In this document: positions 1 through 64,000 of the stretch, piece after piece
Position numbering within the stretch: the stretch's first letter is position 1
How the letters are laid out: each line of letters begins with the position of its first letter
Assembly: GCA_016845785.1 (NCBI GenBank)
Contig: JAERSH010000049.1
Location: forward strand, 40,140-104,139
From: Fidelibacterota bacterium
GTDB taxonomy: Bacteria; Fidelibacterota; Marinisomatia; Marinisomatales; TCS55
Length of the DNA: 64,000 nucleotides
Direction of reading: 5' to 3'
The notes under the pieces: generated by a model
Told to the model about the DNA's origin: nothing
The model's database searches: none
The model's input: only the letters and a program-made list of their open reading frames with translations
Translations under genes and position numbers: made by a program

Positions 1-493
1 AATTTTCAGGGTCTAATCCCAAGGCATTGATTGCATCCAGCAAAACCATCCGACTGTAAAGATGATCAAATGGTATAGTTGCAAAGCCCTGAATCTGCGT
101 GGAGTGAAGATCCATGGTAATGATTCGATCTGCCCCGGTGGCTGTGACCAAATCCACCATGACTCTGGATGAAATGGGCACGCGAGGATTATCCTTACGA
201 TCCTGCCGGCCATATCCAAAATAGGGGATAACTGCCGTCACCGTATTGGCCGAAGCACGGACAGCTGCATCAATAATAAGGATTAGCTCCATGATGTTCT
301 CGGCCGGACTGTTGGTGGGTTGAATGATGAATACATCGCTGCCGCGAATGTTTTCTTCAAACTTGATCCACAGCTCTCCGTCTGAGAATGTCTTGATTGT
401 CAAGTGCCCCAGTTCTTTGCCGAGAGATTTTGCAATCCCTTTAGCCAAAACAGGGTTACTGCGACCGGTGAATATTTTTAAATGTTCGTCCAT
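1..493 (-). CDS. prs: Ribose-phosphate pyrophosphokinase (PRPP synthetase), N-terminal ~164 aa; the rest runs off the window
   Basis: Absent from the ORF track because it is open at the window edge. Manual reverse-strand translation from the ATG (complement of 491-493) gives MDEHLKIFTGRSNPVLAKGIAKSLG...VFIIQPT...VIPYFGYGRQDRK...ITMDLHSTQIQGF. These are typical PRPP synthetase motifs. Confidence 0.9.
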   Translation of the reverse strand, partial: MDEHLKIFTGRSNPVLAKGIAKSLGKELGHLTIKTFSDGELWIKFEENIRGSDVFIIQPTNSPAENIMELILIIDAAVRASANTVTAVIPYFGYGRQDRKDNPRVPISSRVMVDLVTATGADRIITMDLHSTQIQGFATIPFDHLYSRMVLLDAINALGLDPEN

Positions 494-506
494 AATTATT
501 TATCTG

Positions 507-577
507 CTGGGGCGCAGGGACTCGAACCCCGACTGCCGGGACCAAAACCCGGTGTCCTACCGTTAGACGACGCCCCA
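507..577 (-). tRNA. tRNA-Gln (anticodon UUG)
   Basis: The reverse strand reads TGGGGCGTCGTCTAACGGTAGGACACCGGGTTTTGGTCCCGGCAGTCGGGGTTCGAGTCCCTGCGCCCCAG. It has a 7-bp acceptor stem (TGGGGCG/CGCCCCA), an anticodon stem CCGGG/CCCGG with loop TTTTGGT (anticodon TTG), and a T-arm with GGTTCGAGTCC. CCA is not encoded. Confidence 0.9.
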
Positions 578-626
578 AATACTAATAAGTATTTGAGAAT
601 TTCAGGTGTGATTCAAAAGGGGAGCG

Positions 627-1463
627 TTAAGTGGGATTGGCCAGAATGGTCTGATGTGAGGGGCGGAAGAATAACTCAGCTTCTTTGGCAGAAGCGTCTT
701 CGTCAAAAATCCCATACACAGTCGAGCCACTGCCCGACAGACTGGCAAACCGGGCGCCCAACTCAAGCAGTTTCCGCTTAATGGCGCCAATCTCCGGATA
801 TGCTGGAATCACGATCCGTTCGAAATCATTCTCAAAAATCTCAAGTGAAGAATATTCCTCACTAAAAAAGCCTGTAAAATTAGGCATTAATTCTTCCGAA
901 TTCAATTTATTTTTCAATTCTGCATATGCCCAAGGTGTACTGATAGAAATATCCGGCATAACCAATAGATATGTGCCCTGAATATAGCTTGGCAGCGATG
1001 TGAGTTTATCTCCAATACCTTCACCCAACTGAGTACCGCCTCTAATAAAAAAGGGTACATCAGCACCTATAGTGGCACCGATTTTTTCTAATTCACCATC
1101 AGGCAAGGTTAGATCATATAAATCATTGAGTCCTTTTAATACAGCAGCGCCATTCGCAGACCCACCGCCCAACCCACTGCCAATCGGTACATTTTTTTCT
1201 ATATGTATGGAAACACCGCCCAAATCGGGACAAACCTTTTTTAAAGCAGAATAGGCTTTATGGCAAATATTGGACTCATCGACAGGAATCCAATCCACGT
1301 TGGATTTTACCGTACAGCCATCATCAATTTTTTCTATCTGAATTGCATCTCCATAATCCAATTCCTGAAATACCGTATATATATTATGGTATCCGTCGTC
1401 CCGTTGGTTTAAAACCTTTAGGCCGATATTGACTTTTGAATTGGATAGGCAAATAATGCCCAT
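627..1463 (-). CDS. ispE: 4-diphosphocytidyl-2-C-methyl-D-erythritol kinase (MEP pathway)
   Basis: 278-aa ORF with the GHMP-kinase ATP loop PIGSGLGGGSANGAAVL. Length and N-terminal pattern fit IspE, and it sits next to prs as in many bacteria. Confidence 0.9.
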   Translation of the reverse strand: MGIICLSNSKVNIGLKVLNQRDDGYHNIYTVFQELDYGDAIQIEKIDDGCTVKSNVDWIPVDESNICHKAYSALKKVCPDLGGVSIHIEKNVPIGSGLGGGSANGAAVLKGLNDLYDLTLPDGELEKIGATIGADVPFFIRGGTQLGEGIGDKLTSLPSYIQGTYLLVMPDISISTPWAYAELKNKLNSEELMPNFTGFFSEEYSSLEIFENDFERIVIPAYPEIGAIKRKLLELGARFASLSGSGSTVYGIFDEDASAKEAELFFRPSHQTILANPT

Positions 1464-1465
1464 AA

Positions 1466-1942
1466 TTAAACTTTAGAAATGGTTGCTATAGATTGGGCTG
1501 CAATGCCCTTGCCTTCGCCGATATATCCCAAATGATCTGTGGTGGTGGCTTTCACTGAAACATTGGCCTCATCCAATTGAAGTGTATAAGCTATTTTATA
1601 TTTCATCTCAGGAATAAAGCCTGCCAGTTTTGGCTTTTGCAGAATAATGATGGAATCGATGTGATTAATCTCAAAGCCGGCGTTTCGAACCTTTTCTCCA
1701 ACCACATTCAGAAAATGTAAACTGTCTGCATCCTTCCATTGGTCATCATTGCTGGGGAAAAATTGGCCAATATCACCAAGGGCTGCAGCGCCAAGCAAGG
1801 CATCTACAATGGCATGAAGAAGGGCATCCCCATCGGAGTGGCCCACTGCCCCAACTTCACTAGGGATTTCAACACCACCAAGGATGAGTTTTTCACCCTC
1901 GGCCAGTTGGTGTACGTCGTATCCTATGCCTGTTTTTATCAT
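1466..1942 (-). CDS. ispF: 2-C-methyl-D-erythritol 2,4-cyclodiphosphate synthase
   Basis: 158-aa ORF with GIGYDVHQL and GHSDGDALLHAI motifs (Zn/CDP-binding residues of IspF). Confidence 0.95.
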   Translation of the reverse strand: MIKTGIGYDVHQLAEGEKLILGGVEIPSEVGAVGHSDGDALLHAIVDALLGAAALGDIGQFFPSNDDQWKDADSLHFLNVVGEKVRNAGFEINHIDSIIILQKPKLAGFIPEMKYKIAYTLQLDEANVSVKATTTDHLGYIGEGKGIAAQSIATISKV

Positions 1943-1951
1943 ATCATTTTA

Positions 1952-2064
1952 TGTCATCGCGATCTCCGATATGATCGGAGAGAAGCGATCCCATTGTTTT
2001 TAGTACTATTTACAATGGGATTACTTCGTTGCCCCGACAACAATCGGGGCCTCTCGTAATGACA
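1952..2064. repeat. Multi-hairpin palindromic intergenic element, copy 1 (ispD-ispF spacer)
   Basis: Termini are TGTCATCGCGA ... TCGTAATGACA. Hairpin TCTCCGAT(1963-1970)/ATCGGAGA(1974-1981). Long central stem GAAGCGATCCCATTGT(1982-1997)/ACAATGGGATTACTTC(2012-2027), with 2 mismatches. Hairpin GCCCCGA(2031-2037)/TCGGGGC(2044-2050). Same architecture as the copies at 42248-42357 and 42931-43050. Confidence 0.7.
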
Positions 2065-2088
2065 GTAATTCTTTTTTGTTTAGCATAC

Positions 2089-2769
2089 TTATTCCTGTAA
2101 CCTGTTATAAATCGCTTCAGCGAAAACCCAATCTTCTTCTGTCGTAATTTTAATATTTAAGGAAGATCCTTCCACAAAACCCACCTGATACCCAATCCGC
2201 TCTAAAAGAGAAGCTTCGTCTGTCCCTTGAATATCTTCTGCTTCCGCTAATTCTAACGCTTCCTGCAATGCCAGTTTAGAAAAAACCTGTGGTGTTTGGG
2301 CTCGCCAAATGGTTTCTCTAGGCAACGTTTCTAAAATCTGATCTTCCATAACCTTTTTGATTGTATCCGTAGAGGACTGTGCCACAATTACACCGTCGTG
2401 TTCACTGCAGGCTTTGACCGCTTTTTCAATCAACCCTTCCGTCACAAATGGCCGCACCGCATCATGCACACAAATGAGTTCAGATGACTCATCCGTTGCA
2501 GCCAATCCATTGTGAACCGAAACCTGTCGGGAATTTCCTCCAGCCACAACTTTCACCGGTTTTGCAGAAATCATGGATCGAAGTTCCCTATCCACTTGAT
2601 CTACATCTTTTTTTGGCACCACCACCACAATTTCATTTATTAACGCTGACCGAATAAATGGCTGTAAAGTATGGTACAGAAGTGGACGACCGTCCAGATT
2701 TTTTAGCTGCTTTTTCCCGCCAAAGCGTTCACCGCTCCCGGCTGCCGGAATGACGGCAGATATTTTCAT
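2089..2769 (-). CDS. ispD: 2-C-methyl-D-erythritol 4-phosphate cytidylyltransferase
   Basis: 226-aa ORF with N-terminal AVIPAAGSGERFG nucleotidyltransferase loop, and IspD-typical length. It is monofunctional, not fused to ispF. Confidence 0.9.
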   Translation of the reverse strand: MKISAVIPAAGSGERFGGKKQLKNLDGRPLLYHTLQPFIRSALINEIVVVVPKKDVDQVDRELRSMISAKPVKVVAGGNSRQVSVHNGLAATDESSELICVHDAVRPFVTEGLIEKAVKACSEHDGVIVAQSSTDTIKKVMEDQILETLPRETIWRAQTPQVFSKLALQEALELAEAEDIQGTDEASLLERIGYQVGFVEGSSLNIKITTEEDWVFAEAIYNRLQE

Positions 2770-2793
2770 TCTTTTCTCTCCCCGCTAAAATGA

Positions 2794-3846
2794 TTAAAGA
2801 ATCAGCATGGCATCGCCATAACTCAAGAAGCGATAATCATTTTTCTTTGCTTCACGATAGGCTTTCATGATGAGATCGCGGTTTGCAAACGCCGATACCA
2901 TCATGAGCAGTGTGCTTTTTGGCTGATGAAAATTGGTAATCATTGCATCTACCATTTTGAACTCATAAGGGGGGTAAATGAATTTGTCCGTCCAACCCCG
3001 TTTTGGAGATACCTGAAATCCGGATACGGCTACTGTCTCCAAAGATCTAACTGTGGATGTCCCCACCGCAAATACACGGCGGCGTTTTTTCTTTGTTTCA
3101 TTGATAGACATGGCTGTAGCGGGATCCACTTCGAAATACTCGGAATCCATCTGGTGGCGATTTAAGTCTTCAACCTGCACCGGGCGAAATGTCCCTAATC
3201 CAATATGGAGTGTGGTATGAGCTGTTTTCGCTCCTTTATCATGGATGCGCTTAATCAAGCCATCGGTAAAGTGGAGACCGGCCGTGGGTGCCGCCACCGC
3301 ACCGCGCCTTTCAGCAAATACGGTTTGATAGCGAATTTTATCCTTCGGCTCCGACTCCCTTTTGATATAGGGCGGAAGGGGTGAGATGCCAACGCGATCA
3401 ATTACATCATAAATATCTTCACCTTCATATTCGAATCGTACAACGCGCCCACCGGAAATGGTATTGTCAATCACATCACAATAAACATTTTTGGTAAACA
3501 TAAGTTTGTTCCCAATCCGGACTTTACGGGCCGGGCGGACCATAACTTCCCAGAGATCGTTCTCTAGCTCACGGAGTAAGAAAACTTCTACTTTTGCTTC
3601 CGTCCGATCTTTGCTGGCATAGAGTCGCGCAGGGAACACTTTCGTATTGTTGGTAATGATTAGATCATTCCGTCGCAGATATTCCGGGAGGTTAGAAAAT
3701 ATTTTATGTTCAATCTTACCCGTATCCCGATGGATAACCATCAATTTAGATAAATCTCTTCGTTTTGCTGGATATTGGGCAATATATTTTTCAGGTAGTG
3801 CATAGTCAAAATCCGACAATTTCCATTTTTTCTTTTTTTCGATCAT
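2794..3846 (-). CDS. queA: S-adenosylmethionine:tRNA ribosyltransferase-isomerase
   Basis: 350-aa ORF with [32 protein letters not shown] and [11 protein letters not shown] motifs characteristic of QueA. Its ATG overlaps the ruvB stop (ATGA). Confidence 0.95.
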
Positions 3847-4877
3847 TCGAATAACCTTTGTTGTTTTTCTGTAATAGTTCTACCCAACAGGTGATAGGCC
3901 TGTTCTTGGGCGATGCGGCCGCGATTCGTCCGCTGAATAAATCCTTCTTTAATTAAATAGGGCTCATACACATCTTCAATGGTAGCTACATCTTCGCTCA
4001 CCGCCACGGATAATGAATTCACACCCACCGGGCCTCCATTAAATTTGTCAATTAATGCAGCGAGGATGGTTCGATCCATATCATCCAACCCATATTCATC
4101 AATTCCAAGGGATGTGAGGGATGCTTTTGCCACCGCTTCATCAATTTTTCCATCAGCCTTTACTTGTGCATAATCTCTTGTCCGGCGGAGAATACGATTA
4201 GCAATCCGAGGTGTTCCACGGGAACGTCGCGCCAATTCCATGGCGCCGTCTTCATCAATTTCTACTTCTAAGATATCTGCAGAGCGTGTCACAATCTGAA
4301 ATAAATCCTGGGGGTCGTAATAATTTACTCTTAAGACTACACCAAACCGATCCCGAAGGGGAGAGGTTAAACTGCCCAGCCGTGTGGTAGCGCCCACCAA
4401 TGTAAATGGTTCAATATTGAGCTGTACACTCCGGGCGCTGGGCCCTTTGTCGATCATAATTTCGATGCGGTAGTCCTCCATGGCAGAATAGAGGTATTCT
4501 TCAACCACTGAATTGAGGCGGTGGATTTCATCCACAAAAAAAACATCTTTACCCTGGAGGTTTGTCAGAATTCCCGCCAAATCGCCTGCCCGTTCTAAAA
4601 CAGGGCCGGACGTTTGCTTCACACTCACACCCAATTCTTTTGCGATAATATTAGATAGCGTCGTTTTCCCCAAACCCGGAGGACCAAATAATAATACATG
4701 GTCTAGTGCTTCACTGCGATTTTTTGCCGCTTCAATGTAAAGCTTGAGACTATCCACCACATCCTTTTGACCAATGAATTCATCCATCTGGCTGGGTCGA
4801 AGGGACTTTTCAATGACAAGATCGTCCTCAAAAGGTTGGGGGTCTGTGATGTGGATCTCAGTCACAAATTTGCTCAA
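3843..4877 (-). CDS. ruvB: Holliday junction branch-migration ATPase RuvB
   Basis: 344-aa ORF with [12 protein letters not shown], Walker [11 protein letters not shown], Walker B FVDEIHRL and [13 protein letters not shown]-type motifs. It stops at TGA (3843-3845). Confidence 0.97.
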
Positions 4878-4950
4878 ATTGAAATAAATTGCACATTATC
4901 GGGGTTGAAAGGTACAAAAATGAGAGGGGGGTCGTCAAATTTTCGTGCAT

Positions 4951-7272
4951 TTATGCAGGAACAGCGTCCCGAATTCGGCTCAATCGTAGGTTTCGATCCG
5001 CGGCAAATTTCATAATGCCATCCCAAATACTTTGGGGATCTAGCTTAGATTCTGCTACAATTTCATCTACCGAACCGCCGGTGCGCCAACGGTTGTCAAA
5101 GTCCGGACTCATGCTGTACGCTTCTACCACACGATTGGCCATCCATTTATGCATTAAGCGTCGGGCGCCATTGGTAATGACCATGGCATCCATCCATTCT
5201 TGTTCTGAAATGATATGATTTCGATATGTTTCTGATTGTCGCTGAAATAACTCCCATGAAATGGCAGCGACCACTTTTACATTTGGACCTTCTGATTTCA
5301 ACTTCGGTAAAACTGAAACCAGCGAACTGGTTGAACTGGTTCCACGAACAATTACAACACCTTCTTTTGGACGACTTTCATCATAATCTTTAATGATATA
5401 GGCGCCCTTCGCTGCATCCAAATGGGATGCCATTCCCAACGATTCCCTGTTAGGAATCTCTACTGGTGGCCGTGTTAAATGGATGGCGATAATTGGTACA
5501 TCTGCCGTTATGGCAGCGGCCAAAACAGGCGCCACTTCATTGTGTTCCCATGGGTGCAGGTTAATCACATGTCCATCTGGTAATAATTGGGTAACACCCG
5601 GAGAGAAAATCCCAAAATGGGTGCGACTATCTTCCGCCGTCTCCGGCCCAGAATGGCCCGCGACCCAAATCATTTTTCCCACTTTTAAATCTGAATCCTG
5701 GGCAATTTGGCTAAACAACCGCATGGGGCCGTATTTCAAATAACTGAAAGATCCATAAGTACTCATGGCGCCGTAGAACCCATTATATTCAGCATAGGGA
5801 TCTTCATTGAAATTTACCGTGGCCAGACCTGCAAGCATGCCTGAGTTGGCAAACTCCGTAATTCCTTGGGGCATAAGCGGGCTGCCCGGATTGGTTTCTC
5901 GATCAAACAACCCAAGATCCTCTGCGTCATTATATCCTTTAGCAAATCCAGATATATTGGTGGAGTCAGCCAAATCTGCGCTCATGGCAATCACCAATGG
6001 TCGCCCATATTCTTGAATGGATTTCGTATTGATATAGCTGGCATATTTTGAAAAGCCAACACGGTTTGGTGCTTTATCTCCCGGCGCCACAAATAGATCA
6101 TCCGGGAGGTTATTTACGTCAAATAATGATTTATCCTTTGCAGGATTTTTCACCGTTACCTTACATCCCTCAATATTTTCAGGTACGGAATCACCAACTG
6201 AAACTAGGGTGTCCGCCAAATAATCCACCAATTCCTGATTCGATTCCATAACAGAAAAAACTGAATTGAAATAGGATGTCGCCTGTGCCTCTTGGCCTTC
6301 GCGTGTGGCTTCTGCATCACCGCCAAATTGATCAAAATCTACATTATACTTTTCAGCAAAATCCTGCTTGGTGCGCCAAAATAATTCTGAATTCCGTTTG
6401 TGAGCTGCCCCGTGACTTGCATAATCAATTTTATGGTAACCGCGACCTTTCACTCCACGACCATAGAGCACTTTCGGCACTTTTGGATCGGCATTCTCAA
6501 CCAATAAACGATGGTAGGCTTCTGTCAATTCACCCCAATCTTCACCATTCATAGTTCCCTCAACGTGCCAACCGTGAGATCCGAACCAATCTTCAGGTGT
6601 ACCATACATAATGGAACTAAATGGGCGGGCATCAATCCCAAAGTCATTCCAATCCATAAAATAGACCAAATTGCCTAAACCAAGTCCCCATGCAGAATTA
6701 ATAGTCTCATGAGAAGCGCCGGTAGTGAAACCGCCTTCACCTTCAAAAGCAAACACCTTTACTTCAGGTGTGTTGGCCATTTTCAAGGCCAATGCTTCTC
6801 CGGCTGCGGCAGGTGAACCGTGTCCGCTGGGCCCGGTGTTAAATTTGAAAAACAATGTTTTACCTTCCATTTCAGCATGACCCGGAAGACCACCATTATT
6901 TCGCAGCGTTAAGAGATCTTCCCAAACGAGTTGAAAATCCTCTCCTTTAAAATGTTCATATTTGGCGTCGCCGGTTTGACGGTATTTAATACGCAATGCT
7001 TCATTCATTACAGCTAATGTTGCATACACCACAGGATTCGCATGACCTGCCACCAATACATATCGGTCTGCAAAGCGTTTTCCTGCTTCCCGAATGTCCC
7101 AACGCATGGCGCCGGAAAGGAGGGTGGTTACCATCCCATGAACTTTTGATCTGGAGCCGCCGGGATGGCCGGATTGGCGCAGGTTGAGCATAATATCGAT
7201 GCATTGATCGATAAGGTCTTTGGTGACCTCCCAATGGGGGTAAAACTGTTTTAACTCGTTAGGAGATTTCAT
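4951..7272 (-). CDS. Transketolase-family thiamine-diphosphate enzyme, unusually long (773 aa)
   Basis: Has a GHPGGS TPP-binding motif, [30 protein letters not shown] (equivalent to the transketolase GDG..EG.S.E motif), a pyrimidine-binding middle domain ([14 protein letters not shown]) and a C-terminal domain. There is a roughly 100-aa insertion relative to classical ~660-aa transketolases, judged by eye. Confidence 0.7.
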
Positions 7273-10112
7273 GATTTCACTAGCTTTCCATTTAATAACG
7301 GCTTGAGGAAAGACCCTGTATAAGATCCTTTTTCTTTTGATAATGCTTCTGGCGTACCCGAAAAAATAAGCTGGCCACCATCTTCGCCACCTTCCGGGCC
7401 TAAATCCACAATCCAGTCGGCGCTTTTGATTACGTCTAAATTATGTTCAATGACCACCACTGTATTACCGCGATCCACCAATCTCTGGAGAACCCCAAGC
7501 AATAAACTTACATCTTCAAAGTGTAATCCGGTGGTCGGTTCATCTAAAATATAAAAGGTCTTATCTTTAGATGCCCGAGATAACTCGGTCGCCAATTTGA
7601 TCCGCTGGGCTTCACCGCCGGACAGGGTGGTGGCTTGTTGACCCAACCGAATATAACCCAACCCCACATCATTTAATGTGACCATCTTTTTCATTACCTG
7701 CGGAATGTTTTGAAAGAAATCTGTCGCCTCTTCCACAGACAGGCTCAATACATCGGCAATATTCTTCCCTTTATATTTGATCTCCAGTGTCTCCCGGTTA
7801 TAACGGGCACCTTTGCAGACCTCGCAAGTCACATAGACATCGGGGAGAAAGTTCATTTCAATTTTAATAATGCCGTCGCCTTCACAAGATTCACAACGTC
7901 CGCCTTTAACATTGAACGAAAAACGACCCGGTTTATACCCGCGAATTTTCGATTCGGGTAGTTGGGCAAATAGGTCCCGAATAAAAGTAAATACACCCGT
8001 ATAAGTGGCCGGGTTCGATCGTGGTGTTCTGCCAATAGGCTTTTGGTCTATCTCGATTACTTTATCTAAATATTCCATTCCTTTTGATGCTTCATGTGGA
8101 AGGGGATAAGCACGCGCATTGTTTAATTCTTTCGACAAAATAGGAAATACAGTTTCGTTCACTAGCGTACTTTTACCCGATCCGCTGACCCCCGTTACAA
8201 CAACCAATTTGCCTAAAGGAAATGAAACTTCAATTTCTTTTAAATTATTGCCGCGCGCACCGGTCACAGTCAATACCTTACCATTTCCATGGCGTCGTAC
8301 GCTTGGCAAAGGAATGGCTTTCTTTCCCGATAAATACTGCCCCGTTATAGAGGATTTGGATTTTAAAATATTTTTGGGCGTACCGGCATAAACCACTTCT
8401 CCGCCGTGCTCCCCGGCGCCCGGGCCAAGGTCAATGATTTGATCAGCAGATTCCATGGTTTCCTGATCGTGTTCTACCACGACAATGGAGTTCCCCAAAT
8501 CTCGCAATTTTTTGAGCGAATTTAATAATCGATTGTTATCCCTTGGGTGGAGGCCGATAGATGGTTCATCTAAAATATATAAAACACCGACCAGTTGGCT
8601 ACCAATCTGAGTTGCCAAACGAATCCGCTGGGCTTCACCCCCCGAAAGGGTGGCCGCCGATCGATCTAATGTGAGATAATCCAAACCCACATCCATTAAA
8701 AAGCTGAGGCGTTCTTGCACTTCTTTTAAAATCTGTTCTGCGATAGCTGCATCTGTTTTTCTCAGCTTAAGGTCACTAAAAAAAGTTTTAACATTTTTTA
8801 TAGAATAAGATGATATTTCGCCCAGACTTTTTTCACCAATTGTTACTGCCCGCGATTCTTCTTTCAAGCGAGATCCGCCACATTCCGGGCAGGGTCGCAT
8901 GCTCATGAATTGCTCAATCCAATCGCGGATATGATTGGATTTTGTTTGTTTATAGCGCCGCATCAAATTGGGAATTGCCCCTTCCCATCCACCGGTATAA
9001 GTCCCACTCCATCGCTCTGAAGAATATTTCATTTTCAGTTTTTGATCGCCGGTTCCTGTCAACAACATGCTGCGAATATCCCGATCCAACTTGAACCAAG
9101 GTGTGGTAAAGTTAAAATTATAATGTTTTGATAAGCTCTTTAATATACTCCCATACCAATTGCCTCGGGGTTGTTCTCCGAGCGGAACAACAGCACCTTG
9201 AATAAGCGATTTGGTTTTATCCGGCACCACCAGTTCCGGATCAATTTCCATGTGAGAACCCAACCCGTCACAATGGGGGCAAGCGCCATAAGGTGAATTA
9301 AATGAAAACATCCGGGGTGATAATTCTTCCATGGAGACTTCGCAGTGGGGGCAGGCAAAATGTTCGCTAAATAAATGATCCGTATTGGGCAACTCATGAA
9401 CAATGGTTAAGCCGGAACCGATTTTTAAAGAAAGTTCGATAGATTCAGTTAGACGTTCTTTATAATCCTCTTCCAACACGAGGCGATCCACCACCACTTC
9501 AATGGAATGTTTTTTATTTTTTTCTAGTGTGAATTTTTCATCTACCGAATGAATCTCCCCATCAACGCGAACACGTAAAAATCCTTCTTTTCGCACCTCT
9601 TCAAAAACACCTTTGTGTTGTCCTTTTCGACCGCGGACAACCGGTGCCAAAATATAAATTCGCGCACCTTCTCCAAACTTTATAATTGTATCTACAATTT
9701 GCTGTACGGTTTGTCGCTGGATAGGCCGATCACATTTCCAGCAATGGGGTTTGCCTACATGGGCATAAAGCAACCGTAAATAATCGTGGATTTCTGTTAC
9801 AGTCCCCACGGTTGATCTTGGATTCCGAGCCGTGGCTTTTTGCTCAATGGAAATAGCCGGGGACAATCCTTCAATATAATCCATGTCCGGTTTTTCCATA
9901 AGACCCAGAAACTGGCGGGCATAAGAAGATAATGATTCTACGTACCGGCGCTGTCCTTCAGCATAGAGTGTATCAAATGCCAGAGAGGATTTTCCAGATC
10001 CGGAGAGGCCCGTAATCACCACCAATTGGTTGCGCCCAATCTCTACATCAACATTTTTTAAATTGTGCTGACGCGCACCTTTAATTATAATCTTATCTGC
10101 TGGGGACGGCAT
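7269..10112 (-). CDS. uvrA: Excinuclease ABC subunit A
   Basis: 947-aa ORF with two ABC ATPase modules ([27 protein letters not shown]; LSGGEAQRI twice) and zinc-finger CxxC pairs. It stops at TGA (7269-7271), overlapping the downstream ATG. Confidence 0.98.
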
Positions 10113-10242
10113 GGTTTTTTATCTTTAATTCCGCATGAATTTTGGACGGCCATGAATTTACGACTGAAATGGGCCCGGTTCAAAAAACGATTTGCAGAAT
10201 TTCTAAGAAAAATTCTATGGCATTCTGCTCCACAATTCCATA

Positions 10243-10809
10243 ATGTCTGCCATGAATTCGATTATAAATCATATCCTCATTTCAATGCCCCACATGCAGG
10301 ATCCTTTTTTTGGTAACGCTGTCGTCTTTATGTGCGAACATGATTCAAAAGGCGCCATGGGTTTAATTGTAAATAAACCATTCCGTGACCCAGAACTGAA
10401 GGCAGCCTTTGACCAATTATACGAATCCTCAGATGAAATACTTCAATCCGTATCACAAGTTTATTTTGGCGGACCAGTGTTGGTGGAGCGGGGCATTTTA
10501 CTTCATAGCAATCAATTTCATTCGGATGATTCAATCAAGATATCTGATGATTTTTTTATTTCTAGTCATAAAAAAACGCTCGATAAAATGAAGTCTCATA
10601 AAGGTGAACAATATAGCCGACTATTATTGGGCCACGCCGGTTGGTCCGAAGGGCAGCTAGAGCGGGAAATTGAAAATGGAGATTGGCTGGTTCAAGAAAC
10701 ATCCCCAGATTTTATTTTTAAAATCCCAGTGGAGCAAATGTGGGGCATGGCAATCCAATCATTCGGGATTGATATTGCAGATTTTTCTGCAATCGGTGGC
10801 CAAGCTTAA
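10243..10809 (+). CDS. yqgE: YqgE/AlgH-family (UPF0301) protein
   Basis: 188-aa ORF. ILISMPHMQDPFFGNAVVFMCEHDSKGAMGLIVNKP and the GHAGWSEGQLEREI motif are typical of this family. Confidence 0.85.
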   Translation: MSAMNSIINHILISMPHMQDPFFGNAVVFMCEHDSKGAMGLIVNKPFRDPELKAAFDQLYESSDEILQSVSQVYFGGPVLVERGILLHSNQFHSDDSIKISDDFFISSHKKTLDKMKSHKGEQYSRLLLGHAGWSEGQLEREIENGDWLVQETSPDFIFKIPVEQMWGMAIQSFGIDIADFSAIGGQA

Positions 10810-11008
10810 GGATGCACTCACAATGAAAACCGATAACAATTATCTTTTATATGAATTTTTATTAATGGGTAATATTTATCCATATATTTTCTTTTATTTA
10901 TCGAGCGATAGGTTTTTATCTAACAATAAATGGAAAGCATAAAAAAGGTCCATTTTGGTAATTAATGAAACTGATGTAATATTCCATAATTATATTTTTG
11001 GAAAATAA

Positions 11009-12223
11009 ATGAAAAAGTATTTATTAAAATTGGTTTTTCTCCCAATTATTATCATTAGTTGTGAAGATCCTCATGAGGAAAACCGCCCGCCACCTCGAAA
11101 TCTAACTACAGTTGAAAGAGCACTCGTTTCATCAGATAATACTTTTGGCCTAAAAGTCTTTAAAGCCTTAGGTAAAGCCGACCCCGACAGCAATTTATTT
11201 ATCTCACCCCTCTCTATTTCAATGGCTTTAGGGATGACCCTGAACGGCGCTGCCGATTCCACCTATGAGGCCATGAAAAACACATTGGAATTGGCTGAGC
11301 TGACAGAGATCAAAATCAATGAATCCTACCAAAGCCTCATTAAACTTTTAGTGGACATGGATCCAAAAGTGGCCTTCAAAATTGCCAATTCCATTTGGTA
11401 TAGGGACGGCCTTCCGGTTTATGAAGAATTTATTCAGACCAATAAAACGTATTTTGACGCGGAGGTGGCTGCTCTGGATTTCAGCGATCCGAAAGCGGTG
11501 GATCAAATCAATGATTGGGTCAGCGACAATACCAATGAATTGATTAAAAAAATCATAAAAGTAATTCCAGCTGAAATGGTCATGTACCTGATTAACGCCA
11601 TTTATTTTAAAGGGAATTGGCGTTTTGAGTTCGATCCGAAAAAAACCAAGGATGGCGCTTTTCATAATGATGATGGTTCCGAATCCAGAGTGCCCATGAT
11701 GAACCAATTAGATTTATCTGCCCCTTTGCTCCGAAATGACGAAACTACAATCGTAGATTTACCTTATGGTGATTCATTATTCACCATGACCATTTTTCTT
11801 CCCCGAGGAGATTTAGATCAATTTGTGGCTAGCCTGTCTTCCCAAAAAATATCAGAATGGATTGTGCAACTGGCCCCTGCCAGCTTTGATTTGACCATGC
11901 CGCGCTTTGAATTGGAATATGAAAAGAAGCTGAATAAAATTTTATCTGATTTAGGAATGGAAATTGCATTCGATGAATGGGAAGCCGACTTTTCCCGTAT
12001 TATGCCCATTGGCGGCGGCGTCAATCTTTACATCAGTGAAGTGAAGCATAAAACATATATTAAAGTGGACGAAGAGGGAACGGAAGCCACCGCAGTCACC
12101 AGCGTGGGGATTGGAGTCACATCCATGCCGCCCAGTATTGTTATTGACCGCCCCTTTGTGTTTGCCATTCGCGAGAACCACTCCGGCACAATTTTATTTT
12201 TAGGCAAGATCATGAATCTATAA
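11009..12223 (+). CDS. Serpin-family protease inhibitor, predicted lipoprotein
   Basis: 404-aa ORF with a signal peptide and lipobox (IIISC). Has serpin hinge/RCL EEGTEATAVTSVG... and the C-terminal signature DRPFVFAIRENHSGTILFLGKIMNL. Confidence 0.9.
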   Translation: MKKYLLKLVFLPIIIISCEDPHEENRPPPRNLTTVERALVSSDNTFGLKVFKALGKADPDSNLFISPLSISMALGMTLNGAADSTYEAMKNTLELAELTEIKINESYQSLIKLLVDMDPKVAFKIANSIWYRDGLPVYEEFIQTNKTYFDAEVAALDFSDPKAVDQINDWVSDNTNELIKKIIKVIPAEMVMYLINAIYFKGNWRFEFDPKKTKDGAFHNDDGSESRVPMMNQLDLSAPLLRNDETTIVDLPYGDSLFTMTIFLPRGDLDQFVASLSSQKISEWIVQLAPASFDLTMPRFELEYEKKLNKILSDLGMEIAFDEWEADFSRIMPIGGGVNLYISEVKHKTYIKVDEEGTEATAVTSVGIGVTSMPPSIVIDRPFVFAIRENHSGTILFLGKIMNL

Positions 12224-12326
12224 TTAGTGACTTCCATCATTATTAACTTTATTTCACAATATTAGTATAAAAAGAATATATTTTATCGGTTTCCTTCGGT
12301 TCTAATCTTCAGCGTAATTTAGATAG

Positions 12327-13238
12327 ATGAAAAAGTATATTCCGCCCTTAGCCGTAATATTCGCAGCAATACTCTGGAGCTTTGATGGTTTTATCCGCCA
12401 AAACCTTTTTACGCTGCCCTCCTTCTTAATCATTACACTTGAACATGTAATCGGCGCCATTGTCTTTTTTCCTTTCCTCCTAAAAGGATGGAAGGAAATA
12501 TCCGCACTGCGACAACGGGGGTGGATTTCTATATTATGGATCAGTGTTTGTGGGGGAATTTTAGGTACATTTTTCTACACCAAGGCGCTCAGCTATGTAA
12601 ATTATATCGACCTTTCTGTAGTCGTATTGCTTCAAAAATTTCAACCTATATTTGCCATTGCTCTGGCTGCAGTTATCCTGAAAGAAAAAATTACAAAGCG
12701 GTTTTTGATCTTGGCTGCCACGGCCATCATTGGGGGCTATTTCGTTACATTTGGAGACAGTCCCATGACCGCATGGGATGATAAAACCATTATTGCAGCC
12801 TTACTTGCACTTTTGGCAGCATTCAGCTGGGGTAGCTCCACGGTTCTGGGAAAGCATGCATTAAAGCGGCTATCGTTTAAAACAGTCACATCCCTTCGCC
12901 TTTCCGTGACGGGAGCTATTACATTGTTTGTGTTGATATCAACGGGGCAATATGAAATAGCTACCGAAATGACATTAGATCACTGGAAATATATCCTGCT
13001 TATCGTCATTAGTACCGGTTCGCTGGCTTTGTTCATTTACTATTACGGATTGAATCATTTGCCCGCATCTCATGTGACGCTCTACGAATTATTTTGGCCA
13101 TTATCCGCAGTCGCTATGGATTGGTATATCCGTGGTAATATGATGTCCGGCGTGCAGTGGATGGGCACTGCACTGTTGCTTGGGGCCATTATCCTTTTAT
13201 CTCGCGACGACAGCCTTGGCCAAACTCAGTCAGAATAA
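12327..13238 (+). CDS. EamA/DMT-superfamily transporter
   Basis: 303 aa with about 10 predicted TM helices in two halves, typical of a duplicated EamA domain. Confidence 0.8.
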   Translation: MKKYIPPLAVIFAAILWSFDGFIRQNLFTLPSFLIITLEHVIGAIVFFPFLLKGWKEISALRQRGWISILWISVCGGILGTFFYTKALSYVNYIDLSVVVLLQKFQPIFAIALAAVILKEKITKRFLILAATAIIGGYFVTFGDSPMTAWDDKTIIAALLALLAAFSWGSSTVLGKHALKRLSFKTVTSLRLSVTGAITLFVLISTGQYEIATEMTLDHWKYILLIVISTGSLALFIYYYGLNHLPASHVTLYELFWPLSAVAMDWYIRGNMMSGVQWMGTALLLGAIILLSRDDSLGQTQSE

Positions 13239-14478
13239 CCAGCGCAGAAACCTTCGCTTTAACATCATCCACGAATTCTTTTTTGGATTTGGTGTTGCCT
13301 TTAATGATGTATCCACAATCTTGCCATTGTTTATGACCTTATTAGGAGCCCCTTTGGCGATTGCAGGATCCATGGCAGGACTCCTGGCCATTCTCATGGC
13401 TGCTCCTCAACTTATATCGGCACTTCTCGCTCGTAATACTGTGAATATTCGATCGGCAACTATCAAGGTCCACCTAACGGTTTTACCACCAATTTTTATT
13501 GCTGGATTTGTATTCGCATTTTTTGCCCCCACCGGCCCAAGCGCATGGATATTCTATTACATCTGTTTCATTTTTTACGCGTTGGGCATTGGATTTATTA
13601 TTCCGATTTGGACTAACTTTTTAAAACATGTTACCGATCGGAAAAATCGGGGAACGTTTTTAGGCATCTCATTTATAGGCAATAGTATCGGTGGATTTCT
13701 AGGTGGCATTGTAGTCAAAAACTTGCTAGACAGCTCCATTCCCTTCCCGGTGAATTTTGGTTGGGGTTTTCTCATTTTGGGCATTGCGCTGATTATCAGT
13801 ATTGCTGCCTATTGGGGATTTAAAGTAAAAAATCCTGCTCACAGTCCTAAAAAGAGAACCATTTCAGATTTTATTAATGAAACAAAAACGCTTTTAAAGA
13901 CCAATCAAAACTTTAGACGATATATCTATAGCCGAATATTTTTAACCGCCCAATTTCCGGCCATTAGCCTTTATGCGGTGTATGCTCGAGATTTATTCCA
14001 TTTTGAAGTAAGCGAGGCCGGATTATTAACGGCCACTCGGCTCGTGGCATTTGGTGTTGGCAGTATTGTTGCGGGGAAAATCGGTGATCGGGTCAGTCAT
14101 AAAACCGCCATGGCGTTTTGTTTTTTATGCCATACACTTGCCATGGGCACGGCACTCACAGCTCAATCTATGACGTGGGTATATGGTATATTTATCTTTT
14201 TGGGCATGGCCCAAGGAGCATTTATGCCTGCGGCCATGTCCTTGGTGTTTGACTTTGCTGGAGAAGATGGAGATAATAAAATGATCATGGCTCTGATTGA
14301 TACCATTTTATGTCCATTTATTTTGATTGCTATTTCTTTAGGTGGATTTCTAGGTGAAATGGTTAGTTTGGCCTTTTTATTTCGAATTTTAGGTGTGGCC
14401 ATGCTCACAGGATTTCTTATCATTGTTTTCTTGGTCCGTAACCCTCATCATGAACCAATCATAGATTCAAATCTATAA
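13180..14478 (+). CDS. MFS-type transporter (start uncertain)
   Basis: 432-aa polytopic membrane protein with about 12 hydrophobic segments. The track start at 13180 is a TTG overlapping the upstream gene by 59 nt. An alternative in-frame TTG lies at 13216. Confidence 0.7.
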   Translation: MGPLSFYLATTALAKLSQNNQRRNLRFNIIHEFFFGFGVAFNDVSTILPLFMTLLGAPLAIAGSMAGLLAILMAAPQLISALLARNTVNIRSATIKVHLTVLPPIFIAGFVFAFFAPTGPSAWIFYYICFIFYALGIGFIIPIWTNFLKHVTDRKNRGTFLGISFIGNSIGGFLGGIVVKNLLDSSIPFPVNFGWGFLILGIALIISIAAYWGFKVKNPAHSPKKRTISDFINETKTLLKTNQNFRRYIYSRIFLTAQFPAISLYAVYARDLFHFEVSEAGLLTATRLVAFGVGSIVAGKIGDRVSHKTAMAFCFLCHTLAMGTALTAQSMTWVYGIFIFLGMAQGAFMPAAMSLVFDFAGEDGDNKMIMALIDTILCPFILIAISLGGFLGEMVSLAFLFRILGVAMLTGFLIIVFLVRNPHHEPIIDSNL

Positions 14479-14529
14479 ATCTTTTACTTGGAATTCTGAC
14501 GATACAAACTGCAATTTTACTGTTCTAAA

Positions 14530-14904
14530 ATGAAGTTTAGTCTTACCAAAGCAGCCCTAATTCTTTCCATCGCATTCATGGTGAGTGGATGTAAGGAAGA
14601 CCCCCAGCGCCATTTAAAATTAGGCAAATGGTATGCCCATAAAGGACTGGTGGAAGAAGCCATCCTTGAGTTTAAAGAGGTGACGCGCCTATACCCGGAA
14701 CCCCATAAAAATCTGGCGCGAGAAGATTATCAGGCCTTAAGCAATGCCCATTATAATCTATCGCTCATGTATACCAAAAAGGGGTGGTGGGATTATGCAT
14801 TGAAGGAGGCAGAAGTATGTTTTCAGATGCTGCCCACCAAAGATCATTATGATTTGGTGTCCCTTATAAAACAAAGAGCCGAACTCGAAGAATCCGGCTC
14901 TTAG
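14530..14904 (+). CDS. Small TPR-like lipoprotein
   Basis: 124 aa with a signal peptide and lipobox (MVSGC), plus helical-repeat sequence (LGKWYAHKGLVEEAILEFKEV..., NAHYNLSLMYTKKGWWDYALKEAE). Confidence 0.5.
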   Translation: MKFSLTKAALILSIAFMVSGCKEDPQRHLKLGKWYAHKGLVEEAILEFKEVTRLYPEPHKNLAREDYQALSNAHYNLSLMYTKKGWWDYALKEAEVCFQMLPTKDHYDLVSLIKQRAELEESGS

Positions 14905-14906
14905 CA

Positions 14907-14956
14907 AATTATTTAAAACGTAATTCTGTAGTATGATGTTTACGTTTTAAATAATT
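14907..14956. terminator. Candidate bidirectional terminator hairpin between convergent genes
   Basis: A perfect 17-bp inverted repeat, AATTATTTAAAACGTAA (14907-14923) / TTACGTTTTAAATAATT (14940-14956), with a 16-nt loop, followed on the plus strand by ACTTTTTTATT. The stem is AT-rich, so stability is modest. Confidence 0.5.
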
Positions 14957-14971
14957 ACTTTTTTATTCTTC

Positions 14972-15754
14972 CTAAATTGATCCAGAACGATGTTCACCGC
15001 CATCACAATAAATGATGGAGCAATTGATGAAATCCGCTTCTGGTTTTAACAGCATAGAAATTGTTCCCGCCACATCTTCTGGTGTGGTGGTTCGGCGCAT
15101 GGGGTTTCTCGCTTTCGTTCCCTCCACCCAATCTTCCCAACGATCCGTGATTTTCGTCAGCGCCCGTGTAGGCGTAACCCCTGCTTGAACTGCATTGGCC
15201 GTGATTCCAAATTGACCCAATTCCCATCCGATTTGCCGAATGATTGCTTCCATGGCTACCTTAGCCACGCTGACAGGGCCATATCCTTCCATGGCCAAAT
15301 AGTTTCCTTCGCTGGTGAGCCCCATGACACGGGAGCCCTGTCCCAACAATTTTTCTGCGAATAATTTCTGAGTCCAATACAAAAGGGCATTCCCCATTAC
15401 ATGAACTGTCATATCCATTTGACGTTGGGTCACTGGTTTTTCGCCAAAGAAATTAGTGGTCGTTCCAAATGCAATGGAATGCAGCAGCAATTTTACCCGC
15501 TCTCCCCCCGTGATCTCTTTGATCTGAGGCAGAAATTTATCCATGGTTTCTTCTGCAGCGGCATTGGTGTTAAAATAATGGCAGCGACCACCTGTGATTT
15601 CATTCACTTCAGCTATGGTTTCTTCCGCTATCTTTTTTGCCTCACCTCTATCGAAATGAAATGCAATAATTCCATAACCATCTTTGGCCAATCGTTTAGC
15701 AGTGGCGGCACCATGACCGGTGGATCCGCCCAATAATAATACCCATTCAGACAT
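14972..15754 (-). CDS. SDR-family oxidoreductase, probable enoyl-ACP reductase (FabL/FabI-like)
   Basis: 260 aa with Rossmann motif LLLGGSTGHGAATAKRLA and a Y-x6-K catalytic spacing (YGPVSVAK) as in FabI/FabL rather than classical Y-x3-K SDRs. It is divergent from fabA. Confidence 0.55.
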   Translation of the reverse strand: MSEWVLLLGGSTGHGAATAKRLAKDGYGIIAFHFDRGEAKKIAEETIAEVNEITGGRCHYFNTNAAAEETMDKFLPQIKEITGGERVKLLLHSIAFGTTTNFFGEKPVTQRQMDMTVHVMGNALLYWTQKLFAEKLLGQGSRVMGLTSEGNYLAMEGYGPVSVAKVAMEAIIRQIGWELGQFGITANAVQAGVTPTRALTKITDRWEDWVEGTKARNPMRRTTTPEDVAGTISMLLKPEADFINCSIIYCDGGEHRSGSI

Positions 15755-15877
15755 TGTTTACTCCATAATTAAAGGGTGAATTTAAAGAGACTGATCCATC
15801 AAAAAAATGAGATTGAAAACTTTGGCGAATTAAATGCATAATTGAGGGTAAATTTAGGGCTTGTATAGGAGCAATTA

Positions 15878-16429
15878 ATGTCGCGCAAAAATAGTTTTAC
15901 AAAAGAAGATTTAATCAATAGCGGTTTGGGCAAACTTTTTGGGATGGATAAGGGCAAGCTACCCGCCCCCCCCATGCTCATGATGGATCGTATTACACAC
16001 ATTTCTGAAGATGGTGGGAAGTACGGTAAAGGTGAGATTGTTGCCGAACTAGATGTAACCGAAGATCTGTGGTTTTTCCACTGCCATTTTAAAGGTGATC
16101 CGGTCATGCCTGGCTGTCTGGGTTTGGATGGCATGTGGCAATTGGTGGGATTTTTTCTCACGTGGCTCGGTGGTAATGGCCGTGGCCGCGCATTGGGGGT
16201 TGGTGATCTAAAATTCAAAGGGCAAGTACGTCCCTATCATGAAAAAGTCACGTATAAAATCGATGTGAAAAAACTGCTCAAGCGGGGAGAAAAATATATG
16301 ATCTGGGCTGATGGCGAATTGAGCATCGGCATTGATCGTATTATCTATTTTGCCAAAAACCTCCAAGTAGGATTATTTGACAATCTTACTTATGATTTTG
16401 GCGGCGATCCTGCTCTGGATTCATTTTAA
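15878..16429 (+). CDS. fabA: 3-hydroxyacyl-ACP dehydratase / trans-2-decenoyl-ACP isomerase
   Basis: 183 aa. [15 protein letters not shown], active-site His context [25 protein letters not shown] (His and Asp of FabA), and FabA-like length. Confidence 0.88.
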
Positions 16430-16472
16430 ACATATCTGTTTAAAACCAACTGAACAGTAATTAGGATTTTTT

Positions 16473-17570
16473 ATGGCACTGCGATGCGGCATCGTTGGAT
16501 TACCCAATGTGGGCAAATCCACCATATTTAATGCCCTAACGGCATCTTCCGTTCCGGCAGAAAATTATCCATTTTGCACCATTGAACCCCACATGGGTAT
16601 TGTTCCCCTTCCGGATGATCGCTTGACCAAACTGGAAAAAATATTTAATCCGGAGAAGGTGACACCAGCCACTGTGGAGTTTACGGATATTGCCGGCCTT
16701 GTCCGAGGTGCCAGTAAAGGGGAAGGCTTGGGAAATCAATTCTTAAGTCAAATCCGTCAAGTGGCGGCCATTGTCCATGTGGTGCGTTGTTTTGAAGATG
16801 ACAATGTGGTACATGTAGAAGGCGGTGTTGACCCAGTTCGTGATGCAGAACTGATTGAAACCGAATTGCTTTTGGCTGATTTAGAGACCTTAGAGAAAAG
16901 TGTATATCGATTAACCAAGCTCGCTAAAAACGAAAAAAGCGCCCAAAAAGAGTTGGATGTTGTATCCCGATTAAAAACCCATTGTGATGCAGGAAATATG
17001 GCGCGAACATTTGAAGCAGACGAAGAGGAAGCAACTATAATTCGAACTCTATTTTTATTGACGAGAAAGCCTATCCTTTACGTGGCCAATGTGGATGAAG
17101 ATGAAATTACCCATGATAAAAGAAATCCCCACGTGCAGGCGCTTTTTGATTTTGCCAAAAAGGAGAATAATCTCGCCATTCGCCTCTGTGGAAAAATTGA
17201 GCAGGAAATTGCGGTGCTGGATGATGAGGGAAGGGCCATGTTCTTGGAAGAATACAATCTCCCAGAACCAGGATTAAATAAATTGATTCACGCTGGTTTT
17301 AACCTCCTCGGGCTTGAAACTTATTTCACAGGCGGCCCAACAGAAGTCCGCGCGTGGACCATTAAACAGGGTGCTTCAGCGCCGGAGGCTGCTGGGGAGA
17401 TTCATACCGATTTTCAAAAAGGGTTCATCAAAGCGGAAGTAATTAAATATGATGACTTGGTCCGATTAGGATCTGAAAAGTCGGTGAAAGATGCCGGGCT
17501 GGCACTTCTACAAGGTAAAGAGTATACGGTTCAAGATGGGGACTGTATTTATTTTCATTTCAACGTATAG
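16473..17570 (+). CDS. ychF: Ribosome-binding ATPase YchF
   Basis: 365 aa with G1 motif GIVGLPNVGKSTIFNALT, DIAGLVRGAS, and the C-terminal TGS-like domain (YTVQDGDCIYFHFNV). Confidence 0.95.
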   Translation: MALRCGIVGLPNVGKSTIFNALTASSVPAENYPFCTIEPHMGIVPLPDDRLTKLEKIFNPEKVTPATVEFTDIAGLVRGASKGEGLGNQFLSQIRQVAAIVHVVRCFEDDNVVHVEGGVDPVRDAELIETELLLADLETLEKSVYRLTKLAKNEKSAQKELDVVSRLKTHCDAGNMARTFEADEEEATIIRTLFLLTRKPILYVANVDEDEITHDKRNPHVQALFDFAKKENNLAIRLCGKIEQEIAVLDDEGRAMFLEEYNLPEPGLNKLIHAGFNLLGLETYFTGGPTEVRAWTIKQGASAPEAAGEIHTDFQKGFIKAEVIKYDDLVRLGSEKSVKDAGLALLQGKEYTVQDGDCIYFHFNV

Positions 17571-17578
17571 GTGATGAT

Positions 17579-18061
17579 ATGTGGTTCTTTATGATTTTAT
17601 CTTACATCATGGTTGCCCTATCAAGCATTGGCCTAGGTTTAGTGGGTTTCAATCATTATTTTGATTTTTGGGCACGGAATCACATTACACTAGACCTACT
17701 CGTTAGTATCATCTTTATTGCAGCTCAAACGTTGGTGATGTTCTTTTTTGTGGGAACCGGTGTGAATGTTCGGGAGTACCTAGAATCACACCCGGATTTG
17801 GGAAAAGACCTTTATCAACAAATGTTCGCCATTAAAAGAAAATTGTATCCACCTACCATGATGGTCACTATTTTATTTATGGCCATGGTAATTGTAGATG
17901 GCGCATTTTTCATAGGGAAGGTATCTGAGTGGTGGTTCCATGGATTGTATCTTGGTACGGTGTATTATTTCTATAAAGCCACAACGGTGCAACATGCTTC
18001 ATTTAGAGAAAGCACTGAAATTGTCCTTGCCATGACAAAATCGGAGCGGGTTGATTCATAA
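17579..18061 (+). CDS. Hypothetical integral membrane protein (about 4 TM)
   Basis: 160-aa ORF 8 nt after ychF, with four hydrophobic segments and no recognisable motif. Confidence 0.5.
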   Translation: MWFFMILSYIMVALSSIGLGLVGFNHYFDFWARNHITLDLLVSIIFIAAQTLVMFFFVGTGVNVREYLESHPDLGKDLYQQMFAIKRKLYPPTMMVTILFMAMVIVDGAFFIGKVSEWWFHGLYLGTVYYFYKATTVQHASFRESTEIVLAMTKSERVDS

Positions 18062-18100
18062 AGAATTCAATATTCACTTTGCATTAATTTTCCAACGGAT

Positions 18101-21100
18101 ATGAAATACAAAATCATCACAATCATTATTTTCTTGTTCATTTTTGGATGCACACAATCCGATCCAGGCTGGGAAAAAGGACAAATCTATAAAGTCGCAC
18201 CTCTACCTGTGCCCATTGGATCCAACACCACGGGATTCATAGAATTAAATCCATCAGAAACGGGTGTCATTGCTGCCAATAAAATTGGCCAAAAAGAGGT
18301 GATGGAAAACCAACATTTAATGCACGGCTCCGGTGTCGCATTGGGCGATGTGAATGGTGACGGGTGGGTTGATATTTATATCCCACGCATACGGGAGTCC
18401 AATATTCTTTATATGAATAAGGGCAATTGGATTTTTGAAGATCAAACCAAGGCCGCGGGCGTAGCTTGCGAGGGACGTCATTCTACCGGTGCCACATTTG
18501 CCGATGTGGATGGAGATCGCGACTTGGATCTTATTGTGACTGCTTTGGGCGGCCCTAATAGTGTCTTTTTGAATGATGGAAAGGGCAATTTTAAAGAAAG
18601 AAAGCTACCATCATTTTTAGATCGTCCCGGCAGCACGTCTTCTACGTTGGCTGATGTAGATAATGACGGCGACCTAGACCTCTACATCACCAATTATAAA
18701 CGCTTAGCCATGCGGGATTCTCTGCCGCCACCGGTCATCAGCTTTGACAATACATTGATGGAAATCACCAACAACCGCTGGATAGTCATGCCTCCGTTTA
18801 ATAAGGAGTATGAAACATCGGTCCGTAACAATGTGTTGCTTCGGTTTGAAATGGCAGAAGTAGACCAGTTTTACTTGAATGATGGTGAAGGCAACTTTAA
18901 TCTCATTGATATTACAAACAGCCATTTTACGGATGAAAATGGAGATCCTATCCAAGATCATTTACGTGATTGGGGATTAATGGCCCAATTCCGAGATATC
19001 AATAACGACACCCATCCTGATCTTTATATATGCAATGATTTTGAAAGTCCAGATCGAGCGTGGATTAATAATGGAGATGGTACATTTAAAGCCATCTCTA
19101 AATTGGCCATTCGCCACACCAGCAACTCTTCAATGGCTGTGGATTTCGCCGATCTCAATAAGGATGGGAATACAGATTTCTTTGTGACCGATATGATGAG
19201 CCAATCCCATATCCTGCAAAAAACACAAATGGGTACCATGGCACCCACGCCCCTATCCATTGGTGAAATTGACAATCGACCTCAGTACATGCATAATACC
19301 ATGTTCTTAAATCGTGGTGATCACACCTTTAGTGAAATTTCTCAATTTAGTAATACACAAGCATCAGAATGGTCTTGGGCCAATATGTTTATGGATGTGG
19401 ACTTGGATGGACATGAGGATATTTTAATCACCACAGGGCATATGTATGATGTGCAGGATTCGGACGCACTTCAGCGTCAAACGGAAGCGCTTCAACGCAT
19501 CAATTCATTCGACGCATATAAAAGAATGATTTTTGAATTCCCTACTTTGGAGCTAAAAAATATTGCCTTCAAAAATAAGGGTGGACTCAAGTTCGAAAAT
19601 GTTACAGACGGATGGGGGCTCGGCAACGAAAAAGATATTTCGCACGGTATGGCCACTGCTGATTTGGACAATGATGGTGATTTGGATATAGTCATCAATC
19701 GCCTCAACCAAAATGTTGGGTTGTTTAGAAACAATACTGATGCAAACCGATTGGCCATTCGATTGAGGGGTGAGGGGAATAACCCTCAAGCTATCGGTGC
19801 TAAAATTATTGTAAAAGGATATTCAACAGTTCAATCTCGCGAGGTAATTGCCGGCGGGCGATATCTATCAGGGGATGACCCTCTCCAGGTTTTTGCAGCG
19901 GGGAATGATTTAATGTCAGTCGAAATTCAGTGGCGGAACGGAACCAAAACGGCTGTGGACTCGGTAAAAGCCAACCACCTCTATACCATTCGCCAAATCA
20001 ATACGTTGCCAATTTCCGTGGATGGTAATGCTGATAAACCATTATTTACTGATAAAAGCGAACTCTTAAACCATACACATTATGAAGCACCATTTGACGA
20101 TTTCGCAAATCAAAGCCTTCTCCCCAATCGATTTAGTCAATTGGGCCCGGGGGTGGCCTGGATGGATATGGATGAAGATGGGGATGAGGACCTTTTTATA
20201 ACCGGTGGGCGTGGCGACAAAATGCATCATTTTGAAAATAAGGATGGGGTTGCATTTTCCCCGCTAAGTACTGAAGATAGCCTAACCCAAGATGCCACCA
20301 CTGTATTAAGTACCATTGATTCACAAGGTCAGCGTGCCCTTTTGACCGCAAAAGCCAATTTTGAATCCATTGATAATTCACCCAGTTTAATAACCACCTT
20401 ATCTCCAAATGGGAAATCTAATTTGGAAAGCATCTCCCACATGGCAGGACCCATGTCTCAGGCCGACATTGATGGAGATGGGGACTTAGATCTATTTGTA
20501 GGCGGCCGTGTAATCCCAAATCAATACCCTAAACCCGCCTCATCCATCCTATATAAAAATGAAAATGGAAAATTAATTCCTGATATGAAACAGGGTACAT
20601 CTTTTACGGATATCGGTTTGGTTTCCGGATCTGTGTTCAGCGATATCGATAATGATGGTGATCCAGATTTGATTTTGGCATTGGAGTGGGGACCGATTAC
20701 CGTATTCCAAAACAACAATGGCCGTTTCAAAGATGTAACATCTAATATGGATTTGTCCCAATACAAAGGGTGGTGGAATGGTGTTGCTACCGGGGATTTT
20801 AATAACGATGGTCTTCTGGATATTGTGGCCACAAACTGGGGTGTAAATACAAAGTATCATTTTTCACCAAACCACCCACGCCAAGTCTATTTTGATGATT
20901 TTGACAATAACAATGTGTTGGATATTGTTGAAGCACATTATGATGATGATTTTAATGACCTTGTTCCAGAGCGCGGCTTTTCCTGTATATCCAATGCCAT
21001 GCCATTTGTTCGTGAAGAGAAAGAAACATTTCTCAATTATGCCCAATCGTCTTTGGGAGACATTTTTGGAAATTCATTAAATACGGCGCCTTATCTCGAA

Positions 21101-21748
21101 GCCAACACTTTAGAGAGTATGGTTTTTATTAATAATGGCAATGGATTTGATCCAGTCCTATTACCATTTGAAGCCCAGGTGACAACGGCTATGCACGCAG
21201 GTGTTGCAGATTTAAACGGTGATGGGCACGAAGATATTTTCTTAAGTCAAAATTTCTTTGCAGTTCAAAATGAAACGGATCGCAATGACTCTGGTCGTGG
21301 TCTTGTTGTTCTGGGAAATGGCAAAGGTGAATTCAAATCATTCCCCGGTCATGAAAGCGGCATCTTGGTTTATGGAGAACAGCGAGGCGCTGCATTTGCA
21401 GATTTTAATATGGATGGTCGAACCGATTTGGTCGTCACACAAAACGGAGCCCAGACCAAACTTTATCAAAACGATCAGGCAAAACCCGGACTTCGCGTTC
21501 GCCTTCGAGGGCCAAAAGAAAACCCATTTTCATTTGGGGCAAAAGTTAGTGTTCAGTATAATGACGGCTCATTTGGGCCTGTGAGAGAAATTCAATCGGG
21601 ATCAGGATATTGGTCCCAGAATTCGCCGGTGCAAGTGTTAGGTCTCAAAGACAATGCTACCCATCTAAAAATAAAATGGCCCGATGGAACTGAATCCACC
21701 GAGCCATTAAAAGGAAATAATTTAACCGTTACGTTTAGTGGCAGTTAA
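18101..21748 (+). CDS. CRTAC1-family lipoprotein with duplicated FG-GAP (VCBS) propeller + ASPIC/UnbV modules
   Basis: 1215 aa with lipobox (IFGC). Many FG-GAP Ca-binding loops (DVNGDGWVDIY, DVDGDRDLDL, DVDNDGDLDLY, DLDNDGDLDIV, DIDGDGDLDLF, DIDNDGDPDLI, DLNGDGHEDIF, DFNMDGRTDLV). Two UnbV-like segments (LRLRGEGNNPQAIGAKIIV...GGRYLSGDD and VRLRGPKENPFSFGAKVSV...SGSGYWSQNS). Confidence 0.85.
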   Translation: MKYKIITIIIFLFIFGCTQSDPGWEKGQIYKVAPLPVPIGSNTTGFIELNPSETGVIAANKIGQKEVMENQHLMHGSGVALGDVNGDGWVDIYIPRIRESNILYMNKGNWIFEDQTKAAGVACEGRHSTGATFADVDGDRDLDLIVTALGGPNSVFLNDGKGNFKERKLPSFLDRPGSTSSTLADVDNDGDLDLYITNYKRLAMRDSLPPPVISFDNTLMEITNNRWIVMPPFNKEYETSVRNNVLLRFEMAEVDQFYLNDGEGNFNLIDITNSHFTDENGDPIQDHLRDWGLMAQFRDINNDTHPDLYICNDFESPDRAWINNGDGTFKAISKLAIRHTSNSSMAVDFADLNKDGNTDFFVTDMMSQSHILQKTQMGTMAPTPLSIGEIDNRPQYMHNTMFLNRGDHTFSEISQFSNTQASEWSWANMFMDVDLDGHEDILITTGHMYDVQDSDALQRQTEALQRINSFDAYKRMIFEFPTLELKNIAFKNKGGLKFENVTDGWGLGNEKDISHGMATADLDNDGDLDIVINRLNQNVGLFRNNTDANRLAIRLRGEGNNPQAIGAKIIVKGYSTVQSREVIAGGRYLSGDDPLQVFAAGNDLMSVEIQWRNGTKTAVDSVKANHLYTIRQINTLPISVDGNADKPLFTDKSELLNHTHYEAPFDDFANQSLLPNRFSQLGPGVAWMDMDEDGDEDLFITGGRGDKMHHFENKDGVAFSPLSTEDSLTQDATTVLSTIDSQGQRALLTAKANFESIDNSPSLITTLSPNGKSNLESISHMAGPMSQADIDGDGDLDLFVGGRVIPNQYPKPASSILYKNENGKLIPDMKQGTSFTDIGLVSGSVFSDIDNDGDPDLILALEWGPITVFQNNNGRFKDVTSNMDLSQYKGWWNGVATGDFNNDGLLDIVATNWGVNTKYHFSPNHPRQVYFDDFDNNNVLDIVEAHYDDDFNDLVPERGFSCISNAMPFVREEKETFLNYAQSSLGDIFGNSLNTAPYLEANTLESMVFINNGNGFDPVLLPFEAQVTTAMHAGVADLNGDGHEDIFLSQNFFAVQNETDRNDSGRGLVVLGNGKGEFKSFPGHESGILVYGEQRGAAFADFNMDGRTDLVVTQNGAQTKLYQNDQAKPGLRVRLRGPKENPFSFGAKVSVQYNDGSFGPVREIQSGSGYWSQNSPVQVLGLKDNATHLKIKWPDGTESTEPLKGNNLTVTFSGS

Positions 21749-22890
21749 TCTGCCATTTTCCAGAAGGCAATACCGCCTGCCTGTTTGCCAATTTCTGCAA
21801 TAGCCACGGGTTTTAGTGTTTTTAAATCGAACACTTCAACTGCACCCGGTTCTTTACCAATCCCTTCAACGCTTACAAATGCATATCGACTGTCTGGTGA
21901 AATAGACACGCCATGTGTGACTTTTCGTGTATTTTTGAATTTGGCTATTTCTTTACCTGTGGATAAATCCCATACACCTGTTTTTGCTGCACTTTTATAG
22001 GTGATGACCAAGTATTTTCCATCATTAGAAACTTCACAGTTATAAGGACCTTTATCTGTCTTAAAGGTGCGGGTCACTTCCCATTTGTTTACATCTACCT
22101 CTACTACATTGTGTGTCCCATTATTCACCACATATAAACGATCATCTTTTGGATGGGGGTAAACCCACGTGGGTTTTTCTGCCGGCATTTTGTGGTCCAT
22201 CTTTGCCATTTTCCCCTTTTTCATACCACCCATATTCATTTTACTGTGATCCATTTTTTTCATCTTATGGCCACTGTGACCGCCCATTTTTTTCATTTTG
22301 GGCGCGGTAGATAGTGTGCGCGTTACGGCCATAGACATGGCATCAATTTCATAAAGCGTTCCGGACATCATGGCCACAGAGTAATGTTTTAATCCATTAT
22401 TCAGTAAGCGTGAACCGTGAGGCATGATACCTGTCTCAACCCGATCCACCTCAATCATTTCATCAGGATCGACAATAGATACGGTGCTGGGCTCGCTATG
22501 ACTACCATGAAGATTAAAATTCACGATATAGAGCAACCCTGTGGCATTGGAGATCCCCATGGTGGCGGGGAATAATCCCAATTCCACCCTGTCCACCATT
22601 TCATCAGAACCGGTTTTGTATTTATACAGATGACCGTAGGGCATCCCATGGGCCATGGATAAATACCAATATTCCCCATCCGGCGATACAGATAGACCAT
22701 GTGGCCCTTCAATCTCCAATGGCCAAACACCCACCGGAATGCGTTTTTCTACATGGGCTGTTTTGCCATCAAATCGTATGAGTGCAACTTCATCTTCAGA
22801 TTCTGCTGCTACGTAGAAATAGTAATCTTTTGCAAATAATCCGCTGATGCCAATCATCGTGACCAGCATTAGATATATGATTCGTTTCAT
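21745..22890 (-). CDS. Secreted YVTN/YncE-like beta-propeller protein with Met/His-rich insert
   Basis: 381 aa with a signal peptide. Repeated GPHGLSVSPDG / THGVSISPDSRY / YNCEVSNDGKY beta-propeller blades. The internal segment KMKKMGGHSGHKMKKMDHSKMNMGGMKKGKMAKMDHKM spans aa ~198-236. Confidence 0.65.
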   Translation of the reverse strand: MKRIIYLMLVTMIGISGLFAKDYYFYVAAESEDEVALIRFDGKTAHVEKRIPVGVWPLEIEGPHGLSVSPDGEYWYLSMAHGMPYGHLYKYKTGSDEMVDRVELGLFPATMGISNATGLLYIVNFNLHGSHSEPSTVSIVDPDEMIEVDRVETGIMPHGSRLLNNGLKHYSVAMMSGTLYEIDAMSMAVTRTLSTAPKMKKMGGHSGHKMKKMDHSKMNMGGMKKGKMAKMDHKMPAEKPTWVYPHPKDDRLYVVNNGTHNVVEVDVNKWEVTRTFKTDKGPYNCEVSNDGKYLVITYKSAAKTGVWDLSTGKEIAKFKNTRKVTHGVSISPDSRYAFVSVEGIGKEPGAVEVFDLKTLKPVAIAEIGKQAGGIAFWKMAD

Positions 22891-22898
22891 TGTTTCCC

Positions 22899-24941
22899 CT
22901 AGTTTGTACCCATGGGCGTATCATCATCTAATTTGATGGCCCATAGTCCATTATTCATATCTGAAAAATAGATTAACCCTTTGTAAGGCATGGTGCCCCA
23001 CACGTTTGGGCGATTCGCCATGAAGCCATCAGGGTCACCGGACATAAAAAATGCAATTTCACGCCCTTGGGCATAGATGTCTCCCATAAGTTCACCGGAA
23101 ATATCCACGATGCGAAGACCGCCCTGATAATAGGATGCCAATAGAGTGTCTCCATGAACCCAATGATTGTGTGAGCCCGCTTCAGGCACTTGATACACGG
23201 CTGTTTCTTTCGGATTTTTTGGATCGGTAAAATCCAAGAAATGGAATCCGCCCGCCATACCAAATTGGTTCCCCCATTCATCTCCAGCGATGATATAAAA
23301 CTTATCCGTGGATTGGCTAATAAATGGGAACGCTGCATGGTTATGTCCATTGGGATCGGCCATGCCACCCAGCTTCACCGGGTTGCCGGGGCTACCTTGA
23401 CCTGCCATGGCAAGAAAAGGATTAAACTGAAGCTTTGATCGATTTGCTTCATTGAACTTTACACCGCCTACATCTACAACGTGAACTCCATCTGCCCAGT
23501 TCGATGAATAGGCCAATCCATCTTTCACCCAAACATCGTGCACGCCATGTCCCGGAGTGCTTAACTCATATCGACCCACCCGAAATGGATTGGATGGATC
23601 TTCAATATTAATAATATCATATTTCCGGCCATTATTTACTGCATACACATGATTCTCATAAATGAAAACATTGTGCACACCACCGGTCATATCATCATTG
23701 AATTCATATGTAATTTTTACATCATATGGGTCTTCAATGTCCAGAATTACAAATCCGTTTTTACGGTTGGATGCCCCTTCTCTGGTGATGACGGCTACAC
23801 GACCATCCTCTGATACTTTCACATCATTAACGGTACGGGCATCAACGGTAACTGTATCAATAATATGCATTTTTGAGGGGTCAGTCACATCCCAAAAGTA
23901 GGCTTCGCCATTTGCGCCCCAAGTTCCCGTAGCGGCAAAATCTTTACCAACATGCTTTCCAATCCCGGGCCAGACCCAAAGGTCAGACGTATTGACATCT
24001 TTCACGGTGCCATGGCCCACAACAGTAATTTTTCTGCCCACATTTCTAGGTACAACCTTTACTGTTTTTCGGGCCGAATAACCGCCTGACTGGGCCATCA
24101 CTGTAAATATCCCCGGAGTTTCCGCAACAAATTTACCTTCTTGGTTAACCAGCGCAGATGCAGGGAGACCAATACCATATTCAGCTTTTCCGGTATAAGA
24201 AAAAACCACGGGCACATCTTCCACGGCGCGACCAGATCGGTTCATGGCTTGAGCAGAAAGGGTGAGTACATCTCCGGTGCGAATTTCATCCTTGTCGGCT
24301 GAAAGGTTCATTTTTCTCACCGGATTTTTTAATGCTTTAATATTAATTGACTCACTGATGCCTTCTACAGATGCAGTGAGCGTAGCTTTGCCGGGTTTTT
24401 TCACCGAAAGATTGCCAAAGCTATCAAAAGTGGCCACATCATTATTGCTGGAAGTAAGAGATACTTTTTCATCCCGTTTCAGTTCGGCTTGGTCAAAAAC
24501 CTCTGTATTGTATTTAACAGATGTGCCTACATATACCTTAATCACGGGATCAACAAAAGCCACCCGATCTAGAGGCGGTGCCGGAACATGAACCGGAATT
24601 TTACCCATAACACGGTCTGATCGTTTTTTCGCAATACTGCGAACAGCCAAACTTAGATTCCCAGGTTTATGTGCTTTTATTGTCACCGTTGCCACGCCTG
24701 TAGAATCACTCATCCTTGGGCTGGATTCTAAAGAACGCCGCGGGCGTCCATATACGTAGAATGGATTGTTTGATAATTTTCCATCTCCATCTACGAGCTT
24801 TATGGTTACAGATCCGGTTTCACCAATATGCAGTGAAAGAGAATCGGGTTCAAATACAAACTGTAGTTTCTTTTCTTCTTCAGCGTCCTGCCCCAGTGAA
24901 AAGCTTAATGTTGTCAGTACGATAGCAATTAGTTTTTTCAT
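22899..24941 (-). CDS. Secreted Big_2 (Ig-like) + LVIVD-repeat beta-propeller protein, paralogue A
   Basis: 680 aa with a signal peptide ending ...SLG|Q. Ig-like Big_2-type segments (KKPGKATLTASVEGISESINIKAL) and a C-terminal propeller with LVIVD-type strands (GLRIVDISGEL, GVHVVDVGG, GFVILDIEDP). Confidence 0.75.
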   Translation of the reverse strand: MKKLIAIVLTTLSFSLGQDAEEEKKLQFVFEPDSLSLHIGETGSVTIKLVDGDGKLSNNPFYVYGRPRRSLESSPRMSDSTGVATVTIKAHKPGNLSLAVRSIAKKRSDRVMGKIPVHVPAPPLDRVAFVDPVIKVYVGTSVKYNTEVFDQAELKRDEKVSLTSSNNDVATFDSFGNLSVKKPGKATLTASVEGISESINIKALKNPVRKMNLSADKDEIRTGDVLTLSAQAMNRSGRAVEDVPVVFSYTGKAEYGIGLPASALVNQEGKFVAETPGIFTVMAQSGGYSARKTVKVVPRNVGRKITVVGHGTVKDVNTSDLWVWPGIGKHVGKDFAATGTWGANGEAYFWDVTDPSKMHIIDTVTVDARTVNDVKVSEDGRVAVITREGASNRKNGFVILDIEDPYDVKITYEFNDDMTGGVHNVFIYENHVYAVNNGRKYDIINIEDPSNPFRVGRYELSTPGHGVHDVWVKDGLAYSSNWADGVHVVDVGGVKFNEANRSKLQFNPFLAMAGQGSPGNPVKLGGMADPNGHNHAAFPFISQSTDKFYIIAGDEWGNQFGMAGGFHFLDFTDPKNPKETAVYQVPEAGSHNHWVHGDTLLASYYQGGLRIVDISGELMGDIYAQGREIAFFMSGDPDGFMANRPNVWGTMPYKGLIYFSDMNNGLWAIKLDDDTPMGTN

Positions 24942-24956
24942 ATTATCCTCCGATGC

Positions 24957-27035
24957 TTATGGTGCATCTGATCCTTTTTCTTTGTCTTCCAATTTGATGC
25001 AGTATAGTCCTGAATTCATGTCTGCAAAGAAAATGTAATCTTTGTATGGCTGCGCGCCCCAGACCATGGGTGCATTCGCAATTTTCCCGTCTTTATGGGC
25101 CGATTGATATACTGCAATTTCTCTGCCTTGCTTATAGATATCTCCAAGCAGTTCACCTGAAATATCTACCACACGGAGACCGCCTTGATAGTTCCCCGCC
25201 AGCAACATATCCCCATATATCCATAAGTTATGTGATCCTGCTTCAGGCACTTGATACAGGGCATCTTCTCTTGGATTGTCTGGATCGGTGAAATTCAAAA
25301 AGTGATATCCGCCACGCGGGTTGGATGGCTCACCACGCGTGGCCCGAACGCCCCATGGAAAAATTTCATCTCCACCCACAATATAAAACTGGCCAGTAGA
25401 TTGGCTCACATATGGAAACGCCGCATGGTTTCTGCCGGTGGGATCACCCATTTCAGCCAACTTGACCGGATTGGATGGACTACCCTGACCTGCTTTTGCC
25501 AAGAGTGGATTAAACTGTGATTTTGATCGATCCGTTTCTTGAAGCTTTTTTGCACCAATATCCACAGCGACAACACCGTCACCCCAATTCGATGAATAGG
25601 CAATGCCATCTTCGATCCAAACATCATGGATGCTATGCCCCGGTGTATCCAACTCAAACACACCCACACGAAATGGGTTGGATGGATCATCAATATTAAT
25701 AATATCATATTTTCGTCCATTATTCACCGCATATACATGGTTGTCATAAATGAACACATTGTGAACGCCACCGGTCATATCATCATTGTATTCATACGTA
25801 ATATCCACATTGTAGGGGTCCGTTACATTCAGCACAACAAATCCATTTTTGCGATTGGAGGCCCCTTCTCTTGTAATAACACCTACGCGCCCATCTTCAG
25901 AAATTTTAACATCATTTACGGTACGCGCATCCACCGTAACTGTATCAATAATGATCATACTGTCTGGATTGGTTACGTCCCAAAAATAAGCTTCTCCATT
26001 GGAGCCCCAAGTGCCGGTGACTGCAAAATCTTTTCCCTCATGTTGATCAACGCCTGGCCACACCCAAAGATCGCTGGTAAGGACTTCGGATATCAATCCG
26101 TGGCCAACAAGAGATACTTTTCTTTTTACATCCCGTTCCACAACTTTAACTGTTTTTTGTGCGGAGTGGCCTCCTGAAGAGGCAGTCAAAGTATACAGTC
26201 CTGCCGTCTCGGCTACGAATCGACCGTCATCTGTAACTAGACCCGAAGCGGGTAAACCAAATGTACCGTAGTCTGATTGACCAATATAAGTATAGGTAAT
26301 GGGCGCATCATCTACAGAACGACCACCCCTGTTTAATGCCTTTGCATTGAGATGCAATACATCACCTGTGCGAATTTCTTCTGTATCAATATCTAAGGTG
26401 ACGCCCCTTACTGGATTTTTGACGACACGAATATCAAAGGATTCCGTCACATCATCTGCCGTGGCAGAGATGGTTGTTTTTCCTTTTTTAAATGTTTCTA
26501 GATTGCCAAATATATCAAAATCAGCAACCTTTGGATTGCTCGAAATTAATTGGACATCCACTTCCGATCTATTCAAGCCTGCCTCATCTGTCACATCTAC
26601 TGATAATGGTGTTGCCGTCCCCACATAGAGTTTAGAGGGTGTTTGATTAAAAGTCACTTGGTCGATAGGCGGATAAGGAACATTCACAACCAACTTATCC
26701 CGAATGCGGTCGTCTCTCTTCACCGTAATTGTCTGTGTCCGTAATATAAGTCTACCGGGTTTGTGGGCTTTTAATGTAACGGTTGCAACGCCCGTTGAGT
26801 CGCTTATTCGGGGAGAGACAGATAAAGATTTTCTCGCTCCAAATACATAAAATGGATTTTGGGCTAAATTCCCCGATTCATCCAATAGTCGGATGGTTAT
26901 TTCTTTAGTTTCCCCCACATGGATTTCGAGTGAATCCACATCAAATTCAAAATGAAACTTATCTTTTTGATCTTCTTGGCCAATTACCATTGCAAACAGC
27001 AACAGGGGCGCCAAGAGTCGGCGCATTGCATTCAT
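24957..27035 (-). CDS. Secreted Big_2 (Ig-like) + LVIVD-repeat beta-propeller protein, paralogue B
   Basis: 692 aa, collinear with paralogue A and sharing long identical runs (DDMTGGVHNVFIY, HVYAVNNGRKYDIINI, TVTVDARTVNDVK, ITREGASNRKNGFV, YQVPEAGSHN, GGLRVVDISGEL). Confidence 0.75.
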   Translation of the reverse strand: MNAMRRLLAPLLLFAMVIGQEDQKDKFHFEFDVDSLEIHVGETKEITIRLLDESGNLAQNPFYVFGARKSLSVSPRISDSTGVATVTLKAHKPGRLILRTQTITVKRDDRIRDKLVVNVPYPPIDQVTFNQTPSKLYVGTATPLSVDVTDEAGLNRSEVDVQLISSNPKVADFDIFGNLETFKKGKTTISATADDVTESFDIRVVKNPVRGVTLDIDTEEIRTGDVLHLNAKALNRGGRSVDDAPITYTYIGQSDYGTFGLPASGLVTDDGRFVAETAGLYTLTASSGGHSAQKTVKVVERDVKRKVSLVGHGLISEVLTSDLWVWPGVDQHEGKDFAVTGTWGSNGEAYFWDVTNPDSMIIIDTVTVDARTVNDVKISEDGRVGVITREGASNRKNGFVVLNVTDPYNVDITYEYNDDMTGGVHNVFIYDNHVYAVNNGRKYDIINIDDPSNPFRVGVFELDTPGHSIHDVWIEDGIAYSSNWGDGVVAVDIGAKKLQETDRSKSQFNPLLAKAGQGSPSNPVKLAEMGDPTGRNHAAFPYVSQSTGQFYIVGGDEIFPWGVRATRGEPSNPRGGYHFLNFTDPDNPREDALYQVPEAGSHNLWIYGDMLLAGNYQGGLRVVDISGELLGDIYKQGREIAVYQSAHKDGKIANAPMVWGAQPYKDYIFFADMNSGLYCIKLEDKEKGSDAP

Positions 27036-27138
27036 AAGTAATTCCTCCTCTAATTCATACTTTGTAAAAATGCTGGGGAATATACAACCAAAATTGATTT
27101 TAAATCTTAAGATTAAAGAATTTTATATAAAAAATAGA

Positions 27139-29346
27139 TTAAGGTTGTTGTATAAATCGGGCGAGCTCGTTTTTCATTATCGCTCCAATCTCATGGTTTG
27201 GGTTAAGAGCAAGTCCCCGATTTAAAATGATTGCCGCTTCTTTCAGTTGTTGTTGTCTTATTTTAACACCCGCAAGGTAAATGTATCCCTCCGTCAATGC
27301 AGGGTCCAATTCTACCGCTTTGGCCAAATGATTGGCTGCCAACATATCTTTTTTTAATTGAAACAATAGATGACCTATACCTAAGTGGGCTGTAGGATTA
27401 AAGGTGTTAATCTCTAATGATCGCATATAGGCTTCGATGGCAATATCCCGTTGCCCATTTCTGCTTTGAGCATATCCAAGTCCGGCCCACCCTTGCCAAT
27501 CCATAGGATTTGATTGCACAATTTCACCATAGGTTTTAACGGCCTTATCCATATCATCTACTGATAGGTATGCCTCGGCTAACCCCAGTTTTGCTCGGAT
27601 ATTATTGGGCCAAATCTTTACAGATTTTTGGTAATGATGGATGCCGGGTATTGCCATGCCACCTCGGATTAACTGTTCAGCTCTATATGCGAGCGCCGTA
27701 CTCCATCGTGTACGAATTTTGCTCTGATCTCTACCCGCATTCACCAACGATTGAATTGTCAATAGGCCAATTGTTTCATCATAGTCAATAAGTAGGTCCA
27801 AATAGGCCAATGCAACACCACGGATATCCAAATCTTTATTTTCAGACAAATGCTTTAGTTTGACAATCAACGCTTCAGATGGGTTGGATGCCCCTTCTGA
27901 CATGAATGCTTTGGCTAACCCTGCAAATACTTGCGGTGCCGGATCTTTATTAGAACCGATTAACGATAAAATACCTTCTTGTGTCATGTTGCCTTTTTCA
28001 TAATGAAAAAGAGCCGTTTCTAAATTATGAAGAGGCTTAAGATCACCGTACCATATTTCTACTTGATCTACAATTGATTGAGTGGACATATCCACATGGC
28101 ATTGCTGACAGGCATTCTTTAATCCCAATTGTTTATCCAATCCAGGCCTTGGTATAGAAATGGTGTGATCTGCGCGGGCAAACTTAAGCACATTTCCAAC
28201 CGCTTGATGTTGCTGGAAAGGCATATGGCATGATGTACACTGGCTTCCTTTTGATTCCGGTTTATGAAATGTATGGGCGGTTATATTTTCATTTTTTGAC
28301 ATATGGCAAGATGTGCATTGACCATTATCAAATCGACCTTTAAGTGGATTGCGGTTTACATCCTGATATCCATTTGAATGGGGATTGTGGCAATCCACAC
28401 ACGTCATGGACCCATTAAGATAACAATCACTAAAGACGTGGTTTTGCTGATAACCAAATGCTCTAACTCTGCCATCCGGAAAGTAGGGGTTGCCCCCCAA
28501 CATGGCAAATTTCGTACTGAAATACGATTCAAAATCCATCCCAGGGAGGTAGCCAGGACGCAGCATATCTTTTAGTGCGTGGCACTGGGCGCAGACATTA
28601 ACTGATGCTTCTTTCGTATTGGTTTTTAAAGATTGAATACCAGTATATCCCTTAATGATATTTTCGCCATAATCCATTAATGAAACATGGGTTTCCCCGG
28701 GACCATGACAGGATTCACAATTAATGGACAAATCTGTAAAGTGGGTTTCATATTTGCCTTTGGCAGGTTGAAATTCGGTGATGAGTTGACTACCGTGACA
28801 TTGCTGACAGTTCTTTTTTTCAGTAAGAAGGCCTAAAGATCGACTGGGCGGCCACTCAGAAAATTGTCTAAGAGATATAGATTCACTTGCCGGCAGCCAG
28901 CCAGAAAGATCATTGGTTTCAAAGAACCAGGTTTGCTTTCCCGGGTGATAATCAAAAGGCAGTAACCGCATGGTGCCATCAGGGAATAGACCGAAATATG
29001 TTTGCGTACCTCCCCCATATAAATGGCCACCACCAACCACGCCAATTACTTCATATTTAACTTCTTTGAATCCCGTTTCTTTGGCGCGAAAAAAATAGCG
29101 ACCATCCTTTTTATATGGAATAAACCACCCATTTTTAACCGTGATCTTTTTCCCATCAAATGGAGCCAAAACTCTTTTTTCATCTGGGAAGCCGCCAGCC
29201 TTAGCATGGGTAGAATTCTGCCAAGTACTAAATTGATCCGGATGACATGTGGCACAAGCGTCTGAACCGACAAATTGATTAGATTGACCAAATAAACATG
29301 ACCACCCTAAGGCAAGGATGCTTATACGCCATCGAATACAGTTCAT
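27139..29346 (-). CDS. Secreted octahaem c-type cytochrome with C-terminal TPR domain
   Basis: 735 aa with a signal peptide. Eight CxxCH motifs (CATCH, CQQCH, CESCH, CAQCH, CVDCH, CTSCH, CTSCH, CQQCH) in the first ~430 aa. TPR-like repeats in the last ~200 aa (AEAYLSVDDMDKAVKTYGEIVQSNP..., AIEAYMRSLEINTFNP..., LAKAVELDP...). Confidence 0.85.
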   Translation of the reverse strand: MNCIRWRISILALGWSCLFGQSNQFVGSDACATCHPDQFSTWQNSTHAKAGGFPDEKRVLAPFDGKKITVKNGWFIPYKKDGRYFFRAKETGFKEVKYEVIGVVGGGHLYGGGTQTYFGLFPDGTMRLLPFDYHPGKQTWFFETNDLSGWLPASESISLRQFSEWPPSRSLGLLTEKKNCQQCHGSQLITEFQPAKGKYETHFTDLSINCESCHGPGETHVSLMDYGENIIKGYTGIQSLKTNTKEASVNVCAQCHALKDMLRPGYLPGMDFESYFSTKFAMLGGNPYFPDGRVRAFGYQQNHVFSDCYLNGSMTCVDCHNPHSNGYQDVNRNPLKGRFDNGQCTSCHMSKNENITAHTFHKPESKGSQCTSCHMPFQQHQAVGNVLKFARADHTISIPRPGLDKQLGLKNACQQCHVDMSTQSIVDQVEIWYGDLKPLHNLETALFHYEKGNMTQEGILSLIGSNKDPAPQVFAGLAKAFMSEGASNPSEALIVKLKHLSENKDLDIRGVALAYLDLLIDYDETIGLLTIQSLVNAGRDQSKIRTRWSTALAYRAEQLIRGGMAIPGIHHYQKSVKIWPNNIRAKLGLAEAYLSVDDMDKAVKTYGEIVQSNPMDWQGWAGLGYAQSRNGQRDIAIEAYMRSLEINTFNPTAHLGIGHLLFQLKKDMLAANHLAKAVELDPALTEGYIYLAGVKIRQQQLKEAAIILNRGLALNPNHEIGAIMKNELARFIQQP

Positions 29347-29352
29347 TATAAT

Positions 29353-30972
29353 TTAATTGTTTGACCAGTCCGGCGGATCACATTCACAAAATGTGCGAAT
29401 CTGATTTACATAGTTTACAATTTCTTCTCGACTGAGTTTTTCGCCCCACCCGGGCATAAAATGACTTTTATTCATAATCCGCCCTCCAACATAAATGGTG
29501 TCAAATAATGTATCATCTGCCCGTTCACCCATCAATTTTTTATCGGTTAAATCACCGGGCTTTGTGGGTAAAAATTTCGCATTGAACCCATTGCCACTTC
29601 CATTGAATCCGTGACATGCTGCACAGTTTTCAATATATTTATTTTTCGTTGAATAAGGTCGATTTTCTAAAAGATTTAGATATTGAATATTTCCATTGGA
29701 TGTCCGTTGTGCTAAATAAGACTGTAAAAGGGGTAATATTGTTGGGTCCATTTTTGTTTTTGGCATAATACTTTCCGGCATTACCATATGGGGCATTTCG
29801 ATCGCCATTTTTATAAACCCATCTGTTAAACGTTTCCCCACATTACTTAAGCTTGGGCCAATCTTTCCTCCTTGCCCATTTAATTCATGACAGCCAAGGC
29901 AGGGGAGAAAATCGTTTAGCAATCGCTCAACCTTGTTGGATTGAAAATCATATATGTCCGGTAGTTTAGTCTTTGACACTGCACCCCCCATCCAATTGGA
30001 CAATATTTCAATTTCAGCATCTGTTAAATGATAATTGGGCATCCTACTCCCCGTCCCTGGGAAAAACCCGTTGGGTCTAATGGGTGGAGTTTCTTTTAAA
30101 TATTGAGTAAGCCATGCAGAGGGTGTCTTCATCCGTTGATGAGTTAGGTTGGGGGCATTGTGTGTGTCAAACCAATTATCTTCGCCACTCATGCTGTGAC
30201 AGGCCTGACAATTTTGGGATAGAAATATGTCTCGACCTATAGTTGCTGATGCACCGGGATTTGCTTTTTTTGCCTGTTTAAGATTACTAGAAAGGGATTC
30301 ATTTTTCGATTCTGCAACACCTTTTAAATAACCGATCATGGTATCAATATTTTTTTTGTCTGCTTTATTGTCTTCGCTAAAAAAGCTGGGCATAGGTGAT
30401 TCTCGGGGGACGTATGCAGATGGTTTAAGAATTAAATCATAGATCCAATCTGGCTGAAGGCGAACCGCCGCATCGGTGAGATCAGTAGATTTTGCCTGGC
30501 CCAATTCATTTAATGTATGGCAGACAGTACATTGGAATTCATTATGGATCAGTGCAAGTCCTTCTGCATTTTTCTTTGCTTTTACTTTTGAAAGTGTGCG
30601 GTTCTTTGGCAGAGCCTGTCGGGTCATCAGGTATTGGGTCAAGGCCAATGCTTCTCCATCAGAAAAACCAAAATCCGGCATCCGGGAGTTGCCAATATGC
30701 TGGCGCACTTTTTGGGACGATTTTAGATAATCGAAGAGGAATGTTTCATTATACCGTACACCGGCATAGCTCAGATCAGGGGCTCTGTTATTGATTATTT
30801 CAGATTGATCTACACCACTGTGGCAATTGCCGCAGCCCAGTTCGTTGACTAGCTCATTGGGAGGTAAATTATTTTGACCCAAGGTAAAGGAAATAATAAA
30901 AAAAAGGAATATTCTTCGGAAACCATAGCATATTGAATTGCGAATTAAAATTTTGGTTCTCATATTTTTCAT
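29353..30972 (-). CDS. Secreted multidomain class-I cytochrome c (five monohaem modules)
   Basis: Five CxxCH motifs (CGNCH, CTVCH, CQACH, CLGCH, CAACH), each followed by a distal Met context (SRMPDF, SPMPSF, SRMPNY, IMPKT, FMPGWG). The track ORF starts at a TTG (31077) directly after a stop. The signal peptide MKNMRTKILIRNSICYGFRRIFLFFIISFTLG|Q argues for the ATG at 30972 (or 30963). Confidence 0.85.
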   Translation of the reverse strand: MKNMRTKILIRNSICYGFRRIFLFFIISFTLGQNNLPPNELVNELGCGNCHSGVDQSEIINNRAPDLSYAGVRYNETFLFDYLKSSQKVRQHIGNSRMPDFGFSDGEALALTQYLMTRQALPKNRTLSKVKAKKNAEGLALIHNEFQCTVCHTLNELGQAKSTDLTDAAVRLQPDWIYDLILKPSAYVPRESPMPSFFSEDNKADKKNIDTMIGYLKGVAESKNESLSSNLKQAKKANPGASATIGRDIFLSQNCQACHSMSGEDNWFDTHNAPNLTHQRMKTPSAWLTQYLKETPPIRPNGFFPGTGSRMPNYHLTDAEIEILSNWMGGAVSKTKLPDIYDFQSNKVERLLNDFLPCLGCHELNGQGGKIGPSLSNVGKRLTDGFIKMAIEMPHMVMPESIMPKTKMDPTILPLLQSYLAQRTSNGNIQYLNLLENRPYSTKNKYIENCAACHGFNGSGNGFNAKFLPTKPGDLTDKKLMGERADDTLFDTIYVGGRIMNKSHFMPGWGEKLSREEIVNYVNQIRTFCECDPPDWSNN

Positions 30973-31277
30973 ATTTCTGAAAAGGGGAATCTTTAGAGCA
31001 TGCTTTATAGTTGCTTGCCTTAAAATCGATAACCTTCTTTTGGTTTGATTCCCCAAGTTAGGGCTGTTTGCTTTCAATTATGAATTAGATTTTCCTTTAA
31101 TCTTTTCAATACAACCCATAAGAACCGGGATTGCCAAAGCTATTACCAAATAACAAGTCAATACACCGATAAAAAGCGCTGCCCATAAATCCCAGCCTTC
31201 AAAAGATTATCTGGGTTATTACAGCAAATACAATAGCTATATTGATGATAAATCTTTCTGAGCGTTACATCTATTTC

Positions 31278-32018
31278 CTACTTCCTAAGCCTAGCCTTTG
31301 AAAACCGAGATTCTGCAATCTCACTATCAAACTCAATCTCATCAATGACCCATTCCGTTCCTTTGCTGTTCCGTTTCAATTCATCCTTAAATATGAAGCG
31401 GGTGGGGAACCACCTGCCCTGCACTTTTTTGATGCCGTCCATGGTGGATGTTTTTAAGAGCTTACCGCTTTTGGCATACAGTTCTTCCTTCATAGGTAGG
31501 AGATATTCCTTGTCAATCCACGCCCTGCGCATGGGATAGGACAATCCTTTCACTTTTGCCGTCAACAACATAATCCAGTGATCTCGTCCATCTATTTCAA
31601 CAGATCCTTCTAATGTGGCTTCATAGAGTTCCATCAGGGGGCGGTCTTCCATCATATCATTGTAGGACATATCTGAACCCATAACCGATTGCCGCAGCAT
31701 ATGCCCGGAGATCTGAATTACTCGGTCTGTTTGGGGTGAATAGGTCCAGAGTTTATCATCCAGTTTGAGCATCTTTGTCCCTGCTTCGCGAGGGGGGGAA
31801 AGATATTCAGTAAACGCCTTGTCGATACCAACAACCCAGTTCTTGGATTCGATGGTACGGCTGGAGCGCCGTCCATGGACAATCATTTTACTGGTTAGGA
31901 TTCGGCTTTTTGCATTCAGGTTATTGTCCATGGCCCTAATAATATCTTGCACAGACATATCATTAGATTGACCTAGAAGAAATGCAAAAGATAAAATAGA
32001 AATGAGAATTTTGATCAT
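31278..32018 (-). CDS. LolA-like outer-membrane lipoprotein-sorting family protein
   Basis: 246 aa with a signal peptide. The pattern (KSRILTSKMIVHGRRSSRTIESKNWV..., KMLKLDDKLWTYSPQTDRVIQISG, MGSDMSYNDM) fits the LolA-like domain commonly encoded next to FtsX-type ABC permeases. Overlaps the upstream permease by 4 nt. Confidence 0.6.
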   Translation of the reverse strand: MIKILISILSFAFLLGQSNDMSVQDIIRAMDNNLNAKSRILTSKMIVHGRRSSRTIESKNWVVGIDKAFTEYLSPPREAGTKMLKLDDKLWTYSPQTDRVIQISGHMLRQSVMGSDMSYNDMMEDRPLMELYEATLEGSVEIDGRDHWIMLLTAKVKGLSYPMRRAWIDKEYLLPMKEELYAKSGKLLKTSTMDGIKKVQGRWFPTRFIFKDELKRNSKGTEWVIDEIEFDSEIAESRFSKARLRK

Positions 32019-33298
32019 GTTTCCAGTTCCTTAAATAATTGTGCCATTTCCCGCTTGTATATTGCCATACCCGCCAGCATGGTTCCCAGCACTGTAGCCA
32101 AAACACCGGGTATGAATCCAATATAAAAAAGATCAGGTGTAACCTGGGCGTAGAATATATTGGGCGCAACCATTGACGAACTTGAAAGCGCTTCCATTCC
32201 CTTTGTATAATCTATGCCGTTCTCCTGCACGTAGTAGGTGAGAGCAATTCCAATGCCTGTTCCCATAGCCGTCCCCGCCAACCCGATAATTACCGCTTCA
32301 GAAATCATAGAACGGTACACCTGGCCCTTGGACTCTCCAAGCGCCAGTCGCAGGCCCACTTCGCCGTAACGGCGCAGGCCACTCATGAGGCCCATATTCC
32401 ACAGTACAACCATCACCACAACAAGAAAAATTCCACCCATTATAGCCATCATAGCATTACTGATATCCACCATGGACCCCATCTGGTTCCCATCCCGCAG
32501 GGCGAGCATAAAGGGACTGAAAATATCCAGACTATCACTATGGATCTCATTATATTTACTGCGCAATGCAACAGCTGCTTCATCATCATAATATAATGAA
32601 TGGGCAAAACCGAAAATAGCTGAAGCGGCGTTATCCATATCCAATGCAGCGCGGGCGCCGGATAGATCAACAAGCATCATTTGTTTATCAGTCTGTCCCT
32701 TGCGCAAGTTAAAGGTTCCTATAATAGTGAAATTGTAGGTTGTAAATGCGTTGTCCATGGTTGAGCCGATGAAAGTGACCTGTTCACCAGCTTGTATATT
32801 CAGTTGATCTGCCAGTTTTGAACTGATAAGGGCATCATCTCTGTTTTCAGGCAGTCTGCCACTCACCAGAGATCGTTCCAATTCCCAGATTTCTACTTCT
32901 CGAGATTCATCAGAAAAGAAATCTATACCAAGCGCAAGGACCGGGCCTTGCGCTTTTGTTTCGCCATTTTCGTCTGGAACATCCAAAAGGCCCGCAAACG
33001 TGATGCGTGGCGACCAGAAAAATTCCGGATAATCCTGTTCCAGATTATTAATCAACTGGTCAACATCCAGCAAGGCCAGATCGTTGGGCATAAGCTGGCT
33101 CTCTTCATTATAGGCCCGGGTCACCACTTTTTCATGGCCCGTCAGTATCACTGCCGTATCAAGCAGCAGGCTGTTCATTGTTCCCTTCATGAAGCCGATT
33201 GAAAAAATTACCAGTGTGACTGTAAGGGTAATGACCAAAACAGGAAACAGACTGCGGGAACGGTCTCGAAGCAATCCTTTGGTTAAAAATCTAATCAT
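32015..33298 (-). CDS. ABC transporter permease, FtsX/MacB/LolC-like
   Basis: 427 aa with an N-terminal TM, a large extracytoplasmic domain and three C-terminal TM helices (the FtsX fold pattern). Overlaps neighbours by 4 nt. Confidence 0.8.
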   Translation of the reverse strand: MIRFLTKGLLRDRSRSLFPVLVITLTVTLVIFSIGFMKGTMNSLLLDTAVILTGHEKVVTRAYNEESQLMPNDLALLDVDQLINNLEQDYPEFFWSPRITFAGLLDVPDENGETKAQGPVLALGIDFFSDESREVEIWELERSLVSGRLPENRDDALISSKLADQLNIQAGEQVTFIGSTMDNAFTTYNFTIIGTFNLRKGQTDKQMMLVDLSGARAALDMDNAASAIFGFAHSLYYDDEAAVALRSKYNEIHSDSLDIFSPFMLALRDGNQMGSMVDISNAMMAIMGGIFLVVVMVVLWNMGLMSGLRRYGEVGLRLALGESKGQVYRSMISEAVIIGLAGTAMGTGIGIALTYYVQENGIDYTKGMEALSSSSMVAPNIFYAQVTPDLFYIGFIPGVLATVLGTMLAGMAIYKREMAQLFKELET

Positions 33299-34470
33299 GC
33301 CACCACCTTGCCCCGCAGGGCATCTGTGGGCTGCATACGGGATATACGCCGGGAAGGGATATAGCTCACAATTAGAACAACCACCGAAACAAGTACAGTC
33401 GTTGACACAATAAGGCCTATGGTATAAATCGGCATAAGGCGCTTGGCCATAATCATCCCCATTTCCGAGTAATCAATGGGCAGTGGAATTCCGTTAGCAC
33501 CAAAATACCATAGTATGGGGCCAAAAAAGATCAATGTTGCCACTGCTGCCAGCACTGCGTTAAGCCCTCCTTCAAGGGTGAATAATCCCACGACCCTTTG
33601 GCGGGTCATGCCTATGGCCATCAGTGTGCCGATCTCTCTCCCCCGGCGGAAGATAGACAATACCTGGGCATTAAAGATGCCCATAGCGGCCAGGGCTAAT
33701 ATAATCATATACATAATGATGGCGCCCGGTTTGTCTGCTTCGATGATGGCCTCCATGTCCTGCACCAGATAATTGATATCACGGGGAATCCAGCCTCCCT
33801 TGTCTTGAACTGTTGGAAGACCTTTTTCATAAGTCACATAGGTGGCTTCTTGTTCCATGGCCAGCATGGTCTGTGCTTTTTTTAGCGGTATCCAAATATG
33901 CCCCATATCCAGTTTGAAATTCTCCGTATCCATTATATGTACCACCGTACCTTCATCTGCATCATAGGTGCGGTCTGCATCCAGCCAGCGGATGGTAAAA
34001 ACATCACCCACTTTCAGCTTGGTATCACTGGCCATTCCTTTTCCGATCAGCACCGGAATGGAAATATCGTCATGTCCCGCAAGTGCGCCGGTGGGCATAT
34101 TTACAATATTTTGATCTGGCGGAATGCCTTTCATAATGGCCGGCATGATGCGACCGCCGGGATAGATGGATGCCTGGCTTACCAAAACCGGAAACGCTTT
34201 TTTCTGATCCACAAGAGATTGTATTTCTGCAGGTAAAGCAGAATGCGCATCTTCAAATTTCATGGGATCCAGTGGGTCATATTCCGGATGCCAGTAGGCT
34301 CCACCGGCAATCTCTGTATCCATGGTTACCTGTTTGGCGTGTTGGAGCATGCCATCGTACATGGCCGACATGAACAGGATTAGGAAAAATGAAAAAGCGG
34401 TTACAAGTACATTCAGAAAAGTGCGAAGTCTGGCACCCAAGAGATTTTTCAGTGCAATTTTAAAAAGCAT
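33295..34470 (-). CDS. ABC transporter permease, FtsX/MacB/LolC-like
   Basis: 391 aa with the same topology as the adjacent permease, plus an FtsX C-terminal segment (TLMAIGMTRQRVVGLFTLEGGL). Confidence 0.8.
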   Translation of the reverse strand: MLFKIALKNLLGARLRTFLNVLVTAFSFFLILFMSAMYDGMLQHAKQVTMDTEIAGGAYWHPEYDPLDPMKFEDAHSALPAEIQSLVDQKKAFPVLVSQASIYPGGRIMPAIMKGIPPDQNIVNMPTGALAGHDDISIPVLIGKGMASDTKLKVGDVFTIRWLDADRTYDADEGTVVHIMDTENFKLDMGHIWIPLKKAQTMLAMEQEATYVTYEKGLPTVQDKGGWIPRDINYLVQDMEAIIEADKPGAIIMYMIILALAAMGIFNAQVLSIFRRGREIGTLMAIGMTRQRVVGLFTLEGGLNAVLAAVATLIFFGPILWYFGANGIPLPIDYSEMGMIMAKRLMPIYTIGLIVSTTVLVSVVVLIVSYIPSRRISRMQPTDALRGKVVA

Positions 34471-34472
34471 CC

Positions 34473-35186
34473 CTAATCGCGGGCCTTGGGATTATCAATT
34501 ATTTCATCTTCAGTTATTTCACCGTCATCCAGATGAATAATGCGCCTCAGATAGGCCATGATTTTTTCATCATGAGTGGCAAAGATGAAAGAAGTGGACA
34601 ATTCTTGATTTAATCGTACCAGAATTTTCATAATATGATGAGAATTCTCTGCGTCCAGGTTGGCCGTGGGTTCATCGGCCAGTACCAGTGCAGGCTGATG
34701 TACAATTGCCCGTGCAATAGCCGTCCGTTGACATTCACCACCGCTTAACATATTGGGTCGGGAATCCATTTTATCTGTTAGGCCGACTGATTCGACAGCC
34801 TGCTCTACCATCGATCTTCGTTCATCTGTATCCATTTTATTTAAAATCAATGGCAGTTCTACATTTTCAAAAACCGTATAAACAGGAAGCAGGTTATAGC
34901 TCTGGAAAATAAAGCCCATGTACTTACGCCGGAGACGGGCCCGCTCTCCATGGGATGTGTCATTTAGAGCTTGGCCCAGTACACTTACCTTCCCTTTGGT
35001 GGGGGAATCCAGACCACCGATAATGTTCAGCAATGTGGTTTTTCCTGATCCTGATGGCCCTATCAAGCCGGTGAATTCGCCTTTATTTATGGTCAGGGAC
35101 AAATCCTTGAGCGCAGTGAAAAAATCTCCGCCCACCGGAAACTGCTTAACCAGATTTTGAATAGTAACTACGGAATCATTTGTCAT
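34473..35186 (-). CDS. ABC transporter ATP-binding protein (LolD/MacB-type)
   Basis: 237 aa with Walker A GPSGSGKTTLLN, signature LSGGECQRTAIARA and Walker B LVLADEPTANLD. Confidence 0.93.
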   Translation of the reverse strand: MTNDSVVTIQNLVKQFPVGGDFFTALKDLSLTINKGEFTGLIGPSGSGKTTLLNIIGGLDSPTKGKVSVLGQALNDTSHGERARLRRKYMGFIFQSYNLLPVYTVFENVELPLILNKMDTDERRSMVEQAVESVGLTDKMDSRPNMLSGGECQRTAIARAIVHQPALVLADEPTANLDAENSHHIMKILVRLNQELSTSFIFATHDEKIMAYLRRIIHLDDGEITEDEIIDNPKARD

Positions 35187-35194
35187 GTTTTATC

Positions 35195-36286
35195 CTAATG
35201 ATTATATACGAACATAAATTGAAATCCCCGGCCGAAACCGACAGAAGATTCCGGTGAATAGTCTGAAGCAAGACCGTATTCACTTCGGTACGGGTTCAGA
35301 GATAAGATAAAATTTAAACTAAAGCTGTCATAAGTCACACTCCAACGTATATAATTGTATGCGCGGTTTTTTGTCCAATCCTGCTGGCTTATATACATTA
35401 TTTGGTGAATCATGCCAATCGGCAGCATAGCCATAATTGCGCTATAATTATTGGAAGATGTATCTAAGGATGTTTCTGAATCAACATACATGGCTTCCGC
35501 CATGACCATTATTCCGCTGCCAATCGGAAGTGTATAATCGGCACCAATGGTCAACATCCCGATGCGCGATTGGTCAGCTGAAATCAGTGCACTTTCATTC
35601 CATAGTCCAATCAAGCCGTCATACCTGAAATCAACAGCATAGCGGTTATGTCTTTCATTTATCATTACGCCTGACTGCCCGATCATTCGAACTGAATCTC
35701 CCGGATCATGGTGAATTGTTAATCCCCATTCTCCAATTCTAGTTGAGAATTCTGCCCTGCCTCCAGGGGACAGGTAATTGTTTTCATCCCAGATTGCCCA
35801 ACCCCAAAATGACGATGTATTGGATCGGAACCATCGTAGTCGAAGAGCGCTTACACCGTCGGTTTGTCCCTTTGCATCAGTCAAATCGTAGGTATCAAAC
35901 CATGACAGGGGGCGTAATACCTGGGAGGGCCCAAAAATAATCTTTTGCAACCCCGCGCGAGCATCAAGTGTTTCGGAAGCATAGCGCACCCAAAGTCTAT
36001 GGTTCTGGTAATATTCTGACAGCAGTGTACCGCCAGTAAATGTGTTAACCGTGCGGTAGCCCCATTCCGCATCCAACAGCCTATTGTCCCCAAAGTCCTT
36101 CCCGACTGATAATGTTGGGATATAGCCCGCTATGGATTCGTAGGCAGACTGTCCCGCCGCCGCATCATTCCCCGCATAAACGCTAGCCCAAAATTGACCT
36201 TTTATATCTATCTGGGCAGGTGCAGCTTCTGAACAAATGAAAAGGAATAGTCCGGCAATCAGGACACCATTAATTATGCTTTGCAT
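35195..36286 (-). CDS. Hypothetical secreted protein, probable outer-membrane beta-barrel
   Basis: Signal peptide MQSIINGVLIAGLFLFICSEAAPA|Q (ATG at 36286; the track start at 36370 adds an unlikely extension). The sequence has alternating hydrophobic, aromatic-rich character throughout and an aromatic-rich C-terminus (FQFMFVYNH). Confidence 0.45.
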   Translation of the reverse strand: MQSIINGVLIAGLFLFICSEAAPAQIDIKGQFWASVYAGNDAAAGQSAYESIAGYIPTLSVGKDFGDNRLLDAEWGYRTVNTFTGGTLLSEYYQNHRLWVRYASETLDARAGLQKIIFGPSQVLRPLSWFDTYDLTDAKGQTDGVSALRLRWFRSNTSSFWGWAIWDENNYLSPGGRAEFSTRIGEWGLTIHHDPGDSVRMIGQSGVMINERHNRYAVDFRYDGLIGLWNESALISADQSRIGMLTIGADYTLPIGSGIMVMAEAMYVDSETSLDTSSNNYSAIMAMLPIGMIHQIMYISQQDWTKNRAYNYIRWSVTYDSFSLNFILSLNPYRSEYGLASDYSPESSVGFGRGFQFMFVYNH

Positions 36287-37043
36287 CGCTGCGCCAAATA
36301 AAATCCAGTGCGGGGAACAAATGCGCCTGAGCCCCAAACGGATATTCTCCTGCAATAAGTTTATAGCCAAAATGAATTTGGAGTTTTGGGCTTTTCGTCC
36401 AAACTATTAACCCTTTTTGTTCAAAGGAATATCGGCCCGCTCCGCCCGGCATAATATACATGTCATAATCCACGATGTAGGACCATTGTTCTTTAAATTG
36501 CCGCAAATATTCTCCGCCAGATTTTATAATAAACCCATTATAATAAACGGAAAAGCGGGAATAAAACCCTGGAAGGTCAATGGTGGATCGACCATCCAAT
36601 TTTTCGCCACCCAATGCAAATCCGGCGCCACTGTAGAGTGAAATCTGTCCTGCCCAAGGGGATCCGGTTGTGCCAATCATTTCACCATATAATGAAATCA
36701 TATGGGGAATGTCGAATTCAGGTGAAATCAGAGCAAACATATCCGGTTCACCCAGTTTCATTCCTAATGGACTTTGAAGCCACTTCATACCCATGGTAGG
36801 ATATTCCACCCGAAATATTCTGGCTCTTTGCCAATTGCCAAACATGGTCTGCTCTTGCTTAATCCCAATACTGGGCATAAGTACAAATTTATTGATAATG
36901 AGTTCTGAGCCATTGTTCAGGCCCATCCGATATGGCGTGAATAAGCCAATCTCTTTTTGGCCCACACCCATGTTGGTAGCTGTATTCCCGCTCCACTGAC
37001 CAACAACAATTGAGACCAAGATGATGGGTAAAACCCTTTTCAT
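36270..37043 (-). CDS. Hypothetical secreted protein, possible outer-membrane protein
   Basis: Signal peptide MKRVLPIILVSIVVG|Q (ATG at 37043). Beta-rich, Gly/aromatic-rich sequence with no known motif recognised. Confidence 0.45.
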   Translation of the reverse strand: MKRVLPIILVSIVVGQWSGNTATNMGVGQKEIGLFTPYRMGLNNGSELIINKFVLMPSIGIKQEQTMFGNWQRARIFRVEYPTMGMKWLQSPLGMKLGEPDMFALISPEFDIPHMISLYGEMIGTTGSPWAGQISLYSGAGFALGGEKLDGRSTIDLPGFYSRFSVYYNGFIIKSGGEYLRQFKEQWSYIVDYDMYIMPGGAGRYSFEQKGLIVWTKSPKLQIHFGYKLIAGEYPFGAQAHLFPALDFIWRSDAKHN

Positions 37044-38119
37044 TTCACCATCCAATCGGCAGTGACCGGGATATGGTCTGATAACGATGTGGCACCTTGA
37101 TGGGTCGTGCCGTTGTTCCAGTTTGTGTTAGTCCATAGGTAATCCAGCTTCCGATCCAATTGTAACCTATCAAAGGGGCTGTGTGTATAATGCTGGCCTT
37201 CTTGTTCTCCATATTCTGATAATGAAATTGCCGGTGTATAGGTTTGATAGAGCGAACTGAGCCATGTAATCTCTGGCGCAAAATAGGCCCCTTCTTTATG
37301 ATTCGACTCTCCGCCCGTATGATAGGATTCACCACTGCATTGATCTTCAATACAATAATCCAATTTTGATGCGTTAGGCGGTAGTGCGTTCAAGTCGCCA
37401 CCGGCTACAAAGTTTTTACCTTCGGCAACAATACCATCCAATATATCCTTAAAACCTGTGATATGTTTTTGTTTGGTGTCATCCGTGGCAAAGGCAGTAA
37501 GGTGGGTGTTTACTGCATAGAATGAATTGCCGGGCATAACCACTTTTGCTTTTAATACGTTTCGACGCAGATAGAAATATTGTGTGAGGCCGTCTTGGTC
37601 GCTTCGAAGAGGCAATTGATGTCGTTCTGCATCTTTCAATTCCCATTTGGATAAGGTCAGGTTTCCTGTATTGACTCGACCCAAGCCATCCGCCAAGATT
37701 ACCTGGGCTTCCCACATGGAACCATAGGCGCCATAATTCAAATCTGTATGATCTAAAAGCCATTGGGCTTGATCGATATAGGCGGTTTTTTTTGACTGCA
37801 CATCCACTTCTTGCAAGAGAACAATATCTGGATCTTCTGCATTAATCTTGGCAGCCAACCCTTCCAATCCTTTAACCACTTCTGATTTGCCCAGGATGGC
37901 GCGATCGCCGCACCCATCTCCAAAGAAATCTAGTCGGGCTACACCAAAGCGGATATTCCACGTCATTACTTTAATGCTTTTTTTCGCCTCTGCATTTTTA
38001 ATGTTGCTTGCCCGATACATGACTGCATCTTCTATATCAGCAAATTGGTTCACCAGCGGATCGCAGGATGTGAGAAGCATCCCTGCGGTAATAGATAGTA
38101 TATATTTGAAGTAGTATTT
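37040..38119 (-). CDS. Endonuclease/exonuclease/phosphatase (EEP) family lipoprotein
   Basis: EEP motifs VMTWNIRFG, VLLQEVD, GGDLNA, SDHIPV. Lipoprotein signal MKYYFKYILSITAGMLLTSC (ATG at 38119; the track start at 38173 overlaps the upstream gene). Confidence 0.8.
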   Translation of the reverse strand, partial: KYYFKYILSITAGMLLTSCDPLVNQFADIEDAVMYRASNIKNAEAKKSIKVMTWNIRFGVARLDFFGDGCGDRAILGKSEVVKGLEGLAAKINAEDPDIVLLQEVDVQSKKTAYIDQAQWLLDHTDLNYGAYGSMWEAQVILADGLGRVNTGNLTLSKWELKDAERHQLPLRSDQDGLTQYFYLRRNVLKAKVVMPGNSFYAVNTHLTAFATDDTKQKHITGFKDILDGIVAEGKNFVAGGDLNALPPNASKLDYCIEDQCSGESYHTGGESNHKEGAYFAPEITWLSSLYQTYTPAISLSEYGEQEGQHYTHSPFDRLQLDRKLDYLWTNTNWNNGTTHQGATSLSDHIPVTADWMVK

Positions 38120-38147
38120 CATTGGCGTCCCCAATGGGGATTTCAAT

Positions 38148-39251
38148 TTAGCCACGCTCAATTCCAGTGGCAAATAAAACTACTTTATCATTGTCACCAA
38201 TCCATCCCGCTTCTTTTAGAGATAGGTATGCGGACCATACCGTGCCCACTTCAGCACTGGCATTAATCTGAGATTTTGCATTGATCTCTTGTGTTAATTC
38301 AGTGAGGTTAGCTTCGGGCGTAGAAACGGCAATCCCATTACTCTGAGCCAATATATCTAAAATCCAATGACCGCCCAACGGCCCCGGCACATTTAACCCC
38401 AGAGCAATCGTGTCACTATTATTCCAAAATACTGTATCTTTTTCCATGGCTTGAAATGCGTTTACCACCGGCGCACAGCCATCAGATTGTGTTGCCACCA
38501 TTCGGGGCATTTTATCCTCGATCCATCCCATACCAATCATTTCGCGAAACGCTTTCCACATCCCAATGAGACCTGTGCCGCCACCTGTTGGATAAATGAT
38601 CACATCCGGTAAGGACCAGTCCATCTGTTCTGCAATCTCATAACCCAATGTTTTTTTACCCTCTACTCGAAACGGTTCTTTCAATGTGGATATATCAAAC
38701 CAGTCGTCTTTCTTTTCTTCAAGCATGGCTTTGGCTGCATCAGAAATAGTCATTCCGCTCAATACAAGGTTTGCACCATATTGATCCGTGGCTGCTTTAA
38801 ATGGGTCGGGAATGGTTTCGGGTAAGAAGACATGACAATCGATTCCCGCCTGTTGACAATAAGCCGCGGCCGATACACCTGCATTTCCTGCAGAGGGGAG
38901 ACAAATGGACGCCACCCCCTGGGCTTTGGCCATAGTGACCGCCAATCCCATACCGCGATCCTTGAATGATCCTGTGGGATTTACCGTTTCATCTTTAATC
39001 CATACATTCTTTTCAATGTGAACCAAGGGTGTATTTCCCTCTCCCAGTGTAACTTGGGCATCCACCTTGGGTAAAACAGATTCATAACGCCATAATGAAT
39101 TATTTTCTCTAATCACATTAATGGGGGTGCTTTGCCCCTCCCAATCATAATGGGTTTCTCTAGGCTTGCCACAACCGCAAAGCCAAATGGGCTTTGGCGG
39201 ATGGTGATCAATCCGTTCGCATGATGAACAAATGGTATACAATGGTCTCAT
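38148..39251 (-). CDS. Threonine-synthase-like PLP-dependent enzyme (fold type II) with N-terminal Cys-rich ribbon
   Basis: 367 aa. PLP-lysine motif TGSFKDRG, glycine loop PTGGGTGLIG, and N-terminal CSSC...CGCG. Short ThrC-like architecture; the exact activity cannot be fixed from sequence alone. Confidence 0.7.
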   Translation of the reverse strand: MRPLYTICSSCERIDHHPPKPIWLCGCGKPRETHYDWEGQSTPINVIRENNSLWRYESVLPKVDAQVTLGEGNTPLVHIEKNVWIKDETVNPTGSFKDRGMGLAVTMAKAQGVASICLPSAGNAGVSAAAYCQQAGIDCHVFLPETIPDPFKAATDQYGANLVLSGMTISDAAKAMLEEKKDDWFDISTLKEPFRVEGKKTLGYEIAEQMDWSLPDVIIYPTGGGTGLIGMWKAFREMIGMGWIEDKMPRMVATQSDGCAPVVNAFQAMEKDTVFWNNSDTIALGLNVPGPLGGHWILDILAQSNGIAVSTPEANLTELTQEINAKSQINASAEVGTVWSAYLSLKEAGWIGDNDKVVLFATGIERG

Positions 39252-39380
39252 TCCTCCTGTGTTACAGAAGTGAAATATAAAGCCTTCTGATTTTCATTGC
39301 ATGGTTATTCAGACTGCCGACATATTTGTGTCCGTTTTAATCAAACTTCATTCAAAAATGGTTCATATAGGGAGTATCAA

Positions 39381-40724
39381 ATGAAAACTAAACCCATCTT
39401 CATTATATTTTTGTTGAGCGCTTTGGCTTGGGGAGATGATCTCAAGGATGACATTCTGCCCATGCGGGAGCGTGCGGCCGTTCGGGATGCCTTACTCAAA
39501 GATCGATTCGAGACCGTATTACCAGAAATCATGCGGCGAAACCAAATGGACATGTGGATTATTATTGCCCGGGAATACAACGAAGATCCTGTTGTCCGCA
39601 CCATGCTCCCAGCCACCTGGCTCAATGCCCGTCGGCGTACTGTATTGGTCATCTTTGATCCCGGACAAAACAAACCGCTGGAAACATATGCAGTGGCCCG
39701 ATATGATGTAGGGGAGGTGTTTAAAAAAGCGTGGGATCCGGAAGCTGAGCCGGACCAATACAAAGCGTTGACAGATATGATTAAGGAAAAAGATCCAAAA
39801 AAGATTGGTGTAAATATGAGCGAATTCTTTGCTCAGGCTGATGGGCTCACGGCTACGGAATATGACCTGTTTAAAAAAGCACTTCCAGGGAAATATGAAA
39901 GACGGCTCGTGAGCGCTGAACAGGTAGCCATCGGCTGGCTGGAAACGCGGAGTCAAAAAGAAATGGAGATTTATCCTAAGATATGCCGTATTGCACACGA
40001 CATTATTAAAGAAGGTTTTTCTGCCAAGGTGATTACACCGGGAGTTACCACCACTGATGATATTGTATGGTGGTATCGCGAACGCATCCGCGATTTAAAT
40101 CTTATTACTTGGTTTCATCCATCCGTGGATATTCAGCGAAATGATAATCAAAACTTCGATTTTCTGGAGGCATTTTCAAAGTCTAAACCTGATAATGTGG
40201 TCCGGCCCGGAGATTTGCTTCATGTAGATTTTGGTATCACTTATCTCAGCCTAAACACAGACACACAGCAGCATGCTTATGTGCTCATGCCCGGAGAGGA
40301 TCGTGTTCCCAATGAATTGGCCCAAGCGCTGGCAACGGGTAATCGACTTCAAGATATATTAACCGATCAATTCAAAACGGGGCGGACCGGTAATGAAATG
40401 CTCCTATCCGCACTGGGGCAAGCAAAGGATGAAGGGATTAAACCCCAAATTTATACCCATCCCATTGGTTACTATGGTCATGGGTCGGGGCCCACCATCG
40501 GCATGTGGGATAAACAAGAAGGGGTCCCGATTACGGGTGATTATCCACTATATCCTAATACGGCTTTTTCCATCGAATTGAATGCAAAAGTATTCATACC
40601 ATCATGGAAGAAGGAGGTGGCTATCATGTTAGAAGAAGATGCCTTTTTTGATGGAGAAACATGTGAATATATCGATCCAAGGCAGACTGAAATGATTATT
40701 ATCGATTGGAATAATGACAAATGA
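39381..40724 (+). CDS. Exported M24-family metallopeptidase (Xaa-Pro aminopeptidase-like)
   Basis: GGAG sits 6 nt upstream of the ATG at 39381, and the signal peptide is MKTKPIFIIFLLSALAWG. Pita-bread metal-ligand contexts HVDFGITY, THPIGYYGHG, SIELNA, MLEED. Confidence 0.85.
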   Translation: MKTKPIFIIFLLSALAWGDDLKDDILPMRERAAVRDALLKDRFETVLPEIMRRNQMDMWIIIAREYNEDPVVRTMLPATWLNARRRTVLVIFDPGQNKPLETYAVARYDVGEVFKKAWDPEAEPDQYKALTDMIKEKDPKKIGVNMSEFFAQADGLTATEYDLFKKALPGKYERRLVSAEQVAIGWLETRSQKEMEIYPKICRIAHDIIKEGFSAKVITPGVTTTDDIVWWYRERIRDLNLITWFHPSVDIQRNDNQNFDFLEAFSKSKPDNVVRPGDLLHVDFGITYLSLNTDTQQHAYVLMPGEDRVPNELAQALATGNRLQDILTDQFKTGRTGNEMLLSALGQAKDEGIKPQIYTHPIGYYGHGSGPTIGMWDKQEGVPITGDYPLYPNTAFSIELNAKVFIPSWKKEVAIMLEEDAFFDGETCEYIDPRQTEMIIIDWNNDK

Positions 40725-42199
40725 AAAATGTTCTAAAAGGAGTGGGAATTTTATTGGGCATCTTCATCGGTATTTTAGTCTTTAACACGTTACGAATCGG
40801 CGGCGGTGGCGATAAAATAGAATCTGCAGATCTAAAGCCGGTCCATATTCAACAGGCAGTAGATCGACTTTCTGACGGACTGAAAATTCCTACCATTTCC
40901 CAAATGAATTCTGGGGAAATTGACTATACACATTTTGTGAGCTTCAATGCGTTTCTCCGTCGAGAATATCCCAATGTGTTTACCAGACTTGATGTGCATA
41001 CGATCAATACGCACAGCCTCCTATTCAAATGGTCAGGACAGGATGAAACCAAACTTCCCATCCTACTCATGGCCCATATGGATGTGGTGCCTATTGATCA
41101 GCAATCCTTAGATCAATGGACACACCCACCATTTGACGGCACCACCGATTCAACAACAGTATGGGGTCGTGGTGCCATGGATGATAAGGGCAGTCTGTTT
41201 GCCATCATGGAGTCCGTTTCTCACTTAATTGAAACGGGGTTCACCCCAAAACAAACCATCTATATTGCCTTTGGCCATGATGAAGAAATTGGAGGCACCC
41301 AAGGGGCAAAATTCTCAGCTGATTATTTTAAATCGAAAGGTATCACCTTCGATTTTGTATTGGATGAAGGGGGTGGCATATCTAAAGAATTAGGCATGGG
41401 CCTTGATAAACAGGTGGCATTCGTTGCTGTAAGTGAAAAAGGATATGTTACCTTAGAATTGGTTGCAAAAGGAGCGGGCGGCCATTCGTCCATGCCCGGG
41501 AAAGAAACCACCATCGGTATTCTGGCCACCGCCATCTCAAAACTGCAAGCCAACCCGTTGCCGGCACAGTTGGATGGTCCCATTAAACATATGCTGAACG
41601 CCATGGCGCCGGAGATGGGATTTATACCCCGAATGGTCATGGCCAATCAGTGGATATTCGGTGGATTGTTAGATGGCATTTTGTCCGAAAACCCATCAGG
41701 GAATGCTATGGTGCGCACCACCACAGCCCCCACCATTATTTCTGCCGGCGTGAAGGATAACGTAATTCCGGCCCAAGCCAAGGCTATGGTGAATTTCAGA
41801 ATTATTCCCGGCGATACACCTGAAAGCGTGATCCAAATGGTAAGAGATATTATTGACGATGAACGGATTGAAGTCCGTCAGCCGGAGGGCGGTTTCGGCC
41901 GTGAACCTGCGCCGGTTTCAGATCCTAATTCTGATCAGTTCAATTTTTTATCCTACAAAATTCAGGAGGTCTTCCCCGGTACGGTGGTGGTTCCCGGCGT
42001 GTCTCCCGGTGGAACAGATACAAAACACTTTGTGGACCTCTCTCCCAATATTTTTCGATTTTCGCCTATTGAAACGCAAGAAGGGGACTTAAAACGCATC
42101 CACGGTATTGATGAACGGATTAGCATAAGCGCATTTGAAAAGGGAATCCAATTTTATATTCACTTGATTGAATCGTTAGGGAAAGATCAAAAGTTATAA
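40721..42199 (+). CDS. M20-family metallopeptidase (carboxypeptidase/aminoacylase-like), membrane-anchored or exported
   Basis: 492 aa with an N-terminal hydrophobic anchor. M20 ligand contexts LLMAHMDVVP, WGRGAMDDKG, FGHDEEIGG, LDEGG, GGTDTKH. Confidence 0.85.
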   Translation: MKNVLKGVGILLGIFIGILVFNTLRIGGGGDKIESADLKPVHIQQAVDRLSDGLKIPTISQMNSGEIDYTHFVSFNAFLRREYPNVFTRLDVHTINTHSLLFKWSGQDETKLPILLMAHMDVVPIDQQSLDQWTHPPFDGTTDSTTVWGRGAMDDKGSLFAIMESVSHLIETGFTPKQTIYIAFGHDEEIGGTQGAKFSADYFKSKGITFDFVLDEGGGISKELGMGLDKQVAFVAVSEKGYVTLELVAKGAGGHSSMPGKETTIGILATAISKLQANPLPAQLDGPIKHMLNAMAPEMGFIPRMVMANQWIFGGLLDGILSENPSGNAMVRTTTAPTIISAGVKDNVIPAQAKAMVNFRIIPGDTPESVIQMVRDIIDDERIEVRQPEGGFGREPAPVSDPNSDQFNFLSYKIQEVFPGTVVVPGVSPGGTDTKHFVDLSPNIFRFSPIETQEGDLKRIHGIDERISISAFEKGIQFYIHLIESLGKDQKL

Positions 42200-42247
42200 T
42201 CGTGTTTTAACTATGCAAAGAAAATTAAAACCCACATCATCCATTAT

Positions 42248-42357
42248 TGTTATTCTGATCCCCGATAATATTCGGGGAGAAGAATCTCAAGTGTTTGGCT
42301 ATTCGTCCACATTTGCTTGAGATACTTCATCCTGATAAATCAGGCCTCAGTATGACA
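42248..42357. repeat. Multi-hairpin palindromic intergenic element, copy 2
   Basis: Termini are TGTTATTCTGA ... TCAGTATGACA. Hairpin CCCCGA(42260-42265)/TCGGGG(42272-42277). Central stem GAAGAATCTCAAG(42279-42291)/CTTGAGATACTTC(42316-42328), with 1 mismatch. Hairpin CCTGA(42331-42335)/TCAGG(42340-42344). Lies between convergent genes. Confidence 0.72.
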
Positions 42358-42418
42358 ATTTTATTTTGAATACGGCGGGGAGGCCTTGATCCCCGCTCAT
42401 TGGGGAACAAAAGAAATA

Positions 42419-42904
42419 TTAAACCGCTTCGAATACGCCTGTTTCTTTATTTTTTTTCACCTTGTCGTAATCAAAGCAGCGGCCGTTCATGGCCACATAT
42501 ACACCATGGGGCAGGCTCTGGACAAACCCCAGTGCGCTCCCCAAATTAAACAGTCCGTCTGAACTACCAAATTTATAAGGGATCATGGCGCCGGTGAGGA
42601 CGATGGTTTTTTCTAAATTGGCGCTTGCCAAAAATTTTCCTGTCTCTGTCATGGTGTCCGTACCGTGGGTAATGATAATCTGATCTTCTTCTGCGTGTTT
42701 ACAGTTTTCTACCACAAGCTTTCGGTCGTCGTCTGTCATTTCAAGACTGTCCACCATCATGAGGGTCCGGATATTCACATCAATTCGTGATCGACCCAGC
42801 TCCAGCATTTCGCGCATATGGGTATCCTTGAAGAAGAGTTTGCCGGTGATTTCGTCGTACTCTTTGTCGAAAGTACCGCCGGTGATGAAAATGCGAATTG
42901 CCAT
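42419..42904 (-). CDS. Stand-alone asparaginase N-terminal-domain protein
   Basis: About 161 aa. Has the asparaginase/glutaminase active-site contexts FITGGTFDK and ITHGTDTM but lacks the C-terminal domain. Start is either ATG 42904 (MAIRIF) or 42916. Confidence 0.7.
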   Translation of the reverse strand: MAIRIFITGGTFDKEYDEITGKLFFKDTHMREMLELGRSRIDVNIRTLMMVDSLEMTDDDRKLVVENCKHAEEDQIIITHGTDTMTETGKFLASANLEKTIVLTGAMIPYKFGSSDGLFNLGSALGFVQSLPHGVYVAMNGRCFDYDKVKKNKETGVFEAV

Positions 42905-42930
42905 CAGTATTTCCAAATAGCGCTATACAT

Positions 42931-43050
42931 TGTCATTCTGACCCCTGACACGAAGTGTCGGGTGGAAGAATCTCAAATAGGGGCAAATAACAAATCGTAC
43001 GCTTGAGATTCTTCACTCCCCCGCATTCTACGGGCTCATTCAGAATGACA
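42931..43050. repeat. Multi-hairpin palindromic intergenic element, copy 3
   Basis: Perfect 11-bp terminal inverted repeat TGTCATTCTGA(42931-42941)/TCAGAATGACA(43040-43050). Hairpin CCCTGACA/TGTCGGG (42943-42962). Perfect 12-bp central stem GAAGAATCTCAA(42965-42976)/TTGAGATTCTTC(43003-43014). Hairpin CCCG(43020-43023)/CGGG(43031-43034). Confidence 0.78.
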
Positions 43051-43066
43051 TTAAAAGGAGATAATC

Positions 43067-43417
43067 TCATATTAATTCCATCACATTCTCCGGTGGCCGC
43101 CCCAACACCGCTTTATCGCCTCTCACCACAATAGGCCGTTCCATAATTTTCGGATAGGCAACCATGGCCTTCACCATGGCATCGTCATTATCCAAAAGGT
43201 CCCCAATATGGTTCGCTTTAAAATCAGCTTCACCTTTTCGCACAAATTCGGAAGGACGTTTGCCCAGTTTTTTTGCAAGGGAATGAAAGTCCGCCTCTGA
43301 AGGCACATCCTTCAAATATTCTATAATAGTTGGTTCAACGCCATTGTCACGCAATAGCTGCAGTGTCTGCCTGCTTTTGCCTCACCGTGGGTTGTGGTAA
43401 ATGGTGAATCCGCTCAT
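43067..43417 (-). CDS. arsC: Glutaredoxin-type arsenate reductase ArsC with in-frame TGA at the catalytic Cys codon (candidate selenocysteine protein)
   Basis: The track only lists 43067-43354 (TTG start). In the same frame upstream, the ATG at 43417 gives MSGFTIYHNPR-[TGA 43382-43384]-GKSRQTLQLLRDNGVEPTIIEYL.... This aligns with E. coli/R773 ArsC ITIYHNPAC(12)GTSRNTLEMIRNSGTEPTII. Catalytic Arg contexts are conserved (FVRKGE, MERPIVV, LGRPPE). A hairpin-forming sequence follows the TGA. Confidence 0.7.
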
Positions 43418-43542
43418 GATTCTTCTCTAAAATGGTTAAAAACTTCTGCAAAAGGTAAAATAAGTAGATACTCTCTTTTCAATGCTTTCTTAATAAATAC
43501 CATTATATTTCAATAATATACATTATTCTGTATATTACGCAT

Positions 43543-44511
43543 ATGAAACGCATGCACCGCTTTAAGACCCATTTCATATTTTTCGTTCCATTACTATACA
43601 GCTGCGACGAACCGACCAAAAATGAAAAAGACCCAAACGCCTATTCAACGGCCGGTGTCTTGTGCGATTTAAGTGTAGAAGTATATAACGATGATGAATC
43701 TGTAAAAGCCACGAGCCGGTATGCATGGTCCTGCGATGCAGACAGGCGCAACCTTTCCGGGAATGGAATCCCCGATCATGAAGTGGGCACCTTCCCCAAT
43801 GCCAATAATCCCAATACCATTCGGGCAAGTAATGTGAATAAAGCATTTACCATCCATCCTTTGGTCACATCGGATGAAGGTGTGCCGGTTGGGGGTCCGC
43901 GCGGTGCCATTGCTTATGCATTAAACAGTGTAAAGTTTGATCCGGGCACGGCAGGGCGGTGCGATGATAACGGCAACTGCAGTTTGGCTCAAGGGCAGGG
44001 ACGGTGGAACATTGAAGCGTTGGGGCACGACACATTTGACTTCGGCGATGATATGAACCACGCGCACGTCCAACCCACAGGTGAATACCATTACCACGGC
44101 ATTCCGGAATTATTTTTGGCTCAACTGGATAAAGGTGTCGCCATGACCTTGGTGGGCTGGGCTTCCGATGGATTTCCTGTCTATGCCCGCTATGGTTATG
44201 TAGATCCAGATGATGTGAATAGTGGCATCAAAATGATGAAACCCAGTTGGCAGCTTAAATCCACAGGCAATGCCGGGCGGCCGGATACATTGCGATCATT
44301 GCGGGGCGGTCCCGGCGGGAATACCAGTCTGAAAAAGCCTATTCCTTTAGGGGCCTTCACTCAAGATTTTGAATATGTGGATGGCTCCGGCGACCTGGAT
44401 CAATGTAATGGACGTACGGGCGTAACCCCGGAATTTCCCGATGGCATCTATTATTATATGGTGACGGATGCATTTCCATTTTTCTCCAGATGCCTAAAAG
44501 GGGAATTGTGA
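43543..44511 (+). CDS. YHYH-domain lipoprotein
   Basis: 322 aa with lipobox (LLYSC), the eponymous motif GEYHYHGIPE, and a second conserved block (GWASDGFPVY). Confidence 0.8.
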   Translation: MKRMHRFKTHFIFFVPLLYSCDEPTKNEKDPNAYSTAGVLCDLSVEVYNDDESVKATSRYAWSCDADRRNLSGNGIPDHEVGTFPNANNPNTIRASNVNKAFTIHPLVTSDEGVPVGGPRGAIAYALNSVKFDPGTAGRCDDNGNCSLAQGQGRWNIEALGHDTFDFGDDMNHAHVQPTGEYHYHGIPELFLAQLDKGVAMTLVGWASDGFPVYARYGYVDPDDVNSGIKMMKPSWQLKSTGNAGRPDTLRSLRGGPGGNTSLKKPIPLGAFTQDFEYVDGSGDLDQCNGRTGVTPEFPDGIYYYMVTDAFPFFSRCLKGEL

Positions 44512-44557
44512 ATAATTTTGTAAATTTGACGGATTAATCAAAAGGGTGGAGCCTAAC

Positions 44558-44689
44558 GTGAGAAAAAAGATTTTGGCATTTTGCCTTCTGTTCACTTTTG
44601 CCTGTGAACTGAATGTGGGTGAAGAGGGGGAAAAGAAAAGTAACGGTGGCGGATGTGAAATTCGAATTGGCGGTGACGAACAAAAATAA
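44558..44689 (+). CDS. Possible 43-aa lipoprotein (GTG start)
   Basis: AAAGGGTGGAG lies upstream of the GTG at 44558. Translation is MRKKILAFCLLFTFACELNVGEEGEKKSNGGGCEIRIGGDEQK, a signal peptide with lipobox FTFAC. Not in the ORF track; supported only by the signal-peptide pattern and RBS. Confidence 0.35.
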   Translation: MRKKILAFCLLFTFACELNVGEEGEKKSNGGGCEIRIGGDEQK

Positions 44690-44762
44690 CAAACAACCAT
44701 TCGCTTAATCCCTGTGAAGGTATCTTTTATGGGGAAAGTCATTTTAACTAAAGGAGAATGAA

Positions 44763-45236
44763 ATGAGAAGAGTAATATATTGGGGGCTGGCCTTGTTGCT
44801 GGTGTCGTGCCAAAATACTGCAACCTCTAAATTAGAGGTTCCGAAAGAAATTGAAACATTTATCATTGACTATGTTCAAGCCTGGAGCGATGGGGATGTA
44901 GAAGAAATTACTGAAAATGTATATGGGGTACCATTGACCCTTTATCGCTCTGATAACCTCATTTCTCTTCAATCAAAAGATGAAATTCGCGGATTTTTAA
45001 CAAGCACCTTTAAACAGCTCGATGAAAATGGATATAGTCATTCCATTTTCAATGACTGGAAGCACATAAAGGTTGGTGATGGTGTGGCAATTGTAGAACA
45101 ATCCTTTACACGGTATTTAAATGATGGGTCCGTTATGGGGGCACCTGAAAGAACAGCATCATATATATTAAAGAGAAATGAAAATGGGAACTATAGAATA
45201 CATGGAATGATTCCTCACACTGAAATTGCTGAATAG
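44763..45236 (+). CDS. NTF2-like (SnoaL/DUF4440-type) lipoprotein
   Basis: 157 aa with lipobox (LLVSC). IIDYVQAWSDGDVEEI... is the typical opening helix of NTF2-like folds. Confidence 0.5.
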   Translation: MRRVIYWGLALLLVSCQNTATSKLEVPKEIETFIIDYVQAWSDGDVEEITENVYGVPLTLYRSDNLISLQSKDEIRGFLTSTFKQLDENGYSHSIFNDWKHIKVGDGVAIVEQSFTRYLNDGSVMGAPERTASYILKRNENGNYRIHGMIPHTEIAE

Positions 45237-45238
45237 CC

Positions 45239-45685
45239 ATGAAAGGGCTCTGGATTATATTCTTGTTGATCGGTGGCCTTTTCGGTCAAAATGATGTAGC
45301 TCTAAAAAAACACAATATATCCCTTGGGATGTTAGATGATAAAACAGGGTTTAGTTTTTTCAGTTATACATACAACCTAAAACAGACAGAAATGGATGAA
45401 TATTTCATTGGTGGCGGCACGATGGTATTGGCATTTACAGGCAGTGCGGGTTGGAAGCATTATTTTAAAAAATCTAAATATTCCGTTTATTCAGTATTAT
45501 CCGGACAGGGAGTCATGCATTTTGGATTTGCGGGGTTTATTCCCTCCGTTTCTCTTGGAGTTGAATCAAGCCTAACAGAAAAATTGCAATTTAAATTGGG
45601 TGTGTCTCTATTTTCCATGGTTGCGGGCACAAACACGGGGGATACCGGCATTTTGCCTTTTATTGGGTTAACTCGAAGATTTTAA
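45239..45685 (+). CDS. Hypothetical small secreted protein, possible small beta-barrel OMP
   Basis: 148 aa with signal peptide ...GGLFG|Q. Alternating Gly/aromatic-rich strands and a C-terminal ...GLTRRF. Confidence 0.45.
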   Translation: MKGLWIIFLLIGGLFGQNDVALKKHNISLGMLDDKTGFSFFSYTYNLKQTEMDEYFIGGGTMVLAFTGSAGWKHYFKKSKYSVYSVLSGQGVMHFGFAGFIPSVSLGVESSLTEKLQFKLGVSLFSMVAGTNTGDTGILPFIGLTRRF

Positions 45686-46092
45686 TGAGAAAACTCATAT
45701 CATTTCTGTTGGTTCTTACTGTGGTCATGCCCGATATGGCCTCAGCACAAATGGATAAAGATAAAAAAGATTATTATGCTGAAGGTCAGTCAGCCGCCAA
45801 GGAAGATTTTAAAAGTAAAGCATTGATTGGGGGTGTTGCGGCGGGTACTATTGGCAGTGTAATTGGATGGGGTGCCGGATACCTTTTCATTTCTCTTCAG
45901 CAAATTAAAGTCCCCACGCATCATGTGGCTCACCTTGACCCCAATCAAAAAATCGCCTTTGTAAAGGGGTATAAGAAAACCATAAAGAAAATGCGAAACA
46001 TACGGTTTCATTTGGGCGCTGCCGCCGGGAATATTATTTTGTTTTTAATCATTGATGCCATGCCCAATGAAACTTTTTTTCATGTAACCTAA
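45685..46092 (+). CDS. Hypothetical exported/membrane protein
   Basis: 135 aa with signal peptide ...MASA|Q and two hydrophobic Gly-rich segments (LIGGVAAGTIGSVIGWGAGYLFI; AAAGNIILFLII). Its start overlaps the upstream stop. Confidence 0.45.
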   Translation: MRKLISFLLVLTVVMPDMASAQMDKDKKDYYAEGQSAAKEDFKSKALIGGVAAGTIGSVIGWGAGYLFISLQQIKVPTHHVAHLDPNQKIAFVKGYKKTIKKMRNIRFHLGAAAGNIILFLIIDAMPNETFFHVT

Positions 46093-46115
46093 TCGGGGAC
46101 AATGGCAGATAAAAT

Positions 46116-46679
46116 ATGAAAGGCTCCCTGTTAGCGCTCCTTGCCTTGCCCCTTTGGGGCCAATCGAATATCCACATTGATGGCCATTATGATACAGTGA
46201 TTGATAACAATGTTCTCAACCTAACCATCAAGAGTGAAAATATTCATCCCATTGACAATGAAGATGAATACGGTATTCTATTGATCCGCAGCGATGGGGG
46301 CAAGCTCAGTTTAAATATTAAATGGGGCGGTATGTATTTGGGCCTCGGCAATCGGGGTGTAACCTATCGTGTTGGTCAGCATCCTGCCGTTACTGAAAAT
46401 TGGGAAACGACAAATAAATATACGGTCACCATAGCAAAGCGCCCCGTGGAGCTCATTAAGCTAATGCAAGAAAGTGCAACGGTGACTTTTAGAACGACCC
46501 CATACCAAGAAGCGCCCATCACCTATGAATTTGATTTGACCGATTTAAAGGATGTTATCGAAAAATATCCTAACCATTTTCGTTCGATTCAGCCAACGCC
46601 CATCATAGAAATTGTTGGCAATCTGGCCACATTATCTTTACTTACATTTGTTATTATATCTGTAATCAGTGGTTTTTGA
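46116..46679 (+). CDS. Hypothetical secreted protein with C-terminal TM anchor
   Basis: 187 aa with signal peptide ...LPLWG|Q and a C-terminal hydrophobic helix (IVGNLATLSLLTFVIISVISGF). Confidence 0.45.
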   Translation: MKGSLLALLALPLWGQSNIHIDGHYDTVIDNNVLNLTIKSENIHPIDNEDEYGILLIRSDGGKLSLNIKWGGMYLGLGNRGVTYRVGQHPAVTENWETTNKYTVTIAKRPVELIKLMQESATVTFRTTPYQEAPITYEFDLTDLKDVIEKYPNHFRSIQPTPIIEIVGNLATLSLLTFVIISVISGF

Positions 46680-46702
46680 AAACTCAATCTGCCAAAATAA
46701 TA

Positions 46703-47191
46703 TTAGCGGATTGCTTCTTTATAATCGTTTAATATCTTTTCTGCATCTAAACGACTTTTTGAGTATGTAGAAAATGATGTGGCACCATCATTGTACATAG
46801 AAATAATATATACACCAACCCCACTTGTGGATTCGGTGGGCTGGGTCAAGTCAGGCGTAATAACCGTTCGCACACCCATGGAAGCCGACTCTCGGGTTAC
46901 AGCGGGCTGATTCACCGTAGGGTTATTGATTGTCTTTGCCGAATAGCTTTGGTCCTGCAGAACCACAAATGAATCAAAGCCTTTGGCCTGGGTTAGTTCG
47001 GCGCATCGATATAAAAGCATACGAGTTATCTGGTCTGCGGGCGTATGCTGATTGCCGTAAAAACGGACTTCATACATATTTTTACCCACAGATTTTTCTT
47101 CGTATCCTCCCATAGATCCCCGGGGACCATATGTAGACGCACATCCTATAAATATAATGAGGATGCCCAATTTTAGCATAAATACTTTCAT
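46703..47191 (-). CDS. Hypothetical lipoprotein
   Basis: 162 aa with lipobox (IFIGC). No catalytic motif recognised. Confidence 0.5.
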   Translation of the reverse strand: MKVFMLKLGILIIFIGCASTYGPRGSMGGYEEKSVGKNMYEVRFYGNQHTPADQITRMLLYRCAELTQAKGFDSFVVLQDQSYSAKTINNPTVNQPAVTRESASMGVRTVITPDLTQPTESTSGVGVYIISMYNDGATSFSTYSKSRLDAEKILNDYKEAIR

Positions 47192-47225
47192 AGGTCTAAA
47201 CTTACCACCAATCTAAGCAAGTGCC

Positions 47226-48710
47226 TCAATATTTCGCCGGGGCACCTTTTTTGGGTGTAGATTTTTTGATGAATTCCCGGATGTCTTCATTGGATAATCT
47301 CAGGTCTTCCTTCCGGAGATACATCATATGTCCGCTCCGGTACCCTTTAAAGCTGAGCCGGTCTTTCATTTTACCGCTGGGGTCCAGTCGCCACATGGTA
47401 TATTTTGCATCAAAGTATTTGGTGGCGCCATCATAATAACCAGATTGGATCATGGTGTGGAGGTAAGGATTCTGGGCCATTGCAAGCCGGAGATTTTCTC
47501 CAGTATTATTATTTGAGCTATCCCAAGGACGCACAGGACCAAACATATTATACTTCACGTCTGTTTTGAAATTAAGTACGTTCTTATAATAGTAATTTAT
47601 GGCTGGCGTAAATGAGTGGAGCCATGAAGTTAATTCCGAATTGAAGTCAGGCCGAGTGCCACCCTTTGTTTTATCAATTCCTTTATAGCGTGAATCCAGG
47701 CGACCTACGGTAAACCCCTCATCTCTAAGTAGTTCTTTCCAATAAAAAGAAGTGGGTACATCCAAGTTGTAAGATAAAATTGATTCTTTTGAAATGCCGG
47801 AATAGCGCGCCATTTGTGCTGCTGCTTCATCTCGCTCTTTTTCATCTACAAAACCGCCTTTGGCAATCACAGCCATCAGTTCATTCACAGCATAGTTTTC
47901 TGACTCTTCTAATACATCTAAAAGGTCTTTTCGCTGAAGATCGGCTGGCAGTTTTTTATGATACCATGCAGCGGCTGTAAAATAAGGGACACGCAAAGCG
48001 GCCCCTACCGGTCCGGCGCGGCGTCCACTACCCGAGTCGATACCCAGTTCGGTAGGTGACACCAATATGACACCGTTGAGGTACATCCACTGGCGGCCTT
48101 GAAGCGCCCCGGCCAATCCAGAAACACGAGTCGTACCATAGCTTTCGCCGATGAGATATTTGGGGGACTCCCAACGATTCACCCGCTGAATAAATGTGTT
48201 AATCCATTCTGCCAGATATTTGATATCCGCATTGACACCGAAGAATGTCTCTTTTTTTGCATCTTTATCTACGATGCGAGAATATCCAGTATTTACGGGA
48301 TTCACAAAAACAATATCAGCCACATCCAAAATAGAATAGGGGTTTTTCTTTACGCCATAGGGTTGAACGGGATATCCTTCATCATCCACATTTAAGATCA
48401 TGGGGCCCGTGTAGGCCAGATGCATCCACACGGAACCGGAGCCGGGACCACCATTGAATGATATCATAATGGGGCGCGTGTTTTGCTTTTTTACATCCGT
48501 CCGCTCATAATAGGTATAATGAACCGCAGCGATAGGATGACCTGCATCGTTCCAAACCGGCTGAGTACCTGTGGTCGCTTTGTATTCTACCTTTTTCCCT
48601 TTGATGGTGGTTTTGTGGTGGGTCACCACTGTGGTATCTGCAGGTAGAGATCGGCTTTGGGCCCATAGGCCGCCAGCGATCAGTACAAATATTAATGCTC
48701 TCAATTTCAT
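47226..48710 (-). CDS. Secreted S10-family serine carboxypeptidase
   Basis: 494 aa with a signal peptide, FNGGPGSGSVWMHL, and catalytic-Ser context IGESYGTTRV. Confidence 0.85.
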   Translation of the reverse strand: MKLRALIFVLIAGGLWAQSRSLPADTTVVTHHKTTIKGKKVEYKATTGTQPVWNDAGHPIAAVHYTYYERTDVKKQNTRPIMISFNGGPGSGSVWMHLAYTGPMILNVDDEGYPVQPYGVKKNPYSILDVADIVFVNPVNTGYSRIVDKDAKKETFFGVNADIKYLAEWINTFIQRVNRWESPKYLIGESYGTTRVSGLAGALQGRQWMYLNGVILVSPTELGIDSGSGRRAGPVGAALRVPYFTAAAWYHKKLPADLQRKDLLDVLEESENYAVNELMAVIAKGGFVDEKERDEAAAQMARYSGISKESILSYNLDVPTSFYWKELLRDEGFTVGRLDSRYKGIDKTKGGTRPDFNSELTSWLHSFTPAINYYYKNVLNFKTDVKYNMFGPVRPWDSSNNNTGENLRLAMAQNPYLHTMIQSGYYDGATKYFDAKYTMWRLDPSGKMKDRLSFKGYRSGHMMYLRKEDLRLSNEDIREFIKKSTPKKGAPAKY

Positions 48711-48719
48711 TTTTTACTC

Positions 48720-49643
48720 CTAAAAATTGTCTACGGTTCGATAGGCATCAATTACGGCCATTTCGCCGGATTTTCCCGGTTTTGAATTGCCGTGTTCCAT
48801 CCCCATGATGCCTTTAAATCCTTTTTCATGAACATGCTTAAACACATTCAAGTAATTGATTTCTCCTGTGGTGGGTTCTTTTCGTCCGGGATTATCGCCA
48901 ATCTGAAAATAGGCAATTTCCTTCCAAGCTTTATCTATGTTTGGAATCAGGTTCCCTTCGGATATTTGCTGATGATAAATATCAAATAGGATTTTGCAGG
49001 AGGGACTATCCACGGCGCGGCAGATTTCATAGGCTTGGGGAATTTCTCTCAAAAACTGGCCCGCATGGTTTGCCCACCAGTTCAGTGGCTCAAGAACCAT
49101 AACTAAACCGTGAGGCTCCAATACTTTACTGGCGCGACGAAGGGCTTCCACAACATTGGCCGTTTGGTAGGCCTCTTCTTTTCTTAAATCCACATAGCCG
49201 GGCACGACGGTCATCCACGTGGCATTCACCCGTTTTGCTACCTCTACTGAATCCTTGACGTTAGCTACAAATTCATCTTGAAGCGCCTTGTCTCCACTGG
49301 TGAGATTGGGTTCTCGCCAATAAATTTTATGGGCCACAAATACACCCATATCCATATCCAGCCGGGCCATTTTTTTGGCAATTTTCTTTTGCATATCCAC
49401 GGATCGCCCTTTCATGCCATTATCTTCCATAGAGCGAAACCCGTGGTCATACATAAACTGAAGTTGATCCAAAAGATCTTCTCCCGCATTATGTTTAAAC
49501 ATGCCAAAATGGGGTGCATAATTCAAATTGAATAGTTTTGCACGCATAGATTTTTCTGATTTAGAGCGTGCAAACAATCCGCTGGTAATGAATGGCGCTG
49601 ATGCTAGTACGGCACTTTTTTTAATAAAAGATCGTCTTTTCAT
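48720..49643 (-). CDS. TAT-exported xylose-isomerase-like TIM-barrel protein (sugar phosphate isomerase/epimerase family)
   Basis: 307 aa with twin-arginine signal MKRRSFIKKSAVLASAPF. TIM-barrel family pattern (VLEPLN, FDIYHQQISEGN, MEHG). Confidence 0.75.
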   Translation of the reverse strand: MKRRSFIKKSAVLASAPFITSGLFARSKSEKSMRAKLFNLNYAPHFGMFKHNAGEDLLDQLQFMYDHGFRSMEDNGMKGRSVDMQKKIAKKMARLDMDMGVFVAHKIYWREPNLTSGDKALQDEFVANVKDSVEVAKRVNATWMTVVPGYVDLRKEEAYQTANVVEALRRASKVLEPHGLVMVLEPLNWWANHAGQFLREIPQAYEICRAVDSPSCKILFDIYHQQISEGNLIPNIDKAWKEIAYFQIGDNPGRKEPTTGEINYLNVFKHVHEKGFKGIMGMEHGNSKPGKSGEMAVIDAYRTVDNF

Positions 49644-49646
49644 GGT

Positions 49647-50978
49647 TTACCTATAGGTTGTAACACCGGGGACTGGAATGGGATAGTTTCCATTTTTATC
49701 CGGAAGTACCGGTGCTGTGTCGTTGAAAGAATGAAGTTCCGGGACAAGGTTATGATCCATGGCCATGGCTTCATCCCATGTGATAACTTGTCCGGAATAG
49801 GTGGCCATCCGGCCGAGAATTGCTGTCATGGTGGCTTCGGCACCGCGGTTTGTATCGTTTAGTCGATGCTCACCGGCTTTAATGGCGGCAAAAAGTTCGT
49901 TGTGTTCCTGTTGATATGGATTGATATCGCCTTCGCCTTCATGTTCATAAACAGTTTTTCCCCGTTTGTTTTTCATGACGCCAAAGTGGCTGCTGTTTAC
50001 GGACACACTGCCGCGGGTGCCTTGAAAGACTTCTTCTACCCGATTCATACATCCGGGCTGATGGCGACATTGGCTGGCCACGACCTGCCCTTCCGGATAG
50101 GTGAATTCTACAAAGTGATGGTCAAATATTTGACCGTATTCATTTCCGGTTCTTACCTCTCGGCCGCCCATCCCTTGGGCCGAAGCCGGTGTGGCGCCGA
50201 CGAACCAATTGGCCACATCAATATTGTGGATGTGCTGTTCGACAATATGGTCACCACAGAGCCAGTTGAAATAATACCAATTCCGCATTTGGTATTCTAA
50301 TTCAGTTTGATTTGGTTGACGTTCTTTTAACCAAACACCACCACCATTCCAATAAACCTGCCCGGACACAATATCTCCGATTTTGCCTTTGTCAATTTTC
50401 TTTTTAACCGATTGATAACTCCGTTGATAGTGACGCTGAAGTCCCACCACCACATTTAATTTTTTTCGGGCGGCTTCTTTGCCTGCTGCGATGACTGTTT
50501 TGATACCGGCAACATCGGTAGCGACGGGTTTTTCCATGAATACATGTTTATTGTTCCGGATTGCATATTCAAAATGGAGAGGGCGAAAGCCGGGAGGTGT
50601 GGTGAGAATAACCACATCGGCCAAGTCAATGGCCTGTTTATAGGCATCGAATCCGATAAAGATTGTTTCTCTGTTTACATTGAGGCGGTCTTCCGATCCT
50701 TCAAATTTTTCAGTGAGATTTTTTAAGCATTCTTCGGCCCGATCCATAAACGCATCGGCCATGGCCACAAGCCTTACATCCGGATCTGCGTTTAATGCCT
50801 GAGCAATTGCACCCGTACCGCGACCGCCGCAACCCACCAAGGCCACTTTCACTTCTCCTTCAACTGACACCAATCGTTTTGAATTGGCGGGAAGCCGGCT
50901 TAACAATAATCCTGCCGCAGATATTTTTGCCGATTGTTCAAGAAATCCACGCCGATTTAATGGTTTTATTTTATTCAT
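49647..50978 (-). CDS. TAT-exported Gfo/Idh/MocA-family NAD(P)-dependent oxidoreductase
   Basis: 443 aa with twin-arginine signal NRRGFLEQSAKISAAGLL, Rossmann motif VALVGCGGRG, and the EKP motif (FMEKPVA). Confidence 0.85.
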   Translation of the reverse strand: MNKIKPLNRRGFLEQSAKISAAGLLLSRLPANSKRLVSVEGEVKVALVGCGGRGTGAIAQALNADPDVRLVAMADAFMDRAEECLKNLTEKFEGSEDRLNVNRETIFIGFDAYKQAIDLADVVILTTPPGFRPLHFEYAIRNNKHVFMEKPVATDVAGIKTVIAAGKEAARKKLNVVVGLQRHYQRSYQSVKKKIDKGKIGDIVSGQVYWNGGGVWLKERQPNQTELEYQMRNWYYFNWLCGDHIVEQHIHNIDVANWFVGATPASAQGMGGREVRTGNEYGQIFDHHFVEFTYPEGQVVASQCRHQPGCMNRVEEVFQGTRGSVSVNSSHFGVMKNKRGKTVYEHEGEGDINPYQQEHNELFAAIKAGEHRLNDTNRGAEATMTAILGRMATYSGQVITWDEAMAMDHNLVPELHSFNDTAPVLPDKNGNYPIPVPGVTTYR

Positions 50979-50981
50979 ATA

Positions 50982-51941
50982 TCAATATTCCTTCTTTGGT
51001 CGGACCCATAATTTGTGCAAACTGTCTTCATTCGGGTTTTCCATTGGTCGGACGATTCGAAACCCAACATGGGTTGCATCCGTATGCCACCATAAACTTT
51101 TGGGAATTTGAGGGTCTCGCTGTTTCCATTGGGGGATAGAACTTCCACGTGCTGCTGATCTTAGTCTGTCTTCACTGTCCTTAAAAGAGCCGCCGCGGAT
51201 CACCCTTGGATAAAGGGCTCGTTTCTTTTTCACCGGATTATGCACCCCCTTTTCCCGCCCAATATATGCCCCTGAGTCATAACTGTCCAATACCCATTCT
51301 GCCGCATTTCCATGCATATCATATAGGCCAAAAGGATTCGGTTTTTTCTTTTTGCTCGGATGCAGCTTCCCCTCACTGTTGCCCTTGTACCATCCGTAAT
51401 CATCTATTTTTCTCGCATTTCTGCCAAACGAATATGCCGTGGTCTCCCCGCCGCGACAAGCATATTCCCATTCTGCCTCGGATGGCAAGCGATAGTACCG
51501 TCCTGTTTTTGCCGTAAGCCACTTACAAAATTGTGATGCAGCATATTGAGTTACATTGATCATAGGCAGCCCCGGTTTGTTATAATTTACATAAGGGGGC
51601 GTTGCGCCGGATACACCATCTATATCCAATTCAATTTGTCCATTAGATTCGGTATTTATCACATCGTTGCGATTCAAAAAGAGTTCATAGACTTCCCAAC
51701 TGATTTCTACTTCGGCCATCCAAAAACCATCAACGATCACTTCATGAACCGGACCTTCGTCTTGAAGTCTTCCTTTTTCTCTTTTGGGGCTCCCCATTTG
51801 GAATGTTCCCCCTTTAATGGGAATCATTTTTATGGATAAATCTGAACCGGCTAGCGGCTCTGCGTAGGGTTCAAACTTATTGTCCTGTCCAAATCCTATC
51901 GCAGAGAAAATGAGCAAAACAATTAGAGTGATTGATCTCAT
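50982..51941 (-). CDS. Secreted formylglycine-generating-enzyme (FGE/SUMF1) fold protein
   Basis: 319 aa with a signal peptide. FGE-family blocks GGTFQMGSP, YRLPSEAEWEYACRGG, GLYDMHGNAAEWV, RGGSF. Confidence 0.85.
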   Translation of the reverse strand: MRSITLIVLLIFSAIGFGQDNKFEPYAEPLAGSDLSIKMIPIKGGTFQMGSPKREKGRLQDEGPVHEVIVDGFWMAEVEISWEVYELFLNRNDVINTESNGQIELDIDGVSGATPPYVNYNKPGLPMINVTQYAASQFCKWLTAKTGRYYRLPSEAEWEYACRGGETTAYSFGRNARKIDDYGWYKGNSEGKLHPSKKKKPNPFGLYDMHGNAAEWVLDSYDSGAYIGREKGVHNPVKKKRALYPRVIRGGSFKDSEDRLRSAARGSSIPQWKQRDPQIPKSLWWHTDATHVGFRIVRPMENPNEDSLHKLWVRPKKEY

Positions 51942-51944
51942 TTA

Positions 51945-52601
51945 TTAGACTGTGGTAGAAATTTCATCGAATGGTTTTTTGGTAATTTCAGGCACTTCAG
52001 CATCATCTGCCGGATAACCAACAGGAATCAAAAGATATGCCTTTTCATTGGCCGGTCGCTCTAAAATATCCCCTAAAAAATTCATGGGGCTTGGGGTATG
52101 GGTCAAGGTGGCCAAGCCTGCGTTGTGTAGCGCTGCCAATAAAAATCCCGATGCAATACCCACGGATTCCCCTACATAATAGTTTTTTCGATGGCTTCCA
52201 TCATCCTCCACATCATAAATCTGGCGAAATACCACAATAAGATAGGGCGCAATTTCTAAGAAGGGTTTACGCCAATCCGTGCCGAATTGGTTTAAGTCTT
52301 CCAACCATGCTTTCGTGGCACGGTGACCGTAAAATTCTTTTTCTTCAACTTCAGCTGCTTCACGAATTTTTGATTTTACCGCTGGGTCTTGCACAATAAC
52401 AAACTGCCAAGGCTGCTTGTTGGCGCCGGAGGGGGCTGTGGCGGCTGACTTGATGCAATTTTCTATGACCTCAATCGGAACATGCTTATCTGAAAATTCT
52501 CTTACAGTTCGCCGTGAGACGATCTCATTTAAGAACGATTCAGATTTGGCCAGCATTTCCTTTTCTGAAATTTTAGCAAAGTCTAGTTTTTTGAATCCCA
52601 T
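51945..52601 (-). CDS. Nitroreductase-superfamily flavoprotein (iodotyrosine-deiodinase-like subgroup)
   Basis: 218 aa. SRRTVREFSDKHVP and APSGANKQPWQFVIV are typical of FMN nitroreductases. The overall pattern resembles the IYD/BluB-related branch, judged by eye. Confidence 0.75.
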   Translation of the reverse strand: MGFKKLDFAKISEKEMLAKSESFLNEIVSRRTVREFSDKHVPIEVIENCIKSAATAPSGANKQPWQFVIVQDPAVKSKIREAAEVEEKEFYGHRATKAWLEDLNQFGTDWRKPFLEIAPYLIVVFRQIYDVEDDGSHRKNYYVGESVGIASGFLLAALHNAGLATLTHTPSPMNFLGDILERPANEKAYLLIPVGYPADDAEVPEITKKPFDEISTTV

Positions 52602-52628
52602 AGCAATTGCCTAAATTAACCTTTGATT

Positions 52629-53897
52629 ATGAAAACAGAATTTAATCTACTCAGCAAAATGAATCGGCGTATTGTTTCTCTGGTACTCATTTTTTCATTC
52701 TGCCTTTTTGGGTGTCCTAATGATGAAGTGAATGAAGCGGGCAAAGCGCCTCTCATCCTCATTTCTATGGATGGATTTCGGTGGGATTATTTTGACAAAA
52801 CGGATACGCCCAATTTTGATTTGCTCATATCGGGCGGTGTTAAAGCCAAGGCACTGACTCCTTCTTTCCCCAGCAAAACCTTTCCAAACCATATTACTAT
52901 TGTCACTGGGCGGTATCCGGAAAATCATGGCATTATTGCCAACCGGATGTACGACCCTGTTTTTGATGAAGATTTTTATATCGGCCAAGGTAGCGCCCCG
53001 GTCCTAGATGGGAAGTGGTATGAGGCAGAGCCCATTTGGGTAACAGTAGAAAAACAGGGGCAAACAGCCATGACCATGTTTTGGCCTGCATCTGAAGCGG
53101 AGATTATGGGTGTGCGTCCCACGGAATATTTTGTATATGATGGATCGATTACTCACAACAATCGCGTAGATCAAATATTGAAATGGCTGGAATATTCTCC
53201 TTCTAAACGGCCACAATTTATTTCCACGTATTTCAGCCATTTGGATGATGTTGGACACAGTCACGGCCCCGATTCGGATGAAGTTGTCACCGCCATTCAA
53301 AAAATGGATCGCGCTATAGGCCGGTTGATCAATGGGTTGAAATCACGAGATATGTTTGACAATACCAATATCCTTTTGGTGTCTGATCATGGCATGGCAT
53401 CTACTTCTTCTGACTCCATGATATTTTTAGATGATTATATCAATATGGACGATGTGCGGGTTGTAGATTGGACGCCGGTGGCTGCTATTCGTCCTAAAGT
53501 TGATGTGGATTCAATTTATACGAAATTGAAAAACGCCCATCCCAAAATGAGTATATATAAAAAAGGGGAGGCACCGGAACGACTTCATTACAGTAACCAT
53601 CGGCGAATTCAGCCCATTACCGCCGTTGCCCATGAACATTGGTCAATTACCACGCGTACACATTTTAATCAAGATGACAACGCCCGGCGATATGATGGGG
53701 CTACACACGGATATGACCCTATTTATCAATCCATGGGGGGCGTCTTTGTGGGGCGTGGTCCTGCTTTTAAACAGGGATTTAGCGGTCCCGGAATTACCAA
53801 TATTCACCTATATGAAATGATGTGCAAAATTCTTGAGCTTACACCTACCCTAAATGATGGCAATTTAGATTCTACACGGATTTTCCTTCAAAACTAA
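52629..53897 (+). CDS. Nucleotide pyrophosphatase/phosphodiesterase (NPP, alkaline-phosphatase superfamily) lipoprotein
   Basis: Metal/nucleophile contexts ISMDGFRWDY, SKTFPNHITIVTG, HLDDVGHSHG, VSDHGM, THGYD. Lipobox CLFGC. Possible starts are ATG 52629, ATG 52659 or TTG 52623. Confidence 0.85.
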   Translation: MKTEFNLLSKMNRRIVSLVLIFSFCLFGCPNDEVNEAGKAPLILISMDGFRWDYFDKTDTPNFDLLISGGVKAKALTPSFPSKTFPNHITIVTGRYPENHGIIANRMYDPVFDEDFYIGQGSAPVLDGKWYEAEPIWVTVEKQGQTAMTMFWPASEAEIMGVRPTEYFVYDGSITHNNRVDQILKWLEYSPSKRPQFISTYFSHLDDVGHSHGPDSDEVVTAIQKMDRAIGRLINGLKSRDMFDNTNILLVSDHGMASTSSDSMIFLDDYINMDDVRVVDWTPVAAIRPKVDVDSIYTKLKNAHPKMSIYKKGEAPERLHYSNHRRIQPITAVAHEHWSITTRTHFNQDDNARRYDGATHGYDPIYQSMGGVFVGRGPAFKQGFSGPGITNIHLYEMMCKILELTPTLNDGNLDSTRIFLQN

Positions 53898-53965
53898 TTT
53901 CACTTCCCACTTTCCTTTTCATTAACCTATACTTGCCGAACTTAAATCGTAGGTAAAAGGTTATT

Positions 53966-55843
53966 ATGGACGCAAAATTCATCTGGCTCACCACATTTGT
54001 TGGGCTCTATTGGGCCTATTGTCTCTATTGGGGATTTAAAGGTGCCAAATCAGCAAAAACATCTGCTGATTATTTTTTGGCAGGACGATCAATTGGTGTC
54101 TGGGTCTTTGTATTGGCCGCCACCGCCACCAGTTTCAGCGGCTGGACATTTGTGGGCCATCCTGGCAAAATATTTACAGATGGACTCCCCTATGCCTTTG
54201 CCTCGTTTTATGCCCTCACCATTCCACTCACCGGCGTCCTGTTTTTAAGACGACAATGGGTTTTGGGACGGGCATATAAATACATTACGCCTGGTGAAAT
54301 GTATAGCGACTATTATGGGGGAAATGCCATGCGTCTGCTCACCGTGCTCGTGGCCTTTTTATTTTCCGTCCCATATCTTGGTGTACAGCTCAAAGCATCT
54401 GGGAGTTTGTTTCATGTTCTCTCTGATGGAATTGTAAGTGTCAATGTAGGTATGGTCTCTCTAACCATCGTGGTTATGATTTATGTTGCTTCAGGTGGAT
54501 TAAAGTCAGTCGCTTATGTGGACTGTGCTCAAGCGATTCTGCTTGCAGTTGGGATTGGTCTTCTTGGTGGTATCACCATTCATTATGCCGGCGGGTGGGG
54601 TGGCTTTACTTCCGGATTAGCCAGCTTGGTGGGTGCAGATGTATCCAGTGGACAAAACCTAACACCCGATGGATATTCTATGAAGGTGGCCATCCCGGGC
54701 AGTATCCAAATGGTCTCTGCTGGATCTAAGGCATCGGGCGGTTCCTGGACCGGTATCATGTGCATGACTTACATGTTTGCCCTTATGGGTATTCAGTCTT
54801 CCCCCGCTTTTTCTATGTGGGCATTTTCCAACAAAACGCCTCAGGCGTTTCGCTGGCAACAAGTGGTGGCCTCGTCTTTGGTTGTGGGGGTTCTTCTATT
54901 CACTTTTACCATTTTCCAAGGAATGGGCGGACATGTGCTTGTGTCCAATGGCATCCTTGAAAATATCAACGATAAGAATCTTGTGCCCGAATTGATCAAT
55001 TTATTATCAGATGCAGCACCGTGGCTTTTGGGCTTGTTGGCCGTATGTGCTTTGGCAGCCATGCAAAGTACCGGCTCTGCATACATGTCAACATTTAGTG
55101 CCATGGTCACGCGAGACATTTATACAAAATATGTTTCACCGGATGCTTCTGATGAAACACAAAAGACGTATGGGCGTATTTTTGTGGTGGTGGTGGCTGG
55201 TGCAGCCCTAATTGTTGCAGCCAATGCAACCCAGGCTATTGTTATGTTGGGGGGGCTTGCGGTGGCGTACGGATTCCAAATGTTTCCCGCATTGATCGGC
55301 ATTTGTTATTATAAAAGATTTACAACAAAAGGTGTTGTGTCCGGCCTCGTTGTTGGGCTTGTTGCCGTCACCCTTACAGATAGAACATCTGATTGGTTTG
55401 GTGTCCCCTGGGGCGCCTATCCCCTCACCATACACAGTGCGGGGTGGGGAATCTTTTTTAACCTGCTTACTACTTTTTCAGTATCGTTTCTTTCAGGAGA
55501 ATCTGAATCGATGCGACTAGCAAAGGCCAAGCGACATGAATTTCTTCAATCCATTACCGGCATGACGGCGGAACGAAAAAAGAAAGTGAAGTTAGCTTGG
55601 GCATTAACACTGATTTGGTTTTTGGTTGGATTCGGCCCGTTTGCTACTATTGGAAATGATATATTTTCCGATCCAAACTCACCATCCCTCTGGGCCCCTT
55701 TTGGTCTTCCATCTCTATGGGTTTGGCAGTTGGTCTTCTTAGGATTCGGGATTTTTGTCATGTGGTTCTTGGCATTCCATATGGGATTGTCTGATCCCAT
55801 CGACCCTGAACAGGTTCAGGCCCAGCCTTCGGAAAACGATTAA
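53966..55843 (+). CDS. Sodium:solute symporter (SSS) family transporter
   Basis: 625 aa with about 13-15 TM helices. The N-terminal pattern (SADYFLAGRSIG) is typical of the SSS family. Confidence 0.85.
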   Translation: MDAKFIWLTTFVGLYWAYCLYWGFKGAKSAKTSADYFLAGRSIGVWVFVLAATATSFSGWTFVGHPGKIFTDGLPYAFASFYALTIPLTGVLFLRRQWVLGRAYKYITPGEMYSDYYGGNAMRLLTVLVAFLFSVPYLGVQLKASGSLFHVLSDGIVSVNVGMVSLTIVVMIYVASGGLKSVAYVDCAQAILLAVGIGLLGGITIHYAGGWGGFTSGLASLVGADVSSGQNLTPDGYSMKVAIPGSIQMVSAGSKASGGSWTGIMCMTYMFALMGIQSSPAFSMWAFSNKTPQAFRWQQVVASSLVVGVLLFTFTIFQGMGGHVLVSNGILENINDKNLVPELINLLSDAAPWLLGLLAVCALAAMQSTGSAYMSTFSAMVTRDIYTKYVSPDASDETQKTYGRIFVVVVAGAALIVAANATQAIVMLGGLAVAYGFQMFPALIGICYYKRFTTKGVVSGLVVGLVAVTLTDRTSDWFGVPWGAYPLTIHSAGWGIFFNLLTTFSVSFLSGESESMRLAKAKRHEFLQSITGMTAERKKKVKLAWALTLIWFLVGFGPFATIGNDIFSDPNSPSLWAPFGLPSLWVWQLVFLGFGIFVMWFLAFHMGLSDPIDPEQVQAQPSEND

Positions 55844-55867
55844 TCCAGTCATCGATACAAATCTGAA

Positions 55868-57244
55868 TTGAGACTTTTTGAAATATTTCTAATTTTGGTT
55901 TTGGGCTGGGGCCTTTTGCTTTTGTTTTATCCACCCAATAAACGAAACCATATTCAATGGGTATTTGGTCTATCCCTTTTGGTTTGTATCATGCATTTGG
56001 CAATTGAGAAACCCCATTGGCAAATGTTGCCGGCTTATAGTTTCTTACTCTTATTTTTATATTATAGAAATAAATCTGTAACCAGTTTTACTAAAGTAGG
56101 ATTTGCCTTTATTTTAATGGTGTCGATCGCGCTGCCTACAGCCGTTCCCATTATCAACTTACCGACACCTACAGGCCCTGATACTATTGGATCCACCACC
56201 CATCACTGGATAGATCAAAGTCGGATGGAGTGGTTCACTGATGAAAATCGAAATGACCGCAGACAAATCATGGTTCAATTTTGGTATCCCGGGATATTAA
56301 ATGACAATGCAATACGTTCGCCTTATATCGATAATATTGACCTTCGGGCCAAGACCATGGCCGCCGCAGGTGGGTTCCCCAGTTTTCTGGTAAGACATAT
56401 TGATTTAACACAAACGAATAGCTATGAAAATCTGCAACCCAATCCAGCATCAGCCCCTTATCCCATTGTTCTTATTTCACACGGCATTACGGGTATGCGA
56501 CACCTCCACACATCGCTTGCAGAAAATTTGGCCAGCCACGGATATTTTGTTTTGTCTGTAGACCATAGCTATGACGCGAACTTAACCGTGTTTCCCGATG
56601 GAAGTATGGCTGATTATCGTTCCGATATTACGGGCCATCCCGATAGTATGTCGATTCGAGAAAAACAGATTTATACTCGCGCTGCAGATATTTCATTTAT
56701 CATTGATCAATTAGAAAAAATCCAATCGGGAAAAATTAAACACCCGCTGAACGGATATCTGGATTTAGATAAAATTGGGGTAACCGGTCATTCCTTTGGG
56801 GGCGGCACAAGCACACTGGCATCCTATGTGGACAATCGAATTAAAGCCACTGCTGTCATGGATAGTTGGATGAGTCCTGTACCGAAAGAAGTGATAAGAG
56901 CCGGGCTGTCCCAGCCCTATTTATATATGGGTCGCCCCAGTTGGCACGATTCTGATTATCCGGCAAATAATGAATATTTAACGCCATTTATTGAGCACAA
57001 CTCAGGACCAAGCTATTGGATAACGATTAAAAATTCCCTTCACATGGATTATGCAGACACGCCGCTATTTTCTCCATTTATTGGATATTTTCTTGATGTG
57101 GGACAAATCAATAACGATCGGGTGGTGTATTTGGTAAATCGCCTGAGTTTGGAATTTTTTGAATACTTTCTCAGAGGAATTACAAGTTCTATTCTCTCCG
57201 GTGCTGATTCTATTCCAGAATTTATTTTTAACCATCGATCATGA
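55868..57244 (+). CDS. Membrane-anchored alpha/beta hydrolase (PAF-acetylhydrolase/lipase-like)
   Basis: 458 aa with three N-terminal TM segments and nucleophile elbow [11 protein letters not shown], matching the GHSFGG motif of PAF-AH-type lipases. Confidence 0.7.
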
Positions 57245-57438
57245 TCCCTAGAAAAATTTTACTTACAATTTGGGTGGCATTGGCTTGCACTGTACCTTGG
57301 TGGTTTTTTGATGAAAGTACCCGATGGTTTGGTCTTCCCGCATGGGTCACGTATGCCATTTTATCTGCCATCATATATTCCTGTATGCTCGGTTTGGTCA
57401 TTCAAAAATATTGGCAACCAGAAGAAGATGCAGACTGA
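57241..57438 (+). CDS. Small 2-TM membrane protein preceding an SSS transporter (DUF3311-like arrangement)
   Basis: 65 aa with two hydrophobic helices. It overlaps the downstream SSS gene by 11 nt, the arrangement typical of small accessory subunits of SSS transporters. Confidence 0.5.
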
Positions 57439-58897
57439 TTCAGCCCTCCTTGGTCCCGGCGGTATTGCCTTTTTGGGCGCTTATGTCCTTTCCTTAATTT
57501 TAATTGGATGGTTGGGACGAAGGGCAAGGACAGAAAACTCGTTATCCGATTTTTATTTGGCTGGAAGAGGGATGAGTTTTCTTGTGTTGTTTCTCACCCT
57601 TTATGCCACACAGTATAGCGGTAATACATTGGTTGGGTTTGCCGGTCGCGCCTATCGAGAAGGGTTTCATGCTTTGGTTTTAGTCACGCTCCTTTCTGGT
57701 GCGGTGGGGGCATTCATTCTATATGCACCCAAATTATATAGATTGTCGAAACAGTTTAATTTTATTACGCCAGCAGATTTCATTCATCACCGCTTCAACA
57801 ACAATAGGCTTACCTTTTTTGCCGCATCCCTCTGTCTCATGGCTTTGGCCAATTATGTGCTCACCAACTTGAAGGCCATTGGATATATAGTTGTGGCCGT
57901 GACCGGTGGTGCCATACCCTTCGCTTATGGCGTCATTGCCTTATCTTTGGTCATGGTTATTTATGAAACGCTGGGCGGTATGCGTAGTGTGGCGTGGACC
58001 GATGCCCTTCAAGGGTCAATTCTTATGGTAGGCGTCTTGACGATTTTTATTACGATTCAGGGCGAGTATGGCGGATTTGCTTTTATTTATGATCAAATTC
58101 AAACTGCTGATCCATCCAAATTAATTCCACCCACCTTCTCACAAAAATTGACCTGGTTCAGTACGGTGTGTTTGGGTTTCTTCGGTATTTCACTATATCC
58201 CCATGCTGTCCAGAGAATCTATTCGGCACGGAATGAGGGAACGTTGAGACGATCCATTCAAGTCATGGCCTTTATGCCCCTAGTGACCACCTTGTTTATG
58301 GTGGTGGTTGGCCTCACAGCGCTGGCATTGTTTCCCGGATTGGATCGACAAGCCAGTGAGGGTGCAACCCTACTTGTGCTTAAAGATTTATCCGCACGGG
58401 GCGCCATCGGTACAGGCGTGATGGTGTTGTTTTTATCCGCCACCATCGCCGCCATTATGTCTACTGTCGATTCGGCCCTTTTGTCTATGTCGTCCATTAT
58501 TACTAAAGATTTTTATGCGCGCATAAAGCCCGATTCTAGCCAAGCCTATTTAACCAAACTCGGGAAGACAATCTCTTGGGGAATTATGGCTTTATCGGTT
58601 TACTTGGCCATCGCACTGCCCCAAACCATTTGGCGCCTTTTGGAGATTAAGCTCGAACTGTTGATCCAAATAGCGCCTGCATTTTTCTTGGGACTTTATT
58701 TCAAACAAATCAAATCTGCTTCTATTTTTTCCGGCATGGTGGTCGGAACTGTATTTGCTGTAGGTATCATGGTGGCCAATAAGTTAGGTGTGGATATCCC
58801 GGCAAAACCGTGGGGTATTCATGCAGGTGTATGGGGGCTAGCATTAAATATGGCAACTATTTTTATTGCAGAAAAATTGAAAAAGGATAAATCATGA
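57428..58897 (+). CDS. Sodium:solute symporter (SSS) family transporter
   Basis: Start taken at ATG 57428 ([15 protein letters not shown]...). The track start at 57308 lies inside the preceding small gene. Has SDFYLAGRGMS and multiple TM helices. Confidence 0.85.
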   Translation: MQTDSALLGPGGIAFLGAYVLSLILIGWLGRRARTENSLSDFYLAGRGMSFLVLFLTLYATQYSGNTLVGFAGRAYREGFHALVLVTLLSGAVGAFILYAPKLYRLSKQFNFITPADFIHHRFNNNRLTFFAASLCLMALANYVLTNLKAIGYIVVAVTGGAIPFAYGVIALSLVMVIYETLGGMRSVAWTDALQGSILMVGVLTIFITIQGEYGGFAFIYDQIQTADPSKLIPPTFSQKLTWFSTVCLGFFGISLYPHAVQRIYSARNEGTLRRSIQVMAFMPLVTTLFMVVVGLTALALFPGLDRQASEGATLLVLKDLSARGAIGTGVMVLFLSATIAAIMSTVDSALLSMSSIITKDFYARIKPDSSQAYLTKLGKTISWGIMALSVYLAIALPQTIWRLLEIKLELLIQIAPAFFLGLYFKQIKSASIFSGMVVGTVFAVGIMVANKLGVDIPAKPWGIHAGVWGLALNMATIFIAEKLKKDKS

Positions 58898-60051
58898 ATA
58901 AAAGGATCCAAAACATTCTCGTATTATGGCTATTGGTTTCTATCTCTTTTGCCCAACATTATTATCCCCCTTATGGGGAGTGGGAAAGAAAACAGCCTTC
59001 TGAGGTGGGTATGAGTGCATCCAGACTGAATCGGGCAATACAGTTTGCAATTAAAAGTGAAAGCGGTGATTCAAGAGTTTTGTCAGAATATATAGCATCT
59101 GGCCTTGCCAAAGAGCCCCATGGTGAAATTGTTGGTCCCACAAAACCGCGAGGCGATATGACGGGGGTTGTTGTTAAAAATGGATATATTGTAGCCGAGT
59201 GGGGAGAGATTGACCGGGTGGATATGACATTCAGCATATCCAAAACTTATTTATCAACCGTTGTTGGCCTTGCGCATGACAAGGGAAAAATCCGCAACAT
59301 CCACGATCAAGTCGGGATCTATATGCCCACAGATCATTTTGAAGGCGATCATAACAGCAAGATTACTTGGGATCACCTCCTCCGCCAAACCAGTCATTGG
59401 CAGGGTACGTTGTGGGACAAGCCGGATTGGGCTGACCGTCCGCCAAAAAATATGCCTTGGCCCGAACTGCAAAAACAACCTGTCCATGCGCCGGGTACAT
59501 ATTGGAAATATAATGATGTGCGGGTGAATCTCCTGGCCCTTGCGGCACTTCATGTTTGGCGAAAGCCGTTACCCCAAGTTTTGAAAAAATATATTATGGA
59601 TCCTATTGGTGCTTCAAACACATGGCGATGGCATGGTTACAAAAATTCATGGGTGCTCATGGATGGGCAAATGGTTCAATCCGTAAGCGGTGGCGGTCAC
59701 TGGGGCGGTGGCATGTGGATTAGCGCAATGGATCATGCGCGATTTGGCTATCTTTACCTCCGGGGTGGAAATTGGAGCGGAAAACAGTTGGTCTCTAAAA
59801 ATTGGATCAACATGGCCAGAACGCCCACTACTGTCCATAATGGGTATGGATACATGAATTGGTTTTTAAATTCAACCAGAGATGGAAGCCAAAAGGCCAT
59901 CCCATCTGCACCAGAAACGGCTGTTACCTTTCGTGGGGCAGGGTCGAACATCATTTATATAGATTGGGAAAACGACTTGGTGGCGGTAGTCCGATGGATC
60001 GATCGCCGCCATTTTAACGAATTCATTGAACGGCTTCTTTTGGCCTTATAA
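58894..60051 (+). CDS. Secreted serine hydrolase of the beta-lactamase/transpeptidase-like fold
   Basis: 385 aa with signal peptide ...ISFA|Q and S-x-x-K motif (FSISKTYLSTVVG). Confidence 0.72.
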   Translation: MNKRIQNILVLWLLVSISFAQHYYPPYGEWERKQPSEVGMSASRLNRAIQFAIKSESGDSRVLSEYIASGLAKEPHGEIVGPTKPRGDMTGVVVKNGYIVAEWGEIDRVDMTFSISKTYLSTVVGLAHDKGKIRNIHDQVGIYMPTDHFEGDHNSKITWDHLLRQTSHWQGTLWDKPDWADRPPKNMPWPELQKQPVHAPGTYWKYNDVRVNLLALAALHVWRKPLPQVLKKYIMDPIGASNTWRWHGYKNSWVLMDGQMVQSVSGGGHWGGGMWISAMDHARFGYLYLRGGNWSGKQLVSKNWINMARTPTTVHNGYGYMNWFLNSTRDGSQKAIPSAPETAVTFRGAGSNIIYIDWENDLVAVVRWIDRRHFNEFIERLLLAL

Positions 60052-60054
60052 TTC

Positions 60055-60954
60055 ATGCGTCTTTCGGGGCTATTTCATCTGGGAGTGGTGTACCTCCTTT
60101 GGGGCAGCACCTACTTGGGAATAAGGATTGCTGTTCAAGAGGGTTCTGGATTCCCGCCTATGATTATGTCAGCCACCCGTGTGTTCGCCGGCAGCTTAAT
60201 TCTGTATGCCCTTGCGCGGATTGTGAAAAAACAATCGTTTAACCTCACCAAAAAAGAGTGGACTATATTGGCTGTTTCGGGGCTCGCCCTATGGTGGGGC
60301 GGGAACGGTTTAGTTGCTATTGCAGAAGTGACCGTACCCTCCGGCTATGCAGCATTGATCATTGCCTGCACCCCAATTTGGGTGGCTATCATCGAATCTG
60401 TCTTGGATAAAAAACGGCCATCCTTTTTATTGGTCTTATCTCTATTGATTGGTGTCACAGGAATTGCAGTCTTGAATTGGCCAGCCATCCAATCCGGACA
60501 TATGGATGATCTTTTTGGCGGATTTTTGCTGATTGTCGCAGGATTAAGTTGGGGCGCCGGTTCAATTTATCAAAAAAGAATGGATGTTCAATCTTCCCCG
60601 GAAGTCAGCTCTGCTGTTCAACAATTTTCTGGTGGTATCGCCTTGTTGATTACATCGTTTGTTTTGCAAGAGCCCTCGATGAACCCGGCGCCATCTGCGT
60701 GGTGGGCCTGGGGATATTTAATAGTATTTGGGTCCGTCATTGCATTTACCTCTTTTGTGAAAGCATTAAAACTTCTCCCACCCAATATTGTATTCACTTA
60801 CGCTTATGTTAATCCTATAGTAGCGGTGCTTCTTGGGTTTTTTATTTTAGGCGAACCAATCACACAATGGACGCTCGCCGGTGCCGGCCTCGTTATTCTT
60901 GGTGTCTTGGGCGTATTTAAAGAACAAAAGAATGGTATACTTCTATCTGATTAA
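60055..60954 (+). CDS. EamA/DMT-superfamily transporter
   Basis: 299 aa with about 10 TM helices arranged as two EamA halves. Confidence 0.8.
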   Translation: MRLSGLFHLGVVYLLWGSTYLGIRIAVQEGSGFPPMIMSATRVFAGSLILYALARIVKKQSFNLTKKEWTILAVSGLALWWGGNGLVAIAEVTVPSGYAALIIACTPIWVAIIESVLDKKRPSFLLVLSLLIGVTGIAVLNWPAIQSGHMDDLFGGFLLIVAGLSWGAGSIYQKRMDVQSSPEVSSAVQQFSGGIALLITSFVLQEPSMNPAPSAWWAWGYLIVFGSVIAFTSFVKALKLLPPNIVFTYAYVNPIVAVLLGFFILGEPITQWTLAGAGLVILGVLGVFKEQKNGILLSD

Positions 60955-61035
60955 ATTCAATGACAACAATAGACAGTGTTTTGCGTCTGTATAAAAAACA
61001 ATTCCAAATATTTTAACTAAAGCCCTATACCTATT

Positions 61036-63957
61036 ATGAAAAAAACAGTTTTGATTCTCTTTAGTCTAATTACCACCATCTCGGCTCAAAGCACTTGGGC
61101 CTATTCCAATCGGGTGCATCCTGAGTTAAAATGGGAAACCATATCAACGAAACATTTTAATGTCCACTATCATCAGGGCATCGAAGATATTGCTGAGCGG
61201 GGGGCGATTCTTGCTGAACATTACCGCCCAACTTTGTTGGCTCAAATGGATGTGGATACTATTCCGCGGATCGACATCATTTTTACCACCGAAGATGAAA
61301 TTATGAACGGTTTTGCCACATGGATGTATAACACTTTTATTTGGGTGGACCAAAATGATGCGTCCATTTGGCTGGAGAAAGACAAATGGCTTGAGCAAGT
61401 ATTGGCCCACGAACTTCAGCATATTGTCCTTTTACATAAGACTCGGTCCTGGTTTCCAGATCCTTTGGGTCGATTGTTTTCAGGGCTCCCTGGTTGGGCT
61501 GTAGAAGGGACAGCTGAATATGAAACAGAAAGCTGGCGTCCTTATCGTGCGGACCTTTCGCACAAGGAACATGTGCTCAAAAACAATATGAACACCATGG
61601 ATCCGCACCATGACGGTTTTTCAAAAATGCTCTACTGGGCGGATCGTTTTGGTGATTCGACCATCACTCAAACCTTTGCCTATCGTAACAATCTAAAATT
61701 GTTCTCATTCGGTACAGGGTTTAAAAAAGCCACGGGAATTTCTGTCTCCCAATTTAATGAAGATTGGCGCCGACATATGAATACCTATTATTATGGGTAT
61801 CGTGCCCAAAAAGAAACCTATAAAGAAATTGGGGATGTTTTTACCCTGCCCATTAAGAAAATGCAGTCCTTTACTTTTTATCCAGACAGCAGCCAAATCG
61901 CCTTGCTGGGGTTGTTGGATAAAGACCAGCAAGATGTCTCCCTCATTATTGCCAAGCGGGATACAACCAAAGAGCGTGAGGATTTTGAAAACTGGAAAGA
62001 CCAGATGGACAAGCTGAAGGAAAAAGAAAAGAAGACCAAAAAGGATTCTCTGGCTTTAGAAAAACCTTACAAAGAAAAAGTAATCTGGAAAAAAGACGAG
62101 GTGGATTTTGGGCGTTTTCATAAAAATATGAGCTGGTCTAATGATCGAAAAAAACTCGCCTATTCAAAGTATCATTATGGTAAAAATCAATCCATGGTCT
62201 ATGATATAAAAATATATGATACTGAAACAGAAGAACACCGCTGGTTAACTAAATCACAACGGGCGACCTATCCGGTTTGGATTGATTCCAAAACGATCGC
62301 TTTTGTTGCCCACCATAAAAATGTGTCCAATATATTTACAATAAATATTCATGATGGTTCACCAGAGCTTTTAACCGATTTCACCGATAATACCCAAATT
62401 GCTTTTCTATCGGTCTCTCCTGATAGTGGCTCTATCGCCTTTGCCATGAACCCTAAAAATGGCAACTTAGATATTTATACGCTAGACCTTCAGTCGAATA
62501 ATATGGAGAGGTTAACGACAGATCCTATGGCTGACATCACTCCCGTATGGCATCCGAATGGGTCGTCAATTTCATATACATCTAATACCAACGGTGTTCC
62601 CAACATTCATACGGTCGATTTGAAAACGAGAACGATTACCACTAACACAGATGCAGGCGATGGCATTTGGACTGAACAATGGATGCCAAACGATTCGCTT
62701 CTTTTGGCTTCATCCTTGGGCGATGTGGATTCGGTTCGACTGATTAAAGTGAACCCCTTCCGCACACCAGATACAAAGCCCCTTTCATTTAGAGACAACT
62801 ACACCTCATGGTTAAGCGCCGGTCCGGATGTGTCTTTTGTGAATGAAGAGCCAGACTCAATTCCTAAAATATCCGACCCGGAAAAATATAAATTCACCAA
62901 CCATATGCGCCCTTTCATTACGATGGTTTTACCCACACCAACACCCTTTGGCATGTTTTCATGGATCGATGCCATGGGAAGAAATATTTTTATGACATTG
63001 GGTTATATTAATCCAAGCAATATTGATGATAGCGGATTTATGATTGACTATACTACAGCAGGGTTTGGGCCCATGTGGTCCATCGTTTTGTCTAGAAATA
63101 TTGATGGCGCATATCGTAGATATCATAAAGCACATATGATTGATATGAAAAACGGGATATCGTTTTCTATGAGTCATCCTATGAATTTTGGAGAATCTCA
63201 ATCGTCTAACCATACCATTTCTTTGTCGACTACGTTTATATCCCACGACATAACGGTTGGAACCGAAACAGATAAAAAGACTGGGGAGTTGATTCCCATG
63301 GATACATCCAAATTTGTGAATTTGCCCAAACCTGAAAGTGGAAAAGAGGGGTTGATTTCAATTGCTTATACTTGGACAAACAAACGGCCGCATCGCGGGA
63401 ATGCCCTCCATCCCACTCAAGGGTTTGGTTTTCAATCACAGGTGGATTATGCCAACAAATCGCTTTTTGGTTCTTTTGATTACACTAGAATCATGGCCGA
63501 TATGTATGCAAACCTACCCGTTGGAAAGTCTGCGCTTTTTTTCCGAATAAAAACGATGATGTATTCTGGGCGCCCTCCAGCTCAAGATTACTTAGGCCTA
63601 ACAGATGATCAACCCATTTATATTAATGGAATTGGTCCAAGTGTCTTTTTACCAGAAAACCACAATCCAAGAGGGTGGTCTGGTCATCGACTGGGCGACA
63701 AGTTAATTTTTGGATCTCTTGAATATCGATTGCCGATCATTCCAAAAACCCTTTCATTTAATTTCGTGTCTGATTTTGGTAATGCTTGGTCATCAAACAA
63801 TGATAAAGAGGATATGGTCATAACGGGCGGATATGAATTGCGTTTTGGAATGGGTCCACTGGTCATATCTGGTGGAGAAGCACAAACCATTAATGATTGG
63901 AAAGATAAGAAAAAGCCGCTACAATATTTTCGTCTTGCGCTGACCAATCCATTTTAA
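61036..63957 (+). CDS. Secreted 973-aa multidomain protein: gluzincin-like HExxH domain + PD40/TolB-like beta-propeller + C-terminal beta-barrel-like region
   Basis: Signal peptide ...TTISA|Q. HELQH (61408-61422) is followed ~28 aa later by WAVEGTAEYE, a gluzincin third-ligand context. The middle region has PD40-like repeats (SWSNDRKKLAYS, SVSPDSGSIAFA, TPVWHPNGSSISYTS). The C-terminal ~350 aa is rich in alternating aromatic/Gly strands and ends ...YFRLALTNPF. Confidence 0.6.
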   Translation: MKKTVLILFSLITTISAQSTWAYSNRVHPELKWETISTKHFNVHYHQGIEDIAERGAILAEHYRPTLLAQMDVDTIPRIDIIFTTEDEIMNGFATWMYNTFIWVDQNDASIWLEKDKWLEQVLAHELQHIVLLHKTRSWFPDPLGRLFSGLPGWAVEGTAEYETESWRPYRADLSHKEHVLKNNMNTMDPHHDGFSKMLYWADRFGDSTITQTFAYRNNLKLFSFGTGFKKATGISVSQFNEDWRRHMNTYYYGYRAQKETYKEIGDVFTLPIKKMQSFTFYPDSSQIALLGLLDKDQQDVSLIIAKRDTTKEREDFENWKDQMDKLKEKEKKTKKDSLALEKPYKEKVIWKKDEVDFGRFHKNMSWSNDRKKLAYSKYHYGKNQSMVYDIKIYDTETEEHRWLTKSQRATYPVWIDSKTIAFVAHHKNVSNIFTINIHDGSPELLTDFTDNTQIAFLSVSPDSGSIAFAMNPKNGNLDIYTLDLQSNNMERLTTDPMADITPVWHPNGSSISYTSNTNGVPNIHTVDLKTRTITTNTDAGDGIWTEQWMPNDSLLLASSLGDVDSVRLIKVNPFRTPDTKPLSFRDNYTSWLSAGPDVSFVNEEPDSIPKISDPEKYKFTNHMRPFITMVLPTPTPFGMFSWIDAMGRNIFMTLGYINPSNIDDSGFMIDYTTAGFGPMWSIVLSRNIDGAYRRYHKAHMIDMKNGISFSMSHPMNFGESQSSNHTISLSTTFISHDITVGTETDKKTGELIPMDTSKFVNLPKPESGKEGLISIAYTWTNKRPHRGNALHPTQGFGFQSQVDYANKSLFGSFDYTRIMADMYANLPVGKSALFFRIKTMMYSGRPPAQDYLGLTDDQPIYINGIGPSVFLPENHNPRGWSGHRLGDKLIFGSLEYRLPIIPKTLSFNFVSDFGNAWSSNNDKEDMVITGGYELRFGMGPLVISGGEAQTINDWKDKKKPLQYFRLALTNPF

Positions 63958-64000
63958 TTGAAAATATTTTTCCTTTTGGCAAATTGCCACTTTCACTGAA

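Follow-up and report, generated by a model that had tools for sequence, protein, structure and literature searches.

A widespread pair of secreted beta-propellers, possibly metallohydrolase-like, beside multihaem cytochromes in a Marinimicrobia genome

Described proteins closest to the locus

The haloalkylphosphorus hydrolase Sb-PTE of Sphingobium sp. TCM1 (PDB 5HRM; the Sphingomonas enzyme is 5IOJ) is a secreted phosphotriesterase that holds a binuclear Mn/Zn metal centre in a seven-bladed, LVIVD-like propeller. Its sequence has E, H, H, H, E and H at residues 201, 258, 317, 389, 407 and 475, and Glu-201, His-258, His-317, His-389, Glu-407 and His-475, which we take to be the six metal ligands (Mabanglo et al. 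2016), follow one another on successive blades. The enzyme is plasmid-borne, was recently recruited to a xenobiotic substrate, and has long insertions and three disulfides.

Propellers of the YVTN/YncE type are represented by 1L0Q (the YVTN domain of a Methanosarcina S-layer protein), by YncE, by the beta subunits of hydrazine synthase and QHNDH, and by NirF/NirN, several of them being cofactor-less partner subunits of cytochrome-containing enzymes. E. coli YncE, the namesake of the fold, is regulated by Fur. Met/His motifs that bind copper are known from the octapeptide repeats of CopA/PcoA. Segments with a composition of the MDHSKM/MxxM/HxH kind (the CopA/PcoA/CopB octapeptide repeats, the Ctr1 N-terminus and the Met-rich lid of CueO) belong to a multicopper oxidase, a transporter or an outer-membrane protein. 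NosZ, thiocyanate dehydrogenase (TcDH) and cd1 nitrite reductase are secreted, have a His-lined propeller hub and use c-type cytochromes as electron partners, and beside clade III nosZ both cytochrome and ABC-transporter genes adjoin the gene of the propeller enzyme (PMC13477213). The original descriptions of the YVTN and LVIVD repeats concern archaeal surface proteins (PMC2447325), and an attachment role has been assumed for an LVIVD protein of Tenderiales (bioRxiv 10.1101/2022.05.06.490989).

The cluster and its conservation

The locus compared here lies on a contig of a Marinimicrobia (SAR406) MAG, in a window of 64,000 nucleotides, the whole stretch of DNA that was analysed. Its features, in the order of transcription, are as follows.

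36270..37055, minus strand: u261, an unannotated secreted protein, recognised by synteny
31278..36370, minus strand: upstream block of u391, an ABC ATPase, two FtsX/MacB-type permeases and a LolA-like protein (Pfam and NCBIfam matches)
29353..30972, minus strand: P5, secreted pentahaem class-I cytochrome c by its CxxCH motifs and PF00034 match, 539 aa
27139..29346, minus strand: P4, secreted octahaem cytochrome with a C-terminal TPR array by its CxxCH motifs and Pfam matches, 735 aa
27036..27138, minus strand: AT-rich gap of 103 bp between P4 and P3, possible internal promoter as read from the sequence
24957..27035, minus strand: P3, seven-bladed LVIVD propeller (24960-26144) preceded by a signal peptide and about three Ig-like domains, 692 aa
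22899..24941, minus strand: P2, seven-bladed LVIVD propeller (22902-24056) preceded by a signal peptide and about three Ig-like domains, 680 aa
21745..22890, minus strand: P1, secreted seven-bladed YVTN/YncE-type propeller (PF21783, AF2), 381 aa
22177..22302, minus strand: disordered insert, rich in Met, His and Lys, that separates blades 4 and 5 of P1 (residues ~197-238)
21675..21708, minus strand: terminator-like hairpin (14-bp stem and T-run) right after the P1 stop

The five genes from P5 to P1 are co-oriented open reading frames separated by 6, 103, 15 and 8 bp, just as the initial annotation had described them. Its statement that all five products carry signal peptides and have neither a membrane anchor nor a lipobox agrees with inspection by eye and a simple Kyte-Doolittle scan (no dedicated predictor), in which each of P5, P4, P3, P2 and P1 has a signal-like N-terminal segment and P1-P5 show no second hydrophobic segment and no obvious lipobox. 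Confirmed as well were the haem motifs it had listed for P5 and P4 and the YVTN propeller with a Met/His-rich insert that it had recognised in P1, and, just as it had recognised no catalytic subunit of any known respiratory enzyme, none appeared in Pfam scans that covered most larger ORFs of the window, namely those from 7269 to 42199 and ten beyond 43543. Other predicted hydrolases are abundant in the window, among them an NPP phosphodiesterase, an EEP protein, peptidases and a PAF-AH-like esterase. The gap between P4 and P3 contains a strong Shine-Dalgarno sequence, GAGGAGG, ahead of P3; a scan of its sequence found no terminator-like hairpin and reported no sigma-70 consensus. The hairpin downstream of P1 falls within the 3' end of the convergent gene.

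P5 carries exactly five haem motifs, CGNCH, CTVCH, CQACH, CLGCH and CAACH, at residues 47, 148, 255, 358 and 450, and matches PF00034 with 109 bits over four stretches and PF13442 with 93 bits; its reading frame could be extended to a TTG at 31077, and orthologues favour the ATG at 30972. The eight CxxCH motifs of P4, which bring the total to 13, are followed by the TPR repeats, and its domain matches include TPR, Cytochrome_C7, C554, Paired_CXXCH and the MtrC domain. Judged by CxxCH motifs in recognisable domains and an export signal, the two are c-type cytochromes of the class-I and multihaem kinds. SoxX is a monohaem protein, a partner of SoxA encoded in a sox cluster. P5 scores 83.8 bits against the SoxX family TIGR04485 (cutoff 61), a sum of two partial stretches, and the assignment was rejected because this five-domain protein passes the cutoff only by summing repeated class-I domains; no sox genes occur among the scanned ORFs (7269-42199 and ten beyond 43543).

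Within Marinimicrobia the order P5-(P4)-LVIVD-LVIVD-YVTN is kept in 23 of 26 informative contigs, at P5 identities of 49-95%. P4 is the variable element of the locus, missing from six loci that have P5 and replaced by an OMP-like gene in L004-L006. The ABC/LolA block, the u391 product of which is OMP-like, is a mobile neighbour and not a fixed member, since in other Marinimicrobia it is placed between P4 and P3 or is missing. The u261 gene, which has no Pfam or NCBIfam match and may encode an outer-membrane beta-barrel, precedes P5 in almost all Marinimicrobia loci; in locus L008 it is followed directly by P3-P2-P1, with no cytochromes between. Two further relatives, L010 and L011, share with L008 (P2 89% identical) the presence of P3-P2-P1 and the absence of both cytochromes at the site. 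Because the whole region is syntenic in Marinimicrobia, unrelated PALP and EEP genes included, adjacency alone is weak evidence of a common function.

A family scan found at least 591 LVIVD relatives among GTDB species representatives, distributed over Marinimicrobia, Balneolaceae, Cyclobacteriaceae, Acidobacteriota, Gemmatimonadota, Planctomycetota and Saprospiraceae and including cultured genera such as Algoriphagus and Gracilimonas. The only broadly recurrent neighbour is the P1-type gene, which clusters in 63 of 80 loci and, in 59 of 62 cases, lies immediately downstream of the LVIVD gene, with a spacing of typically -4 to +30 bp. Among 60 genome loci from outside Marinimicrobia, 50 have the LVIVD gene directly upstream of a P1-type gene, three have an ORF with two or more haem motifs, and P4- or P5-like cytochromes are absent from the vicinity in all 60; Bacteroidota genomes have the pair on its own amid unrelated genes. 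What is conserved, in at least seven bacterial phyla, is the LVIVD gene or genes together with the P1-type gene and nothing else, and P5 and P4 are lineage-specific, dispensable neighbours found only in Marinimicrobia. The check for co-conservation of all five genes that the initial annotation had proposed came out positive for the propeller pair and, outside Marinimicrobia, negative for the cytochromes.

The LVIVD and YVTN propellers

P2 and P3 had been described at the outset as paralogues that combine Ig-like domains with an LVIVD propeller. The paralogy is clear (62% identity) and the LVIVD match of P2 (PF08309, 24.7 bits) exceeds the cutoff of 20.2, no such match being listed for P3; the Big_1/Big_2 matches of both proteins all remain below the Pfam thresholds, and the Ig-like domains resemble the modules of LigA, S-layer and teneurin-like proteins. 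Scores against the choice-of-anchor B family (TIGR04312) are 83 bits for P2 and 57 bits for P3, both below its cutoff of 100. The AF2 model of the P2 propeller (pLDDT 91.8) consists of seven four-stranded blades. Five residues, H423, H468, H535, E555 and H591, together with N372/D373 (P2 numbering), are invariant in the P2/P3 family, the ligand-type residues being 90-100% conserved over 58-119 diverse sequences, and P3 keeps the family-invariant His/Glu set.

The best Foldseek match of the P2 model is 5HRM (E 7.6e-13, TM 0.69/0.55), about 1000-fold better than generic WD40 matches. An HMM of the LVIVD family likewise finds 5HRM (E 1.2e-8) and 5IOJ (3e-8) among PDB sequences, hhalign of the family with Sb-PTE gives probabilities of 93.9% (local) and 97.7% (global), and LVIVD is the sole Pfam match of Sb-PTE. 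Identity between P2 and Sb-PTE is only 14-15%. On these comparisons the LVIVD family is a remote homologue of a characterised non-redox phosphotriesterase. His-258 and His-317 of Sb-PTE align directly with the invariant H423 and H468, and H389, E407 and H475 can be assigned, from the order of the blades and local motifs, to the invariant H535, E555 and H591; these last three equivalences depend on blade counting, because over the C-terminal blades the automated local alignment is one repeat out of register. The bridging Glu-201 aligns two to three residues off the invariant N372/D373, which leaves the sixth ligand uncertain. Five of the six metal ligands of Sb-PTE therefore appear to have counterparts among the family-invariant His and Glu residues, and H423, H468, H535, E555 and H591 with N372/D373 are putative ligands of a binuclear metal centre. 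The view that LVIVD propellers have no biochemical precedent consequently has to be given up; as for close homology to a non-redox protein devoid of a metal site, the homologue found is indeed non-redox, though remote, and a putative metal site is present.

Sb-PTE and P2/P3 are alike in secretion, in the seven-bladed LVIVD-like propeller and apparently in five positions of the E/H/H/H/E/H pattern. P2, in contrast, has an Ig-like stalk, which Sb-PTE lacks, and contains no Cys at all, and its family is encoded on chromosomes and occurs in many phyla. Sb-PTE also has no P1-like neighbour, in contrast to the P1-type partner of the P2 family, so that P1 is not generally required by the fold.

P1 matches the YncE/YVTN family PF21783 with 46.6 bits (cutoff 27.1), and its AF2 model (pLDDT 85.3) has as best Foldseek matches 1L0Q (E 7.7e-17, TM 0.72), YncE and the beta subunits of QHNDH and hydrazine synthase. 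Close relatives are named 'YncE family protein' at NCBI; orthology with YncE itself was rejected at 26.6 against the cutoff of 400 for the equivalog NF052280. The family profile finds hydrazine synthase beta (1.4e-19) and NirF (2e-11), and P1 passes Cytochrom_D1 marginally, over a partial stretch (27.0, cutoff 25.5), yet it falls far short of every NCBIfam equivalog cutoff, including those for hydrazine synthase beta (48 bits, cutoff 560) and QH_beta (19, cutoff 223). Identity with hydrazine synthase, a cd1 enzyme or quinohaemoprotein amine dehydrogenase was rejected on these scores and on the cognate subunits, neither alpha/gamma subunit nor haem-d1 genes having turned up between 7269 and 42199, the neighbourhood that was scanned. 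NosZ was rejected as well (44 bits against 700 for L-NosZ, 16 against 625 for Sec-type NosZ), P1 being a propeller only, of 381 aa, as was thiocyanate dehydrogenase (TcDH, E 0.23); NosZ, TcDH and cd1 nitrite reductase are all missing from the top 50 fold matches, P1 has no fused cupredoxin or haem-c domain, and it has seven blades where cd1 nitrite reductase has eight.

Unlike the YVTN/YncE-type propellers whose fold and repeat type it shares, P1 has a family-specific face of six invariant His and three invariant Met (H64, H81, H128, H158, H246, H326, M156, M174 and M175), all in D-A and B-C loops, and about 50 residues on one face are near-absolutely conserved across seven phyla; nor is any of these comparators known to be fixed beside an LVIVD gene. 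A second difference is the insert. Residues 188-245, which span it, include 10 Met and 4 His in 58 residues, and residues 200-233 are modelled as disordered (pLDDT below 50). The corresponding stretch of orthologues measures 20-85 aa and in most cases is rich in Met and His, several phyla showing repeats of the MDHSKM type (literally so in L041, L052, L066, L068 and L074); the motif is missing from a minority (L050, L070, L076 and L079), and some inserts are His/Asp/Glu-rich and others nearly absent. From its composition and disorder the insert is predicted to be a copper-type Met/His loop: copper is bound by such His and Met motifs, and the known segments are, like the insert, intrinsically disordered and placed over a metal-type site (PMC9117721), here in a YVTN propeller.

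Readings of the propeller pair

Both propeller types are probably metalloproteins rather than inert adhesins, given that both carry invariant His-rich sites. We see about an even chance that the conserved unit is a widespread, uncharacterised secreted pair in which a metallohydrolase-like propeller is accompanied by an accessory one, the cytochromes lying outside it. One or more LVIVD propellers, held on a stalk of Ig-like domains, would have in their hub a binuclear centre of the Sb-PTE kind, built from four His and carboxylates, and their most likely role would be the metal-dependent hydrolysis of an extracytoplasmic substrate, the only precedent being a phosphoester. P1 would interact with them as an obligate accessory or co-subunit, and the flexible loop over its His/Met face may capture a metal ion, the motif being of copper type, or gate the site. 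In Marinimicrobia this pair would have been placed downstream of the pentahaem and octahaem-TPR cytochromes, perhaps to be co-transcribed with them. Ligand sets of four His and carboxylates also serve redox chemistry, as in flavodiiron proteins.

It is on the whole unlikely that P5, P4, P3, P2 and P1 make up a single extracytoplasmic oxidoreductase confined to Marinimicrobia, in which the 13 haems would pass electrons to or from the LVIVD di-metal centre, a His/Met copper site of P1 or both, and these centres would oxidise or reduce a small molecule. Such a machine would fit the same-strand order P5-(P4)-P3-P2-P1 with its spacings of 6, 15 and 8 bp, the absence of a terminator-like hairpin from the 103-bp gap, the maintenance of this order in 23 of 26 contigs down to 49% P5 identity, the invariant metal-type residues of both propellers and the likeness of P1 to hydrazine synthase beta, NirF, Cytochrom_D1 and QHNDH beta, all of which have c-type cytochrome partners; clade III nosZ, flanked by cytochrome and ABC-transporter genes, offers a parallel (PMC13477213). 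The pair nevertheless occurs without an adjacent cytochrome in 50 of 60 loci of other phyla and in the close relatives L008, L010 and L011, P4 is dispensable, unrelated PALP and EEP genes are syntenic too, the LVIVD domain has a hydrolase as its closest characterised relative, and P1 has no specific similarity to NosZ or TcDH. A dedicated redox machine is not the reading we favour, because the cytochromes neighbour the pair only in Marinimicrobia; within that group, P5-propeller adjacency in 23 of 26 contigs and the lack of a terminator between P4 and P3 leave room for a functional link. What stands of the redox module first proposed is thus its secretion, its tight packing and the position of P5 upstream in most Marinimicrobia contigs, and what falls is the membership of the cytochromes in the conserved unit, P4- and P5-like genes being absent from the 60 loci elsewhere.

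Still less probable, in our judgement, is that the pair handles copper or zinc in the periplasm or at the surface instead of catalysing a reaction on an organic substrate, the loop and face of P1 capturing ions, the LVIVD proteins binding or storing them, and the cytochromes interconverting Cu(I) and Cu(II) in Marinimicrobia. The MDHSKM-type repeats and His/Asp/Glu-rich variants of the insert across phyla, the invariant His and Met of P1 and the Fur regulation of E. coli YncE are in line with this, as are some neighbours, namely a ZIP metal transporter that closely follows the pair in 14 Balneolaceae loci and the Fur-family, CobW/COG0523, DUF1826, TonB and MerC genes that adjoin a lone LVIVD paralogue in L001-L003. 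Each metal-gene neighbour is, however, limited to one lineage, no CopA/CusF/CopC-type or regulator genes are conserved beside the pair, the Ig-like stalks look suited to reaching out to an external substrate, and a putative full Sb-PTE-like ligand set with dozens more invariant P1 residues exceeds what storage needs. We hold it to be very improbable that the propellers are non-catalytic surface proteins of the S-layer or adhesin type to which the cytochromes are adjacent by accident. The first descriptions of YVTN and LVIVD repeats (PMC2447325), the S-layer domain that is the best structural match of P1, the likeness of the Ig-like domains to LigA, S-layer and teneurin-like modules and the attachment role assumed in Tenderiales (bioRxiv 10.1101/2022.05.06.490989) would suit such a role. 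Against it, four His and two acidic hub residues are near-absolutely conserved in seven phyla, which is as atypical of adhesins as the roughly 50 conserved residues on one face of P1; the LVIVD family is specifically homologous to an enzyme, Sb-PTE, whose ligand pattern it appears to share; and it includes members that have no Ig domains.

Anatomy of the five-gene cluster

The initial annotation had placed five consecutive, co-oriented genes in this region, and ORF listing and translation reproduced them at the same coordinates, separated by gaps of 8, 15, 103 and 6 bp from P1 to P5. They are numbered here against the order of transcription (P5-P4-P3-P2-P1):

21745-22890, minus strand: P1, YVTN propeller with a Met/His-rich insert, 381 aa
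22899-24941, minus strand: P2, Ig-stalked LVIVD propeller, 680 aa
24957-27035, minus strand: P3, Ig-stalked LVIVD propeller, 692 aa
27139-29346, minus strand: P4, octahaem cytochrome, 735 aa
29353-30972, minus strand: P5, pentahaem class-I cytochrome c, 539 aa counted from the ATG

The composition of the proteins also agreed with what had been described: P5 contains exactly the five CxxCH motifs attributed to it, P4 contains eight followed by a TPR array, and P2 and P3 are indeed paralogues, sharing 62% identity. Both LVIVD proteins give weak matches to Big_1/Big_2 Ig-like domains and match choice-of-anchor B below the cutoff, and P2 matches the LVIVD repeat above threshold. P1 is a propeller of the YncE/YVTN type, and its Met/His insert (residues ~197-238) could be traced, with 10 Met and 4 His counted within the enclosing residues 188-245; residues 200-233 are disordered in the AlphaFold model. 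Secretion without a transmembrane anchor is borne out by a signal-like hydrophobic N-terminus on all five proteins and no hydrophobic stretch after it. The base composition of the region is unremarkable. Near-identical proteins assign the contig, by the names of their sources, to Candidatus Marinimicrobia or Neomarinimicrobiota (SAR406, Fidelibacterota); their own designations are generic throughout ("YncE family protein", "hypothetical protein", "c-type cytochrome"). The signal peptides of P2, P3, P4 and P5, with cleavage sites judged by eye, end between G and Q (LG-Q, IG-Q, FG-Q and LG-Q); in this Marinimicrobia genome, four of the five thus fit the 'Q-rule' known from Bacteroidetes, by which cleavage by signal peptidase I leaves an N-terminal Gln.

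A strong terminator-like hairpin lies 3' of P1 in the window. In the AT-rich gap of 103 bp between P4 and P3 no hairpin was found, and a strong ribosome-binding site follows this gap; the propeller genes may therefore be co-transcribed with the cytochromes P5 and P4. The hairpin at 21675-21708 (minus strand, 14-bp stem), the strongest terminator-like structure of the region, is located inside the coding 3' end of a convergent CRTAC1-like gene and could act on both converging transcripts. That gene (18101-21748, plus strand) encodes a 1215-aa lipoprotein-type protein with FG-GAP/VCBS and ASPIC/UnbV domains, overlaps P1 by 4 bp at the 3' end, and is conserved beside the propeller genes in many loci of Marinimicrobia; in five others (L010, L011, L014, L103 and L104) a smaller CRTAC-like gene, of about 707 aa, stands upstream of P3.

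The propeller pair and its neighbours

A genome scan with one genome per GTDB species and alignment A2 as query, from which 79 loci were fetched, revealed at least 591 LVIVD relatives in Marinimicrobia, Balneolaceae, Cyclobacteriaceae, Acidobacteriota, Gemmatimonadota, Planctomycetota and Saprospiraceae, including the cultured Algoriphagus and Gracilimonas. When all neighbouring ORFs were clustered, the P1-type propeller emerged as the sole broadly recurrent neighbour family (63 of 80 loci). In 59 of 62 cases its gene comes directly after an LVIVD gene in the same orientation, with a spacing typically of -4 to +30 bp. Outside Marinimicrobia the pair was found in 50 of 60 loci; none of these 60 has a P4- or P5-like gene within 10 kb, and only three have any ORF with at least two haem motifs in that range. 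In two Bacteroidota genomes, judged by their precomputed Pfam labels, the two genes of the pair stand by themselves amid unrelated genes. One P1 gene serves from one to four LVIVD paralogues, which suggests that P1 is an accessory protein or a subunit that these paralogues have in common. Further conservation around the pair reflects lineage-level synteny only (e.g., GcvP and ZIP in Balneolaceae, CRTAC1-like in Marinimicrobia). The long P1-type ORFs of four loci (L044, L048, L057 and L078) were considered as Rosetta-stone LVIVD-YVTN fusions and rejected, their extra N-terminal residues being over-extended ORF calls in GC-rich genomes.

In the Balneolaceae locus L026 (13101-13949) and 13 other loci of this family, the pair is closely followed by genes for a metal transporter of the ZIP family and for a conserved, unannotated protein of ~240 aa, with the glycine dehydrogenase gene gcvP upstream on the opposite strand. 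The window also encodes a YHYH-domain protein (PF14240, function unknown; 43543-44511, plus strand) 12 kb away from the cluster, and in locus L012 a homologue with 64% identity directly follows the LVIVD gene, the usual slot of P1.

Within Marinimicrobia, a metagenome scan starting from P5 returned 49 loci of the Marinimicrobia type, with 49-98% identity to P5 and the recurrent order PALP - EEP - u261 (an unannotated secreted protein) - P5 - (P4) - (u391-ABC-FtsX-FtsX-LolA) - P3 - P2 - P1. Of the 26 contigs whose length allows a judgement, 23 have LVIVD genes after P5. The association is nevertheless a loose one: P4 is missing from six loci and replaced by an OMP-like gene in L004-L006, and the ABC/LolA block varies in position, many contigs having it between P4 and P3, others lacking it, and the window having it upstream of P5. 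In L008, a close relative with a P2 that is 89% identical, u261 is followed directly by P3-P2-P1 without cytochromes; L010 and L011 have no cytochromes at this site either. Unrelated flanking genes are equally syntenic in Marinimicrobia, and the adjacency of cytochromes and propellers in this phylum is therefore weak evidence for a shared function. The genes and their adjacency stand as initially annotated, and the five-gene unit is best described as a juxtaposition particular to one lineage, built around a two-gene core of wide distribution. A SoxX identity of P5 was rejected, the score being an artefact of adding up repeated class-I domains.

Further variation in gene arrangement was observed alongside. 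The block of u391 (OMP-like), ABC, two FtsX and LolA-like genes (31278-36370 in the window, compared with L100-L116 and L134) has moved relative to the cytochromes. L004-L006 carry four LVIVD paralogues (3186-9983) in the order P3-type, P2-type, P3-type, P2-type, and an identical N-terminal stretch of ~45 residues in both P3-type copies indicates a recent segmental duplication; the protein in the P4 position of these loci is an unannotated OMP-like one of 388 aa ending in RIRAHF. Another Marinimicrobia paralogue stands alone in L001-L003 (~10001-15100): this LVIVD protein shares 74% identity with P2, has neither P1 nor cytochromes in its vicinity, and adjoins genes of the Fur family, CobW/COG0523 and DUF1826, with TonB_C and MerC close by, a gene set that looks like a zinc-limitation (Zur) regulon.

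The LVIVD propeller, Sb-PTE and the YVTN partner

A search of 1.84 billion cluster representatives yielded 8077 LVIVD relatives at E<=1e-3, of which 161 also pass E<=1e-30. When between 15 and 119 diverse members were aligned (34-97% identity), the residues D373, E388, H423, H468, D469, H535, E555, H591, N592, W594 and R627 (P2 numbering) and several Asp and Gly proved invariant or nearly so. AlphaFold2, given the 119-sequence alignment, produced a confident seven-bladed propeller (pLDDT 91.8, pTM 0.91), for which Foldseek ranked first among PDB structures 5HRM, the phosphotriesterase (haloalkylphosphorus hydrolase) of Sphingobium sp. TCM1, Sb-PTE (E 7.6e-13, query TM 0.69); generic WD40 propellers trail it by about three orders of magnitude. 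Mabanglo et al., in a study cited in PMC11656708, reportedly described, in Biochemistry in 2016, a binuclear Mn centre at the propeller hub of this enzyme. The family profile matched the PDB sequences of 5HRM (E 1.2e-8) and of its Sphingomonas counterpart 5IOJ (E 3e-8), hhalign of the family against Sb-PTE gave a probability of 93.9% (local) or 97.7% (global), and the sole Pfam match of Sb-PTE is the LVIVD repeat. Sb-PTE was reached with the family profile; P2 alone matched only Ig domains among PDB sequences, and the matches of a deeper profile, A3, were dominated by Ig-domain proteins. Judged from these profiles, the likeness exceeds a shared fold and is one of distant kinship.

The metal ligands of Sb-PTE are reportedly Glu-201 (bridging), His-258, His-317, His-389, Glu-407 and His-475, and the enzyme's sequence, taken from a Sphingobium plasmid, has E, H, H, H, E and H at these six positions. 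Both propellers have seven blades, and blades I-IV of P2 and Sb-PTE align confidently; His-258 and His-317 fall directly on the invariant H423 and H468, and Glu-201 aligns two to three residues before the invariant N372/D373. The C-terminal half aligned alone slips by one repeat, which we take as evidence neither way, and the assignment of His-389, Glu-407 and His-475 to H535, E555 and H591 is therefore inferred from blade count and local motifs (GGFH...(18)...E / GHNH...(20)...E; GSHF / GSHN; FFAGGVRIVDL / YYQGGLRIVDI, Sb-PTE / P2). In the AlphaFold2 model all four His lie at the same end of the innermost strand in consecutive blades, a geometry that places them around the propeller axis. P3 retains these putative ligands, and P2 and P3 very probably carry a two-metal site like that of Sb-PTE, as predicted from alignment and model. 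The P2-type proteins have an extra His beside two putative ligands (GHNH and SHNHW, residues 533 and 593 of P2), where the P3-type reads RNH and SHNLW, and in Marinimicrobia the order P3-type then P2-type is fixed; such differences could point to a heteromer or to two specificities.

The P1 family is more conserved than the LVIVD family, with a mean column identity of 55-61% across phyla. Its invariant residues include H64, H81, H128, H158, H246, H326, M156, M174 and M175, as well as E30, D33, E59, N124, R161, E181, Y283, N284, K299, D333, E342, Q370 and W377, and in the AlphaFold2 model (pLDDT 85.3) they map to the D-A and B-C loops, that is, to one face, with H64, H158 and H326 at the start of innermost strands. 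The insert is situated in a D-A loop on this same face; the stretch aligned to residues 188-245 ranges from 20 to 85 residues among 59 orthologues, and is Met/His-rich in most of them, often with literal MDHSKM repeats, His/Asp/Glu-rich in some lineages and nearly gone in a few. Copper-binding segments of the Met/His type include the CopA/PcoA octapeptides. Motifs such as those of the P1 insert are typical of copper-binding segments, e.g., the N-terminus of Ctr1 (PMC9117721). In structure and profile, P1 resembles generic YVTN propellers only (a Methanosarcina S-layer domain, YncE, hydrazine synthase beta, QHNDH beta, NirF/NirN), and fold and profile searches disclosed no specific affinity for NosZ or thiocyanate dehydrogenase. 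Identities as NosZ, L-NosZ, thiocyanate dehydrogenase, hydrazine synthase or a cd1-type enzyme were rejected, with scores far under the family cutoffs, nothing specific in these searches, and CuA and haem domains absent. By its sequence, P1 defines a new, sharply delimited subfamily of YVTN propellers.

Proposed function, alternatives and wider setting

The best explanation, to which we give about an even chance, is that of hydrolase-like LVIVD propellers with a P1 partner and the cytochromes as neighbours; its basis, which we count as established, comprises export signals, domain anatomy, conservation of the pair, fold, remote homology and conservation of ligand-type residues. The LVIVD propellers, carried on three Ig-like domains, would hold a pair of divalent metals at the hub and act as hydrolases on an ester-type extracytoplasmic substrate, P1 would dock with or mature them, binding a metal ion through its Met/His loop and His/Met face, and P5 and P4 would be upstream neighbours peculiar to Marinimicrobia that may be co-transcribed. 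As biochemical precedent there is only the phosphotriester hydrolysis of Sb-PTE, a recently recruited xenobiotic enzyme. The LVIVD half is distantly related to Sb-PTE and is proposed to work alike. The two are set apart by architecture, partner, phyletic spread and the position of one ligand, and the Sb-PTE gene has no P1-like neighbour.

A true cytochrome-coupled oxidoreductase in Marinimicrobia is considered unlikely. In its fuller form, which we hold to be quite improbable, the 13-haem cytochrome pair and both kinds of propeller would constitute a previously unknown extracytoplasmic oxidoreductase acting on an inorganic or small organic substrate, with redox chemistry at a di-metal centre derived from a hydrolase, for which flavodiiron proteins offer an analogy, and/or at a His/Met copper site of P1; the cytochrome-free pairs of other phyla would then be supplied with electrons by generic carriers of the periplasm. 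The ZIP and Fur/CobW/DUF1826 neighbours, which are lineage-specific, hint at a system for handling copper or zinc, a reading that is likewise quite doubtful. That the propellers are non-catalytic surface proteins seems very unlikely beside the conserved ligand-type residues.

The literature searched on LVIVD and on Marinimicrobia/SAR406 cytochromes contained no earlier description of the cluster and no LVIVD function beyond presumed attachment. A large, tightly conserved LVIVD subfamily can now be linked, through profiles and models, to the binuclear metal centre of Sb-PTE, and is nearly always accompanied by one specific YVTN partner with a copper-type loop, which turns a "hypothetical surface protein" into a concrete hypothesis testable in cultured Bacteroidota (Algoriphagus, Gracilimonas). 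Hydrolysis of phosphoesters or other esters, if true, would represent a new class of secreted hydrolases for nutrient scavenging in sea and soil. Marinimicrobia are among the most abundant bacteria of the dark, oxygen-poor ocean, and a functional cytochrome linkage would imply an unrecognised redox reaction in bacteria of oxygen-minimum zones.

Elsewhere in the window, 37040-38173 and 47226-57244 are rich in hydrolase and related genes, encoding an EEP-family phosphoesterase (the sole one of the set whose secretion was checked, by eye), an S10 carboxypeptidase, an FGE-sulfatase-type protein, a type I phosphodiesterase/NPP, a PAF-AH/PETase-like esterase and two sodium:solute symporters, a neighbourhood that fits a lifestyle of degrading dissolved organic matter. 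At 11009-12223 (plus strand) this bacterial genome also encodes a full-length serpin (PF00079, E 2e-111).

Follow-up and report, generated by a model that had tools for sequence, protein, structure and literature searches.

Genomic context and anatomy of the elements

The window analysed here, a stretch of 64,000 nucleotides from a 2.16-Mb Marinimicrobia MAG, contains a gene for an asparaginase N-terminal-domain protein that is bracketed by two copies of a palindromic element, with genes for an M20/M28 peptidase and an ArsC-family protein on either side (Table 1). The original prediction placed both copies and assigned the gene context correctly; all the strings that it quoted (TGTCATTCTGA/TCAGAATGACA and GAAGAATCTCAA/TTGAGATTCTTC) and its short self-complementary arms are found, the arms varying in sequence and keeping their self-complementarity. 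A third copy, which it mentioned, is also located in the window and belongs to a sibling subtype (TGTCATCGCGA.../TGTCATTACGA...).

Table 1. Repeat elements, their hairpin units and neighbouring genes in the window.
Feature	Position	Strand	Remarks
Third element	1952–2064		Sibling subtype; units TGTC-ATCGCGA...GAAGCGAT-CCC (1952–1992, +) and TGTC-ATTACGA...GAAGTAAT-CCC (2017–2064, −)
M20/M28 peptidase gene	40721–42199	+	Flanking gene
Element copy 1	42248–42357		Two hairpin units in a head-to-head dimer; flanked by the convergent genes for the M20 peptidase and the asparaginase-like protein
Copy 1, left unit	42248–42290	+	TGTT-ATTCTGA-(tccccgataatattcgggga)-GAAGAAT-CTCAA; degenerate tag TGTT; N pair T:A
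Copy 1, spacer	42291–42316		26 nt, sequence variable (gtgtttggctattcgtccacatttgc)
Copy 1, right unit	42317–42357	−	Minus-strand reading TGTC-ATACTGA-(ggcctgatttatcaggat)-GAAGTAT-CTCAA; N pair A:T
Asparaginase N-terminal-domain gene	42419–42904	−	Bracketed gene; 161 aa; ATG start at 42904
Element copy 2	42931–43050		Head-to-head dimer; arsC/asparaginase-like intergenic region
Copy 2, left unit	42931–42976	+	TGTC-ATTCTGA-(cccctgacacgaagtgtcgggtg)-GAAGAAT-CTCAA; N pair T:A
Copy 2, spacer	42977–43002		26 nt (ataggggcaaataacaaatcgtacgc)
Copy 2, right unit	43003–43050	−	Minus-strand reading TGTC-ATTCTGA-(atgagcccgtagaatgcgggggagt)-GAAGAAT-CTCAA; N pair T:A
ArsC-family gene	43067–43417	−	Flanking gene; in-frame TGA (43382–43384) at the catalytic Cys position

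Each element consists of two inverted units of the form TGTC-ATNCTGA-(variable mini-hairpin)-GAAGN′AT-CTC, with the TGTC tags outermost. The stem comprises five Watson-Crick pairs (ATNCT/AGN′AT) followed by a tandem G·A/A·G step and a variable arm of 5–45 nt; in its shortest form, the unit reads ATNCTGA-GC-GNA-GC-GAAGN′AT, with nine "pairs" and a 3-nt loop. Folded alone as DNA, the left units of copies 1 and 2 form this unit hairpin at −9.5 kcal/mol (z −3.2) and −8.8 kcal/mol (z −2.6), respectively. The intergenic region between arsC and the asparaginase-like gene measures 161 nt here, versus about 4–18 nt in element-free relatives. The distal stem-loop of the units is often d(GCGNAGC), an exceptionally stable DNA mini-hairpin (PMC13037366).

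Copy number, consensus and covariation

The genome contains 38 hairpin units when both boxes are required, versus none in the reversed-genome control, and all 17 complete elements are intergenic, which bears out the proposed dispersed, REP/BIME-like palindromic family with compensatory variation. The further copies that had been sought are present both in this genome and in related MAGs. The string GAAGAATCTCAA occurs 56 times in the genome with at most one mismatch, compared to about 15 expected occurrences (0.4 for exact copies). The tag upstream of all 38 units is TGTC, rarely TGTT or CGTC, likewise in relatives and other phyla, and the trailing C (...AT-CTC) is invariant across units. Among the 15 head-to-head pairs of the genome, the spacer is exactly 26 nt in 14; the conserved inner boxes (ATCTC to GAGAT) are 30 nt apart in this genome and 20–50 nt apart in other phyla. 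A loose RYRTTYGT end motif is the only common feature of the 26-nt spacers.

Covariation was assessed by direct counts at the sole variable box position, in place of R-scape or a covariance model. The N pair is Watson-Crick in 34 of the 38 genome units, and all four pair types are represented. Across 79 full elements from many phyla, the first pair (N1:N2) is Watson-Crick in 76 and the second (N3:N4) in 77, whereas pairings of the same position between the two units reach only 40/79 and 42/79. The pairing partners are thus box 1 with box 2 and box 3 with box 4, and each half-element is one hairpin; selection accordingly acts on a single hairpin of about 30–50 nt, and the element is its head-to-head dimer.

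This bears on the four-part fold of the original prediction, in which terminal and central stems span the whole element. As a minimum-energy structure of single-stranded DNA this fold is well founded (z = −5.7 and −5.1 for the plus and minus strands of copy 1, −5.6 and −6.4 for copy 2; equalled by 0 of 200 shuffles), but the covariation counts speak against it as the conserved structure. They weigh likewise on the idea of a structured RNA acting on transcripts in the four-way fold, as bidirectional terminator, mRNA stabiliser or small RNA, which we regard as improbable. The very stable predicted fold, the intergenic position (one copy between convergent genes, two inside probable operons) and the G:T pairs of the variable arms (17 G:T versus 4 A:C on the tag strand) would agree with such a role, and RNA functions of REPs have been weighed before (Di Nocera, De Gregorio and Rocco, BMC Genomics 2013, PMC3733652). 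However, the long stems of this fold are at odds with the covarying pair. The consensus is perfectly palindromic as DNA, for which RNA has no reason, the tips of the arms are mini-hairpins of a classic DNA type, and a consistent T-run is absent. An Rfam scan of positions 42100–43200 at E ≤ 10 returned no family beyond chance-level matches (best E 1.2–9, far under gathering scores), and a characterised Ssn nuclease (see below) does not bind the RNA version of its repeat (Chenal et al., Nat Commun 2025, PMC11893778). A transcript-level role as terminator or stabiliser is therefore not favoured. Among the rare non-Watson-Crick N pairs on the tag strand, C/A is commoner than T/G, which fits poorly with simple pairing selection on that strand.

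Distribution among genomes and orthologous sites

Units are numerous in distant genomes, with 424 in Helicobacter marmotae (2.0-Mb genome), 167 in Sulfurihydrogenibium yellowstonense and 37 in Pedobacter nototheniae, the former two representing bursts of near-identical subfamilies; copies of the subtype also occur in Acidobacteriota, Chloroflexota, CPR and others. Congeners of the present genome have a patchy distribution of 0–26 units. At the orthologous sites, both positions are empty in two relatives (G017 and G012), the arsC-side site is empty in a third (G019), and in a fourth (G009) the same intergenic site is occupied by a related element of opposite orientation. The orthologous flanks are too diverged for breakpoints, and filled sites carry extra flanking sequence that does not align. 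In each of the two near-identical assemblies retrieved by an exact-protein look-up, the site is filled.

Mobilisation as an ordinary MITE, through recognition of the 11-bp terminal inverted repeats by a DDE transposase, is very unlikely. The elements are small, intergenic and dispersed, and their terminal inverted repeats open with 5′-TG...CA-3′, as such a MITE might. On the other hand, target-site duplications of at least 2 nt are not enriched (9 observed versus 8.0 expected from permuted flanks), and the elements are nearly absent from the mobile DNA searched, where 72,556 plasmids gave no hit, 50,697 phages a single partial one and 2.9 million viral contigs 12. No complete IS combining these termini with a DDE gene was found, and the covariation implies single-strand hairpins rather than duplex binding sites. 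Furthermore, the genes next to 120 loci from many phyla are enriched only in generic families (ABC ATPase, response regulator, SBP, GT2); the lack of a recurring specific neighbour argues against this kind of MITE and fits a partner acting in trans.

A small GIY-YIG nuclease gene linked to the repeats

A candidate for such a partner is encoded in the same genome, outside the window. The gene at G000:C25:2245-2541 encodes a single-domain GIY-YIG protein of 98 aa (PF01541 match at G000:C25:2260-2475, E 9e-15) and lies between two element pairs (1965–2217 and 2572–2823), the closest element sequence being 28 nt upstream and 30 nt downstream. Neither NCBIfam nor a PDB sequence search returned a match for this protein. 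A GIY-YIG paralogue on contig C52 is flanked by repeats of the sibling TGTCATTGCGA type. Homologue loci were compared across several phyla (Marinimicrobia families, Pedobacter, Hymenobacter, H. marmotae); at 19 of these 21 loci, cognate units lie no more than a few hundred nt away from the gene, and their stem sequences are specific to the paralogue; in one genome (G283), one paralogue is flanked by exactly the CTGA subtype of the window elements.

Genes and repeats also tend to occur together. Of the 15 relatives with one or more units, 7 have a close homologue (E ≤ 1e-30), versus 1 of the 26 without units, related genomes being non-independent samples, and a homologue is present in 9 of 10 distant element-bearing genomes. 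The exceptions are the draft genome of S. yellowstonense SS-5, with its 167 units and no small GIY-YIG gene, and one genome with 5 units and no homologue (G006). A further connection is provided by a Burkholderiales genome (G385), whose homologues (44–45% identity, E 1e-22 to 1e-24) have the canonical Neisseria NTS, T/CGTCATTCCCGCGCAGGCGGGAATC, within 10–25 nt on either side.

These findings displace the RAYT/IS200-like transposase that had been suggested as partner. Bertels and Rainey reportedly described REP/REPIN–RAYT systems in 2011. The REPs of these systems are GTAG-tagged (Nunvar 2010, PMC2817692), and they resemble the present elements as tagged single-stranded DNA hairpins in inverted doublets with GCGNAGC-type mini-hairpin tips, as known from enterobacterial REPs, and with a small dedicated nuclease gene flanked by repeats. 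The search for a RAYT/IS200-like gene did find four PF01797 genes in the genome, one of which is separated by 1.5 kb from a cluster of elements on contig C14, and within the genus the unit-richest genomes also have a strong Y1 gene. However, each of the four Y1 genes is flanked by its own, different hairpins and none is linked to the element, the surrounding 4 kb or so of nine strong Y1 genes in relatives are free of the element, and many relatives have Y1 genes without units. Conversely, H. marmotae, S. yellowstonense and P. nototheniae are rich in units and have no PF01797 match. The tag is TGTC rather than GTAG (GTRG), the linked nuclease has the GIY-YIG rather than the HUH Y1 fold, and no transposase was tied to CGTC repeats in the earlier survey (PMC3733652). 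Mobilisation of the elements as REP/REPIN sequences by a RAYT is therefore largely refuted and, in our view, very unlikely.

Relation to known repeat systems

The closest known counterpart is the system of Ssn nucleases and their repeats (SsnA of Neisseria meningitidis; CDD cd10448). The NTS of Neisseria (CGTCATTCCCGCGMAVGCGGGAATCYRG) contains a palindrome; the three nucleotides that precede the palindrome on its 5′ side are critical for cleavage and, as shown by mutagenesis, the C just past it is critical for SsnA binding. Copies of the repeat flank the ssn gene itself, and the characterised enzymes act on single-stranded DNA only (PMC11893778). Both systems share a (C/T)GTC tag directly 5′ of an AT...AT palindrome with a C after it, copy numbers in the tens to hundreds per genome, repeat variants specific to paralogues, and a single-domain GIY-YIG gene of about 95–100 aa (about 94 aa in the published criterion) between repeats. 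The critical GTC and trailing C positions are kept in the present units (the rare tag being TGTT), and the protein described here is 44–45% identical to those encoded by genes with canonical NTS flanks. Differences concern the first tag base, which is T here and C there, the arrangement in head-to-head pairs, which is nearly constant here and has its spacer fixed at 26 nt, and the stem, which is continuous with a 0–5-nt loop in the published motif, whereas it has a tandem G·A step and a free arm of 5–45 nt here. The published Ssn-related motif (SRM) string, HGTCWYN(0-2)YYVSBRHN(0-5)WNVSBRGN(0-2)RNCYNB, was derived from 29 genomes (PMC11893778). It matched none of 27 exact units, and its 3 hits in the whole genome include none at a unit. 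The failure is due to the G·A step and the long arms, so the rules of recognition may differ.

A second counterpart is provided by the CGTC-tagged REPs, with a CGTC, TGTC or CCTC tag, a stem that begins with A-T then T-A, and a 3-nt tail; the families CGTC-1 to -4 include dRS3 of Neisseria and RPE-4/-6 of Rickettsia (PMC3733652). They are mostly intergenic and mostly form head-to-head dimers with spacers of 20–100 nt, whose length may be kept without conservation of sequence and whose ends are frequently complementary (PMC3733652). The present elements agree in the layout TGTC, AT...AT, CTC, in the 3-nt tail, and in head-to-head dimers with tags outside and a 26-nt spacer. The described stem of 8–9 bp with a loop of 4–5 nt and a CCA tail contrasts with 5 bp, a G·A/A·G step, an arm and a CTC tail here; moreover, the five phyla reported (PMC3733652) compare to many more for the G·A-mismatch subtype.

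Proposed function and the question of mobility

We hence consider it probable (roughly 0.78) that the window elements are Ssn-related motif hairpins, of the CGTC/TGTC-tagged REP class, with the 98-aa Ssn-family GIY-YIG protein as their cognate nuclease and single-stranded DNA, by analogy, as its substrate for cleavage. They represent a new example of the Ssn/NTS system published in 2025 and not a new kind of element. In this explanation, each half-element is a DNA hairpin with an unpaired 5′ TGTC tag, a stem opening with A-T and T-A, and a C right after the stem, the distal stem-loop beyond the tandem G·A/A·G step being free to vary. As the units are inverted with their tags outermost, each DNA strand carries one unit in the recognised orientation. 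The protein encoded at contig C25 may bind the folded hairpin only in single-stranded DNA, by analogy to the enzymes of Neisseria, N. elongata, N. wadsworthii and Wolbachia. Such DNA could stem from incoming transforming or conjugative DNA or from intermediates of replication and repair. A cut on the hairpin strand, a few nt 5′ of the tag, would then limit recombination of repeat-bearing DNA. Binding and cleavage specific to single-stranded DNA, as well as any effect on gene transfer, are thus proposed from the literature on related enzymes. The exact 26-nt spacer lies outside what the Ssn-type model explains.

A reading that is compatible with this explanation and goes further holds the head-to-head dimers to be non-autonomous, MITE-like derivatives of a unit–ssn gene–unit element, moved or copied by the GIY-YIG nuclease via single-stranded DNA, with the repeats being primarily selfish DNA rather than a device of the host; we would call it tentative and somewhat doubtful. 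In G385 the gene stands in an IS-like arrangement, unit(+)-gene-unit(−), with the units 10–25 nt from the gene ends; without the gene, a spacer of about 30 nt would remain, resembling the dimers. The differing occupancy of the two sites among species of one genus, the patchy copy number of congeners and the bursts in H. marmotae and S. yellowstonense may suggest mobility, and the missing target-site duplication would match single-strand mechanisms. Against this reading, the orthologous sites compared provide neither a transposition event nor a clean empty/filled pair with exact boundaries, the gene adjoins dimers in Marinimicrobia and does not lie inside one, and the repeats of S. yellowstonense persist without it. 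Nor is any GIY-YIG enzyme known to rejoin DNA. Nuclease-driven mobility of the repeats has been raised by Chenal et al. as well (PMC11893778). The more specific view of the doublets as gene-less miniatures of an ultra-small mobile element, with the GIY-YIG nuclease as its sole gene and spread via single-stranded DNA, seems unlikely to us. If true, it would establish a transposon class on a nuclease fold that is not known to support bacterial transposition, and the strict 26-nt spacer would be a geometric requirement of the mobility reaction.

Implications and further observations

Novelty is limited to a G·A-mismatch subfamily that is missed by the SRM string, occurs in many phyla and has a fixed 26-nt spacer in this genome. 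Since the string misses a subfamily of such breadth, string-based surveys undercount Ssn-linked repeats. For the Ssn-type explanation, the conserved tag, five basal pairs, G·A step and trailing C, next to a free arm, provide a natural mutational map of the positions likely read by the nuclease, which could aid the choice of Ssn enzymes as tools for single-stranded DNA. The elements explain several enlarged intergenic regions in a streamlined marine genome and include insertions inside probable operons (arsC/asparaginase-like and ispD/ispF), and the idea of a RAYT gives way to a partner that can be tested, the GIY-YIG nuclease.

Readings of CUGA...GAA as hammerhead, hairpin ribozyme or k-turn were rejected on account of an unsuitable core spacing and the palindromic consensus; integron attC sites were rejected as the R′/R″ core sites are absent. 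Literature searches by sequence strings and by the peptides of junk ORFs gave no match. The repeats translate into recurring junk ORFs of this kind. MAG assemblies break at the repeats, and many copies in the present genome lie close to contig ends.

Identity and fold of the repeat units

The palindromic elements that bracket the asparaginase-domain gene are members of the Ssn/SRM kind of CGTC/TGTC-tagged REP sequences, each element (doublet) consisting of two inverted units and a spacer. Both window sites read as described in the original prediction, with ends of the TGTCATTCTGA type and an inner GAAGAATCTCAA/TTGAGATNCTTC pair separated by 26 nt. They are not chance palindromes. The source genome G000, a MAG placed in Marinimicrobia by the organisms of its close protein hits (2.16 Mb, 93 contigs, 42% G+C), contains 56 occurrences of the 12-mer or a one-mismatch variant of it, mostly paired 38 nt apart, against 0.4 occurrences expected genome-wide for the exact 12-mer. 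Further copies are plentiful: a two-box scan of G000 (TGTCAT-N-CTGA [3-60 nt] GAAG-N'-ATCTCAA) returned 38 units and none in the reversed-genome control, and the exact unit is present in 14 of 40 related genomes (control 0), ranging from 0 to 18 copies among congeneric species. The G000 units form inverted pairs with their TGTC ends outermost. A looser match yields 17 complete two-unit elements, all 17 intergenic, frequently in tandem or close to the end of a contig.

Folded as single-stranded DNA, the whole element does give the predicted shape (z -5 to -6): its two ends pair into an outer stem, which encloses a long central stem and two short hairpins. Which of these pairings is conserved can be read from one variable position per box (TGTCAT[N1]CTGA, GAAG[N2]ATCTC, GAGAT[N3]CTTC, TCAG[N4]ATGACA). 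Across 79 full elements from many phyla, pairing within units is Watson-Crick in 76 (N1:N2) and 77 (N3:N4) cases, whereas the pairs between units that the four-part fold requires reach only 40 (N1:N4) and 42 (N2:N3). In G000, N1:N2 is Watson-Crick in 34/38 units, and T:A, C:G, A:T and G:C are all used. Because the N pair covaries within units and not between them, the conserved structure is one hairpin per unit, composed of 5 bp (ATNCT/AGN'AT), a tandem G.A/A.G step and a variable arm. The four-part arrangement thus stands as a computed fold, not as the conserved structure.

The commonest arms outside G000 are GCGAAGC, GCGCAGC and GCGGAGC, all of the d(GCGNAGC) type, a DNA mini-hairpin of extreme stability (PMC13037366). 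Tag-strand arms contain 17 G:T and 4 A:C pairs, an excess that points to folding of the tag strand specifically; the few non-Watson-Crick cases at the N pair are without this bias. Sibling subtypes in G000 keep the junction letters TGTC|AT...AT|CYC, and their stems differ but are compensated (ATTGC/GCAAT, ATACCGGG/CCCGGTAT, ATCGC/GCGAT). In some units the arm is extended to 43-54 nt and contains a conserved core (...gaagccatgyct...ctacggcaga); this could represent a nested insertion or else a separate kind of arm.

Spacers vary in sequence, yet 14/15 G000 pairs have exactly 26 nt, as do 12 of 13 pairs taken from related genomes. Among the matches listed from other phyla the inner-box distance is 20-50 nt, so the fixed length is a feature of this lineage. 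One end of the G000 spacers tends to RYRTTYGT(A)TTT and the other is free; this asymmetry gives each doublet a polarity, which is opposite in the two window copies.

Coordinates of features (genome:contig:positions, or window positions where stated)
Feature	Location	Remark
Window	G000:C49:40140-104139	
Copy 1	window 42248-42357	spacer 42291-42316
Copy 2	window 42931-43050	spacer 42977-43002
ArsC-family gene	window 43067-43417 (-)	in-frame TGA 43382-43384
Small GIY-YIG gene	G000:C25:2260-2475	PF01541, E 9e-15
Elements, one side of it	G000:C25:1965-2067, 2113-2217	
Elements, other side	G000:C25:2572-2674, 2720-2823	
Longer arms	G000:C18:77735-77800; G000:C25:590-666	
Longer arm, relative	G007:C33 (L146), about 150-260	reverse strand
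RAYT-like Y1 gene	G000:C29:799-1413 (L142)	outside window
IS200-like TnpA gene	G000:C14:22643-23077 (L140)	
TGTCAT...ATGACA cluster	G000:C14:20901-21400	
H. marmotae arrays	G042:C17:5030-8290 (L210); L056:2050-3150	
YVLRS-type GIY-YIG ORFs	G000:C44:46774-47292, C44:202877-203086, C10:2294-2512	

The probable partner gene

The REP/BIME-like part of the original prediction holds, but the RAYT/IS200-like transposase proposed as partner does not. Each of the four Y1 (PF01797) genes in G000 has small hairpins of its own on its flanks, unlike those of the element; no element lies near any of nine strong Y1 genes of relatives, and three unit-rich isolates (Helicobacter marmotae, S. yellowstonense, Pedobacter nototheniae) have zero PF01797 matches. 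No neighbouring gene recurs beside the element among the 120 loci listed.

A small GIY-YIG gene of G000 (ORF 98 aa) lies between two pairs of elements (see table), and a paralogue on contig C52 is flanked by units of the TGTCATTGCGA type. Orthologues with 88-91% identity occur only in G007, G009 and G012. Five genomes of the genus have at least three units: these three, G000 itself, and G006, which has five units and no homologue. Of 21 homologue loci, 19 have cognate (C/T)GTCAT hairpins with a paralogue-specific stem within a few hundred nt of the gene; they belong to seven Marinimicrobia genera, Pedobacter, two Hymenobacter species and H. marmotae. Homologues were found in 5/5 further element-bearing genomes from other phyla, the S. 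yellowstonense draft being the only such genome without one; the only GIY-YIG match there is an open frame of 584 aa, which we take to be UvrC. Related genomes are non-independent samples. Burkholderiales genomes with the canonical Neisseria repeat (NTS) were located to link the protein with the published family. In G385, T/CGTCATTCCCGCGCAGGCGGGAATC lies on both sides of two homologues (44-45% identity, E to 3e-24), 10-25 nt away; in G283 one paralogue is bracketed by TGTCATCCTGAGCGCAGCGAAGGATCTC, the present subtype.

Relation to published repeats

The CGTC-tagged REP superfamily, which includes Neisseria dRS3, carries the tag CGTC, often TGTC, stems that nearly always begin A-T, T-A, and a 3-nt tail; it occurs mostly as HH dimers (tags outside) with spacers of 20-100 nt, sometimes kept in length without sequence, and a dedicated transposase was not found (Di Nocera et al., 2013; PMC3733652). 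The 94-aa single-domain GIY-YIG nuclease SsnA binds the dRS3-containing NTS (CGTCATTCCCGCGMAVGCGGGAATCYRG) solely in single-stranded form and on just one of the two strands, and cuts immediately upstream of it; cleavage depends most on the three nt 5' of the palindrome, binding on the C that directly follows it, and Ssn genes, with thousands of homologues, usually have their own repeat variant on their flanks (Chenal et al., 2025; PMC11893778). The positions critical in NTS are the invariant positions of the G000 units. The published degenerate SRM string matches 0/27 exact G000 units, and none of its three G000 matches lies at a repeat unit; the present subtype differs in its G.A-interrupted stem and an arm free in length and sequence, which suggests that recognition by the enzyme is confined to the tag, basal pairs and trailing C. 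Each doublet offers one recognisable unit per DNA strand, which would make the site cleavable whichever strand becomes single-stranded.

Distribution and possible mobility

A scan of 185,579 species' genomes gave at least 120 loci; the matches listed come from Chloroflexota, Acidobacteriota, Verrucomicrobiota, Alpha-, Gamma- and Deltaproteobacteria, Bacteroidota, Gemmatimonadota, Nitrospirales, Planctomycetota, Firmicutes, Calditrichota, two CPR lineages, Sulfurihydrogenibium and H. marmotae. Among isolates, H. marmotae has 424 units (2.0 Mb), S. yellowstonense 167 (1.5 Mb), Hymenobacter sp. YC55 121 and P. nototheniae 37. No match was obtained among 72,556 plasmids; 50,697 phage records gave a single partial match, and 12 of 2.9 million viral contigs carry the element.

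Congeners have empty orthologous sites: arsC and the asparaginase-like gene lie about 4-18 nt apart in G017, G012 and G019 versus 161 nt in G000, and in G009 a related element occupies this gap in opposite orientation. The elements show no target-site duplication, and their flanks add 4 nt or more to the outer stem in 6/88 cases (0.6 expected). The case for spreading of the repeats by the nuclease is suggestive only: sites are polymorphic, near-identical copies occur in bursts, G385 has an IS-like unit-gene-unit layout, and target duplications are lacking. Chenal et al. (2025; PMC11893778) leave such a role open.

Additional observations

A separate REP/RAYT system exists in G000, where a 204-aa RAYT-like Y1 gene on C29 has REP-type hairpins of its own on both sides (CACGGACATCTTTGTCCGTGG and relatives ending GCCACT). 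On C14, an IS200-like TnpA of 144 aa sits between GCCCTAAAGGGCAAGG and GGGCTWWAGCCC hairpins; four different TGTCAT...ATGACA elements are clustered 1.5 kb away from it. H. marmotae has dense arrays, with 13 units in 1.6 kb around an Ssn-like gene, across which the reading frame is open for 1324 codons. Four other small GIY-YIG ORFs of G000 are of a different type (YVLRS...GKHRYVGH...), each directly after or overlapping a tRNA-like sequence, two of them in tandem, and have no flanking hairpin repeats. In the ArsC-family gene beside copy 2, shortened to 95 aa in ORF lists, an in-frame TGA takes the place of the catalytic Cys codon (IYHNPR-U-GKSR); as the TGA is kept in the G017 orthologue, the protein is likely a selenoprotein.

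Follow-up and report, generated by a model that had tools for sequence, protein, structure and literature searches.

Does an in-frame TGA at the catalytic cysteine codon of an arsC gene mark a selenocysteine (Sec), another amino acid inserted by read-through, or a gene that is broken or wrongly assembled? The question is raised by the minus strand of the 64,000-nucleotide stretch of Fidelibacterota DNA analysed here (the window; G+C content 43.6%), in which an initial annotation had pointed to such a codon and to a possible stem-loop behind it. The explanation that best accounts for the evidence is a 116-residue thiol/selenol oxidoreductase of the ArsC family, belonging to the Marinimicrobia, whose nucleophile at position 12 is Sec. 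Taken as a whole, with the mechanistic steps proposed below included, this explanation is given a probability of about 0.9. The predicted function is that of a YfgD-like, glutaredoxin-coupled arsenate reductase.

An ArsC reading frame with TGA at codon 12

The coding sequence spans positions 43067–43417 of the minus strand and comprises 116 codons and a stop, with full-length homologues sharing the same start and end. Read directly from the sequence, it begins with an ATG (43417–43415) and ends with its own TGA stop (43069–43067), the frame running MSGFTIYHNPR-TGA(43384–43382)-GKSRQTLQLLRDNG... to that stop. The mechanical list of open reading frames contains only a truncated 95-aa piece (43067–43354, minus strand), as the initial annotation had remarked, and continuing the same frame upstream does reach the ATG at 43417. 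The TTG taken as the start of the truncated piece is the codon of Leu22, which lies within the hairpin described below, and the segment missed by ORF callers includes the eleven N-terminal codons MSGFTIYHNPR (43385–43417, minus strand). Codon 12, the in-frame TGA at 43382–43384 on the minus strand, is read here as Sec and gives the active-site motif NPR-U-GKS, or UxxS (U12-G-K-S15).

With Cys placed at codon 12, profile searches assign the protein to the arsenate reductase model TIGR00014 (133.2 bits; cut-off, 106.05) and to PF03960 (53.4 bits; cut-off, 24). Its score of 35 bits against TIGR01617, the model for the Spx/MgsR RNA-polymerase-binding regulators, falls below the cut-off of 75.05. 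Residues 1–115 align without a gap on residues 1–115 of R773 ArsC (PDB 1JZW/1I9D); because the alignment is ungapped, the TGA can be equated with the position of Cys12, and Arg60, Arg94 and Arg107 with the catalytic arginines of R773 ArsC. All three arginines are kept in the window protein and are invariant across 23 homologues. The roles of Cys12 and of these arginines are presumably those established for R773 ArsC. The earlier identification of an ArsC with TGA at its catalytic Cys codon, and with its three catalytic Arg contexts retained, is thus borne out by the profile score and the R773 alignment.

Conservation of codon 12 and selection on its flanks

The distribution of the TGA was followed in a set of species-representative genomes (one genome per species), in which only loci with a visible codon 12 were scored. 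TGA occupies codon 12 in 20 of 20 close loci (L010–L030). A further five at greater distance (L035, L039, L042, L043 and L064) also have it, which makes 25 genomes in total; in the 53 remaining loci the codon is TGC or TGT. A similar division runs through the JGI/ENA metagenomes, where TGA is found in 57 of 78 evaluable loci, namely those whose identity to the window protein is 63% or more, and the other 21 are Cys forms, all at most 60% identical to it. Protein searches returned a group written with Trp (...NPR-W-GKSR...; about 54 clusters or more, 63–84% identical to the query), a Cys group (...NPR-C-SKSR...; 53 clusters, up to about 62% identical) and several truncated forms of 95–98 aa. 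The motif of the sister group is C-SKSR, its Cys being encoded by TGC or TGT. The comparison of homologues that the initial annotation had called for thus yields Sec/Cys pairs at codon 12, with TGA in the close clade and TGC or TGT in distant homologues.

Both sides of the TGA evolve as coding sequence. Over all sequence pairs, codons 2–11 show 554 synonymous and 189 non-synonymous differences, which indicates purifying selection, and the figures for codons 13–36 (1292 synonymous and 360 non-synonymous) are comparable. The ATG start is invariant among homologues, and residues I6, Y7, H8, N9 and P10 never vary though most of their codons do. The view that both flanks are intact and in frame therefore extends to dozens of species, across which they are conserved, and the search for signs of decay found neither further stops nor frameshifts in a TGA shared by independent genomes. 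At the level of sequence comparison, these patterns demonstrate that the UGA at codon 12 is translated in frame and is fixed across the lineage.

In a rough neighbour-joining tree, all Sec forms fall into one super-clade together with a few Cys forms, among them one from a Marinimicrobia single-cell genome (L037), and the Sec forms themselves make up two groups, a main one and a smaller one. This arrangement hints that Sec and Cys may have been interchanged more than once; as the tree carries no support values, it is taken only as a hint.

TGA as a stop codon and the Trp forms in databases

Elsewhere in the window TGA behaves as an ordinary stop. It terminates 12 of the 47 long non-overlapping ORFs, this gene included, several of them with ATGA start/stop overlaps, and ruvB (3843–3845) and uvrA (7269–7271), which had been named as examples, were checked and do end in TGA. 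The arsC mRNA itself carries two UGAs with different fates, one at codon 12 and one as the terminal stop, as position-specific recoding predicts. The earlier preference for local recoding over an alternative genetic code is therefore upheld.

The Trp found at position 12 in public proteins is, on comparison with the underlying DNA, an artefact that arises on short contigs when TGA is read under code 4. In the same clusters at 90% identity, 116-aa W forms (from contigs below 2 kb) stand beside 95-aa forms, which come from long contigs, and the genes of the W forms, whose DNA reads TGA, do not yield the deposited protein under code 11. The idea that the NCBI contigs of ~1 kb carrying W forms might be the original Sargasso Sea reads was rejected, as they are later metagenome assemblies. 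A protein in a public collection (P0002), 99% identical to the window ArsC, is the same 95-aa truncation. Gene callers thus either cut the gene to 95 aa, with loss of the active site, or on short contigs apply code 4 and introduce a false Trp, which now stands at the catalytic position in about 54 or more public protein clusters.

Two mutually exclusive helices downstream of the UGA

The bacterial SECIS is modelled as a stem of 4–16 bp with a loop of 3–9 nt in which the first or second nucleotide is G, a UGA-to-loop spacing of 16–37 nt and a minimum free energy (MFE) of −7.5 kcal/mol or lower (PMC13188914). The pairing described in the initial annotation (43351–43380, minus strand) is indeed the MFE fold of the window sequence, at −21.6 kcal/mol and z = −2.65, with none of 200 shuffles as stable in single-sequence folding. 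Its lower stem joins GCAA.AGC (43380–43373) to GCU.UUGC (43358–43351); in 49 Sec-type sequences 97.1% of the cells of this 7-bp lower stem are paired, and the pair formed by the third positions of the Ser15 and Gln20 codons covaries (UA 28, CG 17, UG 3, one mismatch). In the apical GCAG/CUGC stem, by comparison, two of the pairs are open in 31 and 21 of the 49 homologues, respectively. The hairpin fails the published bacterial SECIS model, since its loop in the window (ACA) contains no G and is separated from the UGA by 15 nt. Of the SECIS proposed there, the conserved lower stem stands, whereas the apical stem is not conserved and loop and spacing are off the model; the proposed element needs to be shifted by ~20 nt downstream, to 43358–43340.

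The best candidate for a SECIS core is the hairpin GCUAUUG-CGUGA-CAAUGGC (43340–43358, minus strand), a conserved 7-bp stem that fits the model. Its 5-nt loop CGUGA (43351–43347) has a G at position 2, followed by U, and lies 30 nt from the UGA. Loop, stem and spacing all agree with the model and the energy is borderline: the hairpin alone folds at −7.4 kcal/mol in the window, next to the threshold of −7.5, with homologues ranging from −3.5 to −11.3. It is also less stable in the window than the competing upstream helix (−7.4 versus −12.7 kcal/mol). The two helices cannot coexist, because both use 43358–43351.

Among 49 distinct homologues, 99.4% of the cells of the downstream hairpin are paired, and in four of the seven base pairs both partners vary; in the RNAalifold consensus of the 49 Sec-type sequences it is the sole helix. 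One of the compensations couples a synonymous change at Leu22 (UUG to CUG) with an amino-acid change at residue 25 (Asn AAC to Ser AGC). The G–C to A–U swaps at third codon positions may in part reflect shared GC3 drift, that is, base composition. Codon choice in this segment is restricted in the Sec genes: of 49 sequences, 48 use CGT for R23, all 49 use GAC for D24 and 46 use TTG for Leu22. The Cys genes use six different codons for R23, CGT accounting for only 4 of 49, and 18 of 56 have GAT for D24. R11 serves as an internal control, as in the same Sec genes it varies freely among CGG, AGA and CGC. As read from codon usage, the fixed codons of the Sec genes show selection at the nucleotide level. 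The full set of seven hairpin pairs is found in 30 of 35 Sec loci, whereas of 32 Cys loci encoding the same peptide, LLRDN, only 4 have it; part of the helix nevertheless comes free with that peptide, since Cys genes encoding it average 5.6 of the seven pairs.

A second Sec subgroup (L039, L043 and L064, with L035 assigned by eye) has, 17 nt downstream of the UGA, a hairpin of its own, GGAGC-CGUG(C/U)(A/C)-GCUCC, whose loop opens with the same CGUG despite a different encoded peptide. Taken together, these observations suggest that the hairpin at 43358–43340 is probably the SelB-binding core. A further small hairpin (43374–43360), seen in a first RNAalifold run, was rejected, as 13 of 49 sequences are unpaired at its only variable pair and it is missing from the 49-sequence consensus. 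An Rfam scan of 42850–43600 with E-values up to 10 gave chance-level matches only.

Selenocysteine machinery and the host phylum

Named genomes with the TGA form all belong to Candidatus Marinimicrobia, Neomarinimicrobiota or Fidelibacterota (SAR406); in the NCBI taxonomy, Neomarinimicrobiota is a synonym of the phylum Fidelibacterota of the FCB group. The 64-kb window holds none of selA, selB, selD or a tRNA-Sec gene: ARAGORN and Rfam found only a tRNA-Gln in it and no tRNA-Sec, and NCBIfam scans of 50 window ORFs gave no SelA, SelB or SelD. ARAGORN likewise found no tRNA-Sec in 28 related Marinimicrobia loci, and tblastn searches of the window and related loci with E. coli SelA, SelB and SelD gave only an unrelated GTPase match in a gammaproteobacterial locus. 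Neither the intergenic ORFs of the window nor 413 kb of Marinimicrobia sequence yielded another convincing gene with a conserved in-frame TGA. Recurring in-frame TGA candidates besides ArsC were discarded, as they look like shadow frames of conserved genes.

Three SAR406 single-cell genomes have been listed with an 'orphan SelD', no other Sec component or selenoprotein gene being detected in them (PMC5029168). These single-cell genomes are incomplete. A literature search joining Marinimicrobia, SAR406, Marinisomatota or Fidelibacter with selenocysteine or selenium returned this table only. If the protein is a lineage-wide selenoprotein, the SelD of SAR406 would not be an orphan and a phylum of the dark ocean would be a regular user of Sec. 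Fixation of Sec across many Marinimicrobia species would moreover imply a selenium dependence of an abundant mesopelagic phylum.

Genomic neighbourhood and predicted substrate

Downstream of arsC lies a short protein of 165 aa that has only the N-terminal domain of an asparaginase (42419–42916, minus strand; weak TIGR00519 and TIGR00520 matches), and the order of ArsC followed by asparaginase is repeated in related genomes. The other neighbours are M20 and M24 peptidases and proteins that match no family. None of the ars operon genes sought (arsR, arsB/acr3 and arsA) flanks arsC, so the assignment of arsenate as the putative substrate is drawn from family membership only. Association with ars genes is typical of the family and not required; YfgD-like members also occur outside such a setting.

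A proposed decoding and catalytic mechanism

Decoding would proceed through SelB carrying Sec-tRNA(Sec), recruited by a coding-sequence hairpin downstream of the UGA, most likely the 7-bp stem with the CGUGA loop at 43358–43340. A ribosome decoding a UGA covers roughly the next dozen nucleotides. A ribosome positioned on codon 12 would accordingly melt the helix that starts 2 nt downstream, and its freed 3' strand could then enter the downstream hairpin; because the footprint covers the 5' strand of the upstream helix, that helix should already be melted when the downstream hairpin is needed. One might go further and picture a switch thrown by the ribosome, in which the UGA-adjacent helix holds the 5' arm of the SelB hairpin until it is melted and the CGUGA hairpin then forms, an elaboration that we regard as quite unlikely. 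In catalysis, the selenolate would attack arsenate, or another oxyanion or disulfide substrate, in the manner of ArsC, with Arg60, Arg94 and Arg107 keeping the substrate in place and glutathione and glutaredoxin resolving the adduct.

Alternative explanations

A pseudogene, or a sequencing or assembly error that turned TGC or TGT into TGA, would fit the presence of a single in-frame stop in the window, and one metagenome contig (L090; P0014) does carry TGC while differing by one base from a TGA-bearing contig. That contig also has P95H at an otherwise invariant residue, so it looks error-prone itself. Projects independent of one another recovered the identical TGA, in 25 species-representative genomes and in 57 metagenome contigs, and no additional stops or frameshifts accompany it. 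The conservation of TGA and ATG, together with purifying selection on both sides of the TGA, thus rules out decay and assembly error, and with them a start downstream of the TGA; we give the pseudogene or error reading practically no weight. An alternative code in which TGA stands for Trp (code 4) or Gly (code 25) draws on the many deposited proteins of the clade with W at position 12. These W forms are confined to contigs shorter than about 2 kb, long contigs giving 95-aa forms, and their genes mismatch the deposited protein under code 11. TGA is, besides, the stop of 12 of the 47 long ORFs in the window and of arsC, and Trp or Gly as the catalytic nucleophile would inactivate ArsC, which leaves this reading with a negligible chance of being right.

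Read-through by a near-cognate or suppressor tRNA (Trp, Cys or Arg) would dispense with SelB and SECIS, the hairpins serving to slow the ribosome or to compete with release factor 2. It would suit a Sec machinery that was found neither in the 64-kb window nor in the 28 related loci, and SAR406 single-cell genomes scored for SelD without SelA or SelB (PMC5029168). The same genomes do have SelD, however, and the family is classed as a selenoprotein (PMC1088965; PMC2398784; PMC13188914). The UGA moreover falls exactly on the redox-active Cys, the hallmark of Sec/Cys pairs; the downstream hairpin agrees in loop, stem and spacing with a bacterial SECIS; and the strong constraint on the gene is at odds with the inactive enzyme that would result from inserting anything but Cys. 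Read-through of this kind is therefore very improbable. Sec decoding could also be real and depend on the hairpin at 43380–43351 rather than on that at 43358–43340. The former is the MFE fold of the window sequence and of roughly half the homologues, the 7 bp of its lower stem are nearly always paired and include the strongly covarying pair, and Gly13 prefers GGC (41 of 49), which strengthens the stem. Its apical stem and loop, however, are not conserved, and in three homologues the A14–U37 pair is broken by a change that is compensated in the 43358–43340 hairpin instead. From what is generally known of the ribosome footprint, its 5' strand, 2–9 nt after the UGA, would also lie in the mRNA channel. 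The ACA loop and the 15-nt spacing break the published loop and spacing rules (PMC13188914), and we consider it unlikely that this hairpin is the SECIS. Recruitment of SelB by the CGUGA hairpin at 43358–43340 remains the preferred reading.

Comparison with known systems

Sec-containing ArsC with UxxS has been a published family since 2005, and the candidate selenoprotein of the initial annotation is not a new one. The new selenoprotein families described from the Sargasso Sea included a Sec-containing arsenate reductase (14 sequences, UxxS), and the report figures its predicted SECIS (Zhang, Fomenko & Gladyshev, 2005; PMC1088965). The family is also covered as 'Arsenate reductase (ArsC) 1' (pfam03960/TIGR00014; Zhang & Gladyshev, 2008; PMC2398784), and a 2026 review lists 'Arsenate reductase, TIGR00014, UxxS' (PMC13188914). 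Its U-G-K-S motif and its matches to both models make the window gene a member of this family. It shares with the family the Pfam/TIGRFAM assignment and the UxxS motif, likewise comes from a marine source, has Sec where the catalytic Cys would be and shows a stem-loop shortly after the UGA; nothing essential differs.

Compared with R773 ArsC, the glutaredoxin-coupled enzyme of an E. coli plasmid (1I9D, 1JZW), the window protein has its nucleophile at the same position 12 and the same Arg60/Arg94/Arg107, but Sec replaces Cys12 and the motif is NPR-U-GKSR instead of NPA-C-GTSR. It is also shorter (116 versus 141 aa), and no ars operon surrounds its gene. The best matches among solved structures are the YfgD-like 3F0I (E = 7.5e-25) and 3RDW (3.7e-23), whose length class (~119 aa) and C-terminal GRPPE motif it shares. 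YfgD-like proteins have NP[KR]CSKSR, with Ser following the Cys, whereas the Sec forms of the main clade all have Gly after the nucleophile, which places GGN directly 3' of the UGA. The 'Arsenate reductase 2' selenoproteins (cd03032, NF041106) likewise belong to the ArsC/Spx superfamily and have Sec at an N-terminal redox site; they are, however, Spx-like with UxxC, whereas the window protein has UxxS and reaches only 35 bits of the 75 required by the Spx/MgsR model.

As to the RNA, the window hairpin resembles the E. coli fdhF and fdnG SECIS elements and the consensus model in being located within the coding region, 3' of the UGA, and in having a small apical loop. Consistent with the bacterial consensus (PMC13188914), it has a G and then a U near the 5' side of the loop and a spacing within 16–37 nt, the 30 nt found here being near the long end of the range. 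It differs from the fdhF and fdnG elements in an unrelated sequence, in its CGUGA loop and in the helix abutting the UGA that competes with it.

An ArsC selenoprotein family, and the idea that marine bacteria carry out an arsenate or redox reaction dependent on selenium, have thus been on record for twenty years, and the present gene brings no new principle. To the family literature (PMC1088965; PMC2398784; PMC13188914) the analysis makes modest additions: a Marinimicrobia clade, a conserved CGUGA hairpin 30 nt after the UGA with a competing helix, a Sec codon fixed across many species of the phylum, and the Trp-mistranslated or truncated copies under which the protein is publicly deposited.

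Recoding and misannotation of arsC

The termination codon of arsC (43067-43069) is TGA, like the in-frame TGA at 43382-43384; a single mRNA therefore carries one UGA that is recoded (codon 12) and another that terminates translation (codon 117). More than 54 ArsC clusters of the public protein collection (homologous proteins P0001 and P0003-P0062; related loci L091-L094) show Trp at the catalytic position. For Sec-type arsC on contigs shorter than ~2 kb, gene callers pick code 4, in which TGA is read as Trp, and on long contigs they cut the same genes to 95 aa. Both the Trp and the 95-aa forms are a systematic annotation artefact affecting short selenoprotein genes.

One metagenome contig carries TGC (Cys) at codon 12 (locus L090, 190-540; protein P0014). 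Compared over 72 nt around codon 12 with the TGA-bearing contig L092, it differs at the codon-12 base alone. In P0014, Pro95, which is invariant elsewhere, is replaced by His. Either L090 is error-prone or it represents a rare Sec-to-Cys variant.

Genomic surroundings

On the same minus strand, arsC is followed by a gene (42419-42916) whose product comprises an asparaginase N-terminal-like domain and nothing more. This protein is 161-165 aa long in the window and in the related loci L001, L002, L006, L090 and L091; the order arsC then asparaginase-like gene, on the same strand, is conserved across many Marinimicrobia genomes.

A palindromic intergenic element of ~110-120 nt is present in two copies in the window, one directly 3' of the arsC stop (42932-43049) and the other flanked by the genes for the M20 peptidase and the asparaginase-like protein (42249-42356). 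Both share the termini TTGTCATTCTGA...TCAGAATGACAA and the inner pairing GAAGAATCTCAAG...CTTGAGATTCTTC, and folding of the arsC-proximal copy (42932-43049) gives a closed structure of three hairpins (-48.7 kcal/mol, z = -3.63). The element matches no Rfam family; it resembles a repeat of the REP or MITE type or, alternatively, a terminator complex.

Two further minus-strand genes of the window have weak selenium-related matches. One encodes a 735-aa protein (27139-29346) that matches multihaem cytochromes and TPRs; its residues 21-50 resemble a 30-position stretch of the NCBIfam model NF041198, 'UshA-like (seleno)protein', at 32 bits, far below the cut-off of 275. Its gene lies within a block (21745-31077) of c-type cytochrome, SoxX-like and choice-of-anchor B genes. 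The second, a formylglycine-generating-enzyme-like or sulfatase-modifying-like protein (50982-51941), scores weakly against EgtB and, at 40.6 bits (cut-off 420), against the selenoneine synthase SenA, a resemblance that almost certainly reflects shared domain similarity only.

A second group of Sec-type ArsC

Marinimicrobia also contain a more distant Sec-type ArsC group (loci L039, L043, L064 and L035; 50-56% identical). The hairpin GGAGC-CGUGCA-GCUCC lies 17 nt after the UGA in L039 (~10015-10032), L043 and L064, and recurs with a bulge in L035. Compared with the main Sec-type clade of Marinimicrobia, this hairpin is nearer to the UGA and the peptide encoded there differs, whereas the loop start, CGUG, is common to both groups.
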